Part shown: positions 1 to 64,000 of the stretch, piece by piece
Numbering within the stretch: position 1 is the stretch's first letter
Layout: every line of letters starts with the position of its first letter
Assembly: GCA_963820525.1 (NCBI GenBank)
Contig: CAWGAA010000002.1
Coordinates: 224,001-288,000 of the forward strand
Source of the DNA: an uncultured Spirochaetota bacterium
GTDB taxonomy: Bacteria > Spirochaetota > Spirochaetia > SZUA-6 > Fen-1364
DNA length: 64,000 bases
Reading direction: 5' to 3'
Translations under genes and position numbers: made by a program
Notes under the pieces: model-generated
The model's input: only the letters and a program-made list of their open reading frames with translations
The model's database searches: none
Told to the model about the DNA's origin: nothing

Positions 1-1
1 G

Positions 2-487
2 ATGAAAGAGCTCCTCTCTAAGGATATCTCCCTGAATCCCCGGCATGCAGACGCGTATTTCGTTTTTGGCCAGCTCTACCGCGAGCTGCCGGGATGGCCG
101 CTGTCCTTCGGGAACATGGACTACGCCGTCTCCCTGGGACGTATGGCGGTGGATCTGAACGCCGAGCAGGTTCAGGATGGCACGGAAAAGGAGATCATCT
201 ACAGTTTTGAAACCGAGCTCGCCAAAACGCTGTATAAGAGGAACTGGTCTTCGGCGGCCCGCCTGAGCGAGCAGAAGAACAAGCTGGCGCGTTTTACGGC
301 GACAAAGGATCTGTTGGAAAAGGGCTGGGCTTACGAGGGAACGGTCCAGCTGCCAAACGTCTCGGACCGCGAGGAGGCCAAGACCCTCGTGAAGGCAGCC
401 ATCGCCGGACTGGAAGACAAGGCAAACCGCACCGTCTCGGACGACAAGGACCTGGCAACAGCCCGGGATGTCCTGAAGGGCTGGTAA
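2..487 (+). CDS. Helical/TPR-like protein, C-terminal part (5' end likely outside window)
   Basis: Open frame from window edge; helical 'HADAYFVFGQLYRELPGWPLSFGN' segment resembles a TPR helix pair. Confidence 0.55.
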   Translation: MKELLSKDISLNPRHADAYFVFGQLYRELPGWPLSFGNMDYAVSLGRMAVDLNAEQVQDGTEKEIIYSFETELAKTLYKRNWSSAARLSEQKNKLARFTATKDLLEKGWAYEGTVQLPNVSDREEAKTLVKAAIAGLEDKANRTVSDDKDLATARDVLKGW

Positions 488-506
488 GGCCGGCTTCAAG
501 CCCCCG

Positions 507-1752
507 TCAGCTCCGCGGGGGCCGCCCGCCGCGCTCGCTCTCTCCCTCGGACGCGTTTTTATCGGTCCGGGAGCCCTCCCGTCCTTTCGCAGGAGACTCG
601 CCTTTGTCAGCGTGACGCCGCTCATCTTGCGTCGGATCTTGAAGACCGCCTCTTCAACCCTCTTTTTCCTGGAGAAATCCTCGGCGAAAAGCTCCAATTG
701 GTCCTGGGACTCCAGGGCAACGAGGTTCGACATCCCCACCCCCACCAGCCGGATCGGCGTGCTGCCGTTCCAGCGGGCGTGAAGCAGCTCCCTGGCCACA
801 TCGTGGAGCTCCTCGGCGGAGGAGACCCAGTGTTTGAGGGACTTCTGCGCGCTCGTCGTGGTGAAGTCGTGATACCGCAGCTTGAGCGCGACCGTCTTGG
901 ACTTCCAGCCCTCCTCCATCATGCGGAAGACGATCTGGTGGCAGAGCTCGAGCAGCATCCGTTCGATTCCCGTCACGTCCTTCCTGTCCGTCTCGAAGGT
1001 GATCTCGCTGGAGAGCGACCTGCTCTTCGGCTCTTGGGAGAAGATCCCGGGTCCTCTCCCCGCACCACGCCGTGGAGGAATGATGCCGTCCCCTTTCCCA
1101 GGAGGCGGGCCAGCTCCTCACTGCCGAACTCGCGAAGCTGCGCAGTCGAGACGATGTTCAGCTCGGTCAGGCGGGCAAGCGTCTTCTCCCCGATGCCCCA
1201 GAGGTCCTTGAGCGCCAGCCGGTCGAGGAAAGCCTCAACCTCGGCCTGGGTCACCAGCGTCAACCCGTCGGGCTTGCCCGCGTTGGTGGCGAGCTTGGCC
1301 ACGTACTTGTTCGGCCCGATGCCGACCGTTATGGCGAGGCCGGTCTCGCGTTTCACCTCTTCCTTCAGCCCGCGGCCCACCTCAATGGCCGGGCCCAGAA
1401 GTCGCTCTGTCCCCGTCATGTCGAGGAAGGCCTCGTCAACCGAGATCTGCTGCATGTGAGGAGTGTACGTGCCCAGAATACCCATGACCTTCCGCGAGAC
1501 TTCCAGGTACCTCTCCATGCGGACGGGAAGGAACACCCCCTGGGGGCAGCGGCGGTAGGCCTGGGAGATGGCCATGGCGGAGTGGATGCCGAATCTCCGC
1601 GCCTCGTACGAGCAGGCGGACACCACGCCGCGCCTTCCCGGTGCGGCCCCGACGATGACGGGCTTTCCCTTGAGGCGGGGATCGTCGCGCTGCTCCACCG
1701 AAGCGTAGAAGGCGTCGAGGTCCACGTGGAATACGACCGGCGGCGGGCTCAC
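507..1752 (-). CDS. dinB: DNA polymerase IV (Y-family), with 1-nt frameshift at ~1046-1048
   Basis: GTG at 1752 overlaps upstream TGA; motifs VFHVDLDAFYASVEQ, SYEARRFGIHSAM, ISVDEAFLD; little-finger domain (SLSSEITF..LKLRYHDF..IRLVGVG) continues in another frame to the stop at 507. Confidence 0.9.
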
Positions 1753-3950
1753 GTCTTCAGCTCCAGGCTTTTCACGTAGTGCAGGTGAGTCTCCGCCTTT
1801 GCGGAGACGGGAAGCACGTCCACTCCGATGAGGGGCGCGTCGAAATCCATGGTGAGGGTGAGGGTGAAGGTCATTCCCGACGGAAGGGTGAGCTGGATGG
1901 GGAGGGGATCGGGGGGAAAGGCGCCGATGAGCAGCCGGTAATCGTGAGCGCTCTCCCGGATGAAGGGGAAGGAGCAATCCAGCAGGATGAACTCGTCGGG
2001 GGAGGAAAGCTTCGCGCTGAGGCTCCGCGGGTTGGCGCCCGAGGAAACGTCGAGGAGCAGGTTTTTCTTGTGGAGGAACTCGCTCTCACGCACCGCCACG
2101 GAGATGGGCACGTCGCGCGGTGGAAGGGCAAGGACACGCCGTGACTGGCGCACCTCCAGCCGCTCTTCGCCGTTTGCGTCCCGCACGACAACTTCCCCGA
2201 TCGGCGCCGGGCTGTCCATCTCCACGGCGTTGGTCTGGGAAGCCTCGTCGATGGTCTGCGTGACGCTGACGGGCTGAGGATGATCCGCCGTGAAGGGAGA
2301 AAAGAGAACGAGAGTCACGATGAGAGCGAGGGAGGCGGCGGAGAAGACTCCGGCGAACAGCGGCGAGCGCGTCCCCCGGCGCAGGATGCCCGGACCGCGG
2401 AAGAGGAGCCCCAAGCGGATGATGAACAGGACAAAGGGCAGGATCAGGCCAGCGATGAGCAGGTTGCCCCTGATCGGGGAGAGGAGGATGAAATGGCAGA
2501 ACGGGAGGGCGGGCATGAGGAAGACCTCGATGAGACCGCGCACGCCCCAGAAAGACGCGGGGAGGAAGAGCAGGAGCTTGGCCCACCGGTTCCTGGTCAG
2601 GGTGGCGAGGAGCACGAAGACGAAGGCCCAGAGAAAATAGAAGCTGAAGGAGATGTTGATCGCGGCGACGACCAGGATATCGGCGAGGAGAAAGAAGATC
2701 GAAGCCGCGGAGTAGAAGCTTCCATTGCGGGAGAAGCGGACGCCGCGCAGGAGAGGGAAGAAGGCGCTGTAGAGCCCGAGGGGCAGGGCAAGCTTCAAAA
2801 GCAGGAAGGTCATGGGAACGTACGTCCAGAGCGAGGGAAAGAGCCTCAAGGCCAGGATCCCCTCCAGAGCGAAGGTGGCGATCAGCAGGAGGAGAAACGG
2901 GATGGCGTACACCGGCAGGATGCTCCAACCATTGCGCAGCAAGGTGCGGATGTACTTCCTCAGTCCCTTCCGCAAGACCAGGGAGTAGAGGAGAATCGCC
3001 GTGACGGCCGCCAGAAGGATCCCGATATAGGCCTTCTCCGTCACGATGAGCGAGGCGCTTCCTTCCTGGAAGAGCAGGTAATGGCGGTCCCACTCTTCGG
3101 GGATCCGTCCGGAGCCCGCGTTCAGGAAATCGGAGAAAAACGTGTCGAAGGAGGAAAGCCGCTCGCCGATGAGCGCGGGATCAACCGCGCCGTATTCTCC
3201 TTCGAGGCTGATGGCGGGATAGCCGGCGCGAAGGTACGGCTCGATGATGGTGGGCTCGCCGGCCAGCCCGAGGCGGAAGACCTGGTTTTCATAGCCCCGC
3301 AGGAGGTAGGGGACTTTCGATTGCCGAAGCGCCTCGACCGAGCGGTTCATGAGCCAGTAGGGGCTCACGATTCCCGTCCCGCCCCCGCGCACCAGCACGC
3401 GGGAGGGCACGGCCCGGAAGTTCAAGTACAGGACCGCCACCCGGTAGTCGGGCTGGAAATCGCTCAGGAAGAGGTTGCTGCCCAGGGGATAATCGGGAGT
3501 GGAGCCGAACTCGGCGCCGAGGAACAGGACGGTCACGGAGACGGGAGGCGGCGCCGCCTTCATCTGGCGAAGGAGCCCGAGGGCCAGGGCGATATTCACC
3601 GCGCCGTCCATGCCCGGCGCGGCGTCGGGCATGTGGTCCAAGGGAACGGCGATGATCATGGTATCCCGGGATGAGCCCACGATATCGACGCGGATGCAGG
3701 AGGAGAAGGAGTGCTCGAAGTCGCTCTGGCTGAAATCGAATGTCGAATACGGGATGCCGTAGGCGCCGAGGCGGGACTCGATATAGGCGAGCGCCCTCGT
3801 GGAGCCGGCAGAGCCCTCCAGCCGCGGGTACAACGAGCTTATCGCCCGCAGATCGTTCGACGCGTCGTCGGGCGGAGCCTCCGGCGCGCTTTGTGAAAAA
3901 ACAAAGGAGGGAAGGGCGGAGAGCAGGGCGAGGACAAGGATCTTCCGCAT
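1749..3950 (-). CDS. M28-peptidase-like domain plus multi-pass membrane protein
   Basis: Signal peptide MRKILVLALL; M28-like segments IIAVPLDH, GMDGAVNIALAL, VLFLGAEFG; roughly 8-9 hydrophobic TM stretches follow. Confidence 0.65.
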   Translation of the reverse strand: MRKILVLALLSALPSFVFSQSAPEAPPDDASNDLRAISSLYPRLEGSAGSTRALAYIESRLGAYGIPYSTFDFSQSDFEHSFSSCIRVDIVGSSRDTMIIAVPLDHMPDAAPGMDGAVNIALALGLLRQMKAAPPPVSVTVLFLGAEFGSTPDYPLGSNLFLSDFQPDYRVAVLYLNFRAVPSRVLVRGGGTGIVSPYWLMNRSVEALRQSKVPYLLRGYENQVFRLGLAGEPTIIEPYLRAGYPAISLEGEYGAVDPALIGERLSSFDTFFSDFLNAGSGRIPEEWDRHYLLFQEGSASLIVTEKAYIGILLAAVTAILLYSLVLRKGLRKYIRTLLRNGWSILPVYAIPFLLLLIATFALEGILALRLFPSLWTYVPMTFLLLKLALPLGLYSAFFPLLRGVRFSRNGSFYSAASIFFLLADILVVAAINISFSFYFLWAFVFVLLATLTRNRWAKLLLFLPASFWGVRGLIEVFLMPALPFCHFILLSPIRGNLLIAGLILPFVLFIIRLGLLFRGPGILRRGTRSPLFAGVFSAASLALIVTLVLFSPFTADHPQPVSVTQTIDEASQTNAVEMDSPAPIGEVVVRDANGEERLEVRQSRRVLALPPRDVPISVAVRESEFLHKKNLLLDVSSGANPRSLSAKLSSPDEFILLDCSFPFIRESAHDYRLLIGAFPPDPLPIQLTLPSGMTFTLTLTMDFDAPLIGVDVLPVSAKAETHLHYVKSLELKT

Positions 3951-3960
3951 CGGCGAGGCA

Positions 3961-3989
3961 AGCATAGGGAATGGGGTGGGGAGCGTCAA
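3961..3989 (-). promoter_or_regulatory. Putative sigma70 promoter
   Basis: TTGACG-N17-TATGCT on minus strand, 10 nt upstream of ATG 3950. Confidence 0.5.
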
Positions 3990-4092
3990 GGCGCGCCGAC
4001 GCCGCCGGCCTGCCGCCGCTGCTTTTGTGAAGATGCACGTGAGATCCTGGACTTGCAAACACGGGGGGGATGCGTTACGCTCGATCTACACT

Positions 4093-4602
4093 ATGGACGT
4101 TCTGGCCGAGATCCTCCAGCGCAGGAGCGTGAGGAGCTTCCTGCCCCAGCCCATCGAGAAGGAGCAGCTCGAAAGGATCCTCGAGGCGGGCAGGCTCGCC
4201 CCATCCGCGAAGAACCGCCAGGAGTGGCGCTTCGTCGTGATCCAGAAGAAAGAAGTGCGCGATCGGATCAAGGAGGCTGCTTTCGGGCAGGAGTTCGTTG
4301 GGCAGGCGGCGGCGATCATCGCGGTCTGTACCACCAACATCGACTATCGAATGCCCAACGGCCAGCTCTCCTACCCCATGGACCTGGCGTTCGCCGCATC
4401 CTTCATGGTCCTGCAGGCGGTCCATGAAGGGCTGGCAACCTGCTGCCTGACGACGTTCGACGAGCAGGAGGTGCGCGAGATCCTCACCGCTCCTTTTTCG
4501 ATGCGCGTCGTTCTGCTCTTGCTCATCGGTCACGGGGAAAGCATCCCCGAGCCGACCCCCCGCAAATCCTTGAAGCAGATTTCAGCCCGCGACCACTGGT
4601 GA
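4093..4602 (+). CDS. Nitroreductase family protein
   Basis: RRSVRSF, LEAGRLAPSAKNRQEWRFVV, LQAVHEGLATC motifs. Confidence 0.9.
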   Translation: MDVLAEILQRRSVRSFLPQPIEKEQLERILEAGRLAPSAKNRQEWRFVVIQKKEVRDRIKEAAFGQEFVGQAAAIIAVCTTNIDYRMPNGQLSYPMDLAFAASFMVLQAVHEGLATCCLTTFDEQEVREILTAPFSMRVVLLLLIGHGESIPEPTPRKSLKQISARDHW

Positions 4603-4623
4603 GCCCGCGCCCGGCGAGAGCCG

Positions 4624-4962
4624 TCATGCGCCTTCCCCTTGATAGTATTCCACAAGCTTCGCGAAAGGGTCTTCCCCTCCCTCCGCAGGAGGCTCGATGA
4701 TCTCCCCACCCAGGGAGAAGTAGATGCCGTCGCTTTTCACCCACCGCACCCGCAGGCGGAACGAAAAGGGAACCGTCTGAGTGCCGCCGCCCGCCACCAC
4801 GTCCAGCGCGATATCGTCTCCCGGAGCCGCGGGGATGCTCTGGACGAAGGAGAGATGGCAGCCGGTCCGGCTCAGGTCCCGGATGTAGCCCGGCGTCGTC
4901 CTGGCAAAGAGCACTTTCGCGTAGCATTTGACCCGCGGCGATCTTCTCTGTTCACTTCCCAT
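4624..4962 (-). CDS. Single-domain PilZ (c-di-GMP-binding) protein
   Basis: RRSPR (RxxxR) and DLSRTG (DxSxxG) motifs; 112 aa. Confidence 0.8.
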   Translation of the reverse strand: MGSEQRRSPRVKCYAKVLFARTTPGYIRDLSRTGCHLSFVQSIPAAPGDDIALDVVAGGGTQTVPFSFRLRVRWVKSDGIYFSLGGEIIEPPAEGGEDPFAKLVEYYQGEGA

Positions 4963-5491
4963 CGCTTTCCTCCCGGGCGGCGATATCCAGCCTGATCAGG
5001 GTGCCCGCGACCCGGTTCGCCCCCCATCGCACGGGGACGTCGCTCGAGTCGAGGAAGAGGAGCTGGAAATGCTCGAAGGTCTTCTTCGCGAGGTAGATTC
5101 CCATGCCGAACCTCTTGTATCCGTTTCTCTTCTGGTAATCCTGGAAGCTCTCGGAATGAATGTCGAGGGTGGAGGGCGAAGCGTCCAGCGGATACGGCAG
5201 GAGCTTGGGGTCGAACCCGCCGCCGAAGTCGCGTATCGCGAAATGGAGACGCCCTTCGGTGAGCGTTATGTCGATGAGGATTTCCCTCGCGTCGCCGCGC
5301 TCCTTGTGCGCCCGGATCGAGTTGTTGACGAGCTCCAGGATTGCGAACTTCAAGTTATCGGGGCTGATACCGGTCTGCGGGATCTCTATCGAGTCGAACA
5401 CATGGATGATGGAGCGGAACTCGGCCTGCGGGTTCACTTTCACGCGAACGGTCCGGCTTCGCTTTCCGTCAACGGAGAGACTTTGGATCAT
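4952..5491 (-). CDS. RsbW/SpoIIAB-like anti-sigma factor / Ser kinase (stand-alone HATPase_c)
   Basis: ELVNNSIRAH (N box), DFGGGFDP (G1), GMGIYL (G2); no HisKA domain. Confidence 0.7.
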   Translation of the reverse strand: MIQSLSVDGKRSRTVRVKVNPQAEFRSIIHVFDSIEIPQTGISPDNLKFAILELVNNSIRAHKERGDAREILIDITLTEGRLHFAIRDFGGGFDPKLLPYPLDASPSTLDIHSESFQDYQKRNGYKRFGMGIYLAKKTFEHFQLLFLDSSDVPVRWGANRVAGTLIRLDIAAREESDGK

Positions 5492-5779
5492 GGGCCCTTC
5501 TCAACCAAGGAGTTTGCCTGCATAGAACCTTGGAATTGCATTCACAAACACTATAGGCGAATCTTATCAAATCCACAAGGAGGAGGACGCCGCCGGCGCC
5601 CGCCGCTCGACGCTCCATTGTCGGGCGCGCGCGGCCCGCCTGAAGCTCGATGGAACATGAAGGCAAAACGGCGGAATGCCTTGTGTTGACAGGAGAATCG
5701 CTATAATCTGCCACCATGATGTCTTTGAGGCCGGCACAGCATATGCGGATCTCTCTTGAGGACAAGAGGAAATAGCTGC

Positions 5780-8700
5780 ATGGTTTATCTTCTCGTCGAC
5801 TTGTTCAATTACCGACAGCTGGCGAGATTGAGACGGAACATCCTGCCCGGCGTCGAGAAGCGGCTTGCGGAGCTGTACGGAAGCCGGAAGGTCCGCGTTC
5901 TGAAGATACGCGAGGGAACGGCCCTCGTGGAGTGCGGGCGCGAAGAGGAGTTCGATTCCCGAGGGTGCGCCTCTCTGGGGCTCGAGATACGGGATTACCT
6001 CGGCTCCCTGCGGGAGGAGCTTTTCGGATTCGCCGTCCTCCTCGATGCGGAGGTCCCGGCGGAATCTGACCGCATCGAGGAGGCCATGAAGGATACGGCC
6101 TCGGAGCTCGAGCGGGAGCAGGACCTCTGGGTCACTCTCCGCGCCCTCCCGCTGTTCAAGGCTCACCTGACCGTGGAAGAAGGCAGGCAGGCGTGCCGCG
6201 TCACGGGGATCAAACAGCCGGCGCCCCGAAAGGTGGAGGAAGAGGCGCGGACGGGTTGGGTTCGGGAGAGCCTGGTCCAGCGCACCCTCGACGGGCTCTC
6301 TCCGCGGCTGAACGGCGGCGAGGAGGTTCTCTTCCTCTCCGGTCCCCCCGGTGCGGGCAAAACGGCCGTCCTTCGGGAGGCGGCCAGGCGGTTGGGGGCC
6401 GGTGACGAGAGAGCTCCCCTCTTGCGGATGTACACCCTTTTTCGACGCCGCTCGCCGGTTCACCCTTTCATCAACAGCCTCTCCGCCCAGCTTCTCGCCG
6501 AGGTTCCCCGGTACCTTCATGGAGCGGAGCTCGCGGTCTGGAACGACGTGAGCCCTCTGATAGCCGAGCTGCGCGGCGAGGAGCTCTCGGAAGGCGCCGG
6601 ACGGACCGCGTTCTTCCCCGACCACCTCCAGGAGGATTTCTCCATTGGCTACCAGCTCTACCTCCTGGCCTTCATCAGGATGACTTCAACGAAGCTCCTG
6701 CCTGCCTTCCTGGCATGCGAAGGGGTTGAAGCGTACCACCCGTCGGCGCGCAGGCTCGCCGCGCGGATGATTTCCGAGATGCTCGCCCACCCCAATTTCA
6801 TTCCCGTTCTCTCCTCCACCTCGCCGCAGGCGCCGGAGGAGTTTCGCGGCTTCGCCCTCGTCCCCCTCTCCATCCATCCCCTCGGCGAGCGGGAGATCCG
6901 CTCTTACGCGCGCCACCTCTTTCCCGGCCTCGAGATACCGGAAACGGAGGCGCGCCGCCTTCGAAGATACACGGGGGGGCTCTACCTCCCGGTCTCATCC
7001 TGCCTCCAGTACCTGGCCAAGACGTCGCGGATTCGCGGGCGGGAGGGGAGATTCGAATGGGTCCAATCCTCCGCGGATGCGCCGCCCCTGCCGCCAAATC
7101 CCCTTTCGGTCTCCTGGTTCCTGCTGCGGTCCCTCCCCGAGGAGGCGCTTCGCCTCCTCTCCATCCTGTACCTTACCGGCGGACTGCTCGATCAGAGCGG
7201 AGTCCTTTCACTTCTCTCTCGCGCGGGATTCGACGAGGCCTCCATTGAGCGGATCATTGCCGGCTTCGTATCCCTGGGGGTCGTGGCCGAGGAGGAACCC
7301 TTCACCCCCCGCATTCCCGCGCTGAGAAGGAAGCTGGAGGAGCTTCTGGGGCGCGACGCCGAAAAGCTCCGGGAGGAGTTCATCTCCTCCATCTTCTCGC
7401 AGTGGAAGAGGGGCGAGTACCCCAGGCGCGTGCTGCTCTTCTCCTTTCTCGCCAAGGCGGGCAAGACAGCCCTCGCCCTGGAGGTCCTCCCCGAGATCAT
7501 CCGCCGGAAGCTCGACGAGCGGGACCTGGCGGGAGCGAGGCTGTTCTGCGAGGCGGAAAGGCTCGAGTTCGCCGCTCCTCCCGACGACGGGCAGAAGGAG
7601 GAAATCTCCCTTATCTCCGGGGCGGGCAGATTGCACGCGGCGTTATTGGAGGGGAATCTGGAAGACGCCGCGCTCCATTTCCAGGCGCTGGCCCGGCCCG
7701 ACAGGTCCGGCATAGCGGGGGAGCCGGCCGGCGACGCGGCCCTCTCCCGGTCGCTGTACTCGCTGGCGTGCGGGGACTGCCCGGCCGCGATGGACGGCCT
7801 GAAAACGGCGCTGCTGGAGTTCCAGGAGTCCGGATTTGCCCGTGGAGAGCGGAGAGCCTACCACCTCCTGGGTCTCACCCTGCTGGCGGAGGGGAGAACG
7901 AGCGAGGCCATCGAGTACTTCTCTCTCTCCGAGAGGCTCTCCCTAAAGGCGGGAGATGCCCTCGGCGCCCTGCGTTCCGAGGCTTTTCTTGCCGTCTGTT
8001 TCTTCCTGGAAGGCAGGCTCACGCAGAGCCTCCAGAAGGCGGAGCACGCGGAAGAGACGGCGCGAGCATGCGGCCAGAGGGAGCAGGAGATCTTCCTCGG
8101 GTTTCTGAGGGTAAAATGCCTGTTCCAGCTCGGGCTCTACCAGGAGTGTTGCACCCTTCTCCAAGACTGCCTCAGCGGGGCAACCCTCTACTCGGCGGAC
8201 CAGGCGGCAGCCGTGCTCACGGCATGGCTGGCGCGCTCGATGCTCTACAAGGGGGACACGGCCTGTGCCACGCGGACGCTTGCGGCGCTGGAAAAGGGCC
8301 GTGAGGTTTTATTCTTCCTCGCGGAAGCGGAGCTTTTCTCGGGGAATCTCGAGAATGCCTCCCTGTGCGCCGAGAGGGCCCTCACAGCGGCGAGCTCGTC
8401 GTTCTTCCCTCCTCCCGAAGGGGTGAGCTGGAGGGATGGGTTTGCATCCGTGGAGGGGAGGTGCTTCCGCCTGATCCGGGAAGACGCGTTCCTTCGCCGC
8501 GGCGTGCGCGCCCTGGCCGGCTGCCTTCTGGGGATGCGCGGGTTCACCCGGGAGGCGGTGCGGGAGCTCCATCGTCTGACCCGGGGAGAAGACTCCACGG
8601 GGAGCGACCCCCATGCCTTCCTCCACGGCTACTTCTATTCCCTCGTGCTGCCGGAGTACGCCTCCGAGGAGGGAGACGACAAAACAACGATCCTGAGCAA

Positions 8701-8827
8701 ATCGCTGAAGGCGCTCCAGGAACGGGCAAGCCGGATAGAAGCGCCGGCCCAGAAAAGCGCCTTCCTCACGTCCAACTATTGGAACAAACGGATCATGGAG
8801 GATGCGCGCCAGCGGAAGCTGATTTAA
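5780..8827 (+). CDS. Large P-loop ATPase with C-terminal TPR-like helical region (STAND-like)
   Basis: Walker A SGPPGAGKT; Ala/Leu-rich helical repeats in C-terminal half; ATG 5780 follows AGAGGA. Confidence 0.65.
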   Translation: MVYLLVDLFNYRQLARLRRNILPGVEKRLAELYGSRKVRVLKIREGTALVECGREEEFDSRGCASLGLEIRDYLGSLREELFGFAVLLDAEVPAESDRIEEAMKDTASELEREQDLWVTLRALPLFKAHLTVEEGRQACRVTGIKQPAPRKVEEEARTGWVRESLVQRTLDGLSPRLNGGEEVLFLSGPPGAGKTAVLREAARRLGAGDERAPLLRMYTLFRRRSPVHPFINSLSAQLLAEVPRYLHGAELAVWNDVSPLIAELRGEELSEGAGRTAFFPDHLQEDFSIGYQLYLLAFIRMTSTKLLPAFLACEGVEAYHPSARRLAARMISEMLAHPNFIPVLSSTSPQAPEEFRGFALVPLSIHPLGEREIRSYARHLFPGLEIPETEARRLRRYTGGLYLPVSSCLQYLAKTSRIRGREGRFEWVQSSADAPPLPPNPLSVSWFLLRSLPEEALRLLSILYLTGGLLDQSGVLSLLSRAGFDEASIERIIAGFVSLGVVAEEEPFTPRIPALRRKLEELLGRDAEKLREEFISSIFSQWKRGEYPRRVLLFSFLAKAGKTALALEVLPEIIRRKLDERDLAGARLFCEAERLEFAAPPDDGQKEEISLISGAGRLHAALLEGNLEDAALHFQALARPDRSGIAGEPAGDAALSRSLYSLACGDCPAAMDGLKTALLEFQESGFARGERRAYHLLGLTLLAEGRTSEAIEYFSLSERLSLKAGDALGALRSEAFLAVCFFLEGRLTQSLQKAEHAEETARACGQREQEIFLGFLRVKCLFQLGLYQECCTLLQDCLSGATLYSADQAAAVLTAWLARSMLYKGDTACATRTLAALEKGREVLFFLAEAELFSGNLENASLCAERALTAASSSFFPPPEGVSWRDGFASVEGRCFRLIREDAFLRRGVRALAGCLLGMRGFTREAVRELHRLTRGEDSTGSDPHAFLHGYFYSLVLPEYASEEGDDKTTILSKSLKALQERASRIEAPAQKSAFLTSNYWNKRIMEDARQRKLI

Positions 8828-8900
8828 TTATAACGGAATATTCTTTGTTCAGACGCTTGACGGGGTGCAATAAAATTGCGATTTTCCTGTTTACTATTGT

Positions 8901-9698
8901 ATGGTGCGTGATCTTGCCGCGATTCCCCGGGCTCTGCTCAGGCCGGACCGCGCCTTCGCCGAGCACGGGGTGTACCGGTTGCCCAAATCCCTCCTTCTGA
9001 TCCTCCTGTTCATCCTGTACATAACGGGGCAGAGACTCTCCGCCGGGTACGACGAGAACGCCCATGCCAAGGAGCTGGCCCTTGCGGAGGCCGGCGCCAG
9101 GCTGGATTCCCTCATGACCACGGCGCCCCCCGAGGCAAAGGAAAGGGCGCGCGAGCAGATGGTGGGCTCCATCCTTGGGCAGCAGAGCACGCTCTTCACC
9201 GCACTATCCATCGCCTTTTCCGGCCTCTTCTTTTTCATCCTCATGCTTGAGATGTGGCTGATCTCCACCGTCTCGTCCCAGTTTTTCGGCGGGCAGGAGG
9301 ACCGTCACGGCCGCGACAGGCCGTCGCTCACCCTTTTTCTGGTCGCCTTCTTCCCCCTCGCCCTGCGAAAGCTCCTGGCAGGGATCGTGCTTGCCACGAA
9401 GAACCCCGAAGCGGCGTCAAACGCCCTCACGCTGACGGACTACCGCGCCGTGAGCGCGGTCCACTTCGATTTTTTCTCGCTCCTGCCGCCAATAGGCGTT
9501 CCGGAGTTCATCGCTTCCATCGCGCGGTTGGTGACGGATCCTTTCTTCCTCTGGACCCTCGCCGTCGTGATCCTGGGGGGGCGCGTGGTTTATCGCGTGA
9601 GCGCGCGCGGGGCGGTGGCGCAGACGGCTATCGTTGTCCTTGTCCTTGCCCTCCAGGCGGCGCTTCTCAAGAGTATCGGTATCACAATGGAGATCTAG
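8901..9698 (+). CDS. Yip1/YknW-like membrane protein
   Basis: N-terminal 'LLRPDRAF' pattern, ~5 TM segments, first gene of exporter operon. Confidence 0.6.
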   Translation: MVRDLAAIPRALLRPDRAFAEHGVYRLPKSLLLILLFILYITGQRLSAGYDENAHAKELALAEAGARLDSLMTTAPPEAKERAREQMVGSILGQQSTLFTALSIAFSGLFFFILMLEMWLISTVSSQFFGGQEDRHGRDRPSLTLFLVAFFPLALRKLLAGIVLATKNPEAASNALTLTDYRAVSAVHFDFFSLLPPIGVPEFIASIARLVTDPFFLWTLAVVILGGRVVYRVSARGAVAQTAIVVLVLALQAALLKSIGITMEI

Positions 9699-9700
9699 AG

Positions 9701-11281
9701 ATGAAACGACTCGCGCTCCCGCTGTTTCTGCTTTTCGCCGCCTCGTCCCTTTTCTGTCAGGAGAAGCCGCTCGCACTGAGGGACCTCCCGTCCCTGGTGC
9801 TCGCCAAGGACCCGGTGGTGAGCTCCGCCGAGCAGTCGGCCCTCCTGGCCTACCACACCTACCAGGGCACCCTGTCGCAGGCCCTGCCCCAGCTGGATCT
9901 CTCCACGTCGTACTCGCTTGACTACCTGCCGTCCCAGGTCTCGCAGAGCTTCATATCGCTTCCCATTGCCCCTTATTACGCGATCCAGAGCGTGACCACA
10001 AACGACCAGGGGACCCACAACCTGGGCGCCAAGGTATCGCTCTCCCAGCTCCTTCCCACCGCGGGCACCGCCTCGCTGTCGCTTTCCAACCAGACCAGCA
10101 TCGACAGCTTCGGTTCTCAAGCGACGACCATTGGGACAACGACGACGGGCGCCGGGGGAGGAGCACAGTACTCCCAGAAGCCGGCCGTGACGCTCGGCAT
10201 TACGCAGCCCCTTTTCATGAACGGCAAGTTCCTGGACCTTGACCTCTTCCCCGCCACCTTCAGGAAGGTGCGGCTGGGGTATCTCAAGGCGGATCTTGCC
10301 AAACAGACGCAGTCCAACCAGTCGGTCTCCCAGGCAACCCAGCTCTTTCTCTCCGTCGTGCAGCTTCGAAAGAACATCGATCAATCTCGGAAAGCAATCG
10401 CCGTGAGCCAGGGCAACCTGGACAACCTCCAGAAGAACTTCTCCCTCGGGCTTGTCTCCGAGGCGGACCTGCTGGACCAAAAGATTTCGGTGGCCACCCA
10501 GAAACAGGCGCTCCTACAGCTTCAATCCAGCCTGACGAAGGCTGAGAGATCCCTTGCCCATTCGCTGGGCCGCGAGAGCCTCGACGGCGCGGCCCTGGAT
10601 GACGGCATCCCCGCATTGCAGGTCCCGCTGGGCAGCGACGATCTTCTGGCCAAGGCGATGGAGAACTATCCCGCCATACGTCAGCAGGGCCTTGCCCTGG
10701 AGGAGAAGAAGGTGGACGACATCCTTTCCGGCCAGAAGTACGCATCCACCCTGAGCCTCTCGCTTTCCTACTCCCCCCGCTATCCAGCCGCGGCGCTCTT
10801 GAGCCAGTACACCACCACGGATTTCGCGAGGTCGTTCTCGGACCTGTACGGCAGCGGCTCCACTTCGGACATCACGCTCAGCGCCAGCCTCACCATACAC
10901 CTGTTCGACGGCGGGCAGCAGAGCGAGGCACACGCGGGAAACATGGCAGTGACGCGCATGGCGGAAGACAGCCTCGAGACCCAGAAACAATCGGTGCAGG
11001 ACCAGGTGGCACTGGACCTTGCCTCCCGGGACAACCTCCAGGACAAGGTCTCGCTCCTCTCCGACGCGACGGACCTCGCTTCGCGGAGGCTTGAGACCGA
11101 AGCGGACCTCCTCGCCTTAGGCAAATCCACCCAGCTCAATGTCGATTCCCGGCGCGCCGACTACGAGGCCAAGCAGAACGACCTGTGGCGCGCCAAGGCC
11201 GACCTCTTCCTCACAGTGCTGGATCTCGCCTCCCTCGCGGGGGAGGACATCGCGAGGCTCATCGAAGGGAAATCTCCATGA
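9701..11281 (+). CDS. TolC-family outer membrane efflux protein
   Basis: Signal peptide, 'LPQLDLS', 'IHLFDGG', GLVSEADLL/GKSTQLNV repeats; operon context. Confidence 0.8.
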   Translation: MKRLALPLFLLFAASSLFCQEKPLALRDLPSLVLAKDPVVSSAEQSALLAYHTYQGTLSQALPQLDLSTSYSLDYLPSQVSQSFISLPIAPYYAIQSVTTNDQGTHNLGAKVSLSQLLPTAGTASLSLSNQTSIDSFGSQATTIGTTTTGAGGGAQYSQKPAVTLGITQPLFMNGKFLDLDLFPATFRKVRLGYLKADLAKQTQSNQSVSQATQLFLSVVQLRKNIDQSRKAIAVSQGNLDNLQKNFSLGLVSEADLLDQKISVATQKQALLQLQSSLTKAERSLAHSLGRESLDGAALDDGIPALQVPLGSDDLLAKAMENYPAIRQQGLALEEKKVDDILSGQKYASTLSLSLSYSPRYPAAALLSQYTTTDFARSFSDLYGSGSTSDITLSASLTIHLFDGGQQSEAHAGNMAVTRMAEDSLETQKQSVQDQVALDLASRDNLQDKVSLLSDATDLASRRLETEADLLALGKSTQLNVDSRRADYEAKQNDLWRAKADLFLTVLDLASLAGEDIARLIEGKSP

Positions 11282-12576
11282 AGCGACGAATCGGTCTTTA
11301 TGTTTTCGGCGGCATCCTCCTCTTGATCGTGGCCATCGTTGTGCTCAATTTTACCCTGCGGGGAAATCGCTATGACACGGCCATACCGGTGCGGGTCTAC
11401 ACGGTGGCCACGGGGACCCTCCAGGACAGGGTGAGCGGCAATGGCACGTTCAAGCCGGACACCGCGGTCAACGTCACCGCGCAGGTGTCGGGGGAGGTGC
11501 AGTCCATCCGAGTTTCAGAGAACTCCGTGGTGACGAAGGGAGCCCTGCTGCTCACGCTGCGCGACGACGACTACCGGCTGACGGCCCAGAAGGCGAGAGC
11601 CGCCCTCGATTCCACCCGCAACTCCATCCGCCAGTCCCTGGTGACCCTGCGCGCCCAGTACAGGAGCGCCGCTTCCGCCCTGGCGGATGCCCAGAGGACC
11701 TTCAACAACAACAAGGACCTCTACGCCTCCAAGTCGATCTCCCAGGAAGCCTACCAGAAGTCCTCCGATGCCCAGGAGAACGCCACGGTGAGCTTCCAGT
11801 CCGTCAAGGAGCAGCTCGACCTCCGCTGCGGGCTGCCCCTCACCTCGGATCCTCCCCTCACCCCTGACACGGACGACCAGATCGTCGAGAGATCCCCCGA
11901 GGTGGAACAGGCGCTGGTATCCCTGCGGTCGGCCCAGGACAGCGTGGACAAATGCCGGATAACGGCCCCCATCGCCGGCACCGTCACCGACGTCACTCCC
12001 ACCGTGGGAGACATGGTGGCCCCATCCACGCCCCTGGTGCGCATCGAGACGCTCTCCGCGATGCTGGCGGAGATCCAGATCGACGAGGTCGATATCGGAA
12101 AGATCAGGATGGGTCAGGACGCGGAGCTCACCAGTGATTCCCTAATCGGCCAGACGATCAAGGGAACCGTGGTCACCATCGCCCCGACGGTGACCAGCCT
12201 CGGATCCACCCGTGCAAGCCTCGTGGACCTCACCATCGACAAAAAAAGCCTGCCGCCGGGCGGCGCCATCATCCGCTCGGGGGCTTCCTGCACGGCCCGG
12301 ATAGCCACCAATGTCAAGCAGGGAGTGCTCACCATCCCGCTTGCCAGCTTCGTCACGCAGGAGAACGCCTCCTCCGTGTACCTGCTCACACCCACCGGCC
12401 GCAAGAACGCTTCCGGCTCGGAGGTCTTCCTCCTCTCGAAGAAGCAGATCGAGACAGGGTCCAGCGACGTGAACTTCGTCGAGGTCACTTCGGGGCTCTC
12501 GAACGGAGACCGGATCGCCGCGGGCAACCTCAACCTCCTGCGGGACGGGATCCTGGTGACGGCGCGAAAGGAATGA
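11278..12576 (+). CDS. Efflux periplasmic adaptor (MacA/HlyD-like)
   Basis: N-terminal TM; lipoyl half motifs VSGEV..I.V and [32 protein letters not shown]. Confidence 0.88.
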
Positions 12577-13394
12577 GCGCCGCGATGATCCAGCTGGAGA
12601 ACATCGTCAAGATCTATCGCATGGGAAAGCTCGAGGTGGAGGCCCTGCGCGGCGTGAACCTCTCCGTGGAGGCCCACGAGTTCGTGGCAATCATGGGACC
12701 ATCGGGCTCCGGCAAATCGACGCTGATGAACATCATCGGCTGCCTGGACCGGCTCACAAGAGGGCGCTACGTGCTGGATGGGATCGACGTTTCAGAGATG
12801 ACCGACAACGAGCTGGCCGATGTGCGCAACAAGAAGATCGGGTTCGTGTTCCAGACCTTCAACCTCCTTCCCCGCATGACCTCGCTTCGAAACGTGGAGC
12901 TCCCCCTCATCTATGATGGGGTGGGAATACGCGAGAGGCGGGAGCGCGCCATGGATGCCCTGAAGATGGTCGGCCTGGAAGACCGGGCCCATCACAAGCC
13001 CAACGAGCTCTCCGGCGGCCAGAAGCAGAGGGTGGCCATTGCGCGCGCTCTGATCAATAAGCCCGCTATCATCCTGGCGGATGAGCCCACGGGCAACCTC
13101 GACTCCCGCACGGGCGAGGAGATCATGGCGACCTTCGAGGAGCTCAACGACCGCGGCGTGACCATCATCCTCGTTACACACGAGCCCGACATCGCCTTCT
13201 GCGCGAAGCGGATCGTCGCCATCCGAGACGGCCTGGCCACGCGGGACGAGCCGGTAGTCCGCCGCAAGGTGGCCGCCCACGGAGGAGGCTCCCCGGCTGA
13301 CAACGGGCTTCCCCCCTCGATGGAGCAGCCTTCGCCGAGGAAACGCCCGCGCAAGCGCTCCCCTGCAGGGCCATCGGGGGCTTCCGAGGCATGA
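12573..13394 (+). CDS. MacB/LolD-type ABC ATP-binding protein
   Basis: [34 protein letters not shown]. Confidence 0.95.
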
Positions 13395-14608
13395 ACTTCA
13401 CGGAGGGCTTCACCCAATCCTTCGAGACCATCAGCCACAACAAGCTCCGCACCTTCCTCACCATGCTCGGGATGAACATCGGAGTCGCCTCCGTGATCGC
13501 CGTCATGGCGATCGGCCTCATGGGCCGGGGCGCCATCATGAAGGGGATCGAGAACATCGGCTCCTCCCTCATCTGGGTGCAGCCCAACGCCAAGGCCTAC
13601 CCATCGGATACGACGCCCCAATACATGAAGGCCGAGGACCTGGATGTGCTTTCAGGCCTCGTGCAGGACGCGTGGATGTCCCCCATCCTTCGGGGGAACT
13701 ACTCCATCGGCTACCGCGGCGAGCAGAGCGCTTCCGCGGTGTATGGAGTGTGGCAGCCGTATGAGCGGATCTGGGCCCGGGGGGCCGCTATCGGGCGATT
13801 CATAACGAACGAGGACAGCGACCTGCACCGCCGGGTGATCGTGCTTGGCTCCAACACAGCGAAGGCCTTCTTTCTGTCGGACGAGGAGGCGCTGGGGCAG
13901 AGCGTCACCTTCGCGGGCAAGGATTTCACCGTTGTGGGGGTGATGCCGAAGAAGGACAGGTCTCCCGTCGACGACGGCTCGGACGACGACACCTGTTTCG
14001 TGCCCTACGAGGTCCTGGATTCGGTCACGGACTGGAGCGCATTCGGAGGCCCCCGGGTGATGCGGATCTACTTCAAGGTCCATTCGCTTTCCGACCTGGA
14101 CTTCGTATCTTCCCAGATCGACCAGTACCTGACCAAGAAGTACGGGGACATCGACGGCTCGCCGCGCTTTTTGGTTCGAAAGGCCGAGTCGAACATCCAG
14201 ACCACCAACAAGGTCTTCGACGTCATCACCACGGTCATCACGCTGATAGCCGGCATCGCCCTTGTGGTTGGCGGCATCGGGATCATGAACATCATGCTCG
14301 TCACGGTGACCGAGCGCACCAGGGAGATCGGGATCCGGAAGGCTGTCGGCGCCAAGCGGCGCGACATCCTGGCCCAGTTCCTCATCGAGAGCATCATTAT
14401 CTGCCTGATCGGCGGCGGGATTGGGATCGTCTTCGGAATGGTCATTACAACCATTGTCGCCGTGGCGCAGCACTGGGAGTACCTCCTGCCCTGGTTCGCC
14501 ATCGTCATCGGGCTTGCCGTCTCCATCGGGATAGGGCTTTTCTTCGGCATCTATCCCGCGCTGAAGGCCGCGCGGCTGGATCCCGTCGTGGCCCTCACCA
14601 AGGAGTAG
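13391..14608 (+). CDS. MacB/FtsX-type ABC permease
   Basis: [38 protein letters not shown]. Confidence 0.93.
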
Positions 14609-14612
14609 ACGC

Positions 14613-15917
14613 GTGCGTTTTCCCTCTCTCCTGGAAGAAGCGTGGCTCGCGGTCAGGACCAACCGGTCTCGAACCGTCCTCACCATCCTGGGCATCGTGA
14701 TCGGCGTGGGCTCGGTGATCGCCGTGGTGGGCATCGGGGATGGGGCAAAGCAGGTTGTTGGAGACCTCCTGGGCCAGTACGGCTCTACATCTCTTGTCGT
14801 GTTTCCCAACTTCTCCGCCATCAGGGAGAGCAAGGGCAGGTATCATTTCGAGGAGATGAGCCGGGAGGACATCGATACCATAAACTCCAGCGCTCACGCC
14901 GTGAGCGCCGTGACCCCCCAGATCACCATGGAAGTGAAGGTGAAATACGGAAGCGGCGAGGAGAAGGCGACGATGCTGGGCACGATGCACCAGTACCTGA
15001 GCGCGAGCAAGCTTCGTGTTGCCAACGGCCGGTTCCTGAGCGATGAGGACGATACCTTCATGCGCAAGGTGGGAGTCCTGGGCTCGGACCTCGCCGGCAA
15101 GCTCTTCGGCGGAGAGGACCCCATCGGGCAGTTCGTCCGGGTATCCACGGTCACGAGCAACTCGGCCAGGACCTCCGCGCAGTCGAGCGACCCCTTTGGG
15201 CGTTCTTCCGGGATCAACTACTTCATCGACATCCAGATCATCGGGGTGCTGGAGCACGAGGAGAAATCCTTCATTTCCACGGTTTCAGACTTCGACACAT
15301 CGGACAACAATCGCCTGTTCGTCCCCTCCTCGGCAATCGAGCGCATGGGAGGCTCGTCCCATATCTACTTCTTGAACGGGGAGGCGGTTTCCAAGGACAA
15401 GATCGAGGACGCCAAGCGGGAGATCCTGGTCATCCTGGACAAGAGCCACGGCAAGTGGGACGGCAAGGTTGAGAAATACCAGGTGCAGGAGATGGGCCAG
15501 ATCCTGAGCATGATCGACACGGCAACCGGGACCCTTACGGCGGCCATCTCCCTCATTGCAGGGATCGCACTTTTTGTGGCGGGGATCGGGATCATGAACA
15601 TCATGCTCGTTTCGGTAAAGGAGCGGACGAGAGAGATCGGCGTGCGAAAGGCCCTCGGGGCCAAGCAGTCATCGATTTTGAACCAGTTCCTGTTGGAGAC
15701 TCTCATCCTCTGCGGGGGCGGGGGATTGTTCGGCGTGGGCTTTGCCACGGCTGCAATTCAGACCGTTGCGGCCCTCACCAAGTGGCCGGCCCTCATTTCA
15801 TGGAGCGTGATCCAGCTCGCCGTGATCCTCTCGCTTGCAACGGGCCTCATCTTCGGCCTGTACCCGGCGAGCAAAGCGGCGAAGATGGATCCCGTTGAAG
15901 CTTTGCGCTACGAGTAG
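14613..15917 (+). CDS. MacB/FtsX-type ABC permease (second paralogue)
   Basis: [28 protein letters not shown]-terminal DPVEALRYE. Confidence 0.93.
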   Translation: MRFPSLLEEAWLAVRTNRSRTVLTILGIVIGVGSVIAVVGIGDGAKQVVGDLLGQYGSTSLVVFPNFSAIRESKGRYHFEEMSREDIDTINSSAHAVSAVTPQITMEVKVKYGSGEEKATMLGTMHQYLSASKLRVANGRFLSDEDDTFMRKVGVLGSDLAGKLFGGEDPIGQFVRVSTVTSNSARTSAQSSDPFGRSSGINYFIDIQIIGVLEHEEKSFISTVSDFDTSDNNRLFVPSSAIERMGGSSHIYFLNGEAVSKDKIEDAKREILVILDKSHGKWDGKVEKYQVQEMGQILSMIDTATGTLTAAISLIAGIALFVAGIGIMNIMLVSVKERTREIGVRKALGAKQSSILNQFLLETLILCGGGGLFGVGFATAAIQTVAALTKWPALISWSVIQLAVILSLATGLIFGLYPASKAAKMDPVEALRYE

Positions 15918-15933
15918 CGCAAAGCTTCAACGG
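15892..15933. repeat. Perfect 19-bp inverted repeat spanning the permease stop codon
   Basis: CCGTTGAAGCTTTGCGCTA-cgag-TAGCGCAAAGCTTCAACGG. Confidence 0.9.
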
Positions 15934-16226
15934 CCCGGCAGCCGCGCTACTGCGCGGCGGGAGGGCGCCAAGAAGCTCCCGGGGCTGCGAGTAGCGCAAA
16001 GCTTCTACGGCCCGGCAGCCGCGCTGCTGCGCGGCGGGAGGGCGCCAAGAAGCTCCCGGGGCTGCGAGTAGCGCAAAGCTTCTACGGCCCGGCAGCCGCG
16101 CTGCTGCGCGGCGGGAGGGCGCCAAGAAGCTCCCGGGGCTGCGAGTAGCGCAAAGCTTCTACGGCCCGGCAGCCGCGCTGCTGCGCGGCGGGAGGGCGCC
16201 AAGAAGCTCCCGGGGCTGCGAGTAGC
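15910..16226. repeat. Tandem repeat, 77-bp unit x4 plus partial copy
   Basis: Units start at 15910, 15987, 16064, 16141 and 16218 (partial); units 2-4 identical, unit 1 differs at 3 positions; internal hairpin GCCGCGC-tgct-GCGCGGC. Confidence 0.95.
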
Positions 16227-16230
16227 CTGC

Positions 16231-16569
16231 TCACCCCTTGATCCAGACAGCCCAGCTTGCCGGCTCGTATCCAACGGTTGCGCGCTTTCCATCCCGGACA
16301 ATCGGCGTCTTTAATATCAGCGGATCAGATAGTATTTCTGATTCTGCATCGAATTCCTGGTATGCAAGCCCGCGATCCTTGAAGCGCCTGCTTTCCGTAT
16401 CAACTAAAGCGGTCATCCCCGCAGCAGCGGCAACCGCGCGAAGCTCCCCGACGCTGATGCCTTTCTCGGCAAGGTCGATGAGCTGGAAGGGGATTCCCCG
16501 CTCCCTGAAAAACCGCTCGGCCTTCTTCGTGTCTTGGCATTTCCTGGTGCCGAAAATCTGCAGGTTCAT
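16231..16569 (-). CDS. ArsC/Spx/YffB-family protein
   Basis: QIFGTRKCQDTKKAERFF, DPLILKTPIVR. Confidence 0.85.
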   Translation of the reverse strand: MNLQIFGTRKCQDTKKAERFFRERGIPFQLIDLAEKGISVGELRAVAAAAGMTALVDTESRRFKDRGLAYQEFDAESEILSDPLILKTPIVRDGKRATVGYEPASWAVWIKG

Positions 16570-16595
16570 TAGACGTCTTGGCTGGTGCTGCAAAG

Positions 16596-18113
16596 CTACT
16601 GGAAGCGCCGGCGGATCTCGGCGCTCACGTAGTCGAGCACGGCCACCGTCACGGCGATGAACCAGACCGCGATGCCCGCGGCCCGGTAGTCGAGGAGCCG
16701 GATGTACTGCACGAGGATGAAGCCGACCCCGCCGCCGCCCACAAGCCCGATGACCGTGGACATGCGCACATTGACGTCCCAGCGGTAGATCGAGAAGGAC
16801 ACGAACGGGGAGATCATCTGCGGTACCACCGCGTACATGATGTTCTGAAGGCGCGTGGCGCCCGTGGCGTCGATGGCCTCGATGGGTCCCGGGTCGATCC
16901 CTTCGATGGCCTCGGAATACAGCTTTCCCAGGGCGGCCACCGAATGCACGGTGAGCGCCACGATCCCGGCAAAAGGCCCGAGTCCCACCCAGACCACTGC
17001 GATGAGGGCCCAGATCAAGGGCTCGATGGCCCTTACCACGTTCATGACGGTGCGGGTGAAGAAGTAGATTGCCAGGGTGATGGGCGAGCCGGACATGATG
17101 TTGCGTGCCGCCAGGAAGCTTACAGGAATGGAGAGGATGATCCCGAACAGCGTGGCCATCATGCCCATGAAGATCGTCTCAACCATGCGCTGCACTACCA
17201 ACTGCAGCGGCTCGCTCACGCGAAGCGGCGCAAAACCGATGGGCTGCCGCGCCTCCACCCTGTGCGGCTGTTCCCTGCCCTTCACCGAAGGCCCGATGGA
17301 GTAGGGCATGACGACATCCACGGTGAAGCTGCCCTGCGCGTCGGTCTGAATAGAGAGGTAGTTTCCGCCCTTTCGAAGCTGAAAGGCGTTTCCCAGGGGA
17401 TCGATCCACCACAGATCCACCGGAAGCCCCGGCTTGAAGCCGGTGCCGGAGAGCGTGATGGTAGTGCCGGGAATGAGCTGGTTGTTCTCGTCGAGAAAGG
17501 AGAGGTCTCCCGTGCTCGGGTTGGCCACCATGTGCGGCTTGCCGGGCACGATGGGATCCGGCGCCGGCCCCGGCCCGGCGGACTTCGGCACCATGATGGA
17601 AGCGCCGGCAACCGAAAGGAGCGGCTCCCTGACAACCGCAGCCTGCCACGGCCAGATCACCCTGCCAAGCGGCTGCATGGCCTGGGGGAAGTCGGTCACC
17701 AGCCGGGCGGGGGAGATCTCGCTGATCTGCCACCCCAGGGCAAAGAAAGCGAATAGGATGAGCACGAATAAAAGCGGGCTTCCGCGGTGCTCCCGTGCCC
17801 GAAGGAAGGCGTCCCACCCGTTCCAGAGCCAGATTGCGGCGGCGCAGAGGATCACCAGCACCACGAACAGGGGCTGAAGCTCGAAGGCCTTTCGGAGCAT
17901 CGCGCCGCGAGTCTGCTGCAAGCGGCCGAGGAGCGCGAACCTCCACGCCATCATTCCCACGATGGACAGGACCGAGCAGAGGATGAGAACACCGCGCCAA
18001 ATAGCGCGAGAAAGGGCCTGGCCGAGTCCCGGCACGATGAGGGAGAGGATTCCAGCGGCCCAGGGGCGTACGAGAGCGGGACGCTCTTCCTGGGGGGCGA
18101 GTGCCTGTTTCAT
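16596..18113 (-). CDS. phnE: Phosphonate/phosphite ABC permease, extended form
   Basis: LGKLYSEAIEGIDPGPIEAIDATGA, YRWDVNVRMSTVIGLVGGGGVG. Confidence 0.88.
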   Translation of the reverse strand: MKQALAPQEERPALVRPWAAGILSLIVPGLGQALSRAIWRGVLILCSVLSIVGMMAWRFALLGRLQQTRGAMLRKAFELQPLFVVLVILCAAAIWLWNGWDAFLRAREHRGSPLLFVLILFAFFALGWQISEISPARLVTDFPQAMQPLGRVIWPWQAAVVREPLLSVAGASIMVPKSAGPGPAPDPIVPGKPHMVANPSTGDLSFLDENNQLIPGTTITLSGTGFKPGLPVDLWWIDPLGNAFQLRKGGNYLSIQTDAQGSFTVDVVMPYSIGPSVKGREQPHRVEARQPIGFAPLRVSEPLQLVVQRMVETIFMGMMATLFGIILSIPVSFLAARNIMSGSPITLAIYFFTRTVMNVVRAIEPLIWALIAVVWVGLGPFAGIVALTVHSVAALGKLYSEAIEGIDPGPIEAIDATGATRLQNIMYAVVPQMISPFVSFSIYRWDVNVRMSTVIGLVGGGGVGFILVQYIRLLDYRAAGIAVWFIAVTVAVLDYVSAEIRRRFQ

Positions 18114-18901
18114 GTCGTCGGCCCCTCCTCCCGACGGCCCGCATTAGTGCGCACGGCCTCCTCGCCGTAGATCTCCTTGAACTCGGTGTCCGTCATTCGG
18201 CGGATGTCCTCTCCCGTTCCGCGCCATACGAGCCTGCCGCCGTGGAGACCGATGACCCGGCTGGCATAGCGCTGAACCAGGTCGAGGTAGTGCAGGCTGC
18301 AGAGGATCGTGATGTGGTCCTCGCGGTTGAGCTCCTCCAGGTGTCCGAGGATCGAGTGGGCGAGGACGGGATCGAGGCTGGCAACGGGCTCGTCGGCCAG
18401 GATCATGCGGGGCTGCTGCATCAGGGCCCGGGCGATTCCGACCCTCTGCTGCTGCCCGCCGGAAAGCTCGCGCGCCTGCTTTCGCGCCTTGTCGCGCATC
18501 CCGACCCGTTCCAGCGCCTTCCAGGCCAACTCGCGGTCCGCCGGGGGGAAGCGGTGGAAGAGGCTGGGCCCTGATTTCACGTAGCCGAGGCGGCCGGAAA
18601 GGACATTGGTAAGCACCGAGGATCGCTTCACCAGGTTGAACTGCTGGAACACCATCCCGATCTGGCGGCGGATGCGCCGAAGGTCCTCGCCTTGAGCGGC
18701 GGTGACGTCCACCCCGTCCCAGAGGATCCTGCCCTCGGTGGGGTCGATCAGGCGGTTGATGCAGCGAAGGAGGGTGGATTTGCCCGAGCCGCTCAGGCCA
18801 ATGATGATGAGAAACTCGCCCGGCTCGACGGTGAAGCTCACGTCGCGCAGGGCTACCGTTCCGTCCTTGTACACCTTGGTCAGGTTCTGAACCTCGAGCA
18901 T
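18110..18901 (-). CDS. phnC: Phosphonate ABC ATP-binding protein
   Basis: [37 protein letters not shown]. Confidence 0.92.
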   Translation of the reverse strand: MLEVQNLTKVYKDGTVALRDVSFTVEPGEFLIIIGLSGSGKSTLLRCINRLIDPTEGRILWDGVDVTAAQGEDLRRIRRQIGMVFQQFNLVKRSSVLTNVLSGRLGYVKSGPSLFHRFPPADRELAWKALERVGMRDKARKQARELSGGQQQRVGIARALMQQPRMILADEPVASLDPVLAHSILGHLEELNREDHITILCSLHYLDLVQRYASRVIGLHGGRLVWRGTGEDIRRMTDTEFKEIYGEEAVRTNAGRREEGPTT

Positions 18902-18924
18902 GACCGAGTGAGTCCCTTCCTGAA

Positions 18925-18948
18925 AGCGGGGGCCTCGCGGCCCCCGCT
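18925..18948 (-). terminator. Stem-loop between phnD and phnC
   Basis: AGCGGGGGCC-tcgc-GGCCCCCGCT perfect 10-bp stem. Confidence 0.55.
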
Positions 18949-18973
18949 CAATCCATTGCCAAGCGGCCGTCCG

Positions 18974-19882
18974 TCACTTCTTCGGCATCAGTACGTCCGC
19001 TGTCACGCCGGCGGCCTGGAGCACCTGGCGGAAAGAATCATAGAAGCTGTCGTCATGCTTCTCCAGGGCGGTCCACTGGTATGCCGTGTTGATCGCGGCC
19101 TTGCCCTCGGGGGTCGCAATGATGGAGAGAAGACCGTCGACGATCTTGTCTCGCAGCTCCTGCGGCACGGACGGGCTGAACTGCACGCCGTCGTTGGGGA
19201 TGTTGCCGGATTCCTGGAGCACGATCACCTTCTCCATCACGTCGGGGTGATCCTTCTGGATGTTGGCGCGCGCGTCCACGAAGCAGGCGCCTGCATCGGC
19301 CTGGCCCGTGTACACGGCGGTCACGACCGCCGGATGGCTGCCGGCATCCAGGACCTTCAGATCGGTATCCAGATTCAGCCCCGCCGCTTTGAGCATCAGG
19401 CTCGGGATGATCCAGCCGCTCGCGGAAAGCGGGTCCACCCGGGCGAAGCTGTGGCCCTTGAGATCGGCCAGCGTCTTTATGCCCGTATCCGGCCTCGTGA
19501 TGATCATGCCCTTGTAGAAGGCGCTTCCGTTTCGCACGGAGACCAGCGCGGCCTGGGCCACCTTCTGGTCCGCGGCGAGGATGTACGCTGCCGTGGCGAG
19601 CGAGCTCATCTGCGCCTTGGGCGGCTTGGCCTTCATGGCTTCAATGACGCCGACATAGTCCGTGGCCACGAAGGTCTTGAAGAACAGGCCGGTCTTGGCG
19701 TGAAGAAGGTCCGCGACGCTCTGGGCCCCCGCGGAGACTTTCCCCGTCTCGCCGGAGGGCACGTACGCCCAGATGATGGGGTTCTTCTCGGTCCCGAGCT
19801 GCTCCTGCTGCGCCGAGGCGAATCCAATGATCGCGCATGCCGTCATCAGCGCGAGCGATAGGAGAACGATTTTTCTGCCCAA
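18974..19882 (-). CDS. phnD: Phosphonate/phosphite/phosphate ABC substrate-binding protein
   Basis: TTG start after AGGAGG; signal peptide; DYVGVIEAM, DPLSASGWIIP, GSHPAVV, IPND. Confidence 0.88.
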   Translation of the reverse strand: MGRKIVLLSLALMTACAIIGFASAQQEQLGTEKNPIIWAYVPSGETGKVSAGAQSVADLLHAKTGLFFKTFVATDYVGVIEAMKAKPPKAQMSSLATAAYILAADQKVAQAALVSVRNGSAFYKGMIITRPDTGIKTLADLKGHSFARVDPLSASGWIIPSLMLKAAGLNLDTDLKVLDAGSHPAVVTAVYTGQADAGACFVDARANIQKDHPDVMEKVIVLQESGNIPNDGVQFSPSVPQELRDKIVDGLLSIIATPEGKAAINTAYQWTALEKHDDSFYDSFRQVLQAAGVTADVLMPKK

Positions 19883-20053
19883 GCGATACCTCCTTTGGTG
19901 AAAAGCTTTCCATCAGGGTACGACGCTGGAGCTAAACCGTCAAGCGAAAGGAGAGCAGTGCCTCAATGGGCCGGCAGGGCAGTCGTGCGGCCGTTAAGGC
20001 CGCGGGGCACATGCCACTTCACCAGGGGCGCCGGCCCGGATATGCTTTCCGCC

Positions 20054-20779
20054 ATGGCCGCGGACATTCACGAGCTTCTCCTTCTTCTGGGGAGGCCCGC
20101 CTCGGGCAAGAGCGAGATCATCGACTATCTCCAACATCTCGATGCCGAGCAGAGGCGCCGGCGCTTTCGGGTCGGCACCCCGGTTGTCCTGGACGACTTT
20201 CCCCTGCTCTGGGCCTGGTTCGAGGAGGACGGGATCCTGGAGCGGATTGGCAAGGCGCGGCTGCACAGCGCGGCTGACGGGTACTTCTCCGCGAGACACT
20301 TCTGGGAGGTGCTGATCAGGCGCCTCGCCCTCGAATACGACAAGCTTCAAGCCGCGGATTCCGATCTGCACAAAACCACTACTGTCGTCATCGAGTTCTC
20401 CCGGGGAACGGAGCACGGCGGGTATAAGGAGGCGCTTGCCCAGCTCTCCGATGCGGTGCTCGAGCGGGCGGCGGCGCTGTATGTCCATGTCTCTTTCGAA
20501 GAATCCCTGCGCAAGAATCGCCGCAGGTTCAACCCCGACAAGCCCCACAGCGTCCTCGAGCATGGGCTGCCCGACGAAAAGATGGACCGGCTCTACCGCC
20601 GGGACGACTGGCAGGATCTCACCCGCGCCGATACCGGACACCTCCTGGTGCGGGGCCGCACAGTGCCGGCAGTCACGTTCGAAAACGAGGACGATGTCAC
20701 GACTCCCCGGGGAGACGCCCTGGGAAAACGGCTCCAGGAGTGCCTGGAAAAGCTCTGGAGGCTCCGCTTCGAATCGTAG
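20054..20779 (+). CDS. Uncharacterised P-loop NTPase/kinase-like protein
   Basis: LLLLGRPASGKSE Walker A near N-terminus. Confidence 0.6.
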   Translation: MAADIHELLLLLGRPASGKSEIIDYLQHLDAEQRRRRFRVGTPVVLDDFPLLWAWFEEDGILERIGKARLHSAADGYFSARHFWEVLIRRLALEYDKLQAADSDLHKTTTVVIEFSRGTEHGGYKEALAQLSDAVLERAAALYVHVSFEESLRKNRRRFNPDKPHSVLEHGLPDEKMDRLYRRDDWQDLTRADTGHLLVRGRTVPAVTFENEDDVTTPRGDALGKRLQECLEKLWRLRFES

Positions 20780-20853
20780 AGGCGGGCTGCCGAGCTTCCA
20801 ACGTGATGTCGGGGCGCCCCTCTAGAGCCCCCCGGATATCGAGGCTTGAGTGA

Positions 20854-20883
20854 ATAGGTGGGACGGAAGCCCGTCCCACCTAT
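20854..20883. terminator. 13-bp inverted repeat between convergent genes (terminator or REP-like)
   Basis: ATAGGTGGGACGG-aagc-CCGTCCCACCTAT. Confidence 0.6.
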
Positions 20884-20920
20884 CGCCGTTCGTCATCGCC
20901 GCTCCGGCTGGAGCAAATCA

Positions 20921-21868
20921 CTATTGCTTATTGCTCTTCAGATCCCAGCTTACCTCGAATTCTGGCCCGGGAGTGCCGTCGGACCTCGTTTGCGTGTACG
21001 TTATCGTGATCTTGGAGAACGTCAGCGCCACTTCTTCCAGCAGCCGGCCGTTGGTTCCCGTGGCGGCCGCGGGCTGGAGCGAGGTTATGATAACGTCCTC
21101 GAGCTCGAACTTGAGAATAGGAAACGTCTCATTGCCTCCACTTCGCAGGACCTCAATGTCCGCGCGTGGGATCTGGTCCCCGTTGGCCGCGTACAAGAAG
21201 AGGCTCGGAGAAGAGCGGTCTATGACTTTGAGGATTGTGAAGCTTCCGAATTCGGCCTTGGATGAGCCGCCGCCGGGAGTCATAGAGCCGGATCTCTCCA
21301 CGCCGAAGTGGTAGCCGACCGTGTCGATCCAATCCCTGTGGTGCTGGTCCGTCGATTCTCCATTTATTTGTTCAAGTTTTGTAAAAATGTCGCATCCGGT
21401 CGGAATGACGATGCCGTCGCTGGAAGCGCCTTGACCCATGCCTTCCAGGTTGACGGTCACATCGCTGGGATCTCCCTTCGGACCCGGGGGACCTTGCGCT
21501 CCGGGATCTCCTTTTTCACCCGCCGGTCCCGTCTGGCCCACGGGGCCGGGAAGACCTTCAGGTCCTATCGGGCCGGTTGAGCCTGCGGGGCCGGGAATGC
21601 CCGCCGGACCCATGGGACCGGTCGGACCTGCAGGTCCGGCAGGGCCCATTGGCCCAACCGGTCCCTTCTCCCCTTTGGGCCCAGGGATGAGATGAATCGA
21701 GCGGACGGCTTTCCAGAGCTGCTGGATGTCGCGCTCGATCCGCTCAAGTCTGGCGTTCTGATTGCCATCCCCCCTGCCGGGTCCGTCGTTGTCTGTCGCC
21801 CACGCTTTCATGGTTAAAAAAGAAATGAATAGGGCGATGATCAGGATCAATCGACGTTCTGTTTTCAT
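20921..21868 (-). CDS. Secreted collagen-like repeat protein fused to an Hcp (T6SS tube) domain
   Basis: RBS GAGGAGG; signal peptide ending AWA; 24 uninterrupted GXY triplets (21467-21682); Hcp motifs [49 protein letters not shown]. Confidence 0.85.
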
Positions 21869-22190
21869 ACTTTCCTCCTCTTGCGTCGAACGGTACCATG
21901 GACGACGAACAGAGGCAAGCGATGGAACGGTCGATTGAGGCATTCTTCCCCGCGTGGAACGCGTTTTGGGGCAAAGTTGGGACACGCGATGCCTTCGGAA
22001 GATCGCTCTTCATTCTCGACTGGATTGTCTCGAATCAGCCCTATTCTCTTACAGTCGCACGAGAGTGTCCCAATGCATGCAATTACAATGATTATATAGG
22101 AATACATGAACGCACTTTCCCGGAAGCGTCATTCTGCTAAGCGATCACTGATTAGCATGGAGCGACGGCAGTATAAGACTATTGAAAGCA

Positions 22191-22206
22191 TGGCATGCTT
22201 TTTGCA
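22191..22206 (+). promoter_or_regulatory. sigma54 (-24/-12) promoter of sugar ABC operon 1
   Basis: TGGCAT-GCTTT-TTGCA matches TGGCAC-N5-TTGC(A/T) with correct spacing. Confidence 0.8.
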
Positions 22207-22347
22207 CAAAATATCATTGACTATCACACCGGGTGATATGTGAAACTCATCGATACAAAGCTCGCACGCCGAGAGCAGGAGGTGATATAACTGTCTAAGG
22301 TGTCAGCTTTGTAGGAGAGTGTCATTTCCAAAAAACGGAGGTGCATT

Positions 22348-23385
22348 ATGAAAAGGTTCCTCGTCTGTCTTCTTGCCCTTCTTGTCCTGGCGGCCTTCAG
22401 CGTTTACGCGGGTGGCGCCAAGGAAGCGGGACCGGCTGCGGGAAAACATCCGATCAAGAACAACACGATCACCATAGCCTGGATACCAAAAGCGTTGAAC
22501 AACCCGGTCTTCGAATTGGGCCGCGTGGGCGCCCTTAAAAAGGCTGAGGAGTTGACCGCCAAAGGTCCCTACAAGGTGAACATCTTGTACGTCGCCTCGG
22601 TGGCATCGGACATTGCGGAGCAGGCGCGGGTTGTCGAGGATGTCATCGCAAAAGGGGTTGACGCCATCGGCATCTCGTGCAACGAACCGACGGGCTGTGT
22701 AGACCCCATCCAGAAAGCGGTCAAAGCGGGAGTCGAGGTCATGACGTGGGATTCAGATTCGCCGAAAAGCGGGCGTTTCACCTACCTGGGTGTCGACAAC
22801 TATGAGGGCGGGAAGGCCGCTGCAGACCTGCTCGTGAAAGCCATGGGGACCAGTGGAGATGTCGCCCTGCTCACCGGCGTGCCGGGAGCGTTCAACCTGG
22901 AGGAGCGCATCCGCGGGTTCAAAGACGGCGTCAAGAACTACCCGAACATCAAGATCGTAAAGACCGTGGCCTGCAACGACGACATCAACCAGGGGGTGCA
23001 GGTCGTGGAGGAGACCATGCAGTCGAACCCCGACCTGAAGGGCTGGTTCTTCGTCGGTCTCTGGCCGCTGTTCGCCAACCGCGGCTCCATGAAGAGCTGG
23101 GAAGCGGCAGAGAAGGCAGGCACGTTGAAGACGATTTCTTTCGACACGCTTCCGGTGGAGCTGGACTTCGTGAAGGATGGATACGTCCAGGGCCTCGTTG
23201 GCCAGAAATACTGGGGCTGGGGATACGACACGGTCCAGATGATCTATGATAAAATCGTCAGCGGGAAGACCTTCGGTTCGTTTACCAACTCCGGCATGGA
23301 TCTCGTCACGCCGAAGAACGTTGCTGTCATGGCCGACATGTGGGCCACAATGGACTTCACCAAGACCCTGCCGCCGGCCTTTTAA
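22348..23385 (+). CDS. Sugar ABC substrate-binding protein (CUT2/RbsB-like)
   Basis: Signal peptide ..[39 protein letters not shown]. Confidence 0.9.
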
Positions 23386-23407
23386 AAGGTGCGCAGGAGC
23401 TTTCGTC

Positions 23408-23445
23408 CCGGCCGGGGTCCATCGCGTCCCCGGTCGGTTTTTTTT
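23408..23445 (+). terminator. Intrinsic terminator-like hairpin after binding-protein gene
   Basis: CCGGCCGGGG..CCCCGGTCGG followed by T8. Confidence 0.65.
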
Positions 23446-23465
23446 CGACGCCGCGCAAACCGAAT

Positions 23466-24986
23466 ATGAGTGATGACAGGGCTTTCCTCTTGCAGATGCA
23501 GCAGATATCCAAATCCTTTCCCGGAGTCCAGGCGCTGGACGGCGTGGACCTGGAAGTCCGTGCCGGAGAGGTTCTTGCCCTGGTGGGCGAGAACGGCGCG
23601 GGCAAGTCCACCCTGATGAAGATCCTGAGCGGCGCTCATCGCAAGGACGCGGGGCGAGTCTTTCTGGAAGGAAGGGAGGTGGAGATCGAGAACCCGCACC
23701 ACGCGCTGCAGCTGGGTATCGCCATCATCTACCAGGAGTTCAACCTCACCCGCAACCAGACGGTGGCGGCGAATATCTACATCGCCCGCGAGCCGCGCGT
23801 GGCAGGGCTTGGCGGCGTGTTGGGCTTCGTCGACCGCTCCCGCATGGAAGCGGACGCCAGCCGGGTTCTCCAGCGCATCCGGTCGAAGATTCCCGTCGAC
23901 GTCAAGGTGCGGGATCTTTCCGTGGCCCAGCAGCAGATGGTGGAGATAGCCAAGGCCATCGCGGTGCAGGCGAAGATCCTGATCATGGACGAGCCGACCG
24001 CGGCCCTGGGCGAGAACGAAACCGAGGTGCTTTTCGAGACGGTGCACGGCCTGAAAGCCCAGGGGATCGCCATCATCTTCATCACCCATCGGCTGGAGGA
24101 GATGTTCCGCATCGCGGACCGCGTCGTCGTGCTGAGGGACGGGCAGCGCGTCGGAGAGCTTCCCATCGCGGAGGCGACGCCCGATCGGGTGGTGCAGATG
24201 ATGGTCGGGCGGAGCCTCCAGGAAATCTTTTACAAAGAGCCGGTGGACATCACGCAGCCTATCCTCGAAGTGCGCGGTCTCACCCGGCGCGGCGCCGTTC
24301 TGAACGTCAGCTTCACGCTGCGCCGCGGAGAGATCCTCGGCTTTGCGGGGCTGGTGGGAGCCGGGCGCACGGAGACGGCGCGGCTGCTGTTCGGAGCGGA
24401 CACCCGTGACGGCGGCGAGGTGCTGTTGGAGGGCAAACCTCTGCGGATCGACTCGCCCACCGCGGCCGTGAAGGCGGGGATCGGGCTGGTTCCGGAAGAC
24501 CGCGGCCTGCAGGGGTTGGTGCTCAAGTTGCCGGTCCAGGAGAACATCGTGCTGGCGACCCTGCCGCGGCACAGTACGGCAGGCTGGATGGACAGGTCCC
24601 GGATTGCGGAGACGGCCCATACCTTCGTGCAACGGCTCTCTATCAGGACGCCGCACCTGCGTCAGAAAACGATGCTCCTCTCCGGCGGCAACCAGCAGAA
24701 GGTGGTGCTCGCCAAGTGGCTGGCCTCCCAACCGAAGGTGCTGATTCTGGACGAGCCGACCCGCGGCATCGATGTGGGCGCGAAGGCGGAGGTGCATGCC
24801 CTCATGAGCCGGCTTGCGCGCTCCGGCATCGGCATTATAATGATCTCATCGGAGCTGCCTGAGATCATGGCAATGAGCGACAGGATCATCGTGATGCATG
24901 AAGGTCGCATTGCGGCCGTGCTCGGCCGTTCGGAAGCGACGCAGGAGCTGGTTATGGCGTACGCAAGCGGACAGCAGAGGGGGTAG
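23466..24986 (+). CDS. Sugar ABC ATP-binding protein (tandem NBD, RbsA/MglA-like)
   Basis: GENGAGKS, MDEPTAAL, GLVGAGRTE, LSGGNQQKVVLAKWL, DEPTRGIDVGAK. Confidence 0.95.
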   Translation: MSDDRAFLLQMQQISKSFPGVQALDGVDLEVRAGEVLALVGENGAGKSTLMKILSGAHRKDAGRVFLEGREVEIENPHHALQLGIAIIYQEFNLTRNQTVAANIYIAREPRVAGLGGVLGFVDRSRMEADASRVLQRIRSKIPVDVKVRDLSVAQQQMVEIAKAIAVQAKILIMDEPTAALGENETEVLFETVHGLKAQGIAIIFITHRLEEMFRIADRVVVLRDGQRVGELPIAEATPDRVVQMMVGRSLQEIFYKEPVDITQPILEVRGLTRRGAVLNVSFTLRRGEILGFAGLVGAGRTETARLLFGADTRDGGEVLLEGKPLRIDSPTAAVKAGIGLVPEDRGLQGLVLKLPVQENIVLATLPRHSTAGWMDRSRIAETAHTFVQRLSIRTPHLRQKTMLLSGGNQQKVVLAKWLASQPKVLILDEPTRGIDVGAKAEVHALMSRLARSGIGIIMISSELPEIMAMSDRIIVMHEGRIAAVLGRSEATQELVMAYASGQQRG

Positions 24987-24991
24987 CAACT

Positions 24992-25990
24992 ATGGCAGAA
25001 GACTCGTCGAAATCCTCCGCGCCGAGCGCGCGGCGGGGAGCCGCCCTCCGCGGGATCGTGCGCGCCCAGGAGTTCGGCGTGTCCCTCATCCTGGCCGCGA
25101 TGGTGCTCTTCCTGAGCGTCTTCACGAACACCTTCCTCACGAGCACGAACATCTTCAACATCCTTCGCGCTTTCTCCTGGATCGCCATCAGCGGCTTCGG
25201 CGAATGCATGGTAATCATCACCGGAGGGATAGACCTCTCCGTGGGATCGGTGATGGGCTTCGCCGGTCTGATCTCGGCGATGCTGCTCAGATTCTCCGGA
25301 AACATTCTTCTGGCGGTGGCGGGCGGCCTTGCCGCCGGCGTCGTGATCGGCCTGCTCAACGGATTGATGGTCACGAAAGCACGGCTGCCTCCCTTCATCG
25401 CGACCCTGGGCATGCTGCTCATGGCGCGCGGCCTGTGCTACGGCCTCTCGGGCGGTTGGCCCGTGCAGGATCTTTCCCAGGGCTTTCGAAACCTGGGGCA
25501 GTTCGACATCCCCTTCCTGGGCGCGGGCATTCCCCTCCCCCTGGTGTTCATGATCGTCATCGGCGCGATCATGATGGTGTTCCTGACGCGCACTGTCTGG
25601 GGATACCGCATCTACGCGGTCGGAGGCAATGAAGTGGCCTCGGGGCTTTCCGGCATCAGCACGGACCGCGTGAAGATCATGGTCTACACCCTCGGCGCGT
25701 TCCTCACCGCGATCGGCGGTATCCTGATGACCGCCCGCTTGGGGGTGGCGTCCCCGATGGCTGCATACGGGTACGAGCTCGATGTGATTGCGGCGGCGGT
25801 GGTCGGGGGCACGAGCCTCGCCGGCGGGGAAGGAACGATCCTTGGGGTTCTCATCGGTGCGGCTATCATGCAGGTGCTCCGCACGGGACTCATACTGACC
25901 GGCGTGTCCGCCTACTGGCTGCAGGCGGTCCAGGGTCTGGTGATCGTCGTGGCGATCATGCTCGACCAGCTGCAGAAACGCCGCAGATAA
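24992..25990 (+). CDS. Sugar ABC permease (RbsC-like)
   Basis: GGIDLSVGS, PPFIATLG, YELDVIAAAVVGGTSLAGG. Confidence 0.93.
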   Translation: MAEDSSKSSAPSARRGAALRGIVRAQEFGVSLILAAMVLFLSVFTNTFLTSTNIFNILRAFSWIAISGFGECMVIITGGIDLSVGSVMGFAGLISAMLLRFSGNILLAVAGGLAAGVVIGLLNGLMVTKARLPPFIATLGMLLMARGLCYGLSGGWPVQDLSQGFRNLGQFDIPFLGAGIPLPLVFMIVIGAIMMVFLTRTVWGYRIYAVGGNEVASGLSGISTDRVKIMVYTLGAFLTAIGGILMTARLGVASPMAAYGYELDVIAAAVVGGTSLAGGEGTILGVLIGAAIMQVLRTGLILTGVSAYWLQAVQGLVIVVAIMLDQLQKRRR

Positions 25991-26004
25991 CGCCCCGCCG
26001 GATC

Positions 26005-27816
26005 TTACGCCAGCGGAAACGTGACGCAGAAACTCGTCTTCTCACCCGGAATGCTCTTGAAGGATATCTCGCCCTCATGCTCCTTGACGATCTGCTGGCA
26101 TATGGACAAGCCGAGCCCGGCATTCCTTTTGTTGATCTTCGTGCTGAAGAAGGGCTGAAAAACCCTGTCGTGGATATTGCCGGGGATGCCGTAGCCGTTG
26201 TCGCTGATGATGACCTTGACGCAGCCCTCTTTCTTCTCCGAGTGGATCATCACCTCGAGGTTTCCCTCGTCGAGCATGGCCTCGATGCCGTTATTGATCA
26301 GATTGATGAAGAGCTGCGTAAGCCGGTTCTCGTCGCCGACAATCTCCGCATCGTAGTCGTCCGTCTTTTTTTCGAGCCGGATGTTCTTCTGAGAAAGGCT
26401 GTGGTTGAGAAGCAGGAGGACTTCCTCCAGCAGGACGGCAATGCGGATCCTTTTTTTCGGCAGTTCCCCGATCCGTGAAAAGGAGAGAAGGCTATTGACG
26501 ATCTTCACGATGCGATCCACTTCCTTCTCGATGTCGGTGAGCTTTTCCCTGACCGCCGGGCCCACGGGCTCCCCTTCAATGAGTTCGAAGGTATTCTTGA
26601 TGATGTACAGGGGATTGTTGATCTCGTGAGCGACTCCAACCGCCACTTCGGCTACCGACGCCATTTTCTCGCTCCGGGCAAGGTAGCTCTTGAGATAGTG
26701 CTCCACAGATACGTCCTGAATGAGGATGGTGTTGCCGAAGAAACCGGAATCGGCGTCCCGAAAGCGGACGATGCTGATTTTCACTAGCGCTTTCTGCGCG
26801 AGGGAGACGTTGTCCCAGCTTGCTTCCTCCCCGGCGTCGAGTTTCCGCTTGATCTCTCCAAGGATCTCGCGATTGATTCCATCCAGGATCTTTGAAAGGG
26901 GCATCTTGATGATGGAGTCATGCCCGAGATTCAATATTCTCAGGGCGGCGAAGTTGACCAGCTGCACCCTGGCCTTCAGATCGAGGATGATGACCCCGAT
27001 CGGCAGGTGCTGGATGACGCTTTCGATGTACCGGCGGATGACCAGAAACCTCTTGGCGTCCTCACTGAGCCTTTTCTTGTTGACGGCAAAGGAATAGGTG
27101 AGCTCGAAGAGGCGGTACTTGTCCAGGTCCTTGACCACTTCGGTGCCTCTGCGATAGCCGTCTTTCAATATGGTGACTCGATCGGCGAGATGCAGCACCT
27201 CGTCCATGTTGTGCGTGATATAGATGACGCTTCCGCCGCTCTGCTTCTTCTCCCTGATGATTCTGTAGATGGGCGCCATCTCGTCCGGGGTGAGCTTGTT
27301 GGACACCTCGTCGAAGATGATGAGCCGCGGATCCATCATCCATATCCTGGCCAGTTCCACCATGTACTGCTGGGAGAGGGAGAGCTTGTACATCGGAATG
27401 CCGGGATCGAAACAGAGGTTCAATTTCTCGAAAAGGGCGAGGGTGCTGCGCATCATTTTCGCGTAGTCAATGAAGCCGAGGCGGCTGGCGATCATTTGCC
27501 CGGCGAAGATGTTCTTGACCGCGTCAAGGTTCGGGATGATGTTCAGATCCTGATACACCATCCCGATTCCATGCAGGGTCGACGTTCGCGTGGTGAAATT
27601 CGCAATACCCTTGCCGTCGAATATGATCTCTCCATCCTTTTTCCGCACGGCTCCGCTCAAGACCTTGGCCAGGGAAGATTTCCCCGCCCTGTGCTCGCCG
27701 ACGAGCGCGTGAACTTCGCCGCGATAGAGATCGAAATCGATACCTCTCAAGGCTTGGATGTCGTTGTACGTGACATGAATGTTTCGCATCTGAAGCAGGA
27801 GCTTCTCCGACTTCAT
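26005..27816 (-). CDS. Hybrid histidine kinase 1: sugar-ABC-type NBD + PAS + HisKA + HATPase_c
   Basis: GEHRAGKS, GIGMVYQD, IIFDE, YITH (NBD); LPIGVIILD (PAS); AHEINNPL; NLINNGIEA, DNGYGI, FQPFFSTK, GLGLSI. Confidence 0.9.
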   Translation of the reverse strand: MKSEKLLLQMRNIHVTYNDIQALRGIDFDLYRGEVHALVGEHRAGKSSLAKVLSGAVRKKDGEIIFDGKGIANFTTRTSTLHGIGMVYQDLNIIPNLDAVKNIFAGQMIASRLGFIDYAKMMRSTLALFEKLNLCFDPGIPMYKLSLSQQYMVELARIWMMDPRLIIFDEVSNKLTPDEMAPIYRIIREKKQSGGSVIYITHNMDEVLHLADRVTILKDGYRRGTEVVKDLDKYRLFELTYSFAVNKKRLSEDAKRFLVIRRYIESVIQHLPIGVIILDLKARVQLVNFAALRILNLGHDSIIKMPLSKILDGINREILGEIKRKLDAGEEASWDNVSLAQKALVKISIVRFRDADSGFFGNTILIQDVSVEHYLKSYLARSEKMASVAEVAVGVAHEINNPLYIIKNTFELIEGEPVGPAVREKLTDIEKEVDRIVKIVNSLLSFSRIGELPKKRIRIAVLLEEVLLLLNHSLSQKNIRLEKKTDDYDAEIVGDENRLTQLFINLINNGIEAMLDEGNLEVMIHSEKKEGCVKVIISDNGYGIPGNIHDRVFQPFFSTKINKRNAGLGLSICQQIVKEHEGEISFKSIPGEKTSFCVTFPLA

Positions 27817-27829
27817 ACGAGACGACGCC

Positions 27830-29146
27830 TCACGAGCCGATATTGTATCGCTTCATCTTGCGATAGAGGGTTTTTCGGTCTATTTTCAACATCACGGCAG
27901 CTTTCCGCTTGACGCCCCCGCTTCTCCTCAGCGCCTCAACAATGATGTCCCGTGCGCTCGTCTGGTAGCGCACATCCAGGGGCGGTTCGCCGTCCGTTTC
28001 CTTCAAGGCCTGATACTGCTCAGGGATCACCGGGACATCGATCACCTCATCCTCGCAGAATATCACCGCCCGCTCGATGAGGTTCCTGAGCTCTCGCACG
28101 TTCCCCGGCCAATCATGGCCGAGGAGCATGGAGCGCACCTGCTCCGAAATGCCCCGGATCCGTTTCCCGTACCTCTCGTTGAACTCGCGAAGGAAATGGT
28201 CCGCCAATAGCAGAATGTCCTGCCTGCGCTCCCGCAGCGGCGGCAGATGGAGGGTCACCACGGAAAGCCGGTAGTAGAGATCCTCGCGGAATGCGCCCCC
28301 GTCAATCAGGTGCTGCAGGTTCTTGTTCGTTGCCGTCACGATCCGGCAGCCGGCCTTCAAGGTGAGCGAGCCGCCCACGCGCGTGAAACTTCCATCCTGA
28401 AGCACGCGCAGCATCTTTGCCTGGGTCTTTTGGCTCATGTCGGCGATCTCGTCAAGGAAGATCGTACCATCACCCGCGCGCTCGAACATGCCCTGTTTCT
28501 GGAATTTCGCGTCGGTGAAGGCTCCCCTTTCGTGGCCGAACATCTCGCTTTCAAGCAGATCTTCGGGAATCGCCGCGCAGTTTATCTTGATGAAGGGGCG
28601 CTCATCCCGCGCGCTGTGTTTTTGGATCAGGTCGGCGACGAGCTCTTTGCCGGTGCCGCTTTCCCCGGTGACGATGACGGCGGCGTTCGTCGGCGCCGCT
28701 TTCTTCGCCAGCTCGATCACCTTGAGCATCGCCGGGTCCTGGGTCACGATTCGGGCGCCGGCGGCCACGGGCTTTTGCAGGCCCTTCGTGCCGGCCAGCC
28801 GGTCGATCTCCGAGATCAGCTTCCTGTTGTCGATCGGCTTCGCGTAGAAGTTGAGGGCCCCGTATTTCATCGCCGTGACGACGGAGTCCACCGTAGCGTG
28901 CCCGGAGATCATGATCACGGGAATGTCCGCGTTTTCAGCCCTCACGGACCTGAGCAGATCGATACCGTCCTGTCCCGGCATCTTCACGTCGATGATCAGG
29001 AGGTCCATCGGGGCGGATCGCAAGGCAGGCAGGACTTGGAGCGTTTCCGTACAGAAGCGAGCCTCATACCCATGCCTTTTGAGAATGTCACGCAGGGTGA
29101 GGCATATTTTGGGTTCATCATCGACGATAAGCACCGTAAAGCTCAT
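27830..29146 (-). CDS. sigma54-dependent response regulator (NtrC family) 1
   Basis: REC (IVDDE, IIDVKMPG); [27 protein letters not shown]; Fis-type HTH IDRKTLYRKM. Confidence 0.95.
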   Translation of the reverse strand: MSFTVLIVDDEPKICLTLRDILKRHGYEARFCTETLQVLPALRSAPMDLLIIDVKMPGQDGIDLLRSVRAENADIPVIMISGHATVDSVVTAMKYGALNFYAKPIDNRKLISEIDRLAGTKGLQKPVAAGARIVTQDPAMLKVIELAKKAAPTNAAVIVTGESGTGKELVADLIQKHSARDERPFIKINCAAIPEDLLESEMFGHERGAFTDAKFQKQGMFERAGDGTIFLDEIADMSQKTQAKMLRVLQDGSFTRVGGSLTLKAGCRIVTATNKNLQHLIDGGAFREDLYYRLSVVTLHLPPLRERRQDILLLADHFLREFNERYGKRIRGISEQVRSMLLGHDWPGNVRELRNLIERAVIFCEDEVIDVPVIPEQYQALKETDGEPPLDVRYQTSARDIIVEALRRSGGVKRKAAVMLKIDRKTLYRKMKRYNIGS

Positions 29147-29211
29147 TGGCAGCGGCCATTATAGATCACAGCGCGCCAGGCCGCAAGTATCGGCAGCGAA
29201 TGAACGCCGCC

Positions 29212-29538
29212 CTATACTTTCTTGAGATCCCTCGTGAGGAAGTAGCTGAGGATCGTCCGGATGACGATGATCGCCCCGAGGATGCCGAGGCCCTCCCAGG
29301 TCGGGGTCACGACCGTCTTCACGATGTCGCTCGCTATGAAGAACTCGAGCGCGAGAACGAGGTAGCTCCCGAGCTTCAACCTGATCCTCTCGTTCGCCGC
29401 GGAACGGTCTTCAGAACCCGTGATCTCCTTCCTCAGGAAATCGACGAAAGAGAGCGCGATTCCCCAAACCGTGACAAGCGCGCCGATGGCGTTCAAACCG
29501 AGCCCGATGATGTTTATGACGATATGGAAGGTATCCAT
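29212..29538 (-). CDS. DUF1622-like small membrane protein
   Basis: RLKLGSYLVLALEFFIASDIVKT, LGAIIVIRTILSYFL. Confidence 0.8.
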   Translation of the reverse strand: MDTFHIVINIIGLGLNAIGALVTVWGIALSFVDFLRKEITGSEDRSAANERIRLKLGSYLVLALEFFIASDIVKTVVTPTWEGLGILGAIIVIRTILSYFLTRDLKKV

Positions 29539-29724
29539 GGACCAGCGTCCTTCATCTCGATTCTACCCCGCCAACCGGAATCGTCAAGGCCGTTTCCCGA
29601 TGCATTGTTCGGATGCATGCCTATCGGCACTTTTGCCGATTGCGCGGTGAAGCTGCGCTCGGGTACAATTGCTTCTGTCGTGGGACAATGTCCGGGAGTT
29701 GTGTTCCAAAGCGTCGAGGGGCAC

Positions 29725-31044
29725 ATGAAACAGAAGGTTCTGATCGTCGACGATGAGCTCCATATGTGCAGGTCCCTCTGCGAGCTCCTGGAATCGGAGG
29801 ACCTGGAAGCCGTTTACTCCACGGATCCCCTCGAGGCCCTCCAGATCATCTCCGAAGGCGCCGTCGACCTTCTGTTCCTCGACATCAAGATGCAGAAGCT
29901 GAGCGGCATAGACCTGCTGAAGCATGTCAAAGCCAAGGATCCAGGCATTCCCATAATCATGATTACCGGCTATCCCTCGGTGGACAACATCGTCCAATCG
30001 ATGAAGCTCGGAGCGAGCAACGTTTTCGCCAAGCCCCCGAACCTAGACGCGCTCATCAAGGACGCGAAGGTTCTGTTGGAGAGCAGGCTGCGCAGGCAGG
30101 GCAAAGGACGATCGAGCCCACAGAAGATCATCACCCAGGACCACAGGATGAAAAAGATCCTGGGAGCCATGGAGAAGTTCGCCGCCACGGATGCGCCGGT
30201 CCTGATCACGGGGGAAAGCGGGACGGGCAAGGAGCTTTTGGCCAGCGCGCTTCACGACTTGAGCCCCCGGAGGGACAACCCGTTCATCAAGGTGAATTGC
30301 GCGGCCCTGCCGGAGACTCTCCTGGAGAGCGAGCTCTTCGGCCATGAGAAAGGCGCATTCACGGACGCGTTTCATGTCAGGAAGGGCAAGTTCGAGCTGG
30401 CCAACTGCGGCACGATCTTCTTCGACGAGATCGGCGACATGTCGCTGAACAGCCAGTCCAAGATCCTGCGGGTGCTCCAGGAGCACGAGTTCGAGCGTGT
30501 CGGGGGCACGGAGGTCCTCCAGACGGACTTCCGCCTGATCGCGGCCACCAACAAGAATTTATCCGATCTCATCACTGCGGGCACGTTCCGGGACGACCTC
30601 TACTACCGCATTTCCGTGATCAGCGTCGATATGCCGCCGCTTCGGGAGCGGAAGGAAGACATCCTGCTTCTCAGCGGCTATTTCATCAGCGCCTTCAACG
30701 AGGTCTACGCCAAGCGGATCGTGGATCTGGCCGCCGATGTGAAGCAGCTCTTTTTGCGCCATCACTGGCCCGGCAACGTGCGGGAACTGCGAAACTGCAT
30801 CGAGCGGGCGGTCATCTTCTGCGAGTTGGACACCATCTCCCTGGAGGACCTCCCTTCCCAGTACACGGGCTTTGCCGGCGGTCTGCCTGCCACGGATTAC
30901 CAGCAGGCCTACGACAACCTGGACAGGGAGATCATCATGGACGCGCTCATCAGGAGCAAGGGCAAGAAGGCGAAAGCGGCGGAGCTCCTCAAGATCGACC
31001 GGCGCACTCTCTACAACCATATGAAAAGGCTCGGCCTGCGATGA
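29725..31044 (+). CDS. sigma54-dependent response regulator (NtrC family) 2
   Basis: ATG 29725 after GAGGGG; REC (IVDDE, FLDIKM); [32 protein letters not shown]. Confidence 0.95.
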
Positions 31045-32855
31045 GCGCGATTTCCTCGCCCCGGCTGGAGATGCGAGGGATCACGGTCCACTACGGCAGC
31101 GTGCTCGCCCTGGAGGACGTGGATTTCGACCTGTACCCCGCGGAGGTTCACGCCCTGGCCGGAGAGCACCGGGCGGGGAAATCGACTCTCGTGAAGCTTT
31201 TAAGCGGCGCGGTGAAGAAGGACGGCGGGCTGATCGTCTTGAACGGCTCGCCCGTCGACGGGTTCACTCCCGGCACCTCGATGCGGCACCGCATAGGGAT
31301 GGTCTACCAGGAGATGAACGTCGTTCCCACCCTGAACGCCATTGAAAACATCTTTGCCGGACAGACGCCCGTGAAGTCGTTCGGGAGGATCAACAGGGAG
31401 TGGATGATCCAGGAGGCAAAACGGCTGTTCGCCCGGCTCAAGGTGGACATCAACCTGGAAGCTCCGCTGTTCAAGCTCTCCATGGCGGAACAGCTCATGG
31501 TGGAGCTTGCACGGCTTCTCTCCATAGATCCCGAGATCCTGATTTTCGACGAGATCTCCAGCAAGCTGACTCCCGTGGAGATGGAGCGCGTGTACTCCAT
31601 CCTCTCCGAGGTGAAGGAGAAGAGCAAGAGCGTCATCTACATCTCGCACGATATGGACGAGATCTTCAGGGTGGCGGATCGGGTGACGATCCTGAAGGAC
31701 GGGCGGCGACGGGGGACGGAGGAGATCAAGGACCTCGACCGGATGAAGCTGATCAAGATGACCTATTCCTTCGTGCTCTCGCGGGAGGAGCTGGAACAGG
31801 ACAACAAGGAGCTGTTCTTCAGAAAGAGGTACAACGAGAACATCATCAAGAACCTGCCGGTCGGGGTGATCATCCTCGACAACCAGAACAGGCTGTACCT
31901 GATCAACAATCCCGCCCGCAAGATCCTGGACCTGGAGGAAAACATCGCCGCCGACAGCTACGTGACCGCCCTTTTCCTGAGGCACGAGCTTCAGGAGTAC
32001 GACGATATCGTCCGCTGCATCGAACGGCATGAGGAGGGCACCTGGGACGAAGTGAAGTACGGGGCGGACAAGACGCTGAAGATAAGCACCTTTCCCTTCA
32101 AGGACGAGGAGGACAAGTTCCTGGGAACCATCGTGTTGATGGAGGATATTTCCAAGAGCCTGCTGTTCAACGAGTACCTCCGGCGCGCGGAGAAGATCGC
32201 CTCGACGGCGGAGCTGGCCGCCGGGGTGGCCCACGAGATCAACAATCCGCTGGGCATCGTCCTCAACTACACCACCATCATCAGGCGGAAAGCCCTTGCG
32301 AACGCGGACGGCATGGAGAAGGTGCGGATCATTGAGAACGAGCTTCTGCGCATCAAGGAGATCATCAGCAGCCTGCTCTCCTTCTCGCGCATCGAGAGCT
32401 CGGAGATGGCCACCGTGGACATCGTGGAGATCCTCCACGAGGTGGTCGTGCTGATCAACCACAAGATCCGCGAAAAGGAGATCGAGCTGTGCTTGAGAAA
32501 CCGCTGCGGGAGGCCGATGGTGCACGGGAACGCCAACAGGCTGAAGCAGGTCTTTATCAACCTCTTGATGAACGGCATCGAAGCCGTGGCCAGACGGGGA
32601 CGGATCGCAATTGCGATCCGCACGGACGGACATCCTCCATCCGTGGAGATCCGCTTCAGGGACAACGGCTGCGGCATTGCGGATTCCATCAAGGACCGGA
32701 TCTTCGATCCCTTCTTCAGCACGAAGCTCGACAACAAGAACACCGGATTGGGGCTGTCCATCTCCCAGCACATTATTGAGACCCACAACGGCGTCATCGA
32801 AGTGAGCACCGAGGGCGATACCGAGTTCACCGTTCGCCTCCCGTTGCTGAAATAA
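31041..32855 (+). CDS. Hybrid histidine kinase 2: sugar-ABC-type NBD + PAS + HisKA + HATPase_c
   Basis: GEHRAGKS, IGMVYQE, LIFDE, YISH; LPVGVIILD; AHEINNPL; NLLMNGIEA, DNGCGI, FDPFFSTK, GLGLSI. Confidence 0.9.
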   Translation: MSAISSPRLEMRGITVHYGSVLALEDVDFDLYPAEVHALAGEHRAGKSTLVKLLSGAVKKDGGLIVLNGSPVDGFTPGTSMRHRIGMVYQEMNVVPTLNAIENIFAGQTPVKSFGRINREWMIQEAKRLFARLKVDINLEAPLFKLSMAEQLMVELARLLSIDPEILIFDEISSKLTPVEMERVYSILSEVKEKSKSVIYISHDMDEIFRVADRVTILKDGRRRGTEEIKDLDRMKLIKMTYSFVLSREELEQDNKELFFRKRYNENIIKNLPVGVIILDNQNRLYLINNPARKILDLEENIAADSYVTALFLRHELQEYDDIVRCIERHEEGTWDEVKYGADKTLKISTFPFKDEEDKFLGTIVLMEDISKSLLFNEYLRRAEKIASTAELAAGVAHEINNPLGIVLNYTTIIRRKALANADGMEKVRIIENELLRIKEIISSLLSFSRIESSEMATVDIVEILHEVVVLINHKIREKEIELCLRNRCGRPMVHGNANRLKQVFINLLMNGIEAVARRGRIAIAIRTDGHPPSVEIRFRDNGCGIADSIKDRIFDPFFSTKLDNKNTGLGLSISQHIIETHNGVIEVSTEGDTEFTVRLPLLK

Positions 32856-33046
32856 CGCCGGGACTTTTTCTCCACAAGATTCAGGCGAGATTCGGGAAAA
32901 ATATTTCCCTATGCCTGCACAATCCCGCCGAATCCAGAGACCGCAGCCCGCGTTTGGCGCGCGCTTGATCCACTAACTATTGCCGGCGCAAGGCAATAGA
33001 GAGAGTCTCCCGTGTCCTGGATCATCCGGCCGCCGAGCGGAGAGTC

Positions 33047-33062
33047 TGGCACGGAGCTTGCT
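33047..33062 (+). promoter_or_regulatory. sigma54 (-24/-12) promoter of sugar ABC operon 2
   Basis: TGGCAC-GGAGC-TTGCT, exact consensus match. Confidence 0.88.
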
Positions 33063-33102
33063 TCTCTGATGCAGGTATTTCATACTCTCAAGGAGGTTGT
33101 TG

Positions 33103-34158
33103 ATGAAGAAAAGGATTTTTTTGATCGTCGTCGTCTGCCTGATCATGTGCGTCGGGACGACGTCCTTTGCCGCGCCCATAAAGATCGGCCTCTCTTTCGC
33201 CGAGTTCGAGGTCGAAAGGTGGGCCAGGGAAAAGGACAGGATGACGGAGCTCGCCACGAAGGCGGGGGCCAAGGAAGTCGTCTACCAGGTGGCCAACAAT
33301 GACGCGAATCTCCAGAACTCCCAGATCGAAAACATGGTCGCACAGGGCGTGAACGTGATCATCATCGTGGCCGTGGACGGCGAGGCCTGCGCCACGGCGG
33401 TCGAGCAGGCTGCCAAGGCCGGCGTGGCCTGCATCGCCTATGACCGCCTGATCAAGACGAACAAGCTCGCGGCCTACATCACCTTCGACAACGTCGAGGT
33501 GGGCAGGCAGGAGGCGCTCGGCGTTCTGGACGTGGTCAAGAAGGGACGGTTCGCGCTGCTGGGCGGAAGCCCGACGGACAACAATGCCCATCTGGTTCGC
33601 CGCGGACAGATGCTGGTTCTCCAGCCCCTGATCGACAAGAAGACCATTCAGATCGTCGGAGACCAGTTCGTCGAAGGCTGGAGCCAGGAGAAGGCGCTGG
33701 CGATCATGGAGAACATGCTGACCGCCAACCAGAACAAGATCGATGCCGTCGTCGCCTCCAATGACAGCACGGGGCTCGGCGCCGTGGAGGCGCTATCCGC
33801 CCAGGGCTTGGCCGGAAAAGTGCCCGTATCCGGGCAGGACGCGACGGCCGCCGCATGCAAGGCGATAGCGGAGGGAAAGTTCACCGTGACCGTGTTCAAG
33901 GACATCAACCTCCTCTCGCCAATGGCCGTGGATATCGCCATGAAGCTCGCCAAAGGCCAGTCCACGGGATTGAAAACCCGCAGCCTCGCCGATCTCACCG
34001 GAGACAACGCCATGACCGGAAACATCCCGTGCGCTTTCCTGCCGGTGGTCCGGGTGACCAAGGCCAACCTCTACAACGTGGTCATCAAGAGCAAGTTCCA
34101 GCCCTACGACGAGGTGTACAAGGACGTTCCCGTGGGCAAGCGCCCAGCCAGGCCGTAA
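33103..34158 (+). CDS. xylF: XylF/ChvE-like sugar ABC substrate-binding protein
   Basis: RBS AGGAGG; ERWAREKD, IAYDRLI, FDNVEVG, GGSPTDNNA, VSGQDA; actual substrate not certain. Confidence 0.8.
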   Translation: MKKRIFLIVVVCLIMCVGTTSFAAPIKIGLSFAEFEVERWAREKDRMTELATKAGAKEVVYQVANNDANLQNSQIENMVAQGVNVIIIVAVDGEACATAVEQAAKAGVACIAYDRLIKTNKLAAYITFDNVEVGRQEALGVLDVVKKGRFALLGGSPTDNNAHLVRRGQMLVLQPLIDKKTIQIVGDQFVEGWSQEKALAIMENMLTANQNKIDAVVASNDSTGLGAVEALSAQGLAGKVPVSGQDATAAACKAIAEGKFTVTVFKDINLLSPMAVDIAMKLAKGQSTGLKTRSLADLTGDNAMTGNIPCAFLPVVRVTKANLYNVVIKSKFQPYDEVYKDVPVGKRPARP

Positions 34159-34178
34159 GCGTCGATCAGCCCAAAGAG

Positions 34179-34219
34179 CACCGGCCGAAGGCCACAAAGC
34201 CGACGGCCGGTGTATTTTT
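34179..34219 (+). terminator. Hairpin after binding-protein gene
   Basis: CACCGGCCG..CGGCCGGTG followed by TATTTTT. Confidence 0.55.
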
Positions 34220-34266
34220 CATACGCGAGGGATAGACCTCCAGGGGTCTCGAGCGATACAGGTGCA

Positions 34267-35811
34267 ATGAGCGAGTACATACTTCAGTTCGACCAGGTCA
34301 CAAAGGATTTTCCCGGCGTCCGCGCGCTTTCCAGCGTCACCTTCAATGTGAAGAGCGGTGAGGTCCACGGCCTGTGCGGCGAGAACGGGGCGGGGAAATC
34401 GACCCTCGTGAAGATTCTCGCGGGCGTCTATCCCCACGGCTCATACCAGGGACGGGTTCTCTTCAACGACACGGAGCTCGCCTTCGGCGGCTCGTCGATC
34501 CGCCAGGCGATCGAGAGGGGCATCGCCATCGTGTATCAGGAGTTCGCGCTCGTGCCCCAGCTCACCGTCGGGGAGAACATCCACCTGGGGAGAGAGCCGG
34601 AGACGATGGGCGTCATCAACTGGCACAAGCTGTACGCGGAGACCAAGCAGATCCTCGACTCCTACCACCTTCGCATCCCGTTCGCGGAGAAGGTCGTGAA
34701 CCTGGGCGTCGGCCAGCGGCAGATGGTGGAGATCGCCAAGGCACTGAGCGAGAACGCCAGGCTCCTGATCCTCGACGAGCCCACCTCCGCGCTGACAGAG
34801 CAGGAAGTGGAGGCTCTGCACGAGATCCTCCGGAAGCTCCGCGCCCGGGGGGTGACGTGCATCTACATCTCCCATAAATTGGAGGAGTTTTTCAGGATCG
34901 CCGACACGCTCACGGTCCTCAGGGATGGCGAGGTCATCGACACCCTCCCCATCCTGGAGACGAACACGGAAGACGTGATCAGGATGATGGTGGGCCGCGA
35001 GATGAAGGAGCGATTCCCGAAGAGCCGGCACGAGATCGGCCCGGTGGTCCTGGAAGTGAAGGACCTGTCTTCTGCGGCCGCTGGGGGCACCAACAAGAGA
35101 TCGCTCGTGGGAATCTCTTTCGACCTGCGGCAGGGGGAGATCCTCGGAGTGGCCGGGCTCATGGGCTCGGGGAGGACCGAGCTGTTGACCGCGATCTTCG
35201 GAGCGGCCGAAGGGCGCACACAGGGCGAGATCAGGATCGATGGCAAGCCGGCGCGGATCGACAGCGCCAAGGACGCCTTGAATCACGGCGTCAGCTACGT
35301 GCCGGAGGATCGAAAGGGGCAGGGCCTCGTCTTGAACGAATCGATCCTCCGGAACATGACGCTGCCAAACCTGGACCAGTTCGCATCCTTCATGATCATC
35401 AACAAGCCGAAGGAGCTCCAGGCGTGCCAGCTCTTCTTCGAGTCGCTCAAGATCAAGGCCACCTCCGTCATGGCGCCGGTGGAATCGCTCTCCGGCGGCA
35501 ACCAGCAAAAAGTGGTGATTGCCAAATGGCTCATGTCGCGCCCCCGGTTCCTTTTCCTCGATGAGCCCACCCGCGGCATCGATGTCGGGGCGAAGTACGA
35601 AATCTACAAGCTCATCAGCCAGCTGGCCTCGGAAGAGGTCGCCATCGTGATGGTCAGCTCGGAGCTGCCCGAGCTCCTGGGGATGTGCGACCGCATCCTC
35701 GTGATGCACGACGGCAGGGCAATGGGGATCCTGCCGGTGGAAGAGGCGGACCAGGAGAAGATCATGACGTTGGCCACGGGGCTGACGAAAAACTCAAAGG
35801 GGCTAGGATGA
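34267..35811 (+). CDS. xylG: XylG-like sugar ABC ATP-binding protein (tandem NBD)
   Basis: CGENGAGKS, GVYPHGSYQG, LDEPTSAL, LSGGNQQKVV, DVGAKYEIY. Confidence 0.85.
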   Translation: MSEYILQFDQVTKDFPGVRALSSVTFNVKSGEVHGLCGENGAGKSTLVKILAGVYPHGSYQGRVLFNDTELAFGGSSIRQAIERGIAIVYQEFALVPQLTVGENIHLGREPETMGVINWHKLYAETKQILDSYHLRIPFAEKVVNLGVGQRQMVEIAKALSENARLLILDEPTSALTEQEVEALHEILRKLRARGVTCIYISHKLEEFFRIADTLTVLRDGEVIDTLPILETNTEDVIRMMVGREMKERFPKSRHEIGPVVLEVKDLSSAAAGGTNKRSLVGISFDLRQGEILGVAGLMGSGRTELLTAIFGAAEGRTQGEIRIDGKPARIDSAKDALNHGVSYVPEDRKGQGLVLNESILRNMTLPNLDQFASFMIINKPKELQACQLFFESLKIKATSVMAPVESLSGGNQQKVVIAKWLMSRPRFLFLDEPTRGIDVGAKYEIYKLISQLASEEVAIVMVSSELPELLGMCDRILVMHDGRAMGILPVEEADQEKIMTLATGLTKNSKGLG

Positions 35812-37004
35812 AGAACCTGAAGCTGATCGACCAGATACGGTTGAACCTCAAGACGTATACGATGATTTTCGCCCTGCTTGCGATCTGGCTCCTCTTCGGG
35901 ACCCTGACTAATTGGATCTTCTTCTCCCCCCGAAACCTCTCCAACCTGTTCCGCCAGATGACCATCATCTCGTTCCTGGCCATCGGGATGGTCATCGTCA
36001 TCGTCACCGGCAATATCGACCTGTCGGTGGGCTCGGTCACCGGGTTCGTCGGCGTGATCGCCGCGTACCTGCAGGCCATCGTGTTCGCGAAGATCCTGCC
36101 CGGCCTGATGCCCCACGCCTCCCTCCTGGAGGTCGCCATCGTCTCCACCGCGCTCACGGTCGTTCTCTGCCTTGTGGTGGGCAGCGCGATCGGGATGCTG
36201 CAGGGCGCCGTGGTCGCCTTCATGAACGTGCCTGCGTTCATCGTAACCCTCGGCGGGCTCCTGATCTTTCGCGGCGGCATCCTGGGCATCACCCAGGGAA
36301 AGACGATCGTGCCGATCGAAGAGCCGTTCAAGCAGATAGCGCAGGGCTATCTCTCCGGCCCGGTCGGTCTTATCCTGGCCGGCGTCGTCATCGTCATCAT
36401 CTTCGCCTTCACCTTCTGGAACCGACGGCAGAGGAGAAACTACGGTTTTGTCCTGCAGCATCTGTACCTCGACCTGCTGAAGGCCGGGCTCTTTTCCCTG
36501 GCGGTTCTGCTCTACGTCGTCATCATGAACATGTACCAGGGGGTGCAGAACCCCGTGCTGCTGATGGCTGTTGCGGCGGTCTTCTTCAGCTACGTCACCA
36601 ACAATACGCGCTTCGGCAGGTACGCGTATGCCATCGGCGGCAACAAGGAGGCGACGAAGCTCTCCGGCATCAACATCCAGCTCAATGTCTTCAAGGTGTT
36701 CATCCTCATGGGTTTCCTCTGCGCCGTGGCGGGGATCGTCCTCACCGCCCGGGTCGCCGCCGGAACGATTTCCGGCGGCCAGAACTACGAGCTGTCCGCC
36801 ATAGCGGCCTGCGTCATCGGCGGCACGAGCCTGATGGGCGGGGAGGGCACCATATTCGGCGCCATCGTCGGCTCGCTGATCATGGCCAGCCTGGAGAACG
36901 GCATGAGCGTGATGAACATGGACATCTTCTGGCAGTACATCATCCGTGGGCTCGTTCTCATCTTCGCAGTTTACGTGGACGTCGCCTCCAAGAAGAAGCG
37001 ATAG
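35808..37004 (+). CDS. xylH: XylH-like sugar ABC permease
   Basis: SPRNLSNLFRQ, IDLSVGS, VPAFIVTLGG, YELSAIAACVIGGTS. Confidence 0.85.
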   Translation: MKNLKLIDQIRLNLKTYTMIFALLAIWLLFGTLTNWIFFSPRNLSNLFRQMTIISFLAIGMVIVIVTGNIDLSVGSVTGFVGVIAAYLQAIVFAKILPGLMPHASLLEVAIVSTALTVVLCLVVGSAIGMLQGAVVAFMNVPAFIVTLGGLLIFRGGILGITQGKTIVPIEEPFKQIAQGYLSGPVGLILAGVVIVIIFAFTFWNRRQRRNYGFVLQHLYLDLLKAGLFSLAVLLYVVIMNMYQGVQNPVLLMAVAAVFFSYVTNNTRFGRYAYAIGGNKEATKLSGINIQLNVFKVFILMGFLCAVAGIVLTARVAAGTISGGQNYELSAIAACVIGGTSLMGGEGTIFGAIVGSLIMASLENGMSVMNMDIFWQYIIRGLVLIFAVYVDVASKKKR

Positions 37005-37091
37005 CTCTGGACGGCGGATCCGAAAGCTTGGCAAGGCCGACGATGTCATCGCAAAGCGGAAAGGTGTACGATGACGGGGCGGCGAGCGGTC

Positions 37092-37841
37092 ATGAAAGAG
37101 AACGAGTATGCGTGGCAGAGCGGATCCGGCCCCGCTGCCATTTCGGCCTCGGAGATCCATCTCTGGCGGATTTCCCTGGAACAGAGTCAGGACCGTATCC
37201 TGATCCTCCGCGGAACCCTCTCCCCTGACGAGAGACGGATGGCAGAGGCCTTCCGCGCCGAGAAGGACAGATCTTCCTTCTGCCTCTGCCGCGGCTTTCT
37301 TCGGATGCTTCTCGGCCGCTATAGCGACGCGGCCCCTGCGGAGGTTCGATTTCGCCGGGGGGAGTACGGAAAGCTTTCTCTGGATCCGCTTTTTCACCAG
37401 GAAGACATAGAGTTCAATCTCTCCCACTCGGGGTGCGTGGCCTTTTTTGCTCTAGCGAGGGAACGGCGGCTCGGTGTGGACGTGGAGAAGATCCGCACGA
37501 CCGCCGGAATCGGCGACATATCCCGCGGTTTTTTTTCACCGGAAGAGGACGGGGCGATCCGTGCCCTGCCGGAGGGAATGAAGGCCGATGCGTTCTACGC
37601 CTGTTGGACGCGAAAAGAGGCGGTGGTCAAAGCGCTCGGCGGAAGCATCGCGAAGCTCTCGGGCAAAGTCATCGTCTCTACGTCTCCCGGCCAGCCCGCG
37701 AGGCTTCTCCGGATGCCCTGTGGGCGTGGAAAAAACAGCGAGTGGCGCCTTCATGACCTGCCTGCGGGTGAGAGATACGCGGCCGCCTTGTGCTACGAAG
37801 GTCCGCAGGCCGCGGTTTTTCTATGGGAACCGGACGAGTGA
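37092..37841 (+). CDS. Sfp-type 4'-phosphopantetheinyl transferase
   Basis: FNLSHSG, LGVDVE, WTRKEAVVKALG. Confidence 0.92.
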   Translation: MKENEYAWQSGSGPAAISASEIHLWRISLEQSQDRILILRGTLSPDERRMAEAFRAEKDRSSFCLCRGFLRMLLGRYSDAAPAEVRFRRGEYGKLSLDPLFHQEDIEFNLSHSGCVAFFALARERRLGVDVEKIRTTAGIGDISRGFFSPEEDGAIRALPEGMKADAFYACWTRKEAVVKALGGSIAKLSGKVIVSTSPGQPARLLRMPCGRGKNSEWRLHDLPAGERYAAALCYEGPQAAVFLWEPDE

Positions 37842-37875
37842 TCCATGAGAGTGGCTCATCCTTCCGGGGACGCAG

Positions 37876-38154
37876 TCACGAGGCCGTCGGCGGGGGCGAC
37901 GTATTGAGACCAGCGTGGCGGGAGTAGAGCCGGTAGGCATCGCCCACCGTCTTCACGTTCCAGGCTTCTTCGAAAGGGATGCCGATGCCTTCCTCCCCCA
38001 AATGCAGCAGCATCTCCACCAGCCGGATCGAATCAACGGACAAGTCTTGGACAAAGGAGGCTTCAGGTACGACTTGGCTCTCCTCCACCTGCAGCTCCCG
38101 GGCAATCAAACGCCGGAACTCTTCAAAGGGGATGGGGTCACCGGGGTTTTTCAC
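37876..38154 (-). CDS. Acyl carrier protein
   Basis: DLSVDSIRLVEM phosphopantetheine Ser motif; TVGD; 92 aa. Confidence 0.88.
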   Translation of the reverse strand: MKNPGDPIPFEEFRRLIARELQVEESQVVPEASFVQDLSVDSIRLVEMLLHLGEEGIGIPFEEAWNVKTVGDAYRLYSRHAGLNTSPPPTAS

Positions 38155-39776
38155 GTCGTGCCTCCTTTCAAATCCTGGAGTGCCATGGCGCGCATCTTGA
38201 ACTTTTGCGATTTGCCCATTTCCGCCTGGGGAAACTCACTCATGAAGCGCACCTGGCTGGGGATCTTGTAGGGCTCCAGAGATCTCCGGCAATAGTCCAG
38301 AACTTCCTGGACCGTCATCTCTGCGCCTTCCTTCAACCGGAGAAAAGCCCATACACTCTCCCCTCCCACCGCCGCCGGCACGCCCACCACCGCCGCCTCT
38401 CCAATCTTGGGGTGGGCAGCCAGGAAGCTCTCGATCTCCGTCGGATAGATATTCTGCCCGCCGCGTATGATGAGATCCTTCTTGCGCCCCACGATGCGCA
38501 GGTAGCCCTTCTCATCGATCGTGGCAAGGTCTCCCGTATAAAGCCAGCCTCCTTCATCGATTACCTCGGCGGTCAGCTCGGGGGCCTGGTAGTAGCCAAG
38601 CATCACACCATCGCCGCGGATGGCCAATTCCCCCACCTGACCAGGCGGAAGGTCGCGTCGGCTCTCATCCACGATTCTGACCTCGATCCCGGCCATCGGA
38701 CGGCCTACTGTCTCGGCCTGTTGGGCGTCGGAATCGGCCAGACTGCCGCAGGCGATCCCTCCCGCGGCCTCGGTCATGCCGAAACCGATATAGACGGCGC
38801 AGTTGAAGCGCTGCTGGATCTCCCGAGCCAGAGAAGGCGGGCACGGCGCGGCCCCGGTTCCACAGACGAGCAGGGATGAGGTGTCAAAGCGGTCCAGGTC
38901 CGGCAGCCCCAGCATAGCCTGATATGCCGTCGGTACCGCCACCAGGACCGTCACCCGCTCTTGTTCCACGAGTGCCAACGCCTCTTGTGGATGGAACTGG
39001 GGCATGGCTACCAGACGGTCGCCCATCAGCAGTCCCTGGAGCATGACATGCAGCCCGGTGATGGAATGCCAGCCAACGGTGGAAAGGAAGGTCTGCGGCC
39101 GGCCGATAGAGCGGAGCAGGCGGGTCCGATAGCGGGCAAGGGCCTTCGCCACCTCCACCACTTTCCTCAGGCTGGAGGGGCGCGACCACAGCTCACGCAC
39201 CTTGAGACTCGCCACAACGGGCGCGATCAGGCTGCTGTGGGTGTGCATTGTCGCCTTGGGCTTGCCGGTGGTCCCCGAAGTGTAGAGGAGGGCCAGGAGG
39301 TCGCCCGGCGCCACCGCGACTGGAGGCAGGATGGTGGGGCCCGCGTTCATGAGCGCAGCCAGCGTGAGACCGCTGCGCTCCTCGCCTGCCAGGATGACGT
39401 GGCGAAGGCCGGCAGCCTGCCGCAGTACCTCACCTTCGACGGAACGCGTCGTCACGAGCGCCAGAGGCTCGGCGTCGCTCAATATATCGCTCAACCCGCG
39501 CTCGCGCAGCTGGGGATTGAGAGGGACGATGACCGCGCCCAATGTGGCCACGGCGAAGAACAGGTAGACGAACTCGGGCCCCGGCGGCAGAAGGGCCACG
39601 ACCTTGTCCGCTTTCCGTATGCCGAGTCCGACAAGGCCGCGGGCCAGAGCGTTGATCCGCTCAAGCAACTGCCCGTTGGTGAGCCGCGTCGGGCCGCAGA
39701 CCAGCACTTCCTGGTCGGGGCGGGCCTCACTGATCAGCCGAATCGCTTCGCCCATCGTCAGCTTGGCGTTCAGCAT
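38151..39776 (-). CDS. AMP-forming acyl-CoA/acyl-ACP ligase
   Basis: YTSGTTGKPKA, GFGMTE, WLYTGDL, GRKKDLIIRGGQNIYP. Confidence 0.92.
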   Translation of the reverse strand: MLNAKLTMGEAIRLISEARPDQEVLVCGPTRLTNGQLLERINALARGLVGLGIRKADKVVALLPPGPEFVYLFFAVATLGAVIVPLNPQLRERGLSDILSDAEPLALVTTRSVEGEVLRQAAGLRHVILAGEERSGLTLAALMNAGPTILPPVAVAPGDLLALLYTSGTTGKPKATMHTHSSLIAPVVASLKVRELWSRPSSLRKVVEVAKALARYRTRLLRSIGRPQTFLSTVGWHSITGLHVMLQGLLMGDRLVAMPQFHPQEALALVEQERVTVLVAVPTAYQAMLGLPDLDRFDTSSLLVCGTGAAPCPPSLAREIQQRFNCAVYIGFGMTEAAGGIACGSLADSDAQQAETVGRPMAGIEVRIVDESRRDLPPGQVGELAIRGDGVMLGYYQAPELTAEVIDEGGWLYTGDLATIDEKGYLRIVGRKKDLIIRGGQNIYPTEIESFLAAHPKIGEAAVVGVPAAVGGESVWAFLRLKEGAEMTVQEVLDYCRRSLEPYKIPSQVRFMSEFPQAEMGKSQKFKMRAMALQDLKGGTT

Positions 39777-39786
39777 GGCGGCCTCC

Positions 39787-40927
39787 TCACAGCTTCATCC
39801 GGTATAAACGGTAGTGTTTATAAAGCTCGGCACCCCGGCCCCGGGCGATGAGGTTGATCGTGGGGTTCAACTCGGAAGTAAGGGAACCATCGAGCCATTT
39901 ATAGCCCTTCCCCTTGGCCGTTCTCAGCGCTTGCAAGCAGAGCAGAGCATCGATGCCCCGCCGGCGGTATTCCTCCAGGACGCCCATCAGCTTGAACGAG
40001 ACGACGTCGACCTCGCGGATGTAGCGTTTGATCTTGAGCCAGTTGAAGGGAAAGAGCTGCCCGTCGAGGCGGATGAGCACGCGATTGGTGTCGGGGATGA
40101 GGACGCAGAAGCCCACCGCTTTGCCCTCTATCTCGGCGATGAGCGCCAGGTCCTGGTCCAGGAAAGGCCGCATCTGATCGGCAAGGCGCCGGAACTCGGC
40201 CTCGCTGAGCGGGACAGCGTCGGGAATCTGGCTCATCTGTGGCATTGAAGAGGCAGCGTATGATGGATACCTCACGATCCCAGTCCCCCATACGTATCCT
40301 GCGGATGGTGGTATTGCCCACCCGTTGGGCGACATCGGCCGCGCGGGTAATGCCGGATGGACCGCCTTTGAGCTCGTTGCCGACCTGCTCGAAAGTGGCC
40401 CGCCAGGCGTAGAGGTCATGGTCCTTTTCCATCCCATAGCGTTCCAGGAAATCCTTATAGTAGGCCGGCGTGTGGGCTTCCAGCATCGCGGGCGGGTAAT
40501 CGGTGCCCGCGATCAGCACGCCGGGGCAATCGTTGTCACCGAAGCTGGTCGGGCCACGCAGCGACGTCATGCCGTGGGCGCGCAACCATTCGCGGCAGAC
40601 GTCCAGCAGCTGCCTGGCAACTTCGAACTCATTGACGACCTCGAAGAAGCCGAAGCCGCCCTCCGCCAGGCACATGTTCGCGACGCGGGAGTGGTCGACA
40701 AAGGCGGCAATGGTCCCCAGCTCTTCCCGGCCCCGCCGGGCCATGAAGAGGGCGACGTCAGCCTGTTTGTAGAAAAGGCCCCTGGACGGATCGAGGTATT
40801 CGAGGCGCTCGGAGATTAAAGGAGGTACCCAGTTGCGGTCACCCTTGTAGACCCGCCACGGGAATCTGATAAAGGCTTTCCGGTCACGTTGAGTGGTGAC
40901 GAGGTGGATCTCAACGGATTCGCTCAC
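39787..40927 (-). CDS. YghO/bCerS-like GNAT acyltransferase, with 1-nt frameshift at ~40237
   Basis: FIRFPWRVY..WVPPL, GFGFFE, LRGP, HTPAYY..LE.YG..K..DL.AW; C-terminal GVLEEYRRRGID..YKHYRLY lies in a second frame. Confidence 0.75.
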
Positions 40928-41093
40928 TGCCGCTCCCCATTTTCGCTCACCATCCTCACTATGGCCCATGCTAACCGGAAAATGCAATCCTGAAAAGCAA
41001 GCGTCGTTGCCGTCATACTCGGCACTCTCTGACGGCCCGCCGTCGTCACGGTACAATTGCCTACGCGCGGGCTCTGTCAGGAGGCGTTCCATA

Positions 41094-41717
41094 GTGAAAG
41101 AGCCTGGTTCTTCCCTCTTCGCTTTCTTCTCCCTCCCCGCCGTGACAGCCAATCGCGGCGGCATGGTCACATCCTGGAATCGAGCGGCAGAGAGTTTGTG
41201 GAGCCTTCCGGCGGAGAAAGCCCTCGGGCGGCCTCTCGAGGAGCTGATCCAGGTCGGGCCGGGAATCGCGCTTTCCCAGATCATCCAGGCGGTCGGAGAG
41301 CGAGGGTCATGGATGGGGGAGTGCACGCTGGGCGCCCCAGGGGGCCGCTCGGTCAGGGGGATATTGGCCGCCGGTTCCTTCGGTCCTCGCGGACACAGTG
41401 GGCGGGGAATTGCCCTTTTCTTTCTTGAAAACGGTGGATTCAGTGGCGCCGCGGAGGCGCCCGGGGAGGGCGAAAACCGATACCGAAGCATTTTCAGGCT
41501 TCCCGGCGTATCAATTTGGGAAGAGGACATCTCGGAGCTTCAGGGGGCGCTGAGAGAGCTGAAGGAGCAGGGGGTGCGGGATCTGAGAAGGTACCTGGAC
41601 GAGCACCCCGAGTTCATCGAAAACGCCGCCGGCATGATCAAAGTAATCGACGTCAATGACCACACGCTCCAGCTCTTCGAGGCGCGGAGCAATTGTACGA
41701 TACAGTCGCGACCGTAG
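41094..41717 (+). pseudogene. Truncated PAS-domain sensor protein
   Basis: AGGAGG + GTG 41094; PAS segments (VTSWNRAAESLW..ALGR; RYRSIF..VSIWEED..VIDVND) end abruptly at ~41692 with no output domain. Confidence 0.65.
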
Positions 41718-42148
41718 TACATTGGATCGAAGATCCGACGACGGACGCCACATGGGAAAATACTCTGGTCATCGTTATGGCGGATCACGAAACCGGCTGC
41801 CTTTCCGCCGCCCCCGGAGCTTTCCCCGATGCGCCGCTGGGGGAGGTGAGCCCGCGCACACTGACCCTTGAGAAGCCGTTGGACACGGGGCGGAGAGCGA
41901 GCTGGGAAGATGCGGACGGCAACGGCGCGATCGACGCGGGAGAGGCGGTTTATTGGGCGTGGAACACCTCCGGCCATTCCAACTCCCTGATCCCCTTGTA
42001 CGCGAAAGGCGCCGGTGCCTCTTTGTTCCAACAGTACGCGAATCGGAACGATCCGCGGCGAGGCGCATACATTGACAACACGGATGTATTTAAAGTGATG
42101 AACGCTGTGACCCACGGTTGGGGTGAACCCTCGGGCCTCACCGATTGA
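41693..42148 (+). pseudogene. C-terminal fragment of an alkaline phosphatase-family enzyme
   Basis: NTLVIVMADHETG, SGHS..IPLYAKGAGA, IDNTDVF; no RBS, signal peptide or N-terminal catalytic region. Confidence 0.7.
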
Positions 42149-44363
42149 AGTAGAACCACACGATCATGGATGCAATGAAGAAACGGTAGCGGGAAGACGC
42201 GGCCAGGCGGTGGTTCGCGATCGTGCCGGAGAATACTCGAGAGAGCTCGACTCCGTCGCAGCGTATTGCCAGCCGTCCGAGGACATCCGCCGCCTGGTCA
42301 GTGAACTCGTCTCCCCGCCGGGCGGCGTTTGAAGCCAGCTCCTTCAAGGGCGAGTAATCCCTCCGCGATTCCCTCTCCCTTTCTGCGATGAAGTCGAGAA
42401 GGCGCGCCGTTCCGCCTGAGGGCGCCTCGAGAAACTCGGAGAAAAGCGGATAGAACCACTCTCCCATCCCCAGGATGCCCGCGATGGAGAGGATGAGCTC
42501 CTCTCTCAGGTGCTGGGAAAGGCGTCCGCTCGCCTTCTGGAGAAGCACCTCTACGGATGAGGCGTCGCGGAAGATTTCCATGGCCGCGGCCCCATGGATG
42601 ATGAGGCGCGGATTGTCGGTCCTCTGCACGATCCCGCGGATGGCGGCGAGGCTGTCGCGATCCGCCAGCCGGGCGAGGGAAACCATGCATTTTCCTGCCA
42701 GGAAGTAGTCCCGGGACGCGAGGCCCTGGCGGAGGGCTTTCAGGCTGTCGCGGACCGCTTTTTCCCCCAGGATCTCGGCAGCGATATAGGCGGTCGTGAA
42801 TGGGTGGTCCCGCACCTCGGCGATGAGCGCCCTGTTCACGCGCTTATCCACCGGAAGGGCCCTCAAGGCGTTGAGCGCGGCGGTCCGGATGATGAAGCGG
42901 GGAGAGGCGAGCTTTCCCAACAGCTGCCCGATGGAGACCTCCGACTGCGATTGGGCCAGCGCGTCGATGACGCTCTGCTCCTCGCGGATGCTCTGCGATC
43001 GTCCCAACCGCCGAAGGAGGGACAGCGCCCGCATGTCGCGGGGGGAAAAGATGATTCCGATGGAATCCCTGATCGAGTAGCTTCCGATATTCTCGAGGCT
43101 CGAGACCAGGAGGAAGGTGGCCGTGCTCAAGGCAACCACGAAAGCGAAAAACAGGCGATACAGCTCGGCGGGGTGCCACGAGGTGATTTTCTGAAGCCAT
43201 TCGAGGAATGCCCCGCCGGCCAGGGCGCCCGCGGCGCCCGACACCCCCGCGACGATCTGGTAGAGGATGCCGAGGTTGAGGTTCTCCCGCGAGCTGACGA
43301 TGGAGAAGAAATAGGTCTGGGCGGCGTTTCCCGCGCCCGATGCCCCAAGGGAGAAGAGGAAGAACACTCCCGCGGCCAGCAGCCACCACAGAAAGGGGGA
43401 AGGAAGGGGAGGAGAGGCGATCAAGGGGACCAGGCCGATCGTGGCGGCGACCATGAAAAAGAAGAAGAGGGGCTTCGAGCCGAGCCTGTCTATCGTGAGG
43501 CCGCTGGCCAGTGCCATTGCGATGGCGCCCAGCCCGCCGATCACGGTGAGGATCATGGCCTGGGAATCGCTTGCCCCGTAGACCTCTTTCATGGCAACGA
43601 TGAGGAAGGGGCCCGCCATGGATGTCACGAAGACGACGGCGAACAAGGAAGCGATGAAGCGGGTGAAGCTGCCGCTCACGAAGGCCTTCCGCGTTGTTGC
43701 GAGCACCCCTTCGGATCCTCGCGTCGAAAACTCCCGAGGCTCGGGGAGCTTGAAGACGAGGTACGCCGCATACAAACCGGAGAGGATTCCCACCGCGAAG
43801 AATGCGGCGTACATGCCCAGGGGGGCGGTTTCCCCCAGAAGCAGGGCCATGGCAACGCCGACCAGCGGCGCGGAGATGTTCACCAGCAGTTGGATGAAGG
43901 AGATGTACTCTCCGCGGTCCTTGTGTCCCGCAAGCTCCGCGAGGATGGGGTTGAAGGTAGTGACGGCGATGCCCCGGGCGACATTGAATCCCAGCACTCC
44001 GATTACGAGCAGGTCCATGGACAAGCGATGGAAGCCGGTAAGCGCCAGGGGAGGGGAGAAGAGCAGGGGGAGCATCAGCACGTAGCGAAGCACCCAGAAG
44101 ACCCCCATGAGGGTCGTCGCCTTCATGCGGGGCACGAGAGGCCGTCCCAGGAGCACCATGACGGGAGAAAGGCTGGTGAACGCGGAAAGCGCGCCGATGA
44201 GGAAGCTCCCCGCGCCCAGGCGAAGGGCGTACAGCGTGATGATGTTCCCGCTCAGGAGCTGAAAAGAGGCGGTGTTGAGGACATTGAAGAGCGAAAACAG
44301 CTTCCTGCCGTTCGCGATCTCCGCGGGCGACAATCGCTTTACGCGCATTGCTTTCCGGATCAA
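42138..44363 (-). CDS. MFS transporter fused to C-terminal HEAT-like repeats (start 44363 or 44348)
   Basis: ~12 TM segments, TIDRLGSK MFS motif, then HEAT-like helices (IRTAALNAL, AAEILGE). Confidence 0.75.
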   Translation of the reverse strand: MIRKAMRVKRLSPAEIANGRKLFSLFNVLNTASFQLLSGNIITLYALRLGAGSFLIGALSAFTSLSPVMVLLGRPLVPRMKATTLMGVFWVLRYVLMLPLLFSPPLALTGFHRLSMDLLVIGVLGFNVARGIAVTTFNPILAELAGHKDRGEYISFIQLLVNISAPLVGVAMALLLGETAPLGMYAAFFAVGILSGLYAAYLVFKLPEPREFSTRGSEGVLATTRKAFVSGSFTRFIASLFAVVFVTSMAGPFLIVAMKEVYGASDSQAMILTVIGGLGAIAMALASGLTIDRLGSKPLFFFFMVAATIGLVPLIASPPLPSPFLWWLLAAGVFFLFSLGASGAGNAAQTYFFSIVSSRENLNLGILYQIVAGVSGAAGALAGGAFLEWLQKITSWHPAELYRLFFAFVVALSTATFLLVSSLENIGSYSIRDSIGIIFSPRDMRALSLLRRLGRSQSIREEQSVIDALAQSQSEVSIGQLLGKLASPRFIIRTAALNALRALPVDKRVNRALIAEVRDHPFTTAYIAAEILGEKAVRDSLKALRQGLASRDYFLAGKCMVSLARLADRDSLAAIRGIVQRTDNPRLIIHGAAAMEIFRDASSVEVLLQKASGRLSQHLREELILSIAGILGMGEWFYPLFSEFLEAPSGGTARLLDFIAERERESRRDYSPLKELASNAARRGDEFTDQAADVLGRLAIRCDGVELSRVFSGTIANHRLAASSRYRFFIASMIVWFYFNR

Positions 44364-44372
44364 AGCTCGCGG

Positions 44373-45646
44373 TCAGAAGTCCGTCTCGACAACTCCATCG
44401 ACAACGCGGCACTCGTGGACCGCGAAGGCGTCACGGTAGGCGGGGTAGCTTCGGGGATAGGCGGTCTCTACCGCGCTTCGAAGCGCCAGGATCGCCTCGG
44501 CCTTGACCAGCGCGCCTGACGCCCCCTTGTCTCCGCCGCCGAGCATCCGCTCGCCAAGGACCCCGGCACCGTGCGGGCGATGTCGCACATCGTCTCCATC
44601 TCCGGCCCCGAGATCCGATACTTGTCGCGCAGGCCGATCCCGTCGGCGCGGAAGATCGTTCCAACGGATTCGATGTCCCCCGCTCTCCACGCTTCGAGCA
44701 TCCGCGAGAAGCGCTCCTGCGCCTCGAAGATGTAGGTGAGCCGATCGCACAGATCGGGGTGGGAAGCCTGGAACCTTTCCAGAATGGCGCGATACTGGGC
44801 TTCCGATTTGACGTCGGCGAGCATCCGGATGCCGAACTCCGGGGCAGCCATGCGGGCGAGCTCCTCGCATTCGGCCCTGCGCAGCCGGTAGGTCGATTTC
44901 TCCAGCCCCGGGCGCACGGTGCCCGTGTCCAGGCTCACGATCCGAAAGTCGATCGCGCCCTTGCCCAGGGGAACATGCCTGATGGTGCGCGTTGCGGGGG
45001 TGTAATGGGTTCCCATTCCCGCCCTGGCGAAATAGATCATGATCTGGTCGAGCTGACCGCAGGGAGACCCGATGTAGTCGTTTTCCACCGCCTGTGCAAG
45101 GTCGATGATCCGCATCTGGTCTCCGCCAAGCTCGAGGCCGTTGGCCTCCAGGGCTGTGAGCATGAGATTTATCGTGAGGGAGGCGGAGCGCGACATGCCG
45201 CCGCCGGGGATGTTGCCGATAAGCGCCGCGTCGAACCCCTTTTCAGGCCGCAGTCCCTCGCGGCGCAGGATGAAGTCCACTCCAAAGGGGAACCGGGCCC
45301 ATGTGTCGGCGATCTCGGGCGAGCGCGGCGTCGGCGTCTGTCCGGAGCTGAACTCCACGATCCCTTCGCTCATGAAGTTCCCGCTTGCAAGGCGTATCAG
45401 TTCCGTACCATTGGGCTTCCACGCCATCCAGATGAAACGGTCCGTGCCGACGCCGAACAGCTCCGTGCCATTGTAGTCTCCATGCTCCACTCCCAGGCAG
45501 AAGCGGGAGGATGTGCGGCGAAGCCGGCCGCCCTCCACGTCCAGGCCGGATTGTTTCGCCAGGCGGCGGAGCGCCGCCCGTGCTTCGGCATCGTCCCGTG
45601 GTACCCGCGGGCTCGGGGAAGAAGATGGTGAGTGTGATTCGCTCAT
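44373..45646 (-). CDS. Galactokinase-family GHMP sugar kinase, with 1-nt frameshift at ~44561-44564
   Basis: GVEHGDYNG, IPGGGMSRSAS, ENDYIGSPCGQLDQ, YRLRRAEC; C-terminal GERMLGGG lies in an adjacent frame. Confidence 0.8.
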
Positions 45647-45660
45647 ATCGATCCTCATCG

Positions 45661-45738
45661 CTTATATCCCGGCTTTCATCATACGTCAAGGATGCGGCGG
45701 GATTGACGTTGACAGCACGATGGCGTTGCATCTATACT
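45661..45738. promoter_or_regulatory. Divergent putative sigma70 promoters
   Basis: Minus: TTGACG(45689-45684)-N17-TATAAG; plus: TTGACA(45709)-N18-TATACT(45733). Confidence 0.5.
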
Positions 45739-45774
45739 GGCTGAAACGTTCGTCATTTCCTTGGGAGGGGAACA

Positions 45775-47526
45775 ATGGCCGAACAGCTCATCGTCAAGAA
45801 TCTGCCCTTTATACGGATCCTCCCGTCCTGGGCGCAGGAACTGTCTTACAAGTATTGCTCCAAGACCGCCAATCTTTACATCCTCTCGGGCAATATCCGG
45901 GACTTTCTCCCCCACAAGATGCAGGAGGGGGAGTTCAATTTCGTGAAGATCCAGGATTACGTCTCCGAGGTCCTCTTCGGAAACCGGGACATCATCGCGT
46001 TCTACGATCGCTCCTCGGGGGTGAGTTTCTGTAAGCCCGATATGAAGCGAGACTACCTGGCCAAGATGAAGCAGCTGGTGTCCAAAGCCTCCCCGGCCAG
46101 CCTCCTGTCGAGAAACCCGATCAAGGCGTTCACCCACCTGGAGAGATACTTCACTGCCAACATCCCGCACAACCGCAGGATCGTCCTCATCATCGACTAC
46201 TCGGAGACGGTGGTGCCCAATACGGACATCTCCCGTTACACCGACGAGGACCGCTTCTGCCTCGTCACCCTGAACCGCTGGGCCAACGACCCGATATTCA
46301 CCCAGGGCGACGTTTCCATCATCCTCCTCACCGAGAACCTGGCGGACCTCAACGCCGCCATTGTGCGCTCGCCCAGCGCGATCAAGGTCAACATCCCCAT
46401 CCCTGACGCGAAGGTCCGTGAAAGCTTCCTCGCCTTCCTCGACAGAAACGAGAAGCTGCTCATGGAGGAAGCTCTCACCGTCGCCGAGTTCGCCAAGATG
46501 ACGGGAGGCCTCAACCTGGTGAACCTCAACCAGCTTGCCGCGGAGAGCTTCCAGGAGGACAAGGAGATCGGCCTCGCGTACCTGAAGGAAAGGAAGAAAC
46601 AGATCATCGAGGCGGAAGCGGTGGGGCTGCTCGAGTTCATCGAGAGCGAGCACGACTTGAACGCCGTCTCGGGACACGACTTCGTGAAGAAGCGCTTCCG
46701 AAGCGCGGCCAAGGCGATACGCGAGGCGCGCTTCGACGTGCTTCCCATGGGCTATCTCATTGCCGGGCCGGTGGGCACCGGCAAGAGCTTCATGGTGAGC
46801 GCCTTCACCGGAGAGATCGGCATTCCCATGGTCATGTTCAGGAACTTCCGCTCCAAGTGGCAGGGGGTCACCGAATCCAACCTGGAAAAGATCCTCAACA
46901 TCCTGAAGGCCATGGCGCCGGTGGGCGTCATGATCGACGAGGCGGATGCCTTCCTCGGGGACAGGAACCAGGAGGGGGATTCGGGCACCAGCAACCGGAT
47001 CTTCGCCCAGATCGCCTCCTTCATGGGCAACACCGAGTATCGGGGAAAGATCATCTGGTTTCTCATCACCTGCCGGCCGGACCTCCTGCCCATCGACCTG
47101 AAGCGCCAGGGCAGGGCCGAGGAGCACCTCGCCCTCTTCTATCCCGAGACCATGGAGGAGAAGGAGAACCTCTTCGACACTCTGGTGAAGAAGCTCTCCC
47201 TGCGGATCCAGAAGGTCAACATCGTGGAGCTCTTCAAGCGATACAAGTACGAGTTTTCGGGCGCAGACCTCGAATCCGTCTTGATCCGCGCCAAGTTTCT
47301 CTCCGCCATGAACGGCCATGTTTTCGTGACCCGGGGAGACCTGGAGGAAACCCTCCAGGATTTCATGCCTCCCGCCTATCCCTACGAGATCGAGCTGCAG
47401 AACCTGGTCGCGGTGCTCGAGTGCACAAGCCGGGAGATGGTTCCCAAGCGTTTCCAGGACATGAGCCGCGACAGGCTCGTCACCGAGATCAAGCAGCTGA
47501 AGATCCTCCTGCACGAGCGGGAGTAG
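45775..47526 (+). CDS. AAA+ ATPase (Ycf46/Vps4/SpoVK-like) with degenerate N-terminal AAA-like domain
   Basis: GPVGTGKS, SKWQGVTE, VMIDEAD, LKRQGR, SGADLE. Confidence 0.85.
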   Translation: MAEQLIVKNLPFIRILPSWAQELSYKYCSKTANLYILSGNIRDFLPHKMQEGEFNFVKIQDYVSEVLFGNRDIIAFYDRSSGVSFCKPDMKRDYLAKMKQLVSKASPASLLSRNPIKAFTHLERYFTANIPHNRRIVLIIDYSETVVPNTDISRYTDEDRFCLVTLNRWANDPIFTQGDVSIILLTENLADLNAAIVRSPSAIKVNIPIPDAKVRESFLAFLDRNEKLLMEEALTVAEFAKMTGGLNLVNLNQLAAESFQEDKEIGLAYLKERKKQIIEAEAVGLLEFIESEHDLNAVSGHDFVKKRFRSAAKAIREARFDVLPMGYLIAGPVGTGKSFMVSAFTGEIGIPMVMFRNFRSKWQGVTESNLEKILNILKAMAPVGVMIDEADAFLGDRNQEGDSGTSNRIFAQIASFMGNTEYRGKIIWFLITCRPDLLPIDLKRQGRAEEHLALFYPETMEEKENLFDTLVKKLSLRIQKVNIVELFKRYKYEFSGADLESVLIRAKFLSAMNGHVFVTRGDLEETLQDFMPPAYPYEIELQNLVAVLECTSREMVPKRFQDMSRDRLVTEIKQLKILLHERE

Positions 47527-47567
47527 GCCGGCGGCGGCGCGCCTTTCCGCACGCGCCTGTCCACAGG

Positions 47568-47596
47568 TTGAAGCGCGAAGATTCTTGCCGTACAAT
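47568..47596 (+). promoter_or_regulatory. Putative sigma70 promoter
   Basis: TTGAAG-N17-TACAAT, 8 nt before ATG 47605. Confidence 0.5.
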
Positions 47597-47604
47597 ACTC
47601 CATC

Positions 47605-50175
47605 ATGCGCGGCCGCACGACGGACACGGTGCGCTCGGCGATCGCACTCCGTTACAGGGTAGGGGTGAAGCTCGTCCTGGTGACAACCATGCTCCTGACG
47701 ATTGCCGTCGGCGCGACCGCCGCTTTCGTGAGCCGCCTGGCGGCCATGGAGATCAGGCGCAACGTCGCGCAGCGCAATGTCCAGCTCGCCAAGAGGGCGG
47801 CCGAGGAGATCAACTTCTTCGTCGCGAGCGCCCGGCGAAACCTCATCCAGCTCGCCCGGGTTCTGGAGATCCTCGACAACCGGCCGCGCGTTCGGGACAT
47901 GATCCTCGAAAACTACGTCATCACCACGGGGGACTTCCAGCGGATCATCCTGGTGGACGACTCGGGCCGGATACTCTCGGACAGCATGCAGCAGCCGGTC
48001 TCCATATCGGACTTCGACTCCCAGGCCGTGCGCAATGCCGCCGCCGGGGAGATCTCCACCTCCGTCGCGAGGACCGCTTCCGGGCGCGTACCGAGGATGA
48101 CGCTCGTTTACCCCCTGATGCCTTCCGGCGGGAAAACGGCGTCCCTCGTGGCGGAGCTGCATCTCGGCAAGGTCGAGTCCATCATCAACGACATCACGAT
48201 CGGCTCGAAGAGCATCGCCTCCGTCATAGCGGCTGACGGCCTGCCCATCGCAGCGACCGACTCCGACGGAGCAGCGACGGAGCGTGCGACGGCGGCGGCC
48301 TTTGGGGAGGAGCTGCGGGTGGAGAGCTCCATCAGCTCGACCGGCTGGACCGTGATCATCGATCAGCCCTCTTCGGAGGCGTTTCTCCCCGTTTCCCTGC
48401 TCCTGCGCAGGTCATTCGTGCTCGTGCTCATCATGCTCGTGGTGGTCACGTATCTCGCGTTTTTCTCCGTGCGCATGATCTCGCGGCCCCTGGATGCGCT
48501 CTTGCGCGGCACCATTGTCATAAGAGGAGGCGCGACGGACTACCGCATCTCGGAAGAGTCCCGCGACGAGTTCGGAATCCTTTCGCGCTCGTTCAACTCG
48601 ATGGTGGACAGCATCAGGGAGCGCACGCTCGCGCTGGAGGACTCCGAGCGGAAATACCGCATCGTCACGGAGAGCGTCAATGACATCATTTTCTCACTCG
48701 ACTCCCAGGGGCGGTTTATCTTCCTGAACCGCAGGGTCGAGCAGGTCCTCGGCTACCGCCTCCAGGAGATGATCGGGCGGCTCTTCGTCGATTTCGTCTC
48801 CTCGGAGGAGAAGGCGAACCAGGCCCTCGGATTCCTGGAGGGGCTTGCAGACCGCTCCCGGCGCCTGATGCCCGCGGAGCTGACCCTCATCGCGAAATCC
48901 GGCGAGGAGGTGATCCTCGAATGCGAAGCGGTTCCCATCCACGAACCCACCGGAGAAGTACGGATCCACGGCGTGGCGCGCGACATCACGGAGCGAAAGC
49001 GGCTGGAGGAGAAGCTTCGGCGGACGCAGAAGCTCTCCGCCCTGGGGGAAGTGGTTTCCGGCGTCGCCCATGAGCTTCGAAACGCCGTTTCCGGGATCAC
49101 GGCATCCATGGAGCTGATGAAATCGCGCGAGGGAAACGGAATCGGCAAGGACCTCGACAGGGTGCTCGCAGAGGCGTTGTGCGCCCAGCGCATCGTTCAC
49201 AACTTGCTCGATTTTTCAAAGGACCAGGCGCCGGCGTTCCGGGCCTGCGATCTCAATGCCGTCCTCGATGACGCCCTGGAGCTGTGCAGGGGAGTCGTGG
49301 AGCACGGCGGAATCGAGATCGTGAAGAACCTGGAAGCGAAGCTTCCCAATGTCCTGGCCAACGCGGAACAGCTGCGGCAGGTCTTCCTCAACCTCATCAT
49401 GAACGCCGTCCACGCCATGCAGCGCCGCATTCCCGCCGAGCCGGGGTCGGAGGCGCCTTTCGCGGGGACCGCTGGCCGTCGGGTGCTCACTGTGGCCACC
49501 CGCTCGCAGGACGGTGCCGTCGTTGCCACCGTGTCCGATACGGGCTCCGGGATACCGAAGAGGATCATGGCGCACATCTTCGATCCCTTCTTCACGACCA
49601 AGAGGCAGGGAGAGGGAACCGGGCTCGGTCTGTCGGTCTCCCTGGGAATCGTTCAGGCTCACGGGGGGGAGATCCGCGTACAGAGCGCTGAAGGCAAGGG
49701 GGCCAGCTTCTCCGTGGAGCTTCCCGCCGCCGCAGCCCTGCGAAGCGACAGTACCGGGACGGCGCCGCCCGAGCGCTTCGACCTCACGGGAAGAAGGATC
49801 CTCGTTGTGGAGGACGAGGATTCGATCCGCGAGTTTATCCGCAATTTTCTGGAGAGCTACGGCTGCTCGGTGACCAGCGCCCGAAGCGTCCGGGAGGCCG
49901 TATCGATTCTCTCCAGCCCCGGGGTCACGCAGCTGGTGATCTCGGATTTCAGGATGCCCGAAATCGATGGCCAGGGTCTGTACGAATGGATCCGTTCCAA
50001 CAAGCCCATGCTCCTCTCCCGTCTCATGTACATCACCGGCGACAGCCTCAATCCGATGACGCGCGCTTTTCTGCGGAGAACCGGAGTGCCATACCTGCTG
50101 AAGCCCGTGAGCTCCATGGCCCTCGTGAGGGCCGTCTGGCCGATGCTGACGGGCGAGAAAACGACGTCGGGATAA
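47605..50175 (+). CDS. Membrane hybrid sensor kinase (periplasmic sensor-HAMP-PAS-HisKA-HATPase-REC)
   Basis: Two TMs; DEFGILSRSFNSM (HAMP); ARDITERK (PAS); AHELRN; DTGSGI, FDPFFTTK, GTGLGL; ILVVEDE..ISDFRMP. Confidence 0.92.
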   Translation: MRGRTTDTVRSAIALRYRVGVKLVLVTTMLLTIAVGATAAFVSRLAAMEIRRNVAQRNVQLAKRAAEEINFFVASARRNLIQLARVLEILDNRPRVRDMILENYVITTGDFQRIILVDDSGRILSDSMQQPVSISDFDSQAVRNAAAGEISTSVARTASGRVPRMTLVYPLMPSGGKTASLVAELHLGKVESIINDITIGSKSIASVIAADGLPIAATDSDGAATERATAAAFGEELRVESSISSTGWTVIIDQPSSEAFLPVSLLLRRSFVLVLIMLVVVTYLAFFSVRMISRPLDALLRGTIVIRGGATDYRISEESRDEFGILSRSFNSMVDSIRERTLALEDSERKYRIVTESVNDIIFSLDSQGRFIFLNRRVEQVLGYRLQEMIGRLFVDFVSSEEKANQALGFLEGLADRSRRLMPAELTLIAKSGEEVILECEAVPIHEPTGEVRIHGVARDITERKRLEEKLRRTQKLSALGEVVSGVAHELRNAVSGITASMELMKSREGNGIGKDLDRVLAEALCAQRIVHNLLDFSKDQAPAFRACDLNAVLDDALELCRGVVEHGGIEIVKNLEAKLPNVLANAEQLRQVFLNLIMNAVHAMQRRIPAEPGSEAPFAGTAGRRVLTVATRSQDGAVVATVSDTGSGIPKRIMAHIFDPFFTTKRQGEGTGLGLSVSLGIVQAHGGEIRVQSAEGKGASFSVELPAAAALRSDSTGTAPPERFDLTGRRILVVEDEDSIREFIRNFLESYGCSVTSARSVREAVSILSSPGVTQLVISDFRMPEIDGQGLYEWIRSNKPMLLSRLMYITGDSLNPMTRAFLRRTGVPYLLKPVSSMALVRAVWPMLTGEKTTSG

Positions 50176-50292
50176 CGTCTCTGCTGCCGGCTGCCGGCTT
50201 GAAATAATCCCGAGGGTTGATCTTTTTTCCCCTTCGAGCTACACTGTTTTCCCGGCGGCCCCGCAGCCGATACGTACATCGTCCGATACAGA

Positions 50293-50898
50293 ATGAGAGA
50301 GGCTTTGAAAAGAGTGTCGTCGCGTTCAGCGCACGTGAAAAGAGCCACCAAGGAAACCGATCTTACCCTCACCCTGGACCTGGAGCGAAGTGACCCCGTG
50401 GAGGTGAAGACGGGGCTCGGCTTTTTCGATCACCTCCTTTCCAGCATGGCCTTCCACGGCCGGTTCTCGCTTGCCCTGTCGGGCAAGGGCGATCTGGAAG
50501 TCGATGGACACCATCTCGTGGAAGATACCGGGCTGGTTCTCGGAGAGGCGCTTTCCGAGGTATTCGCGAAGTCGGGCAAGGTCGAGCGCTTCGCGCATGC
50601 CGTGATTCCCATGGATGAAGCCCTCGCCGAGGTCTCCATCGACGTCTGCGGCAGGCCGACTCTCGTCTACAGCGCGCAATTCCCGCAGGACCGGGTCGGG
50701 GACTTCGATACCGCGCTTCTCAAGGAATTCTTCTCGGGACTTGCGGCCCAGGCGCGGATCAGCCTCCATGCGGAGGTGCGCCGCGGGGAGAACAGCCATC
50801 ATGCTGCGGAAGCGCTCTTCAAGGCGCTTGGCAAGGCTATCGAAGCGGCCTACGGACCGAGCGACCGGGAAATGTCATCGAAAGGGAGGATCGGGTAA
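50293..50898 (+). CDS. hisB: Imidazoleglycerol-phosphate dehydratase
   Basis: RATKETD, GFFDHLL, DGHHLVEDTG, PMDEAL, NSHHAAEALFKA. Confidence 0.96.
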   Translation: MREALKRVSSRSAHVKRATKETDLTLTLDLERSDPVEVKTGLGFFDHLLSSMAFHGRFSLALSGKGDLEVDGHHLVEDTGLVLGEALSEVFAKSGKVERFAHAVIPMDEALAEVSIDVCGRPTLVYSAQFPQDRVGDFDTALLKEFFSGLAAQARISLHAEVRRGENSHHAAEALFKALGKAIEAAYGPSDREMSSKGRIG

Positions 50899-50966
50899 GG
50901 TCGGTTCCTGTTTACTTTCATTTTTCGGTACTGTATCTTGAACTTGGTGGGAATCGACACAGCTTA

Positions 50967-51320
50967 ATGAGTGCTCAAGACATCCTGAAAAAGTTGCCCA
51001 GGAGTGGTTTTCTAAAGCTCACCAATGAAAATCACGGACCCCTGACGCAGGAGAAGAGAGCGGCACTCATTCGGAAGGGCAATGAGCTGTTCAATTCGGG
51101 GAATTACGATCTTGCAAGAAGAATTTTCATTACGACGAAGTACACAGATGGGCTTATCAGGCTGGGGGACCATTACTACAAGAAAAGGAAGCATATCCTG
51201 GCCCTTCAGCTATATTGGCTTGCTCCCTGCCCGCGGAAGGTTTCGGTGCTCGTAGAGCGCATGGCGGCCGTAATGAGCAAGTGGCTTATGGAAGAGAGGA
51301 ACGGTAAGGACATACCATGA
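50967..51320 (+). CDS. Hypothetical protein (short, TPR-like)
   Basis: LIRKGNELFNSGNYDLARRIF helical pattern; overlaps the next TPR gene by ATGA. Confidence 0.65.
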   Translation: MSAQDILKKLPRSGFLKLTNENHGPLTQEKRAALIRKGNELFNSGNYDLARRIFITTKYTDGLIRLGDHYYKKRKHILALQLYWLAPCPRKVSVLVERMAAVMSKWLMEERNGKDIP

Positions 51321-52426
51321 GTGGAGAAGATAAAGTCAGCGGGTCGATGAACCAGATCTCCGTATCGGATCTGTCGAAAAGGGGCTACCAGCTTCTCAAG
51401 GAAGACCGGATCGCCGAGGCGGAAGAGTATTTCAGGAAGATTCTCGAGGTCGAGCCGACGAACAACTATGCGCTTGTCGGCCTGGGTGACGCGGCGAGGA
51501 AAAGGAAGTCTTTTCAGGAAGCCATCGGCTACTACGAGGAGTGCCTCGTCCATCACATCGGCAACAAGTACGCGCTGGTGGGGCTTGCGGACAGCTATCG
51601 CTCCCTCAAGCAGTTCCACAAGGCGATCGAGATATGGGAGAAATACCTGGCTCAGGGCGACAGCGACGTGACCGTGCTGACGCGCATCGCCGATGCGTAC
51701 CGCAAGGTGCTGGATTTTGCCCGCTCCAAGGAGATCTACCACAAGATTCTCGAGATCGACCCGGGAAACCCCTATGCGCTGACGGGATTGGGCTACCTGC
51801 ACTTCGATCTCAAGGAGTACAGGGAAGCTCTCACCTATTGGGAGAGGATGCACGACAAGGATCCGAAGAACATCTGGGTCCTCACCTCGATCGGCAACTG
51901 CTACCGCAAGCTGAAGACGTACGAGAAGGGCATTCCCTACTTCAAGAAGGCGCTGGAGATACAGTCCAACAACTTCTACGCGCTCTTCGGACTCGCCGAC
52001 TGCTACCGGGGGATGAACGACCCCCAGGAGTCGCTGTTCTATTGGCAGAAGATCCTCGCCTCGGACCCCGAGAACAAGGTGATCCTGACGCGCATCGGAG
52101 ACTCGTATCGCGCCATGGGCGAGCTGGATACTGCCAAGGAATACTACAGCAAGGCCTTGAACATCGAGTTCGACAGCTACGCCGTGCTCGGGCTTGCCCT
52201 GATCAACAAGGAGAAGGGCAACCACCTGGAGGCCATCGAGAGCCTCTCCGGGCTTTTGGCCAACGATCCGAAGAACCCCCGGCTCTACCTGGAGATCGCC
52301 CAGTCTTACCTCGCGCTCGAGAAGCGGGATAAAGCGCTGGAAGTGCTCACCAGGGCCGTGCGTCTGGGCGTCAAGAGCCTCGGCGTCGTAGAGCTTCTGG
52401 AGAAGCTGCAGAAGCAGCAGGCCTAG
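51317..52426 (+). CDS. Tetratricopeptide repeat protein
   Basis: Multiple ~34-aa repeats (NxYALxGLxDxYR..A..YWxK.L..DP.N). Confidence 0.92.
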   Translation: MSGEDKVSGSMNQISVSDLSKRGYQLLKEDRIAEAEEYFRKILEVEPTNNYALVGLGDAARKRKSFQEAIGYYEECLVHHIGNKYALVGLADSYRSLKQFHKAIEIWEKYLAQGDSDVTVLTRIADAYRKVLDFARSKEIYHKILEIDPGNPYALTGLGYLHFDLKEYREALTYWERMHDKDPKNIWVLTSIGNCYRKLKTYEKGIPYFKKALEIQSNNFYALFGLADCYRGMNDPQESLFYWQKILASDPENKVILTRIGDSYRAMGELDTAKEYYSKALNIEFDSYAVLGLALINKEKGNHLEAIESLSGLLANDPKNPRLYLEIAQSYLALEKRDKALEVLTRAVRLGVKSLGVVELLEKLQKQQA

Positions 52427-52494
52427 CCAGGGAGGGCGGAGGGGCGCGGAGCCAGGGATGGCGGCAGCGCCGCCGTGTGCTCGAAGCGCGCGTG

Positions 52495-54289
52495 CTATGA
52501 GCTTTCCAGAACCGCGCGGATTCGGCGGACTCCGGATGAAGACGACTGCTCTTTCTGGATCTTGAAACGCCCAAGGACGCCGGTCCTCTCGACGTGCGGG
52601 CCTCCGCAGACCTCTTTCGAGAAATCTCCGATGGAGTAGACCTTCACCTTCTCCTCGTACTTCTCGCCGAATAGGGCGATGGCTCCCCCTGACCTGGCTT
52701 CCTCCAGGGTCATGACGTCCATCCGCACGGGAAGGTCCCGAGAGATCTGCTCGTTCACGATCTCCTCCACGCGCTTGATCTCCTCCTCCGTCATCGGCTG
52801 CGGGTGAGAGAAGTCGAAGCGAAGGCGTTCCGTGGTGATGTTGGAGCCTTTCTGGGCCACGTGGGCGCCCAGCACGGTGCGAAGCGCCTGGTGAAGGAGG
52901 TGCGTCGCCGTGTGGAGGCGCGTCGTCATCTCGGAGTTGTCGGCAAGGCCGCCCTTGAAGGTCTTCTCGGCGCCTGCCTTGGAGAGCTCCTGGTGCTTCT
53001 CGAAGGCCTCGTCGAAGCCCTTCCTGTCCACGCCGAGCCCGTGTTCCCGGGCGAGCTCCTCCGTGATCTCCACGGGAAACCCGTAGGTATCGTAGAGCCT
53101 GAATGCAACCCTCCCCGGAATGACCTTGTGGGGATTCTTCAAGAGATTGGGGACGAGCTTCTCGAACTCGTGCTCGCCCTTTTTCAGCGTCTCGGAGAAC
53201 CTCTCCTCTTCGAGGCCCAGCTCGGAGGTGATGAGCTCGCTGCGGACGGCAAGCTCGGGGTAGACGTCCTTGTAGATGGCGATCACATCGCGGGCCAGAG
53301 CTTCCCAGGAAGGCCCCTTCCAGGGAGAGCTTGCGGCCGTGACGGATGCTGCGCCGGATGAGCCTGCGCAGGATGTAGCCCTGGCCCAGGTTCGACGGCT
53401 TCACCCCGCGGTCATCACCGAGGATGAAGGTGGCCGAGCGCACGTGATCCGTGATGATGCGGAAAGACGCGTCGGTCTCCCCGTCTTTTCCATACGACTT
53501 GCCGCAGATGTTCTGGAGGGCAGCGACGACGGGCTTGAAAAGCTCGGTCTCGAACACGGTCGCCTTGCCCTGCATCATGGCAATGGTCCGTTCGACCCCC
53601 ATGCCCGTGTCTACGGTCTTCTGCTCCAGAGGAAGGTACTTGCCTTCCGCGGTCTTGTTGTACTGCATGAAAACGTCATTCCAGACCTCGAAGTATTTCC
53701 CGCAGTTGCAGCCCGGTCTGCAGTCAGGACCGCAGGGCGGTTTGCCCGTATCGATGAACATCTCCGTGTCAGGGCCGCAGGGGCCGGTCTGCCCGGCCGG
53801 TCCCCACCAGTTGTCTTTTCGGGGAAGGAAGTAGATGCGGCTTTCAGGAATGCCGAGGGACTTCCAGATCTCGGCCGCCTCCGCGTCCGCGGGAACTTCC
53901 GAGTCTCCCGCAAAGACGGTGACGCTCAGCACGCCGGGGGAGAATCCGAGCCACGAGGGGGAGGTGAGAAACTCGTAGCTGAAAGCGATGGCTTCCTTCT
54001 TGAAGTAGTCTCCCAGAGACCAGTTGCCCAGCATCTCGAAAAAGGTGAGATGGGCAGTGTCGCCCACCTCCTCGATGTCGTCGGTGCGCATGCACTTCTG
54101 GCAATCCACCAGCCGCTTGCCCGCGGGATGCGGCTCGCCGAGGATATACGGCACCAGGGGATGCATGCCTGCCGTTGTGAAGAGGACGGTCGGGTCGTTT
54201 TCGGGGATCAAGGACTTTCCCGAGATCTCCGCGTGGCCCTTGGCCTTGAAGAATTCGATGTATTTGCGCCGAAGCTCGTTTCCCGTCAT
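52495..54289 (-). CDS. alaS: Alanine-tRNA ligase (short form), with 1-nt frameshift at ~53304-53306
   Basis: DPTVLFTTAGM, HLTFFEMLGNWS, DTGMGVER, GYILRRLIRR; second frame has LYDTYGFP, HTATHLL, EVCGGPHV, GVRRIRA. Confidence 0.95.
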
Positions 54290-54296
54290 GGCAGCT

Positions 54297-54325
54297 AAAG
54301 TACGTGCAGCGCACGAGAGTGTCAA
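54297..54325 (-). promoter_or_regulatory. Putative sigma70 promoter of alaS (leaderless geometry)
   Basis: TTGACA-N17-TACTTT, 7 nt upstream of ATG 54289, no SD. Confidence 0.6.
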
Positions 54326-54466
54326 TCCAAGCCATGGACGGCGGAGCCCCGCGGAGACAGGGAGGTCGGAAGCGGGGGCCAAGCGTGGCTCACGAGAATG
54401 TGGCATCCAGCCTGAGGAAGTCCGCCGCCGTTTGCCTCGCCGGCCTTGAATATGGTACAAACCTGC

Positions 54467-55393
54467 ATGAAGAAGCAGACCCTCCTCATCCTCGCGAGCT
54501 ACCTCACGATCTATATCGTATGGGGCTCCACGTACTTCTTCATCAAACGCTCCGTGGAGACCATTCCGCCTTTCTACGTTCTGGCGGGACGCTGGACCGT
54601 GGGAGGCGCCCTGCTGCTCGGCTTCGGCTTTGTCCGCGGCGGTTTCACCTCCCTGCCGTCCCTGAAGGAAATCCTGTCAGCCCTGCTCCTGGGCTCGCTC
54701 CTCCTTCTGGCCGGAAACGGCTTGATAACGATCTGCGAGCAGAGGATCGACAGCTACATCGCCGCGCTCCTCGCCTCCGGCACCCCCATTCTGGTGGCTC
54801 TCTTCGACCGCGTCCTCGTTCGCCGGCGCCTGACGCTCGTTCGGATTCTCGGCGTCGCCGCCGGCTTTGCCGGAGTGGCGCTTCTTCTCTATGATGGGCG
54901 CTCCCTGGCCTCGAGCCTCAATCCGCCGGTGCTCGTCGGCCTCGCGGGCGTGCTCTCCTGGAGCCTCGCCACCAGCCTGGGCCACCGGTTTCCCACGGCC
55001 TCCGACAACACGATTCACAGCGGGATACAGATGCTTTTCGTCGGCCTCGTTTCCCTGGCGGGGAGTCTCCTCTTCGATGTGCATCCGCGGGAGTTTCTCG
55101 CCCACGTGTCGACGTCATCGCTCATCGGCGTGACATATCTGGCCATCATCGGGTCTCTCGCCTTTACCGCATACACGTATCTCATTTCCCATGAGCCGGC
55201 CGAGCGGGTCGTGAGCTATGCCGTGGTCAACCCTCTTATCGCGCTCTTCCTCGGCCTCGCGCTGGGAAGCGAATCTCCGACTCCGTTTCTCCCCTTCGGC
55301 GTGGCCTGTATCCTTCTGGGCCTTGCCTTCATGCTCTATGGGGAACGTATCCTGGCATGGATACGCAACAGAAGCGGGAAGAAGGGGGCATGA
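54467..55393 (+). CDS. EamA/DMT-family transporter
   Basis: IYIVWGSTY, ETIPPF, YLAIIGSLAF, SYAVVNPLIALFLG; ~10 TMs. Confidence 0.9.
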   Translation: MKKQTLLILASYLTIYIVWGSTYFFIKRSVETIPPFYVLAGRWTVGGALLLGFGFVRGGFTSLPSLKEILSALLLGSLLLLAGNGLITICEQRIDSYIAALLASGTPILVALFDRVLVRRRLTLVRILGVAAGFAGVALLLYDGRSLASSLNPPVLVGLAGVLSWSLATSLGHRFPTASDNTIHSGIQMLFVGLVSLAGSLLFDVHPREFLAHVSTSSLIGVTYLAIIGSLAFTAYTYLISHEPAERVVSYAVVNPLIALFLGLALGSESPTPFLPFGVACILLGLAFMLYGERILAWIRNRSGKKGA

Positions 55394-55502
55394 CGGCTTT
55401 CACGACGGGCGCGCCGAAGCTCGCGTGAGCTTTCGCGATACCGGCCGCAGGCGGCGGCGCGGCTCCTCCGGCTCCTCTTGCCACAGGCATCTTTTTCCGC
55501 TA

Positions 55503-55524
55503 TATTTCGTTAGTTCGCGAAATA
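55503..55524. promoter_or_regulatory. Putative ArsR/SdpR operator
   Basis: TATTTCG-N8-CGAAATA inverted repeat just upstream of the ArsR-family gene. Confidence 0.55.
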
Positions 55525-55540
55525 AAGAAATAGGGGAGCT

Positions 55541-55846
55541 ATGATCGGCGAGGTTTTTCATGCGCTGAGCGATTCGACGCGCCGGGAGATTCTCCGGCTG
55601 CTGCGCTCCGATGACAAGACCGCGGGGGAGATCGCGGCGCGCTTTCGCCTCGCCAAGTCGACCCTCTCGGGGCATTTCAATGTGCTCAAGGCGGCCGGGC
55701 TGGTGCTGACGGAACGGCGAGGAACGACGATCGTCTACAGCCTCAATGTGTCGGCTGCCGAGGAGGTATTGACGGTGGTGATGGAGCTCCTGGGCGCCCG
55801 GGAAAAAGCGAAAGGAGAAAAAGTGAAGAAAGAGGCCGGTATATGA
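55541..55846 (+). CDS. ArsR/SmtB-family repressor (SdpR-like)
   Basis: FHALSDSTRREILRLL, TLSGHFNVLKAAGLV, RRGTTIVYSLN; upstream of SdpI-like gene. Confidence 0.9.
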   Translation: MIGEVFHALSDSTRREILRLLRSDDKTAGEIAARFRLAKSTLSGHFNVLKAAGLVLTERRGTTIVYSLNVSAAEEVLTVVMELLGAREKAKGEKVKKEAGI

Positions 55847-56508
55847 AGGTTTCGTGGAGGAGCGAGATCGCGCTGTTGGCCATCATCCTGGCAATGTTCG
55901 TCCTGGCGATCGCCGGCTGGTCTTCGGCACCCGAGCGCATCCCCATTCACTGGAACATCCAGGGACAGGTGGATCGCTACGCCGGCAAGGCCGTCGGCCT
56001 GCTCATGCCGCCTGCCGTCGCCCTGGCTCTCTATCTGCTTTTTCTCATCGTCCCCAGAATCGATCCATTCAAGGCGAGCTATCCTTCATTCACAGGGGCA
56101 TACAATGCGGTGCGCCTGTCGGTAATCTCCCTACTGGCGGTTCTCTCCGGCGTGACCCACCTCTGGGTCCACGGCCGCCCTATAGCGATGTCGACCGTCT
56201 TCCCCCTGCTCTTCGGAGGGTTGTTCATTATCATGGGAAACTATCTGGGCAAGCTGAGGCCCAACTGGTTCATCGGAATCCGCACGCCGTGGACCCTCAC
56301 CAGCCGGACCGCCTGGGCGAAAACTCATCGGCTGGGGGGCTGGCTTTTCATTGCGACCGGCCTGATCTCGATCCTGGCCGATGTCCTTTTCAACAGATGG
56401 GCCTACTACTTTCTGCTCGCGTCCGTGACAGCGAGCGCGATTGTGAGCTTTCTCTACTCGTATCTTGTCTGGAGGAAAGCGCCTGACAGGAAGGCTCGGG
56501 ATGCCTGA
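55843..56508 (+). CDS. SdpI-family / DUF1648 membrane protein
   Basis: PERIPIHWNIQGQVDRY, GNYLGKLRPNWFIGIRTPWTL, WAKTHRLGG. Confidence 0.9.
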   Translation: MKVSWRSEIALLAIILAMFVLAIAGWSSAPERIPIHWNIQGQVDRYAGKAVGLLMPPAVALALYLLFLIVPRIDPFKASYPSFTGAYNAVRLSVISLLAVLSGVTHLWVHGRPIAMSTVFPLLFGGLFIIMGNYLGKLRPNWFIGIRTPWTLTSRTAWAKTHRLGGWLFIATGLISILADVLFNRWAYYFLLASVTASAIVSFLYSYLVWRKAPDRKARDA

Positions 56509-56803
56509 CCAATTCTACACCGTCCGCGAACGGGACATCCTCCTGCGCGTGAAGGCGAAGCCGGGAGCCCGCGAAGACAGGGTGGTGGGCGTTCGAGCGG
56601 GTGAGCTTCTGGTGAGCGTTCGCGCCGTGGCGGAGAAGGGCAAGGCAAATGAAGCTCTCCTTCGGGTTCTCTCCCGTTTCCTTGGAGTTTCGAAAAACGA
56701 TGTGGTCTTGAAAACGGGGGTGGGCTCATCGCGGAAGCTCTTCACGACGCCCCTTTCAACGCAGGGAGTCTTGAAAGGGTTCGATAGGGAGGCGAGGGGA
56801 TGA
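56501..56803 (+). CDS. DUF167 (YggU-like) protein
   Basis: VKAKPGARED, GKANEALLRVLS, GSSRK. Confidence 0.8.
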   Translation: MPDQFYTVRERDILLRVKAKPGAREDRVVGVRAGELLVSVRAVAEKGKANEALLRVLSRFLGVSKNDVVLKTGVGSSRKLFTTPLSTQGVLKGFDREARG

Positions 56804-57543
56804 TTCGGCTGGAGAAGCTGTCGAAAAGCTACAACAAGGGTCAGCTCAAGGCGGTCAAAGATCTCACCCTGGAGGTGGGGAAAGGGGAGCTTTTCGGATT
56901 CCTGGGGCCAAACGGCGCCGGAAAGACCACGACCATCAAGATGCTGGTGGGGCTTCTCAAGCCGGACGCGGGACGGGCGCTTATCGGCGGGATCGACGTC
57001 CGCCGTGACCCCCTGTCCGCCAAGCGAATCATGGGCTACTGCCCGGATGAGCCGGCCCTGTACGAGAAGATGACGGGTGCCCGCTTCCTCTCTTTCATTG
57101 CCGATGTGTTCGGCATGACCGAGGCCGAGCGGTCTTCCGCAATTGAAAGCCTTTCTGAGACTTTCGAGATGAAGGAGGGGCTGCGGGAAGTGGTGTCCAC
57201 CTACTCCCATGGCATGCGTCAGAAGCTCTCTCTCATTGCCGCCTTGATGCATGGCCCCCAGGTGCTCGTCCTCGACGAGCCGATCGTCGGGCTGGATCCG
57301 CGCGCCGCATTTGCCCTCAAGGAGAGGATGAAGGAGTTCTGCAGGAGCGGGGGGACCGTCTTTTTCTCCACGCATATCATGGAGATCGCGGAAAGGCTCT
57401 GCGATCGGGTGGGCATCATCGCCCGCGGCGAGCTCGTTGCGGCGGCTCCGCTGGAGGAGCTCCGCGAAAGAGCGGGAGAGTCCGCTGCCACCCTCGAGAA
57501 GCTGTTCCTGGAGATGACGGATGAAAGCGTTCACTCTCGCTAG
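56800..57543 (+). CDS. ABC transporter ATP-binding protein
   Basis: GPNGAGKTT, YSHGMRQKL, VLDEPIVGLDP, STH. Confidence 0.93.
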   Translation: MIRLEKLSKSYNKGQLKAVKDLTLEVGKGELFGFLGPNGAGKTTTIKMLVGLLKPDAGRALIGGIDVRRDPLSAKRIMGYCPDEPALYEKMTGARFLSFIADVFGMTEAERSSAIESLSETFEMKEGLREVVSTYSHGMRQKLSLIAALMHGPQVLVLDEPIVGLDPRAAFALKERMKEFCRSGGTVFFSTHIMEIAERLCDRVGIIARGELVAAAPLEELRERAGESAATLEKLFLEMTDESVHSR

Positions 57544-59185
57544 GGCCGCCGTCCGGGGCACCACGTGGCTTTCCACCGAAGGCGTTCGGGAGCTTACCCG
57601 AAGGGGGAGAGTGTGGGTTCTGCTCCTGGCGGCATTCGGGATTCTTATCGGCCTCGGGATATTCCTGGCTTTCATCGTCACCTCTTACAGCGGGCTTTTT
57701 TCCCTCGGGATTTCGAGCGGGCATCCCGAGCTGCTCTTTTTCTACGCGGTCTTTGCAAGCTGGATACTCCTCTTTTTAAGCGCGCTCCCCCTGGCCTTGT
57801 CCCTTCTCTACTACTCGCAGGATACACGGCTTCTGCTGACTCTTCCCCTGCGGCCGCGCCGGATCATCGCTGCCAAGGCGGCGATCCTGTATCTCTCCTG
57901 CCTGCCGGTCAACCTCCTGCTGCTCGCTCCGGCCCTGTGCATCTACGCGCTTCGCTTCGGTCTTTCGGCTCCCGTCGTCTCCGCGGGCATCATTCACCTC
58001 TTCTTCTCCCCGCTCTTTCCCCTCGCCCTGGCAGGCATGGTGGTCCTGGTCCTGATGAAGCTCGTCAACCTCTCCCGATACCGTCTCGCCCTCGAGGTGG
58101 CAGGCATGGCTGTGAGTGTCGTGCTCGTGATCGGCATCCAGGTCTTCATATCGCGCACAATGTCCGGCGCGCTCATGCACGGAACCTTCGACAGCCTTCG
58201 ATCCCTGCCGGATTTCTACTCCCCGCTTGCGCGGGCCCTTCCGCCCGTGGCGTGGGCGGCGGAGGGATTCCTCCACGGCGGGCTGTGGCGCGACCTTCTT
58301 TCCCTCGTCACGACGTCAGCCGCATCGGGTGCGGTCTTACTTCTTGCCCCCATCAACTTCGTGAGCGACGTTTCACAAAGGGGCGAGGCAGGGGGCCCGA
58401 GGAGGTTCGCGGGGGAGGCCGACATCGGCAGGATGGTCCGCCGCCGCTCCGTCCGGCGGAGCCTGGTCCGCCGGGAATGGGCGGTCCTCGCTTCCCATTC
58501 GAGCTTTCTCTTCGAGGCGGCAGCCGAGCTTCTCGTGCTCCCGCTCCTTCTCGCCGTATACGGCCTCGTCTTGCCCAAGGAACTCCTCGGGCAGGCCCTG
58601 GCCTTCATCAATGCCTCCCCGTTGATGGGTCTCATTCTCATGGGGGTGCTCGCCCTCATGACCAACCTCACGGCGCTCTCCTCGACGAGCATTTCGCGTG
58701 AAGGCAGGCTCTTTTCCCTCAGTCTCACGATCCCTGTTTCCGGCCGTGAGCAGCTCAAGGCGAAGCTCGCGCTCCACCTGATGATGTTCCTTCCCGCATA
58801 CCTTCTCGATCTGGCGATCGTCTTCATCCTTTTCCACCTGCAGCCGCGAATGCTTCTCTTCCTGATCCCGGCGGGGCCGATTTTCCAGCTCTTCGGCTTC
58901 TCCTCCTGCATTTTCTTCGATCTGAAAAGGCCCCACCTGAAGTGGGCGCACCCCAGACAGGCGATGAAACAGAACCTGAACGGCGCGGCGGGGATGATCG
59001 GAACCGCCGGCCTGATCGCGGCCCTCGCCATGCCCACCGCAGTGCTCTTGATTCGCGGGGTGGATCCTTTCCTTGTTGGCTGCCTGATGCCCATTGTTCC
59101 GCTGGCCCTGGATGTGATCCTCATCCCCCGCCTGTTTGCCTTCGCAGACAGGCAGTATGGCGGGGGCCTGGAGCTGGAAGCATGA
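57521..59185 (+). CDS. ABC transporter permease (large ABC-2-like)
   Basis: Many TMs, two 'LL.LP' repeats (LLLTLPL; SISREG..LTIPVS); follows ATPase gene. Confidence 0.75.
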   Translation: MKAFTLARAAVRGTTWLSTEGVRELTRRGRVWVLLLAAFGILIGLGIFLAFIVTSYSGLFSLGISSGHPELLFFYAVFASWILLFLSALPLALSLLYYSQDTRLLLTLPLRPRRIIAAKAAILYLSCLPVNLLLLAPALCIYALRFGLSAPVVSAGIIHLFFSPLFPLALAGMVVLVLMKLVNLSRYRLALEVAGMAVSVVLVIGIQVFISRTMSGALMHGTFDSLRSLPDFYSPLARALPPVAWAAEGFLHGGLWRDLLSLVTTSAASGAVLLLAPINFVSDVSQRGEAGGPRRFAGEADIGRMVRRRSVRRSLVRREWAVLASHSSFLFEAAAELLVLPLLLAVYGLVLPKELLGQALAFINASPLMGLILMGVLALMTNLTALSSTSISREGRLFSLSLTIPVSGREQLKAKLALHLMMFLPAYLLDLAIVFILFHLQPRMLLFLIPAGPIFQLFGFSSCIFFDLKRPHLKWAHPRQAMKQNLNGAAGMIGTAGLIAALAMPTAVLLIRGVDPFLVGCLMPIVPLALDVILIPRLFAFADRQYGGGLELEA

Positions 59186-60753
59186 GCGCTCCGCGCGAGG
59201 AATGTCCCAGGATCGAGGATTCCTCGGAAATCCGCTCCGCCTACGGGAGGTATCTCAGGGACGAGTCGAGCCTCAGCGGCGGACTGCCGCAAAGGATCTA
59301 CCTGCCTGATTCGATCGGACAGCTTCTGGCCGCGGTGCGGGAAGTCCGCCGGAGGGGCGAGCGGCTCACGGTGAGCGGGGCGCGAACCGGCATCGTGGGA
59401 GGCGCGGTCCCCCAGGACGGAGACAACCTCCTGACGATGGAGAAGATGCGGGGCGAGCCGAAGGTGATGTGGTCGGAGGCCTGCAAACGATGGTCGATCA
59501 CGGTCCCCCCTTCGCTGACCCTGGAGGGACTGAAGGCCGTCCTGGAAACGCGGAGGTATTCCAGCATTGGAGATCCTCCCCGGGACCTTTTCTATCCCGT
59601 GGATCCCACTGAATCGGCAGCGAGCCTTGGCGGGAATGTCGCTACCAATGCCAGCGGAGCCCGAAGCCTTTACTATGGGCCGACCCGCCGCTGGGTAGGC
59701 GGCCTCACGGTGGTGCTCGCCGATGGGGCGGTGGCTCGGCTGCGCCGAGGCGAAGGGGGAGCGAGCGCCGGGCTGCTGACGTTCGAAGCTAGAGACGATG
59801 AAAGCTCCGGCCCGGTCGGCGTCAGGCTGCCCCGGGTCACGCTTCCCATGACCAAGCACGCCGCGGGCTATCATGTAAGCCCGGGCATGGAACCCGTGGA
59901 TCTTTTCATCGGGGCAGAAGGTACGCTGGGCATCGTTGCCGAAATCGAGATTGCGCTGGCCCGAATGCCCGGCGTCACGATCGGGGTGTGCGCTTTTCTG
60001 CACGAGGCGGAGACCTTTCTCGACCTTTTGGCGCATGTGAAGGAGATCCGCGATCTTCGTCCGACGGCGCTTGAGTACATGGATGGAAACTCCCTGCGGC
60101 TCCTGGCCGACTATCGCGGGGAAGCGGGAGAGTCCAGCGGCGTACCGAACTTCCCGCAGGGCAAGGAGGCCATGCTGTACGTCGAGGCAGGATGCGCGGA
60201 TGAGAAGGAGGCCGACTCCGTTCTGGAGCGGGTGTCGCATGTTCTGGAAAGCCTCGGCATTCCCGAGGACTGCACCTGGGCGGGCGTGAGCCCCGAGGAT
60301 CTGGAGAGGATGCGGAAGTTCCGCCATGCCCTGCCGGAGCGGGTCAACTCAATCGTCGCAGGGAGCGCGGCAGCGGTCACGGGCCTTGCCAAGCTCGCCA
60401 CCGATCTCGCGGTTCCCGAGGCGGCCTTGGCCGTCATGATGGGGGAGTACAGAAGAGAGCTGGGAGAAAGCATGCTTCCGCACGTGATGTTCGGTCACGT
60501 CGGCGACTCCCATATCCATATGAACATCCTTCCCCGTACGCTCGAGGACATGGAGCGGGGGCGGAAGATGTGCGTCAGCCTCGCTCGGCGGGCGGTCGAG
60601 CTTGGCGGAAGCGTTTCAGCCGAGCATGGCATCGGCAAGCTGAAAAAGCACCTCCTGGAAATCCAGTTCCCGCCCGCCGAGCTCGAGGGCTTGAAGTCGA
60701 TCAAGAGGCAGCTGGATCCGCACGGAGTCCTCAATCCCGGAGTCATGTGGTAG
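59182..60753 (+). CDS. FAD-linked oxidoreductase (GlcD/D-lactate dehydrogenase-like)
   Basis: GARTGIVGGAVP, YPVDP..ASLGGNVATNASG, FIGAEGTLG, FGHVGDSHIH, SAEHGIG, DPHGVLNPG. Confidence 0.9.
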   Translation: MSAPREECPRIEDSSEIRSAYGRYLRDESSLSGGLPQRIYLPDSIGQLLAAVREVRRRGERLTVSGARTGIVGGAVPQDGDNLLTMEKMRGEPKVMWSEACKRWSITVPPSLTLEGLKAVLETRRYSSIGDPPRDLFYPVDPTESAASLGGNVATNASGARSLYYGPTRRWVGGLTVVLADGAVARLRRGEGGASAGLLTFEARDDESSGPVGVRLPRVTLPMTKHAAGYHVSPGMEPVDLFIGAEGTLGIVAEIEIALARMPGVTIGVCAFLHEAETFLDLLAHVKEIRDLRPTALEYMDGNSLRLLADYRGEAGESSGVPNFPQGKEAMLYVEAGCADEKEADSVLERVSHVLESLGIPEDCTWAGVSPEDLERMRKFRHALPERVNSIVAGSAAAVTGLAKLATDLAVPEAALAVMMGEYRRELGESMLPHVMFGHVGDSHIHMNILPRTLEDMERGRKMCVSLARRAVELGGSVSAEHGIGKLKKHLLEIQFPPAELEGLKSIKRQLDPHGVLNPGVMW

Positions 60754-60865
60754 GGCAAATGCCTGGTTTTTTGCTAAACTTGTTTTTTTTCATTTCTATG
60801 ATATAATCCTGGAAGATACGGCAGAAGGTTTTTCATTCATCAACCTATTCAGAAGGAGGAAGTCT

Positions 60866-61702
60866 ATGAAGAAGATTATATGTCTTCTAATGCTTGCCGC
60901 AGCGCTTCTTTTTGTTTTTTCGTGCCAACCGGTGAATGAACCCGATCCCTACGCAGCACCGGAGGTCAAGACCGCGGCCGATCTTCCTGATAGTGGCGCA
61001 ACGAGCAGTCCTTCGGGTCCTACGGCTGAAGCCGATGCGATAGCGCTTTATTCTTCGGCACTTCAAGCGTTTGGCAGCGCTATGATGGCACAGTCCGGCG
61101 TTTCAGGGAATGTTAAAGGCACAACGCCTATCCCGGACCTCCCTGGAGACATTAGCTGGATCGGTGAATATGGCGGCGGCACAATCAGTGTCACAGGAAA
61201 TATAAGCGGAACCATGACTTCACCCGACTCCCCTCCTACTGTTCCTGGAACATATGATGATCTCTACAGTATGGTAATGCATATGCTGGTGAACGGAACT
61301 ATCACCGGCGTTACATTTGACGGAGTCGAACCTGATAAGCATACTTATAAAATCAGCGGTGACGTGTATGAGAAGATAGACATGGATTGTGGCGTGAATG
61401 TGACCATTACTACTTCATCCGCCTCTATGACCTTGGATCTTTCTATTGGCATGGCTTACGGAGTCGCACTCTCCATTTATAGGGACGACGATTTTGGAGC
61501 AAAGTTTGTGATCACCTTCGGTGGGACAATAGACGCCAATAACCTTTCCCTGGATGACATTGCGGCCCTCATGACAACACTTGGAGACCAATTGAAGAAC
61601 AAAGAAGCCACTCTGAAGGTGTATGGCGATGATGACAAGCTGATCTGCTCCGCAACCCTCACTCTGGATCAGTTGGTGGGACAGATCGGGGGTGGAATGT
61701 AG
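60866..61702 (+). CDS. Hypothetical lipoprotein
   Basis: AGGAGG RBS; MKK-hydrophobic-FVFSC lipobox; visibly lower GC than neighbours. Confidence 0.75.
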   Translation: MKKIICLLMLAAALLFVFSCQPVNEPDPYAAPEVKTAADLPDSGATSSPSGPTAEADAIALYSSALQAFGSAMMAQSGVSGNVKGTTPIPDLPGDISWIGEYGGGTISVTGNISGTMTSPDSPPTVPGTYDDLYSMVMHMLVNGTITGVTFDGVEPDKHTYKISGDVYEKIDMDCGVNVTITTSSASMTLDLSIGMAYGVALSIYRDDDFGAKFVITFGGTIDANNLSLDDIAALMTTLGDQLKNKEATLKVYGDDDKLICSATLTLDQLVGQIGGGM

Positions 61703-61734
61703 TCCAAGCGGCGCTTATCAAGCCGTATCCGTGA

Positions 61735-61760
61735 AGAAGCCCCGGCTCGCCGGGGCTTCT
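61735..61760. terminator. Bidirectional terminator-like hairpin
   Basis: AGAAGCCCCGGC-tc-GCCGGGGCTTCT between convergent genes. Confidence 0.7.
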
Positions 61761-61800
61761 CTATTCTCCACCCTTTGCGTTGCCGGCGTCACGCCGGCTT

Positions 61801-64000
<2,200 letters not shown>

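Follow-up and report, generated by a model that had tools for sequence, protein, structure and literature searches.

The window examined here, a continuous stretch of 64,000 nucleotides from the genome of an uncultured Spirochaetota bacterium, contains an open reading frame on its minus strand (20921-21868) that encodes a protein of 315 amino acids, in which a collagen-like stalk is joined to a complete Hcp domain. The coding positions are 20924-21868 and the ORF coordinates place the stop codon at 20921-20923 (-), while the start codon ATG (21866-21868, -) and a Shine-Dalgarno sequence, AGGAGG (21874-21879, -), situated 5 nt 5' of the ATG, can be read directly from the sequence. An alternative GTG start at 21985, which would extend the protein by 39 residues, was considered and rejected, the extra residues having no counterpart in orthologues. 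On one side, the gene is convergent with an unassigned ORF of 294 amino acids (19895-20779, +), beyond which lies a phosphonate-type ABC transporter (16596-19882, -); on the other is a divergently transcribed sugar ABC transporter (22348-25990), and further neighbours include a histidine kinase and a sigma-54 response regulator. Between 20600 and 22400, a scan detected nothing resembling a terminator, nor did the strand of the gene show anything resembling a promoter. The sigma-54 consensus matched 14 times, where chance alone would give 23 matches, and it did not match 5' of the collagen-Hcp gene.

The coordinates and order of parts given for this ORF in the initial annotation are correct, and none of the features described below is a chance pattern. 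The protein opens with a predicted signal peptide (aa 1-24; 21797-21868, -), identified by a hydrophobicity heuristic and by comparison with orthologue N-termini, and the mature protein would begin with a short segment rich in Asp, Gly and Asn (aa 25-36; 21761-21796, -), of which acidic D-N-D-G-like stretches recur in orthologues. Abutting the collagen is a heptad helix of coiled-coil type (aa 37-62; 21683-21760, -), for which AlphaFold2, the trimer model described below and conservation among orthologues all argue: L41, I44, I48, L51, V55 and I58 are spaced 3-4-3-4-3 (about aa 37-61), and AlphaFold2 predicts helix at aa 37-56. The collagen-like region itself (aa 63-134; 21467-21682, -) consists of 24 uninterrupted GXY triplets, the number originally counted, and matches Pfam Collagen with an E-value of 1.6e-13. 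It is followed by a linker (aa 135-159; 21392-21466, -) in which the orthologue alignment delimits the motif S-D-V-T-V-N-x-E-G and then a Gly/Ser/Ala-rich portion, with AlphaFold2 pLDDT below 50 at aa 136-147. The remainder of the protein is a complete Hcp (TssD-family) domain (aa 160-315; 20924-21391, -), recognised by PF05638, by PDB search and by Foldseek.

The predicted Sec signal has a basic n-region (K2, R5 and R6), a 14-residue hydrophobic core and, judged by eye, A-W-A at positions -3 to -1. The call combines inspection with a hydrophobicity heuristic, the Kyte-Doolittle mean being 3.27 over 11 residues. The signal-like N-terminus is conserved, being present in 8 of 9 aligned orthologues and in a further orthologue from the genome G022, and the signal peptide first proposed is supported to this extent. 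We found no lipobox Cys in the predicted signal peptide by eye, no LPXTG motif in the 315-aa translation, and no Pfam match to PEP-CTERM or any other anchor family on the protein.

Integrity of the gene fusion

Public metagenome contigs from four runs were compared with the locus over 20780-22000. A 609-nt contig from a separate study covers 21167-21775 at an identity of at least 99% and spans both the helix-collagen and the collagen-Hcp junctions, and a third study contributes a 2666-nt contig that extends over 20838-21943 and is 90-95% identical, with 64 substitutions and three indels. Two of these indels, a gain of 18 nt at 21566 and a loss of 9 nt at 21630, fall inside the collagen region and are multiples of the triplet, and the third, a loss of 6 nt at 20880, lies past the stop codon. 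The diverged copy therefore keeps the reading frame and alters only the length of the stalk, since its in-gene indels are whole triplets within the collagen. Contigs from one run are in two pieces, with a break inside the collagen repeat at 21587-21610, a pattern that would suit separate collagen and Hcp genes having been fused by misassembly. However, both junctions are bridged by contigs from two other studies, and the same architecture recurs in independent genomes and metagenomes, leaving the probability of an assembly chimera negligible. The collagen-Hcp fusion is a real single gene, as the initial annotation had assumed in treating the two parts together.

The Hcp domain and its predicted assembly

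By both sequence and fold, the C-terminal 156 residues are a member of the Hcp family, and the domain is full-length, as first described. PF05638 matches with an E-value of 1.1e-29, profile positions 1-129 of 129 being covered, and in PDB searches the domain aligns colinearly, over their residues 3-160, with solved Hcp1 proteins including 4tv4 (Burkholderia pseudomallei) and 8yun (both E ~1e-25) and Pseudomonas aeruginosa Hcp1, 1y12 (E 9e-24). AlphaFold2 returns pLDDT of at least 90 for most of aa 160-315 (in 10-residue blocks). Foldseek ranks 1y12_A first (TM-score 0.89, target-normalised), and its alignments to solved Hcp1 proteins show about 30% identity and TM-scores of 0.89-0.94 under the same normalisation. 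NCBIfam TIGR03344, which represents the TssD subfamily, scores 57.5 bits, marginally below its cut-off of 58.9. The best matches in the ESM Atlas (0.84-0.87, under the lead threshold of 0.9) are to Actinomycetota Hcp clusters and serve as leads only.

The protein thus has the complete, colinear domain of Hcp/TssD, and the lateral contacts predicted in its trimer model would form an arc, as for part of a ring. It differs in its predicted Sec signal and in a 135-residue N-terminal coiled-coil/collagen extension that brings it to 315 residues, whereas the T6SS tube protein is cytoplasmic, lacks a signal and has about 160-170 residues. Ma et al. are said to have described, in 2017, extended Hcps with C-terminal toxin domains (Hcp-ET), which likewise join an Hcp domain to another module. 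In those proteins, however, the additions are C-terminal effectors delivered by the T6SS, while here the extension is N-terminal, non-enzymatic and located behind a predicted signal; the Hcp domain reaches the C-terminus at residue 315, with no effector domain after it.

The trimer was modelled from residues 25-315, taking the median of three runs and comparing it with three controls, and scored 0.43 against 0.00 for the best control. In a calibration that used two copies and its own alignments, the counts of which hold only roughly for a three-copy trimer, 20 of 30 proteins solved as one-chain pairs attained a score of 0.43, as did 1 of 23 single-chain structures. Contacts are shared between runs to 76% or more, with a partner pLDDT of 72 or above. 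The predicted interface comprises a/d-side positions of the helix (37, 40-41, 44, 47-48, 51, 54-55 and 58) and a continuous, staggered three-chain contact over 62-133 of the collagen, that is, a triple helix. Between the Hcp domains the model places lateral contacts that involve one face only in copy 1 (~186-194, 251-252 and 289-308), only the other face in copy 2 (216-230 and 260-268), and both faces in copy 3. Since copies 1 and 2 use one face each and copy 3 uses both, the three domains would form an open arc with two free complementary faces, as opposed to a closed trimer, and this arc would be half of a six-membered ring. The passing score may also stem from solved Hcp hexamers and collagen helices that the model had memorised. 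Compared with the remainder of the domain, residues of the predicted lateral faces show no significant excess of conservation, a point against the model, although burial is uncontrolled in this comparison (Mann-Whitney p 0.21 over 99 sequences and 0.19 over a clade of 5).

Engineered Hcp1 fusions resemble the present protein in carrying their partner on the Hcp N-terminus (GspE-Hcp1, 4kss and 4ksr; Vps4-Hcp1, 6ap1; TrwK-Hcp1, 7o42). Their PDB entries contain 3 to 6 chains, with 6 each in 6ap1, 4kss and 7o42, and 4ksr is titled a hexamer. Since such fusions have been deposited as multi-chain entries, N-terminal cargo is compatible with an Hcp ring; however, they are artificial and cytoplasmic, and their partners are hexameric, whereas collagen is trimeric.

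Host genome, predicted export and the search for T6SS genes

The host genome comprises 5.05 Mb in 4 contigs and is 96.67% complete. It matches FlaA, which forms the sheath of the periplasmic flagella of spirochetes, three times, compared with none in 14 control genomes, and this identifies the host as a diderm spirochete. The stretch that bears the gene occurs in metagenomes from freshwater sediment, sediment, wetland and soil. In a diderm, a Sec signal alone would leave the collagen-Hcp protein in the periplasm. The genome contains one secretin gene, and passage through the outer membrane is thus conceivable, although nothing links this secretin to the collagen-Hcp protein. Since no anchor motif was found and the gene has no conserved neighbouring gene, we infer both a periplasmic or surface location and a function by analogy with other proteins.

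Across the whole genome, the collagen-Hcp gene is the only match to Hcp. Family searches of the genome returned no matches to TssB (PF05591), TssC (PF05943), gp25/TssE (PF04965), TssF (PF05947), TssK (PF05936) or VgrG/GPD (PF05954), and none to phage sheath in this 96.67%-complete assembly, while positive controls gave matches in every one of these searches. The initial annotation had noted that the window holds no other T6SS or phage-tail gene, and this now extends to the genome (seven contractile-system families without a match) and, for TssC, to 0 of 61 relatives. Without any match to TssB, C, E, F, K or VgrG, this genome is further set apart from those in which Hcp/TssD serves as a tube protein.

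These results bear on a more ordinary explanation, namely that the gene is an orphan T6SS Hcp with a non-working hydrophobic N-terminus, fired by a T6SS encoded elsewhere. Bacteria with a T6SS often carry orphan hcp genes apart from their T6SS clusters (Abby 2016, PMC4793230), and the present genome, at 96.67% completeness, is not closed. Yet the seven core families are without a match here, TssC is without one in all 61 relatives, and signal-like N-termini are conserved across orthologues; moreover, a collagen trimer on the N-terminal face would be expected to hinder the head-to-tail stacking of rings inside a sheath. We therefore consider this explanation highly improbable.

Relatives, proposed assembly and significance

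In a word search with the full-length protein, the collagen part dominated, and most of the 120 matches listed were collagen-only. Many matches to the collagen region bear names of prophage tail-fibre proteins. Phages commonly have collagen-like tail fibres, and their tail tubes are homologous to Hcp, such that a fibre or tube remnant derived from a phage or prophage might be envisaged. However, the tail-fibre matches are confined to the collagen part, covering 20-40% of the query, and the best matches are cellular Hcp1 proteins. The predicted Sec signal, the neighbouring ABC transporters and regulators, and the absence of any sheath, gp25 or GPD match from the genome argue in the same direction, as does a scan of viral contigs, in which 15 pattern matches yielded 0 confirmed relatives. 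A phage origin of this kind is very unlikely.

A parallel for the collagen part is provided by Streptococcus Scl1/Scl2, Bacillus BclA and Legionella Lcl, which share with the present protein a GXY stalk, a globular head, an adjacent trimerisation element and export (here predicted). NCBIfam models of Lcl, SclB and SclA match the collagen region with E-values of 8e-14 to 4e-10. Nevertheless, the equivalog models score far under their cut-offs (Lcl, 51 bits with a cut-off of 500; SclA, 40 with 400; SclB, 50 with 325), and the protein is not a member of these families; its head is an Hcp domain as opposed to a V or C1q-like domain, and neither LPXTG nor any other anchor was found.

Since the collagen region swamped the full-length search, relatives were sought among 1.84 billion representatives with the Hcp part alone (aa 140-315) as query. 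This search recovered 8136 proteins at E-values of 1e-3 or less, 41 of them at 1e-30 or less, and we classified 151 (our own protein and the 150 best matches) by domain HMMs and the hydrophobicity heuristic. Single-domain proteins account for 97 of the 151, and 59 of these (58 of 96 without our own) have a signal-like N-terminus: 48 possess the signal-like feature only and 11, our own included, combine it with collagen. The other single-domain proteins comprise 32 with a canonical short N-terminus, 1 with an L-E-x-R-x-L-L-type motif, and 5 that are unclear. As far as N-terminal sequences can indicate, export is common among the nearest Hcp relatives. Tandem Hcp domains are also frequent within the 151 proteins, 2-4 domains occurring in 20 and 5-7 domains in 34. 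All ten six-domain proteins that were scanned carry Ig-like (Big_13), PKD, dockerin, RTX, cadherin-like or serralysin-C domains, and collagen together with 2 Hcp domains is found in 3 of 17 proteins scanned and in one gene of a same-order relative. In an alignment of 99 single-domain relatives, Pfam Collagen matches 13 and PEP-CTERM 2. The searches also recovered collagen-Hcp proteins of Actinomycetota type.

The survey of this architecture across taxa, proposed when the gene was first described, identified the exact order of signal, helix, collagen, linker motif and Hcp in nine proteins. Among these orthologues the stalk varies between 7 and 24 triplets, and the motif S-D-V-T-V-N-x-E-G is kept after the collagen. 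In a domain tree, 105 of 258 inner branches of which are open and to which proteins with at least five domains contributed three domains each, our protein falls within a clade of five orthologues with a support of 95. On well-supported branches of this tree the collagen label has at least three origins, while a single origin of export is not distinguishable from multiple origins.

Closer to the host, the distribution of the gene is patchy. Homologues are present in 4 of 61 relatives, the host genome included, and in 1 of 29 high-quality genomes, and full-length orthologues occur in G022 and in the same-order genome G027, at non-syntenic loci. A sample of 301 genomes from the phylum produced matches only in the host genome and in five genomes of one other genus; in 4 of those 5 the open frames are small, divergent and Hcp-like with a signal-like start, and the fifth is N-terminally truncated. 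A scan of genome contigs with a narrow peptide pattern matched four stretches, 2 of which were confirmed.

On this evidence, we consider it fairly probable that the gene encodes a T6SS-independent, Sec-exported assembly of collagen-stalked Hcp rings. The signal peptide would first be cleaved, after which three chains would join through the N-terminal coiled coil and nucleate the 24-triplet triple helix. The rise of a collagen helix is about 0.29 nm per residue, and a stalk of 24 triplets would therefore be roughly 20 nm long. At its far end, the flexible 25-residue linker would bear three Hcp domains which, as the model suggests, could lie side by side through the usual ring contacts to give an open half-ring. 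Two trimers might then close a six-membered ring, or neighbouring trimers might share arcs in a mesh. The resulting stalked ring would be located either in the periplasm of this sediment spirochete or at its cell surface. By analogy with other bacterial collagen-stalk proteins, such an assembly would most likely act as a scaffold or as a multivalent binding head. C1q and the collectins similarly present clustered globular heads on a trimeric collagen stalk, and may serve as an architectural analogy, although their head domain is non-homologous and the coiled coil of the present protein is N-terminal to the collagen.

The idea of combining trimeric and hexameric symmetries, raised in the initial annotation, fits the trimer model with its half-ring arc and finds parallels among the relatives. 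A ring of six as the unit is consistent with six-domain chains, with three chains of 2 Hcp domains each and with the chain numbers of the engineered Hcp1 fusions. Relatives may form this ring in different ways, either through collagen with 2 Hcp domains or through six Hcp domains on a single RTX, cadherin or dockerin adhesin chain. For one six-Hcp relative (P0163), a single-chain AlphaFold2 model returned a pTM of 0.64 and a mean pLDDT of 74.6, values compatible with a defined multi-domain packing. A bolder extension, in which three-fold collagen and six-fold Hcp nodes with flexible linkers build a hexagonal mesh and Hcp is a widespread extracellular building block with no connection to T6SS firing, is in our view unlikely; if true, a hexagonal collagen-Hcp mesh would amount to an envelope or surface lattice of a new type for a spirochete.

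An alternative function for an exported Hcp ring is as a defensive decoy, neutralising the T6SS effectors or fired tube components of neighbouring cells. Canonical Hcp rings bind effectors in their lumen (Howard 2021, PMC8262886), the domain described here is near to canonical Hcp1 without large indels, and the host, in which no T6SS was found, belongs to dense sediment and wetland communities. However, the collagen stalk and the six-domain versions with Ig, cadherin or RTX domains suit a scaffold or adhesin more than a sponge, the gene is patchy (4 of 61 relatives), and its neighbourhood is not defence-like. We consequently judge a decoy improbable, and retain a scaffold or binding head as the preferred role for the stalked ring.

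The proposal in the initial annotation that Hcp has been repurposed as an exported module is therefore partly supported: the genuine Hcp domain, the real fusion, the conserved predicted signal and the lack of a detectable T6SS all stand, while a structural role, and the adhesin, surface-layer and decoy functions suggested with it, are candidates. In a limited full-text collection, no account of an Hcp with a signal peptide, a collagen fusion or tandem domains was found, nor does a passage of Abby 2016 (PMC4793230) contain one. A survey of extended Hcps collected about 267,000 PF05638 genes and removed those bearing PEP-CTERM, and the terms 'collagen' and 'signal peptide' each occur 0 times in its main text (Howard 2021, PMC8262886). 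With respect to these sources, a collagen-Hcp fusion with predicted export, in a genome in which no T6SS was found, is a known domain in an undescribed context of export and assembly, and appears to represent a second, undescribed use of the Hcp fold outside the cytoplasm.

The significance of these observations extends beyond the locus. A near-canonical Hcp domain is present behind a predicted export signal in lineages in which no T6SS was found. Hcp is treated as a hallmark of the T6SS in genome annotation and as a standard read-out of secretion, and our results indicate that Hcp matches alone are not to be read as evidence for a T6SS. The geometry suggested by the model, a trimer on a hexamer, would be a natural case of symmetry mixing and of interest to designers of protein assemblies. 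Finally, the closest relatives display considerable variety, with a signal alone, a collagen stalk, PEP-CTERM or six domains per chain, and it is probable that the Hcp ring fold serves, outside the cell or in the periplasm, in a role as yet undescribed.

Neighbouring sequence and short motifs

The R-G-D tripeptide encoded on the minus strand at 21767-21775, which falls in the mature N-terminal segment of the collagen-Hcp protein (residues 32-34), is not kept in the aligned orthologues and is probably a chance occurrence. The convergent ORF at 19895-20779 on the plus strand (294 aa) contains a P-loop-like G-x-x-x-x-G-K-S motif; with the threshold set at E 1e-5, it had no Pfam hit. The plus strand holds two matches to the sigma-54-type promoter consensus: an exact one at 33047-33062, and one with a single mismatch at 22191-22206, which lies upstream of the sugar ABC operon (22348). 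Across the whole window, the frequency of such matches is not above chance.

Other collagen-like and Hcp-like genes in the phylum

The sole other collagen-like gene of the same genome (contig G000:C1, locus L010, 610..2004, plus strand) encodes approximately 17 GXY triplets, preceded by a signal peptide and a large N-terminal domain. Downstream of the triplets there is an apparent frame shift into an adjoining ORF of A-F-D-G-x-x-I-W-V repeats (2001..2603, plus strand). This apparent break in frame could represent either a frameshift or two separate genes. Four genomes from a single other genus in the phylum (loci L012-L015) carry small, divergent Hcp-like ORFs of 174-196 aa, each with a hydrophobic N-terminus resembling a signal peptide, and a fifth genome of that genus carries an N-terminally truncated ORF of 113 aa (L016); all match the Hcp-domain alignment weakly (E 5e-10 to 1e-6).

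Collagen-Hcp architectures and Hcp copy number

A second type of collagen-Hcp protein (P0173, P0183, P0207, P0004, P0009, P0030, P0014 and P0006) possesses a Cys-containing module (I-H-G-C-Y ... R-L-R-V ... W-N) between signal and collagen, in the place occupied by the coiled coil in our protein. Look-alike clusters in the ESM Atlas are for the most part from Actinomycetota.

In P0199, P0047 and P0101, and in the same-order relative G027 (L008, 1495..2886, minus strand), the collagen region is followed by two Hcp domains, such that a collagen trimer would display exactly six Hcp domains. In P0047, and also in P0002, a CarboxypepD_reg domain lies N-terminal to the collagen. Among the 150 nearest representatives (the best 150 of 8136), 34 carry five to seven Hcp domains in tandem on one chain, mostly six (within P0122-P0172, e.g. 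P0163, P0132, P0151). These proteins are 900-2160 aa long, and 11 of them begin with an L-E-x-R-x-L-L-type motif at the N-terminus. Ig-like, PKD, dockerin, RTX or cadherin-like domains are also present in all 10 six-Hcp-domain proteins scanned, and the AlphaFold2 model of one six-Hcp protein, P0163, has a pTM of 0.64. Such tandem chains may constitute covalent six-domain rings.

What the first reader, a model, noticed from the sequence alone, without database searches (positions are those of the whole stretch)
26005..32855. Histidine kinases with a sugar-ABC ATPase domain as sensor (NBD-PAS-HK fusion), two paralogues
Seen: both kinases (26005-27816 minus; 31041-32855 plus) begin with ~240 aa that align by eye to the first NBD of the neighbouring RbsA/XylG-type ATPases. 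PAS, HisKA (HEINNPL) and a complete HATPase follow in one continuous frame, with no TM segment. Two diverged copies on opposite strands share the architecture, so a frameshift or misassembly is unlikely. Established: CUT2 transporters use a homodimeric permease plus a tandem-NBD ATPase; histidine kinases are homodimers; transporter-kinase co-sensing exists with separate proteins (BceAB-BceS, PstSCAB/PhoU-PhoR). Inference: the kinase dimer presents two NBDs that could dock on the permease coupling helices in place of the ATPase, turning binding protein plus permease into a receptor. I know of no characterised kinase with this architecture, but could not search for one.
Basis: partly seen in the sequence, partly recalled or inferred. 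Interest (0 to 1): 0.93.

Follow-up and report, generated by a model that had tools for sequence, protein, structure and literature searches.

The report
Histidine kinases with ABC-ATPase sensor domain
Two soluble sensor kinases carry, in place of a normal sensor, one copy of the ATP-binding motor domain of a sugar ABC importer; they belong to a conserved, uncharacterised family that always sits beside such importers and may read the transporter directly.

Summary
Both ORFs (26005-27816 minus; 31041-32855 plus) are uninterrupted NBD-linker-PAS-HisKA-HATPase_c proteins without TM segments. Independent metagenome contigs bridge both fusion junctions. The N-terminal 240 aa is a true ABC NBD, and a tree shows one origin from the first NBD of CUT2 sugar-importer ATPases. 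The architecture is a conserved family, mostly in Spirochaetota. Of 41 loci in other genomes, 40 have a sigma54 NtrC-type regulator directly upstream. 37 have a BPD_transp_2-type ABC importer operon within 10 kb; the four misses are cut by contig ends. Sigma54 -24/-12 motifs precede both importer operons in the window and 19 elsewhere. ATP-binding residues are universal, but the catalytic switch His is lost in 16 of 42 members. Every complete operon keeps its own ATPase. Closely related kinase/regulator pairs sit beside importers with unrelated binding proteins, so substrate specificity does not appear to lie in the kinase. The NBD-permease fold gave only weak support (0.53 against best control 0.16). 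Eight full-text searches found no description of this architecture. Verdict: real, a new variant of transporter-coupled two-component sensing, worth experiments.

The parts
22191..22206 (+). sigma54 -24/-12 promoter-like site TGGCATGCTTTTTGCA, about 140 nt upstream of SBP1
   Evidence: 1 mismatch to TGGCAC-N5-TTGCW. It is one of the two best matches in the 64 kb window. The total of 14 matches at up to 2 mismatches is not above the 23 expected by chance, so only its position argues for it.
22348..23385 (+). SBP1, periplasmic sugar-binding protein of importer 1
   Evidence: Pfam Peripla_BP_4 2.3e-60. Only weak RhaS/RbsB-type matches in NCBIfam, so the substrate is unknown.
23466..24986 (+). ATPase1, tandem-NBD CUT2 ATPase
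   Evidence: Two ABC_tran stretches. Matches XylG, RbsA and AraG over the full length, E about 1e-164. NBD1 motifs are GENGAGKST, DEPT and H. NBD2 has GxxGxGRTE, LSGGNQQK and H->S. The start codon was chosen by eye.
24992..25990 (+). Permease1 (BPD_transp_2, RbsC-like); the only permease gene of operon 1
   Evidence: Pfam 7.1e-44. RbsC 232 bits, below the cut-off of 398.
26005..27816 (-). HK1, NBD-PAS-histidine kinase. NBD 27097-27798, linker helix 27004-27096, PAS 26710-27003, DHp 26485-26709, CA 26014-26454
   Evidence: Domain limits were transferred from the HK2 model.
27830..29146 (-). RR1, NtrC-type sigma54 activator (REC-AAA+-HTH_8), 13 nt upstream of HK1
   Evidence: Pfam Response_reg, Sigma54_activat 2.8e-66 and HTH_8. 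AtoC/NtrC-like.
29725..31044 (+). RR2, NtrC-type sigma54 activator. Its stop overlaps the HK2 start (ATGA)
   Evidence: Pfam. The ATG start at 29725 was read. NCBIfam.
31041..32855 (+). HK2, NBD-PAS-histidine kinase. NBD 31062-31763, linker helix 31764-31856, PAS 31857-32150, DHp 32151-32378, CA 32409-32846
   Evidence: AF2 model: mean pLDDT 77.8, NBD about 90.
32977..32999 (.). Perfect palindrome CTATTGCC-N7-GGCAATAG between HK2 and the sigma54 site. It could be the activator's binding site or a hairpin ending the HK2 transcript
   Evidence: Function not tested.
33047..33062 (+). sigma54 -24/-12 promoter-like site TGGCACGGAGCTTGCT, about 40 nt upstream of SBP2
   Evidence: the only perfect match in the window.
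33103..34158 (+). SBP2, XylF-like xylose-type binding protein
   Evidence: Peripla_BP_4. xylF 3.4e-101, 338.8 bits, just under the cut-off of 389.55.
34267..35811 (+). ATPase2, tandem-NBD, XylG-like
   Evidence: 681 bits against a cut-off of 699 for the xylose ATPase.
35808..37004 (+). Permease2 (BPD_transp_2, GguB/XylH-like, 398 aa)
   Evidence: ORF. GguB 2.2e-101.

Best explanation
Shown by the calls:
- Each kinase is a soluble, presumably dimeric HisKA kinase. Its input domain is one ATP-binding cassette descended from the first NBD of a CUT2 sugar-importer ATPase.
- A conserved helical linker and a PAS domain join that NBD to the DHp/CA core.
- Each kinase is paired with an NtrC-type sigma54 activator.
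- The neighbouring importer operon (binding protein, tandem ATPase, permease) has a sigma54 promoter-like site.

Inferred:
- The pair switches that operon on.
- The two NBDs of the kinase dimer bind ATP and dock on the coupling helices of the cognate permease dimer, at the site the transport ATPase uses.
- Sugar-loaded binding protein, or the transport cycle itself, changes the permease. This changes how far the ATP-bound NBD pair closes or how long it stays docked.
- The linker helix and PAS pass this on to the DHp helices and set autophosphorylation.

Substrate specificity would then come from the binding protein and permease, not from the kinase. The sign is open: the kinase could be activated by a loaded transporter, or silenced by an idle one and released during transport.
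For: Domain identity:
- Pfam and NCBIfam.
- Foldseek places the N-half on ABC NBDs (LptB 6mbn, TM 0.87, rmsd 2.5 A) and the C-half on PAS-kinases (4gcz, 3a0r). No solved chain in the list covers both halves.

Single origin:
- 41 kinase NBDs form one clade (UFboot/SH-aLRT 100/96) on the NBD1 side. NBD2 is a separate clade at 100/100 (quick tree).

Selection on the NBD:
- In 42 genome-derived members, Walker A Lys is kept in 42/42, Walker B Asp in 42/42, Q-loop Gln in 41/42 and Walker B Glu in 40/42. The switch His is kept in only 26/42. ATP binding is therefore required and fast hydrolysis is not.
- The NBD is the best-conserved part between the two paralogues.
- The D-loop region (S-x-K-L-T-P) and the linker (L-T-Y-S-F...) are nearly invariant.

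Linkage:
- RR directly upstream in 28/29 loci and 12/12 loci.
- CUT2 importer genes within 10 kb in 24/29 loci, plus one Liv-type importer with the same permease family, and in 12/12 loci of an even sample of the phylum.
- The four misses are at contig ends.

Regulon:
- Sigma54 motifs lie upstream of both window operons and in the right place and orientation in 12 + 7 other loci.
- rpoN is present in the genome.

Specificity not in the kinase:
- Kinase identity follows RR identity (Spearman 0.86) but not SBP (0.21), ATPase (0.06) or permease (-0.05).
- L028 and L032 share 62% (kinase) and 61% (RR) but only 38% (SBP), 36% (ATPase) and 33% (permease).
- PAS identity to HK2 is 21-31% in five other xylose-type loci, but 46% in the locus with an amino-acid-type importer.

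Fold of HK1 NBD (1-245) with two permease1 chains: weak support.
- ipSAE 0.53, 0.53 and 0.51; best of 3 controls 0.16.
- The runs agree in at least 73% of contacts, and the partner's pLDDT is at least 78.
- The mark was reached by 116 of 157 solved complexes and 2 of 215 mismatched pairs. At 0.60 or under, only 18 of those 157 reached it, and so did both mismatches that passed.
- My own alignments were used and the job is unlike the calibration.
- No permease of this family matched a solved structure by sequence.
Against: No experiment bears on binding.
- All 35 importer operons seen whole keep their own ATPase. The kinase is not needed as a motor and would compete with a probably more abundant partner.
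- No covariation was seen between the kinase NBD and the permease (Spearman -0.06; 1457 of 2000 permutations as high) or the ATPase (0.08; 528 of 2000). The test is weak: ATPase and permease, known partners, correlate at only 0.35.
- The weak pass may only reflect likeness to real NBDs. By the tool's own text, close cousins of a true partner also pass.
- A kinase homodimer would pair two NBD1-type cassettes. Each composite ATP site would then face a degenerate signature (LS-x-A-E-Q) instead of the LSGGNQQK that NBD2 supplies in the transporter.
- The genome has at least ten other CUT2 ATPase genes and the permease coupling motif is highly conserved. How cross-talk would be avoided is unexplained.
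- A sensor made partly of the products of a tightly closed sigma54 operon has a start-up problem, unless the free kinase is active.
Confidence: 0.45

Rival explanations
1. Autonomous cytoplasmic switch. The NBD never meets the transporter. It binds ATP and dimerises like a soluble ABC protein, gating the kinase by adenylate level or simply serving as a dimerisation clamp. The sugar or a metabolite is sensed inside the cell by the PAS domain or by the NBD itself. The link to importers exists only because the pair regulates them.
For: The kinase is soluble with no TM segment. Every operon has its own ATPase. There is no NBD-permease covariation. PAS is the most variable part, 31% between the paralogues, as a ligand pocket might be. 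The ATP-binding residues are universal.
Against: PAS similarity does not follow binding-protein type, and near-identical kinase modules serve importers with unrelated binding proteins. This is hard to reconcile with a ligand-specific PAS. It also does not explain why the input domain is always an NBD1 of exactly the importer class it regulates, kept as one clade, nor why the Q-loop and following helical-subdomain residues stay conserved. The weak pass points the other way.
Confidence: 0.27
2. The NBD targets the transport ATPase, not the permease, or works as a brake on transport. In the first case it pairs with an NBD of the importer's ATPase, for example offering its intact Walker A site to the canonical signature of NBD2, and so senses ATPase turnover. 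In the second case docking of the kinase blocks the permease, so the protein regulates transport activity as well as transcription.
For: The kinase NBD has NBD1-type motifs: competent Walker A, Walker B and Q-loop with a degenerate signature. These are complementary to NBD2, which has a perfect LSGGNQQK but a degenerate Walker A and H-loop. Three loci have single-NBD ATPases that must dimerise in trans (L017, L032 and L104).
Against: In 32 of the 35 operons seen whole the nearest ATPase is a covalent tandem whose NBD1 already occupies that place (L017, L032 and L104 have single-NBD ATPases; L013 has separate LivG/LivF-type ones). There is no kinase NBD-ATPase covariation (0.08).
Confidence: 0.12
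3. Artefact or decaying fusion: a frameshift, misassembly or gene remnant with no function for the NBD.
For: None found. One relative (L103) lacks the first 50 or so residues because of a stop between the RR and the kinase.
Against: Independent contigs bridge both junctions. Two diverged paralogues exist. 119 of 120 database clusters and 41 genomic loci show the same architecture, with invariant motifs.
Confidence: 0.01

Closest known systems
BceAB-BceS type transporter-kinase co-sensing (Bacillus subtilis). Papers seen only as search listings: PMC3023708, PMC9169098, 10.1101/2020.02.28.969956. The mechanism is recalled.
   Same: A two-component kinase without a ligand-binding sensor of its own relies on an ABC transporter encoded beside it. 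The regulon is that transporter.
   Different: BceS is a membrane kinase with two TM helices that contacts the permease in the membrane, as a separate protein. Here the kinase is soluble and carries a copy of the transporter's motor domain. The transporter is an importer with a binding protein, and the regulator is sigma54-dependent.
CbrA / CrbS transceptors (SLC5 transporter domain-STAC-histidine kinase). Start of the abstracts of PMC13022988, PMC7096432 and PMC5715377 seen in listings.
   Same: Transport machinery and a histidine kinase are fused in one polypeptide, linking uptake and signalling.
   Different: There the whole membrane transporter is fused. Here only the soluble ATP-binding cassette is fused, and the membrane part would be borrowed non-covalently. 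The transporter superfamily also differs.
XylFII-LytS/YesN xylose sensing and other binding-protein-dependent kinases (LuxPQ, TorTS, HptAS, ChvE-VirA). Passages of review PMC8050422 read.
   Same: A Peripla_BP_4 binding protein supplies sugar specificity to a kinase that controls xylFGH-type importer genes.
   Different: Those kinases are membrane proteins with an extracytoplasmic domain that binds the binding protein directly. Here there is no extracytoplasmic part, so any signal must cross the membrane through the permease. The words 'ATPase' and 'nucleotide-binding' do not occur in that review.
MalK (maltose importer ATPase) with its C-terminal regulatory domain, which binds MalT and EIIAGlc; also PstB/PhoU-PhoR. 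Recalled, no call.
   Same: An importer NBD carries a C-terminal extension below the NBD dimer that couples transporter state to gene regulation. An idle transporter silences the regulator.
   Different: In MalK the extension is a docking platform for separate regulators, and MalK still powers transport. Here the extension is the kinase itself, and a separate full ATPase powers transport.
KdpD N-terminal P-loop domain. Recalled, no call.
   Same: A histidine kinase with a cytoplasmic N-terminal nucleotide-binding domain that regulates a transporter operon.
   Different: The KdpD domain is not an ABC cassette, and KdpD is membrane-anchored.

Membership tests
ABC transporter nucleotide-binding domain (Pfam ABC_tran) | Profile score above the curated cut-off | tested here: met
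   80.1 and 79.9 bits against a cut-off of 25. The fold matches solved NBDs, with TM up to 0.87.
ABC transporter nucleotide-binding domain (Pfam ABC_tran) | Walker A GxxxxGK[ST], Q-loop Gln, Walker B hhhhDE, H-loop His | tested here: met
   Both window copies have GEHRAGKS, Q, FDE and H. In the family: Lys 42/42, Gln 41/42, Asp 42/42, Glu 40/42, but His only 26/42.
ABC transporter nucleotide-binding domain (Pfam ABC_tran) | Canonical signature LSGGQ | tested here: not met
   The signatures are LSLSQQ and LSMAEQ. They are degenerate in the same way as NBD1 of the CUT2 ATPases (LSVAQQ, LGVGQR). NBD2 keeps LSGGNQQK in 32/32.
CUT2 sugar-importer ATPase (RbsA/XylG/AraG type) | Two NBDs in tandem in one chain; full-length equivalog score | tested here: not met
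   Only profile positions 1 to about 240 of about 500 are matched. Scores of 173-198 bits compare with cut-offs of 689-850. A PAS-kinase follows in place of NBD2.
CUT2 sugar-importer ATPase (RbsA/XylG/AraG type) | Descent from that family's NBD1 | tested here: met
   The kinase NBDs form one clade (100/96) on the NBD1 side of the tree, separate from NBD2 (100/100).
HisKA-class sensor histidine kinase (NtrB/AtoS-like) | H-box His, N, G1, F and G2 boxes; HisKA and HATPase_c above cut-off | tested here: met
   Invariant H398, N507, N511, D541, G543, G545, F558, G569 and G571 in 31 sequences. H-box His in 41/41.
HisKA-class sensor histidine kinase (NtrB/AtoS-like) | AtoS equivalog (full length, membrane-anchored) | tested here: not met
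   219 and 242 bits against a cut-off of 646. Only profile positions 260-608 match. No TM segment. The database name 'AtoS' is therefore a misnomer.
Two-component system with sigma54 (NtrC-type) regulator | Cognate REC-AAA+-HTH regulator adjacent; sigma54 promoter at the target; rpoN in the genome | tested here: met
   The RR is adjacent in 40 of 41 other loci.
Transporter-dependent (co-sensing) kinases, Bce type | Intramembrane-sensing kinase with two TM helices and a short loop | tested here: not met
   No TM segment.
Transporter-dependent (co-sensing) kinases, Bce type | Signalling requires the transporter | not testable with these tools
   Only genomic linkage and a weak fold result are available.
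Transceptors (CbrA/CrbS) | Membrane transporter domain covalently fused to the kinase | tested here: not met
   Only the soluble cassette is fused.
Binding-protein-dependent kinases (LytS/XylFII, LuxQ/LuxP) | Extracytoplasmic ligand-binding domain that receives the binding protein | tested here: not met
   No signal peptide, TM segment or extracytoplasmic region. The whole chain is accounted for by cytoplasmic domains.

The most novel reading that the evidence does not exclude
The kinase is an alternative, signalling-only 'motor subunit' of binding-protein-dependent importers. A kinase dimer, a permease dimer and the binding protein would form a dedicated receptor. In it the ATP-dependent closure of an ABC cassette pair, without the need for hydrolysis, is converted into histidine autophosphorylation. 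This would be a transmembrane signalling route in which the kinase never enters the membrane. It would also be modular, because the same kinase/regulator cassette has been combined with many different CUT2 importers and at least one Liv-type importer.
Probability: 0.35. Interest if true: 0.9.

Novelty: new variant of a known kind. Interest (0 to 1): 0.76.

Why it matters
How soluble or sensor-less kinases obtain information from outside the cell is a recurring question. The known answers are separate transporter partners (Bce, Pst/PhoU, DctA/DcuS) or whole transporters fused to kinases (CbrA).

A kinase that carries only the ABC motor domain would be a third solution. It would give a direct handle on how conformational change in an ABC importer is read out, because the output is phosphorylation instead of transport.

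The family is compact (about 600 aa) and soluble. It occurs in complete genomes, and it is wired to a simple sigma54 promoter, so it can be rebuilt in a reporter strain. Because the module seems to work with importers of different specificity, it could also serve as a general adaptor for sugar biosensors.

If the docking idea is wrong, the family is still a conserved, unstudied use of an ABC cassette as a cytoplasmic ATP-dependent input domain.

Tried and rejected
- Literature: eight full-text searches gave no paper on an ABC-cassette-fused histidine kinase. One candidate title (AtcS of Treponema denticola, PMC12070737, passages read) concerns a membrane kinase without a sensor domain and is unrelated. 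Subscription journals and supplements were not covered.
- Expression: no RNA holder was listed for the stretch, so nothing can be said about transcription.
- Covariation of the kinase NBD with the permease or ATPase gave nothing. The test has little power, since ATPase and permease themselves correlate at only 0.35. Only 28 of 43 loci had all five genes detected. L094 was dropped as a 98% copy of L093.
- Other output domains on this NBD were looked for. Among the best 150 of 1.84 billion representatives, 22 hits reached the linker. 19 are NBD-HisKA-HATPase_c of 588-621 aa and 3 are short pieces. No other output was seen.
- Loci L042-L092 matched only the kinase half and were not examined. L074 was dropped because it has separate kinase-like and ATPase-like ORFs.
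- A 2:2 model (kinase dimer with permease dimer) exceeded the 1000-residue limit. One NBD with two permeases was folded instead.
- Kinase homodimer, kinase-ATPase and ATPase-permease comparison folds were not run (one job per session).
- Mapping conservation onto the coupling-helix groove was not possible without coordinates. Motif positions recalled for MalK were used only as a guide in my reasoning and are not claimed as results.

Full report
**1. What is there**

The region holds two divergent units.

Unit 1:
- SBP1 (22348-23385, +), tandem-NBD ATPase1 (23466-24986, +) and permease1 (24992-25990, +).
- These run towards RR1 (27830-29146, -) and HK1 (26005-27816, -), which are on the opposite strand.

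Unit 2, all on the plus strand:
- RR2 (29725-31044), HK2 (31041-32855, start overlapping the RR2 stop), SBP2 (33103-34158), ATPase2 (34267-35811) and permease2 (35808-37004).

Properties of the parts:
- Both RRs are REC-AAA+(Sigma54_activat)-HTH_8 proteins.
- Importer 2 is XylFGH-like. Its scores fall just under the equivalog cut-offs: xylF 338.8 bits against 389.55, and the ATPase 681 against 699. The substrate of importer 1 cannot be named.
- The two best matches to the sigma54 -24/-12 consensus in the whole window lie just upstream of SBP2 (perfect, 33047-33062) and SBP1 (one mismatch, 22191-22206). Across the window the motif count is not above chance, so position is the argument.
- rpoN is present in the genome.

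**2.

- HK1 and HK2 are single open frames with ABC_tran, HisKA and HATPase_c well above the Pfam cut-offs.
- NCBIfam matches the first 240 residues to the first half only of AraG, RbsA, YtfR and XylG. The remainder matches the C-terminal part of AtoS.
- The AF2 model of HK2 (mean pLDDT 77.8; NBD about 90) has these elements: NBD 9-241, a helix 248-270, a PAS sheet 275-369, one long helix 371-416 running into DHp, and a CA domain.
- Foldseek puts the two halves on ABC NBDs and on PAS-kinases respectively. No listed solved chain covers both.
- There is no hydrophobic segment of TM quality.
- Contigs from four public runs of four studies bridge both NBD/PAS junctions. The only indel listed is intergenic.

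**3. It is a family, not a curiosity**

- 119 of the 120 best clusters found with HK2 (50-99% identical, about 600 aa) carry the same three domains. The exception is a 400-aa fragment.
- 120 of 121 proteins have a Walker A. It is almost always G[EA]HRAGKS.
- In the 50%-identity representative library, 22 of the best 150 hits to residues 1-275 extend through the linker. 19 of those are NBD-HisKA-HATPase_c of 588-621 aa, and 3 are short pieces. No other output domain was seen.
- In one-genome-per-species contigs, 29 loci encode the N-terminal part as well. They are mostly Spirochaetota MAGs, plus one Gynuella MAG and 'Bacterium UASB270'.
- In an even sample of the window's phylum, 10 of 400 other genomes have a full-length match at E <= 1e-80, with identities of 31-51%.
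- The window's own genome has only these two copies, next to at least ten CUT2 ATPase genes.
- The Atlas lists the family's own cluster (62 members, Spirochaetota).

**4. Origin**

In a careful ML tree of 108 NBDs, the 41 kinase NBDs form one clade (100/96). It lies on the side of the first NBDs of CUT2 ATPases. The second NBDs form a separate clade (100/100) (quick tree). The bootstrap had not fully settled (correlation 0.984).

So one fusion of an NBD1 to a PAS-kinase gave rise to the family. The window's copies are not recent fusions with their neighbours, to whose first NBDs HK2's NBD is 35% identical.

**5. What selection keeps**

Column profiles of 149 kinase NBDs against 35 NBD1 and 32 NBD2, and a tally in 42 genome-derived members, show the following.

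Kept:
- Walker A Lys 42/42.
- Walker B Asp 42/42 and Glu 40/42.
- Q-loop Gln 41/42.
- A-loop aromatic 37/42.

Often lost:
- The switch His is present in only 26/42. Both window copies have it.

Family-specific features:
- The signature is degenerate, exactly as in NBD1. In the transporter it is NBD2 that supplies LSGGNQQK.
- His-Arg stands in the P-loop where ATPases have Asn-Gly (34/42 have the Arg). A divergent subgroup keeps Gly.
- Ile/Val-Ser replaces Pro-Thr after Walker B.
- The D-loop carries a Lys.
- The linker ...KLIKLTYSFVLSREEL... is nearly invariant.

The pattern fits a domain that must bind ATP and meet a partner across the NBD interface but need not turn over ATP quickly. The NBD is also the best-conserved part between HK1 and HK2 (52.5% against 31.2% for linker+PAS).

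**6. Neighbourhood**

With the window's proteins as probes (phmmer on all ORFs), the counts are:

| Feature | 29 contig loci | 12 phylum-sample loci |
|---|---|---|
| sigma54 RR directly upstream | 28 (the miss is at a contig edge) | 12 |
| CUT2 importer genes within the fetched flank | 24 | 12 |

- A 25th locus, L013, has a Liv-type importer instead: Peripla_BP_6, two BPD_transp_2 permeases and LivG/LivF-like ATPases. That is the same permease family.
- The four loci without an importer (L020, L022, L034, L035) are all cut by a contig end next to the pair.
- Of the 37 loci with importer genes, 35 show the importer's own ATPase. It is tandem in most and a single NBD of 262-287 aa in L017, L032 and L104. 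The other two (L021, L102) are cut after the permease.
- A strict sigma54 motif lies just upstream of the first importer gene, in the right orientation, in 12 + 7 loci. By my own rough arithmetic for equal base frequencies, about 0.06 such motifs are expected per 20 kb.

**7. Where is the specificity?**

- Over 28 loci with all five genes, kinase identity follows RR identity (Spearman 0.86). In one search, the permutation tests of kinase core against RR (0.81) and of NBD against RR (0.83) each had 0 of 2000 permutations as high.
- Kinase identity does not follow SBP (0.21), ATPase (0.06) or permease (-0.05).
- Pairs such as L028/L032 (kinase 62%, RR 61%, SBP 38%, ATPase 36%, permease 33%) or L104/L099 (54, 55, 19, 33, 28) show the kinase/regulator cassette combined with different importers.
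- PAS identity to HK2 is only 21-31% in five other loci with XylF-like binding proteins, but 46% in the Liv-type locus.
- This argues against a sugar-specific pocket in the kinase. It favours a generic read-out of the importer.
- The same data show no NBD-permease co-adaptation. However, the method barely detects the known ATPase-permease partnership (0.35), so it cannot decide.

**8. The docking test**

- No permease of this family matched a solved structure by sequence.
- One HK1 NBD (1-245, alignment A3) was folded with two permease1 chains (alignment A2). The result was weak support.
- ipSAE was 0.53, 0.53 and 0.51. The controls gave 0.16, 0.00 and 0.00.
- The runs agree in at least 73% of contacts, and the partner's pLDDT is at least 78.
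- The mark was reached by 116 of 157 solved complexes and 2 of 215 mismatches. At 0.60 or below, only 18 of the 157 reached it, and so did both passing mismatches.
- My own alignments were used and the job is unlike the calibration.
- Because the NBD is a cousin of the true partner, the pass shows retained likeness, not binding.

**9. Reading**

Shown:
- A conserved, soluble NBD-PAS-kinase family.
- Its pairing with a sigma54 activator.
- Its linkage to importer operons that carry sigma54 promoter-like sites.

Inferred with good support:
- The pair activates the neighbouring importer operon.

Inferred, about 0.45:
- The NBD pair of the kinase dimer docks on the permease and reports binding-protein or transport state through the linker and PAS to the DHp.
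- The geometry is natural. Importer NBDs with C-terminal dimerising extensions below the NBD dimer are known (MalK, MetN, ModC; recalled, no call).

Rivals:
- A transporter-independent, ATP-gated cytoplasmic switch with sensing by PAS (0.27).
- Pairing with the transport ATPase, or braking of transport (0.12).
- Artefact (0.01).

**10. Novelty**

Database names are automatic: 'AtoS', 'ATP-binding cassette domain-containing protein'. Eight full-text searches found no description. A review of binding-protein-dependent signalling lists only kinases with extracytoplasmic domains. I rate it a new variant of transporter-coupled two-component sensing.

Noticed in passing
window 20921-21985 (-): A 354-aa ORF joins collagen triple-helix repeats (residues 117-174) to a C-terminal T6SS Hcp domain (201-330). 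This is an unusual Hcp fusion.
   Followed up: no
window 29212-29538 (-): A 108-aa ORF lies in the 580-nt gap between the divergent RR1 and RR2 genes. By eye it is hydrophobic. It has no NCBIfam match, and Pfam was not run on it.
   Followed up: partly
L013:595-5920 (Bacterium UASB270): Here the RR/NBD-kinase pair sits beside a Liv-type (branched-chain amino-acid class) importer instead of a sugar importer. The importer has two permeases and two single ATPases. This kinase is among the closest to HK2 (NBD 62%, linker 75%).
   Followed up: partly
proteins P0253 (829 aa) and P0263 (812 aa): These are CUT2 tandem ATPases fused to a Peripla_BP_4 sugar-binding domain. In P0263 that domain lies between the two NBDs. 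They may be another way of giving an importer ATPase a cytoplasmic sensor.
   Followed up: no
Atlas clusters: Two Actinomycetota clusters (852 aa with 166 members; 826 aa with 64 members) are reported with ABC_tran + HisKA (+ GAF_2 or HATPase_c). The score of 0.84 makes this a lead only. NBD-kinase fusions may exist outside this family.
   Followed up: no
L103:9038-10872 (G281): This relative matches HK2 only from residue 51 on, because a stop separates it from the RR gene. It is either a broken gene or an assembly error in an 89%-complete genome.
   Followed up: no
L096-L098, L100, L101 (G048, G120, G148, G235): A divergent subgroup (31-33% identical to HK2) keeps the ordinary P-loop GEHGAGKS and a different linker (AYTQI). 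It has the same neighbourhood. G120 carries three family members.
   Followed up: partly
window 16596-19882 (-): A phosphonate-type ABC importer (Phosphonate-bd binding protein, ATPase, and a long BPD_transp_1 permease of 505 aa) lies upstream of the region.
   Followed up: no
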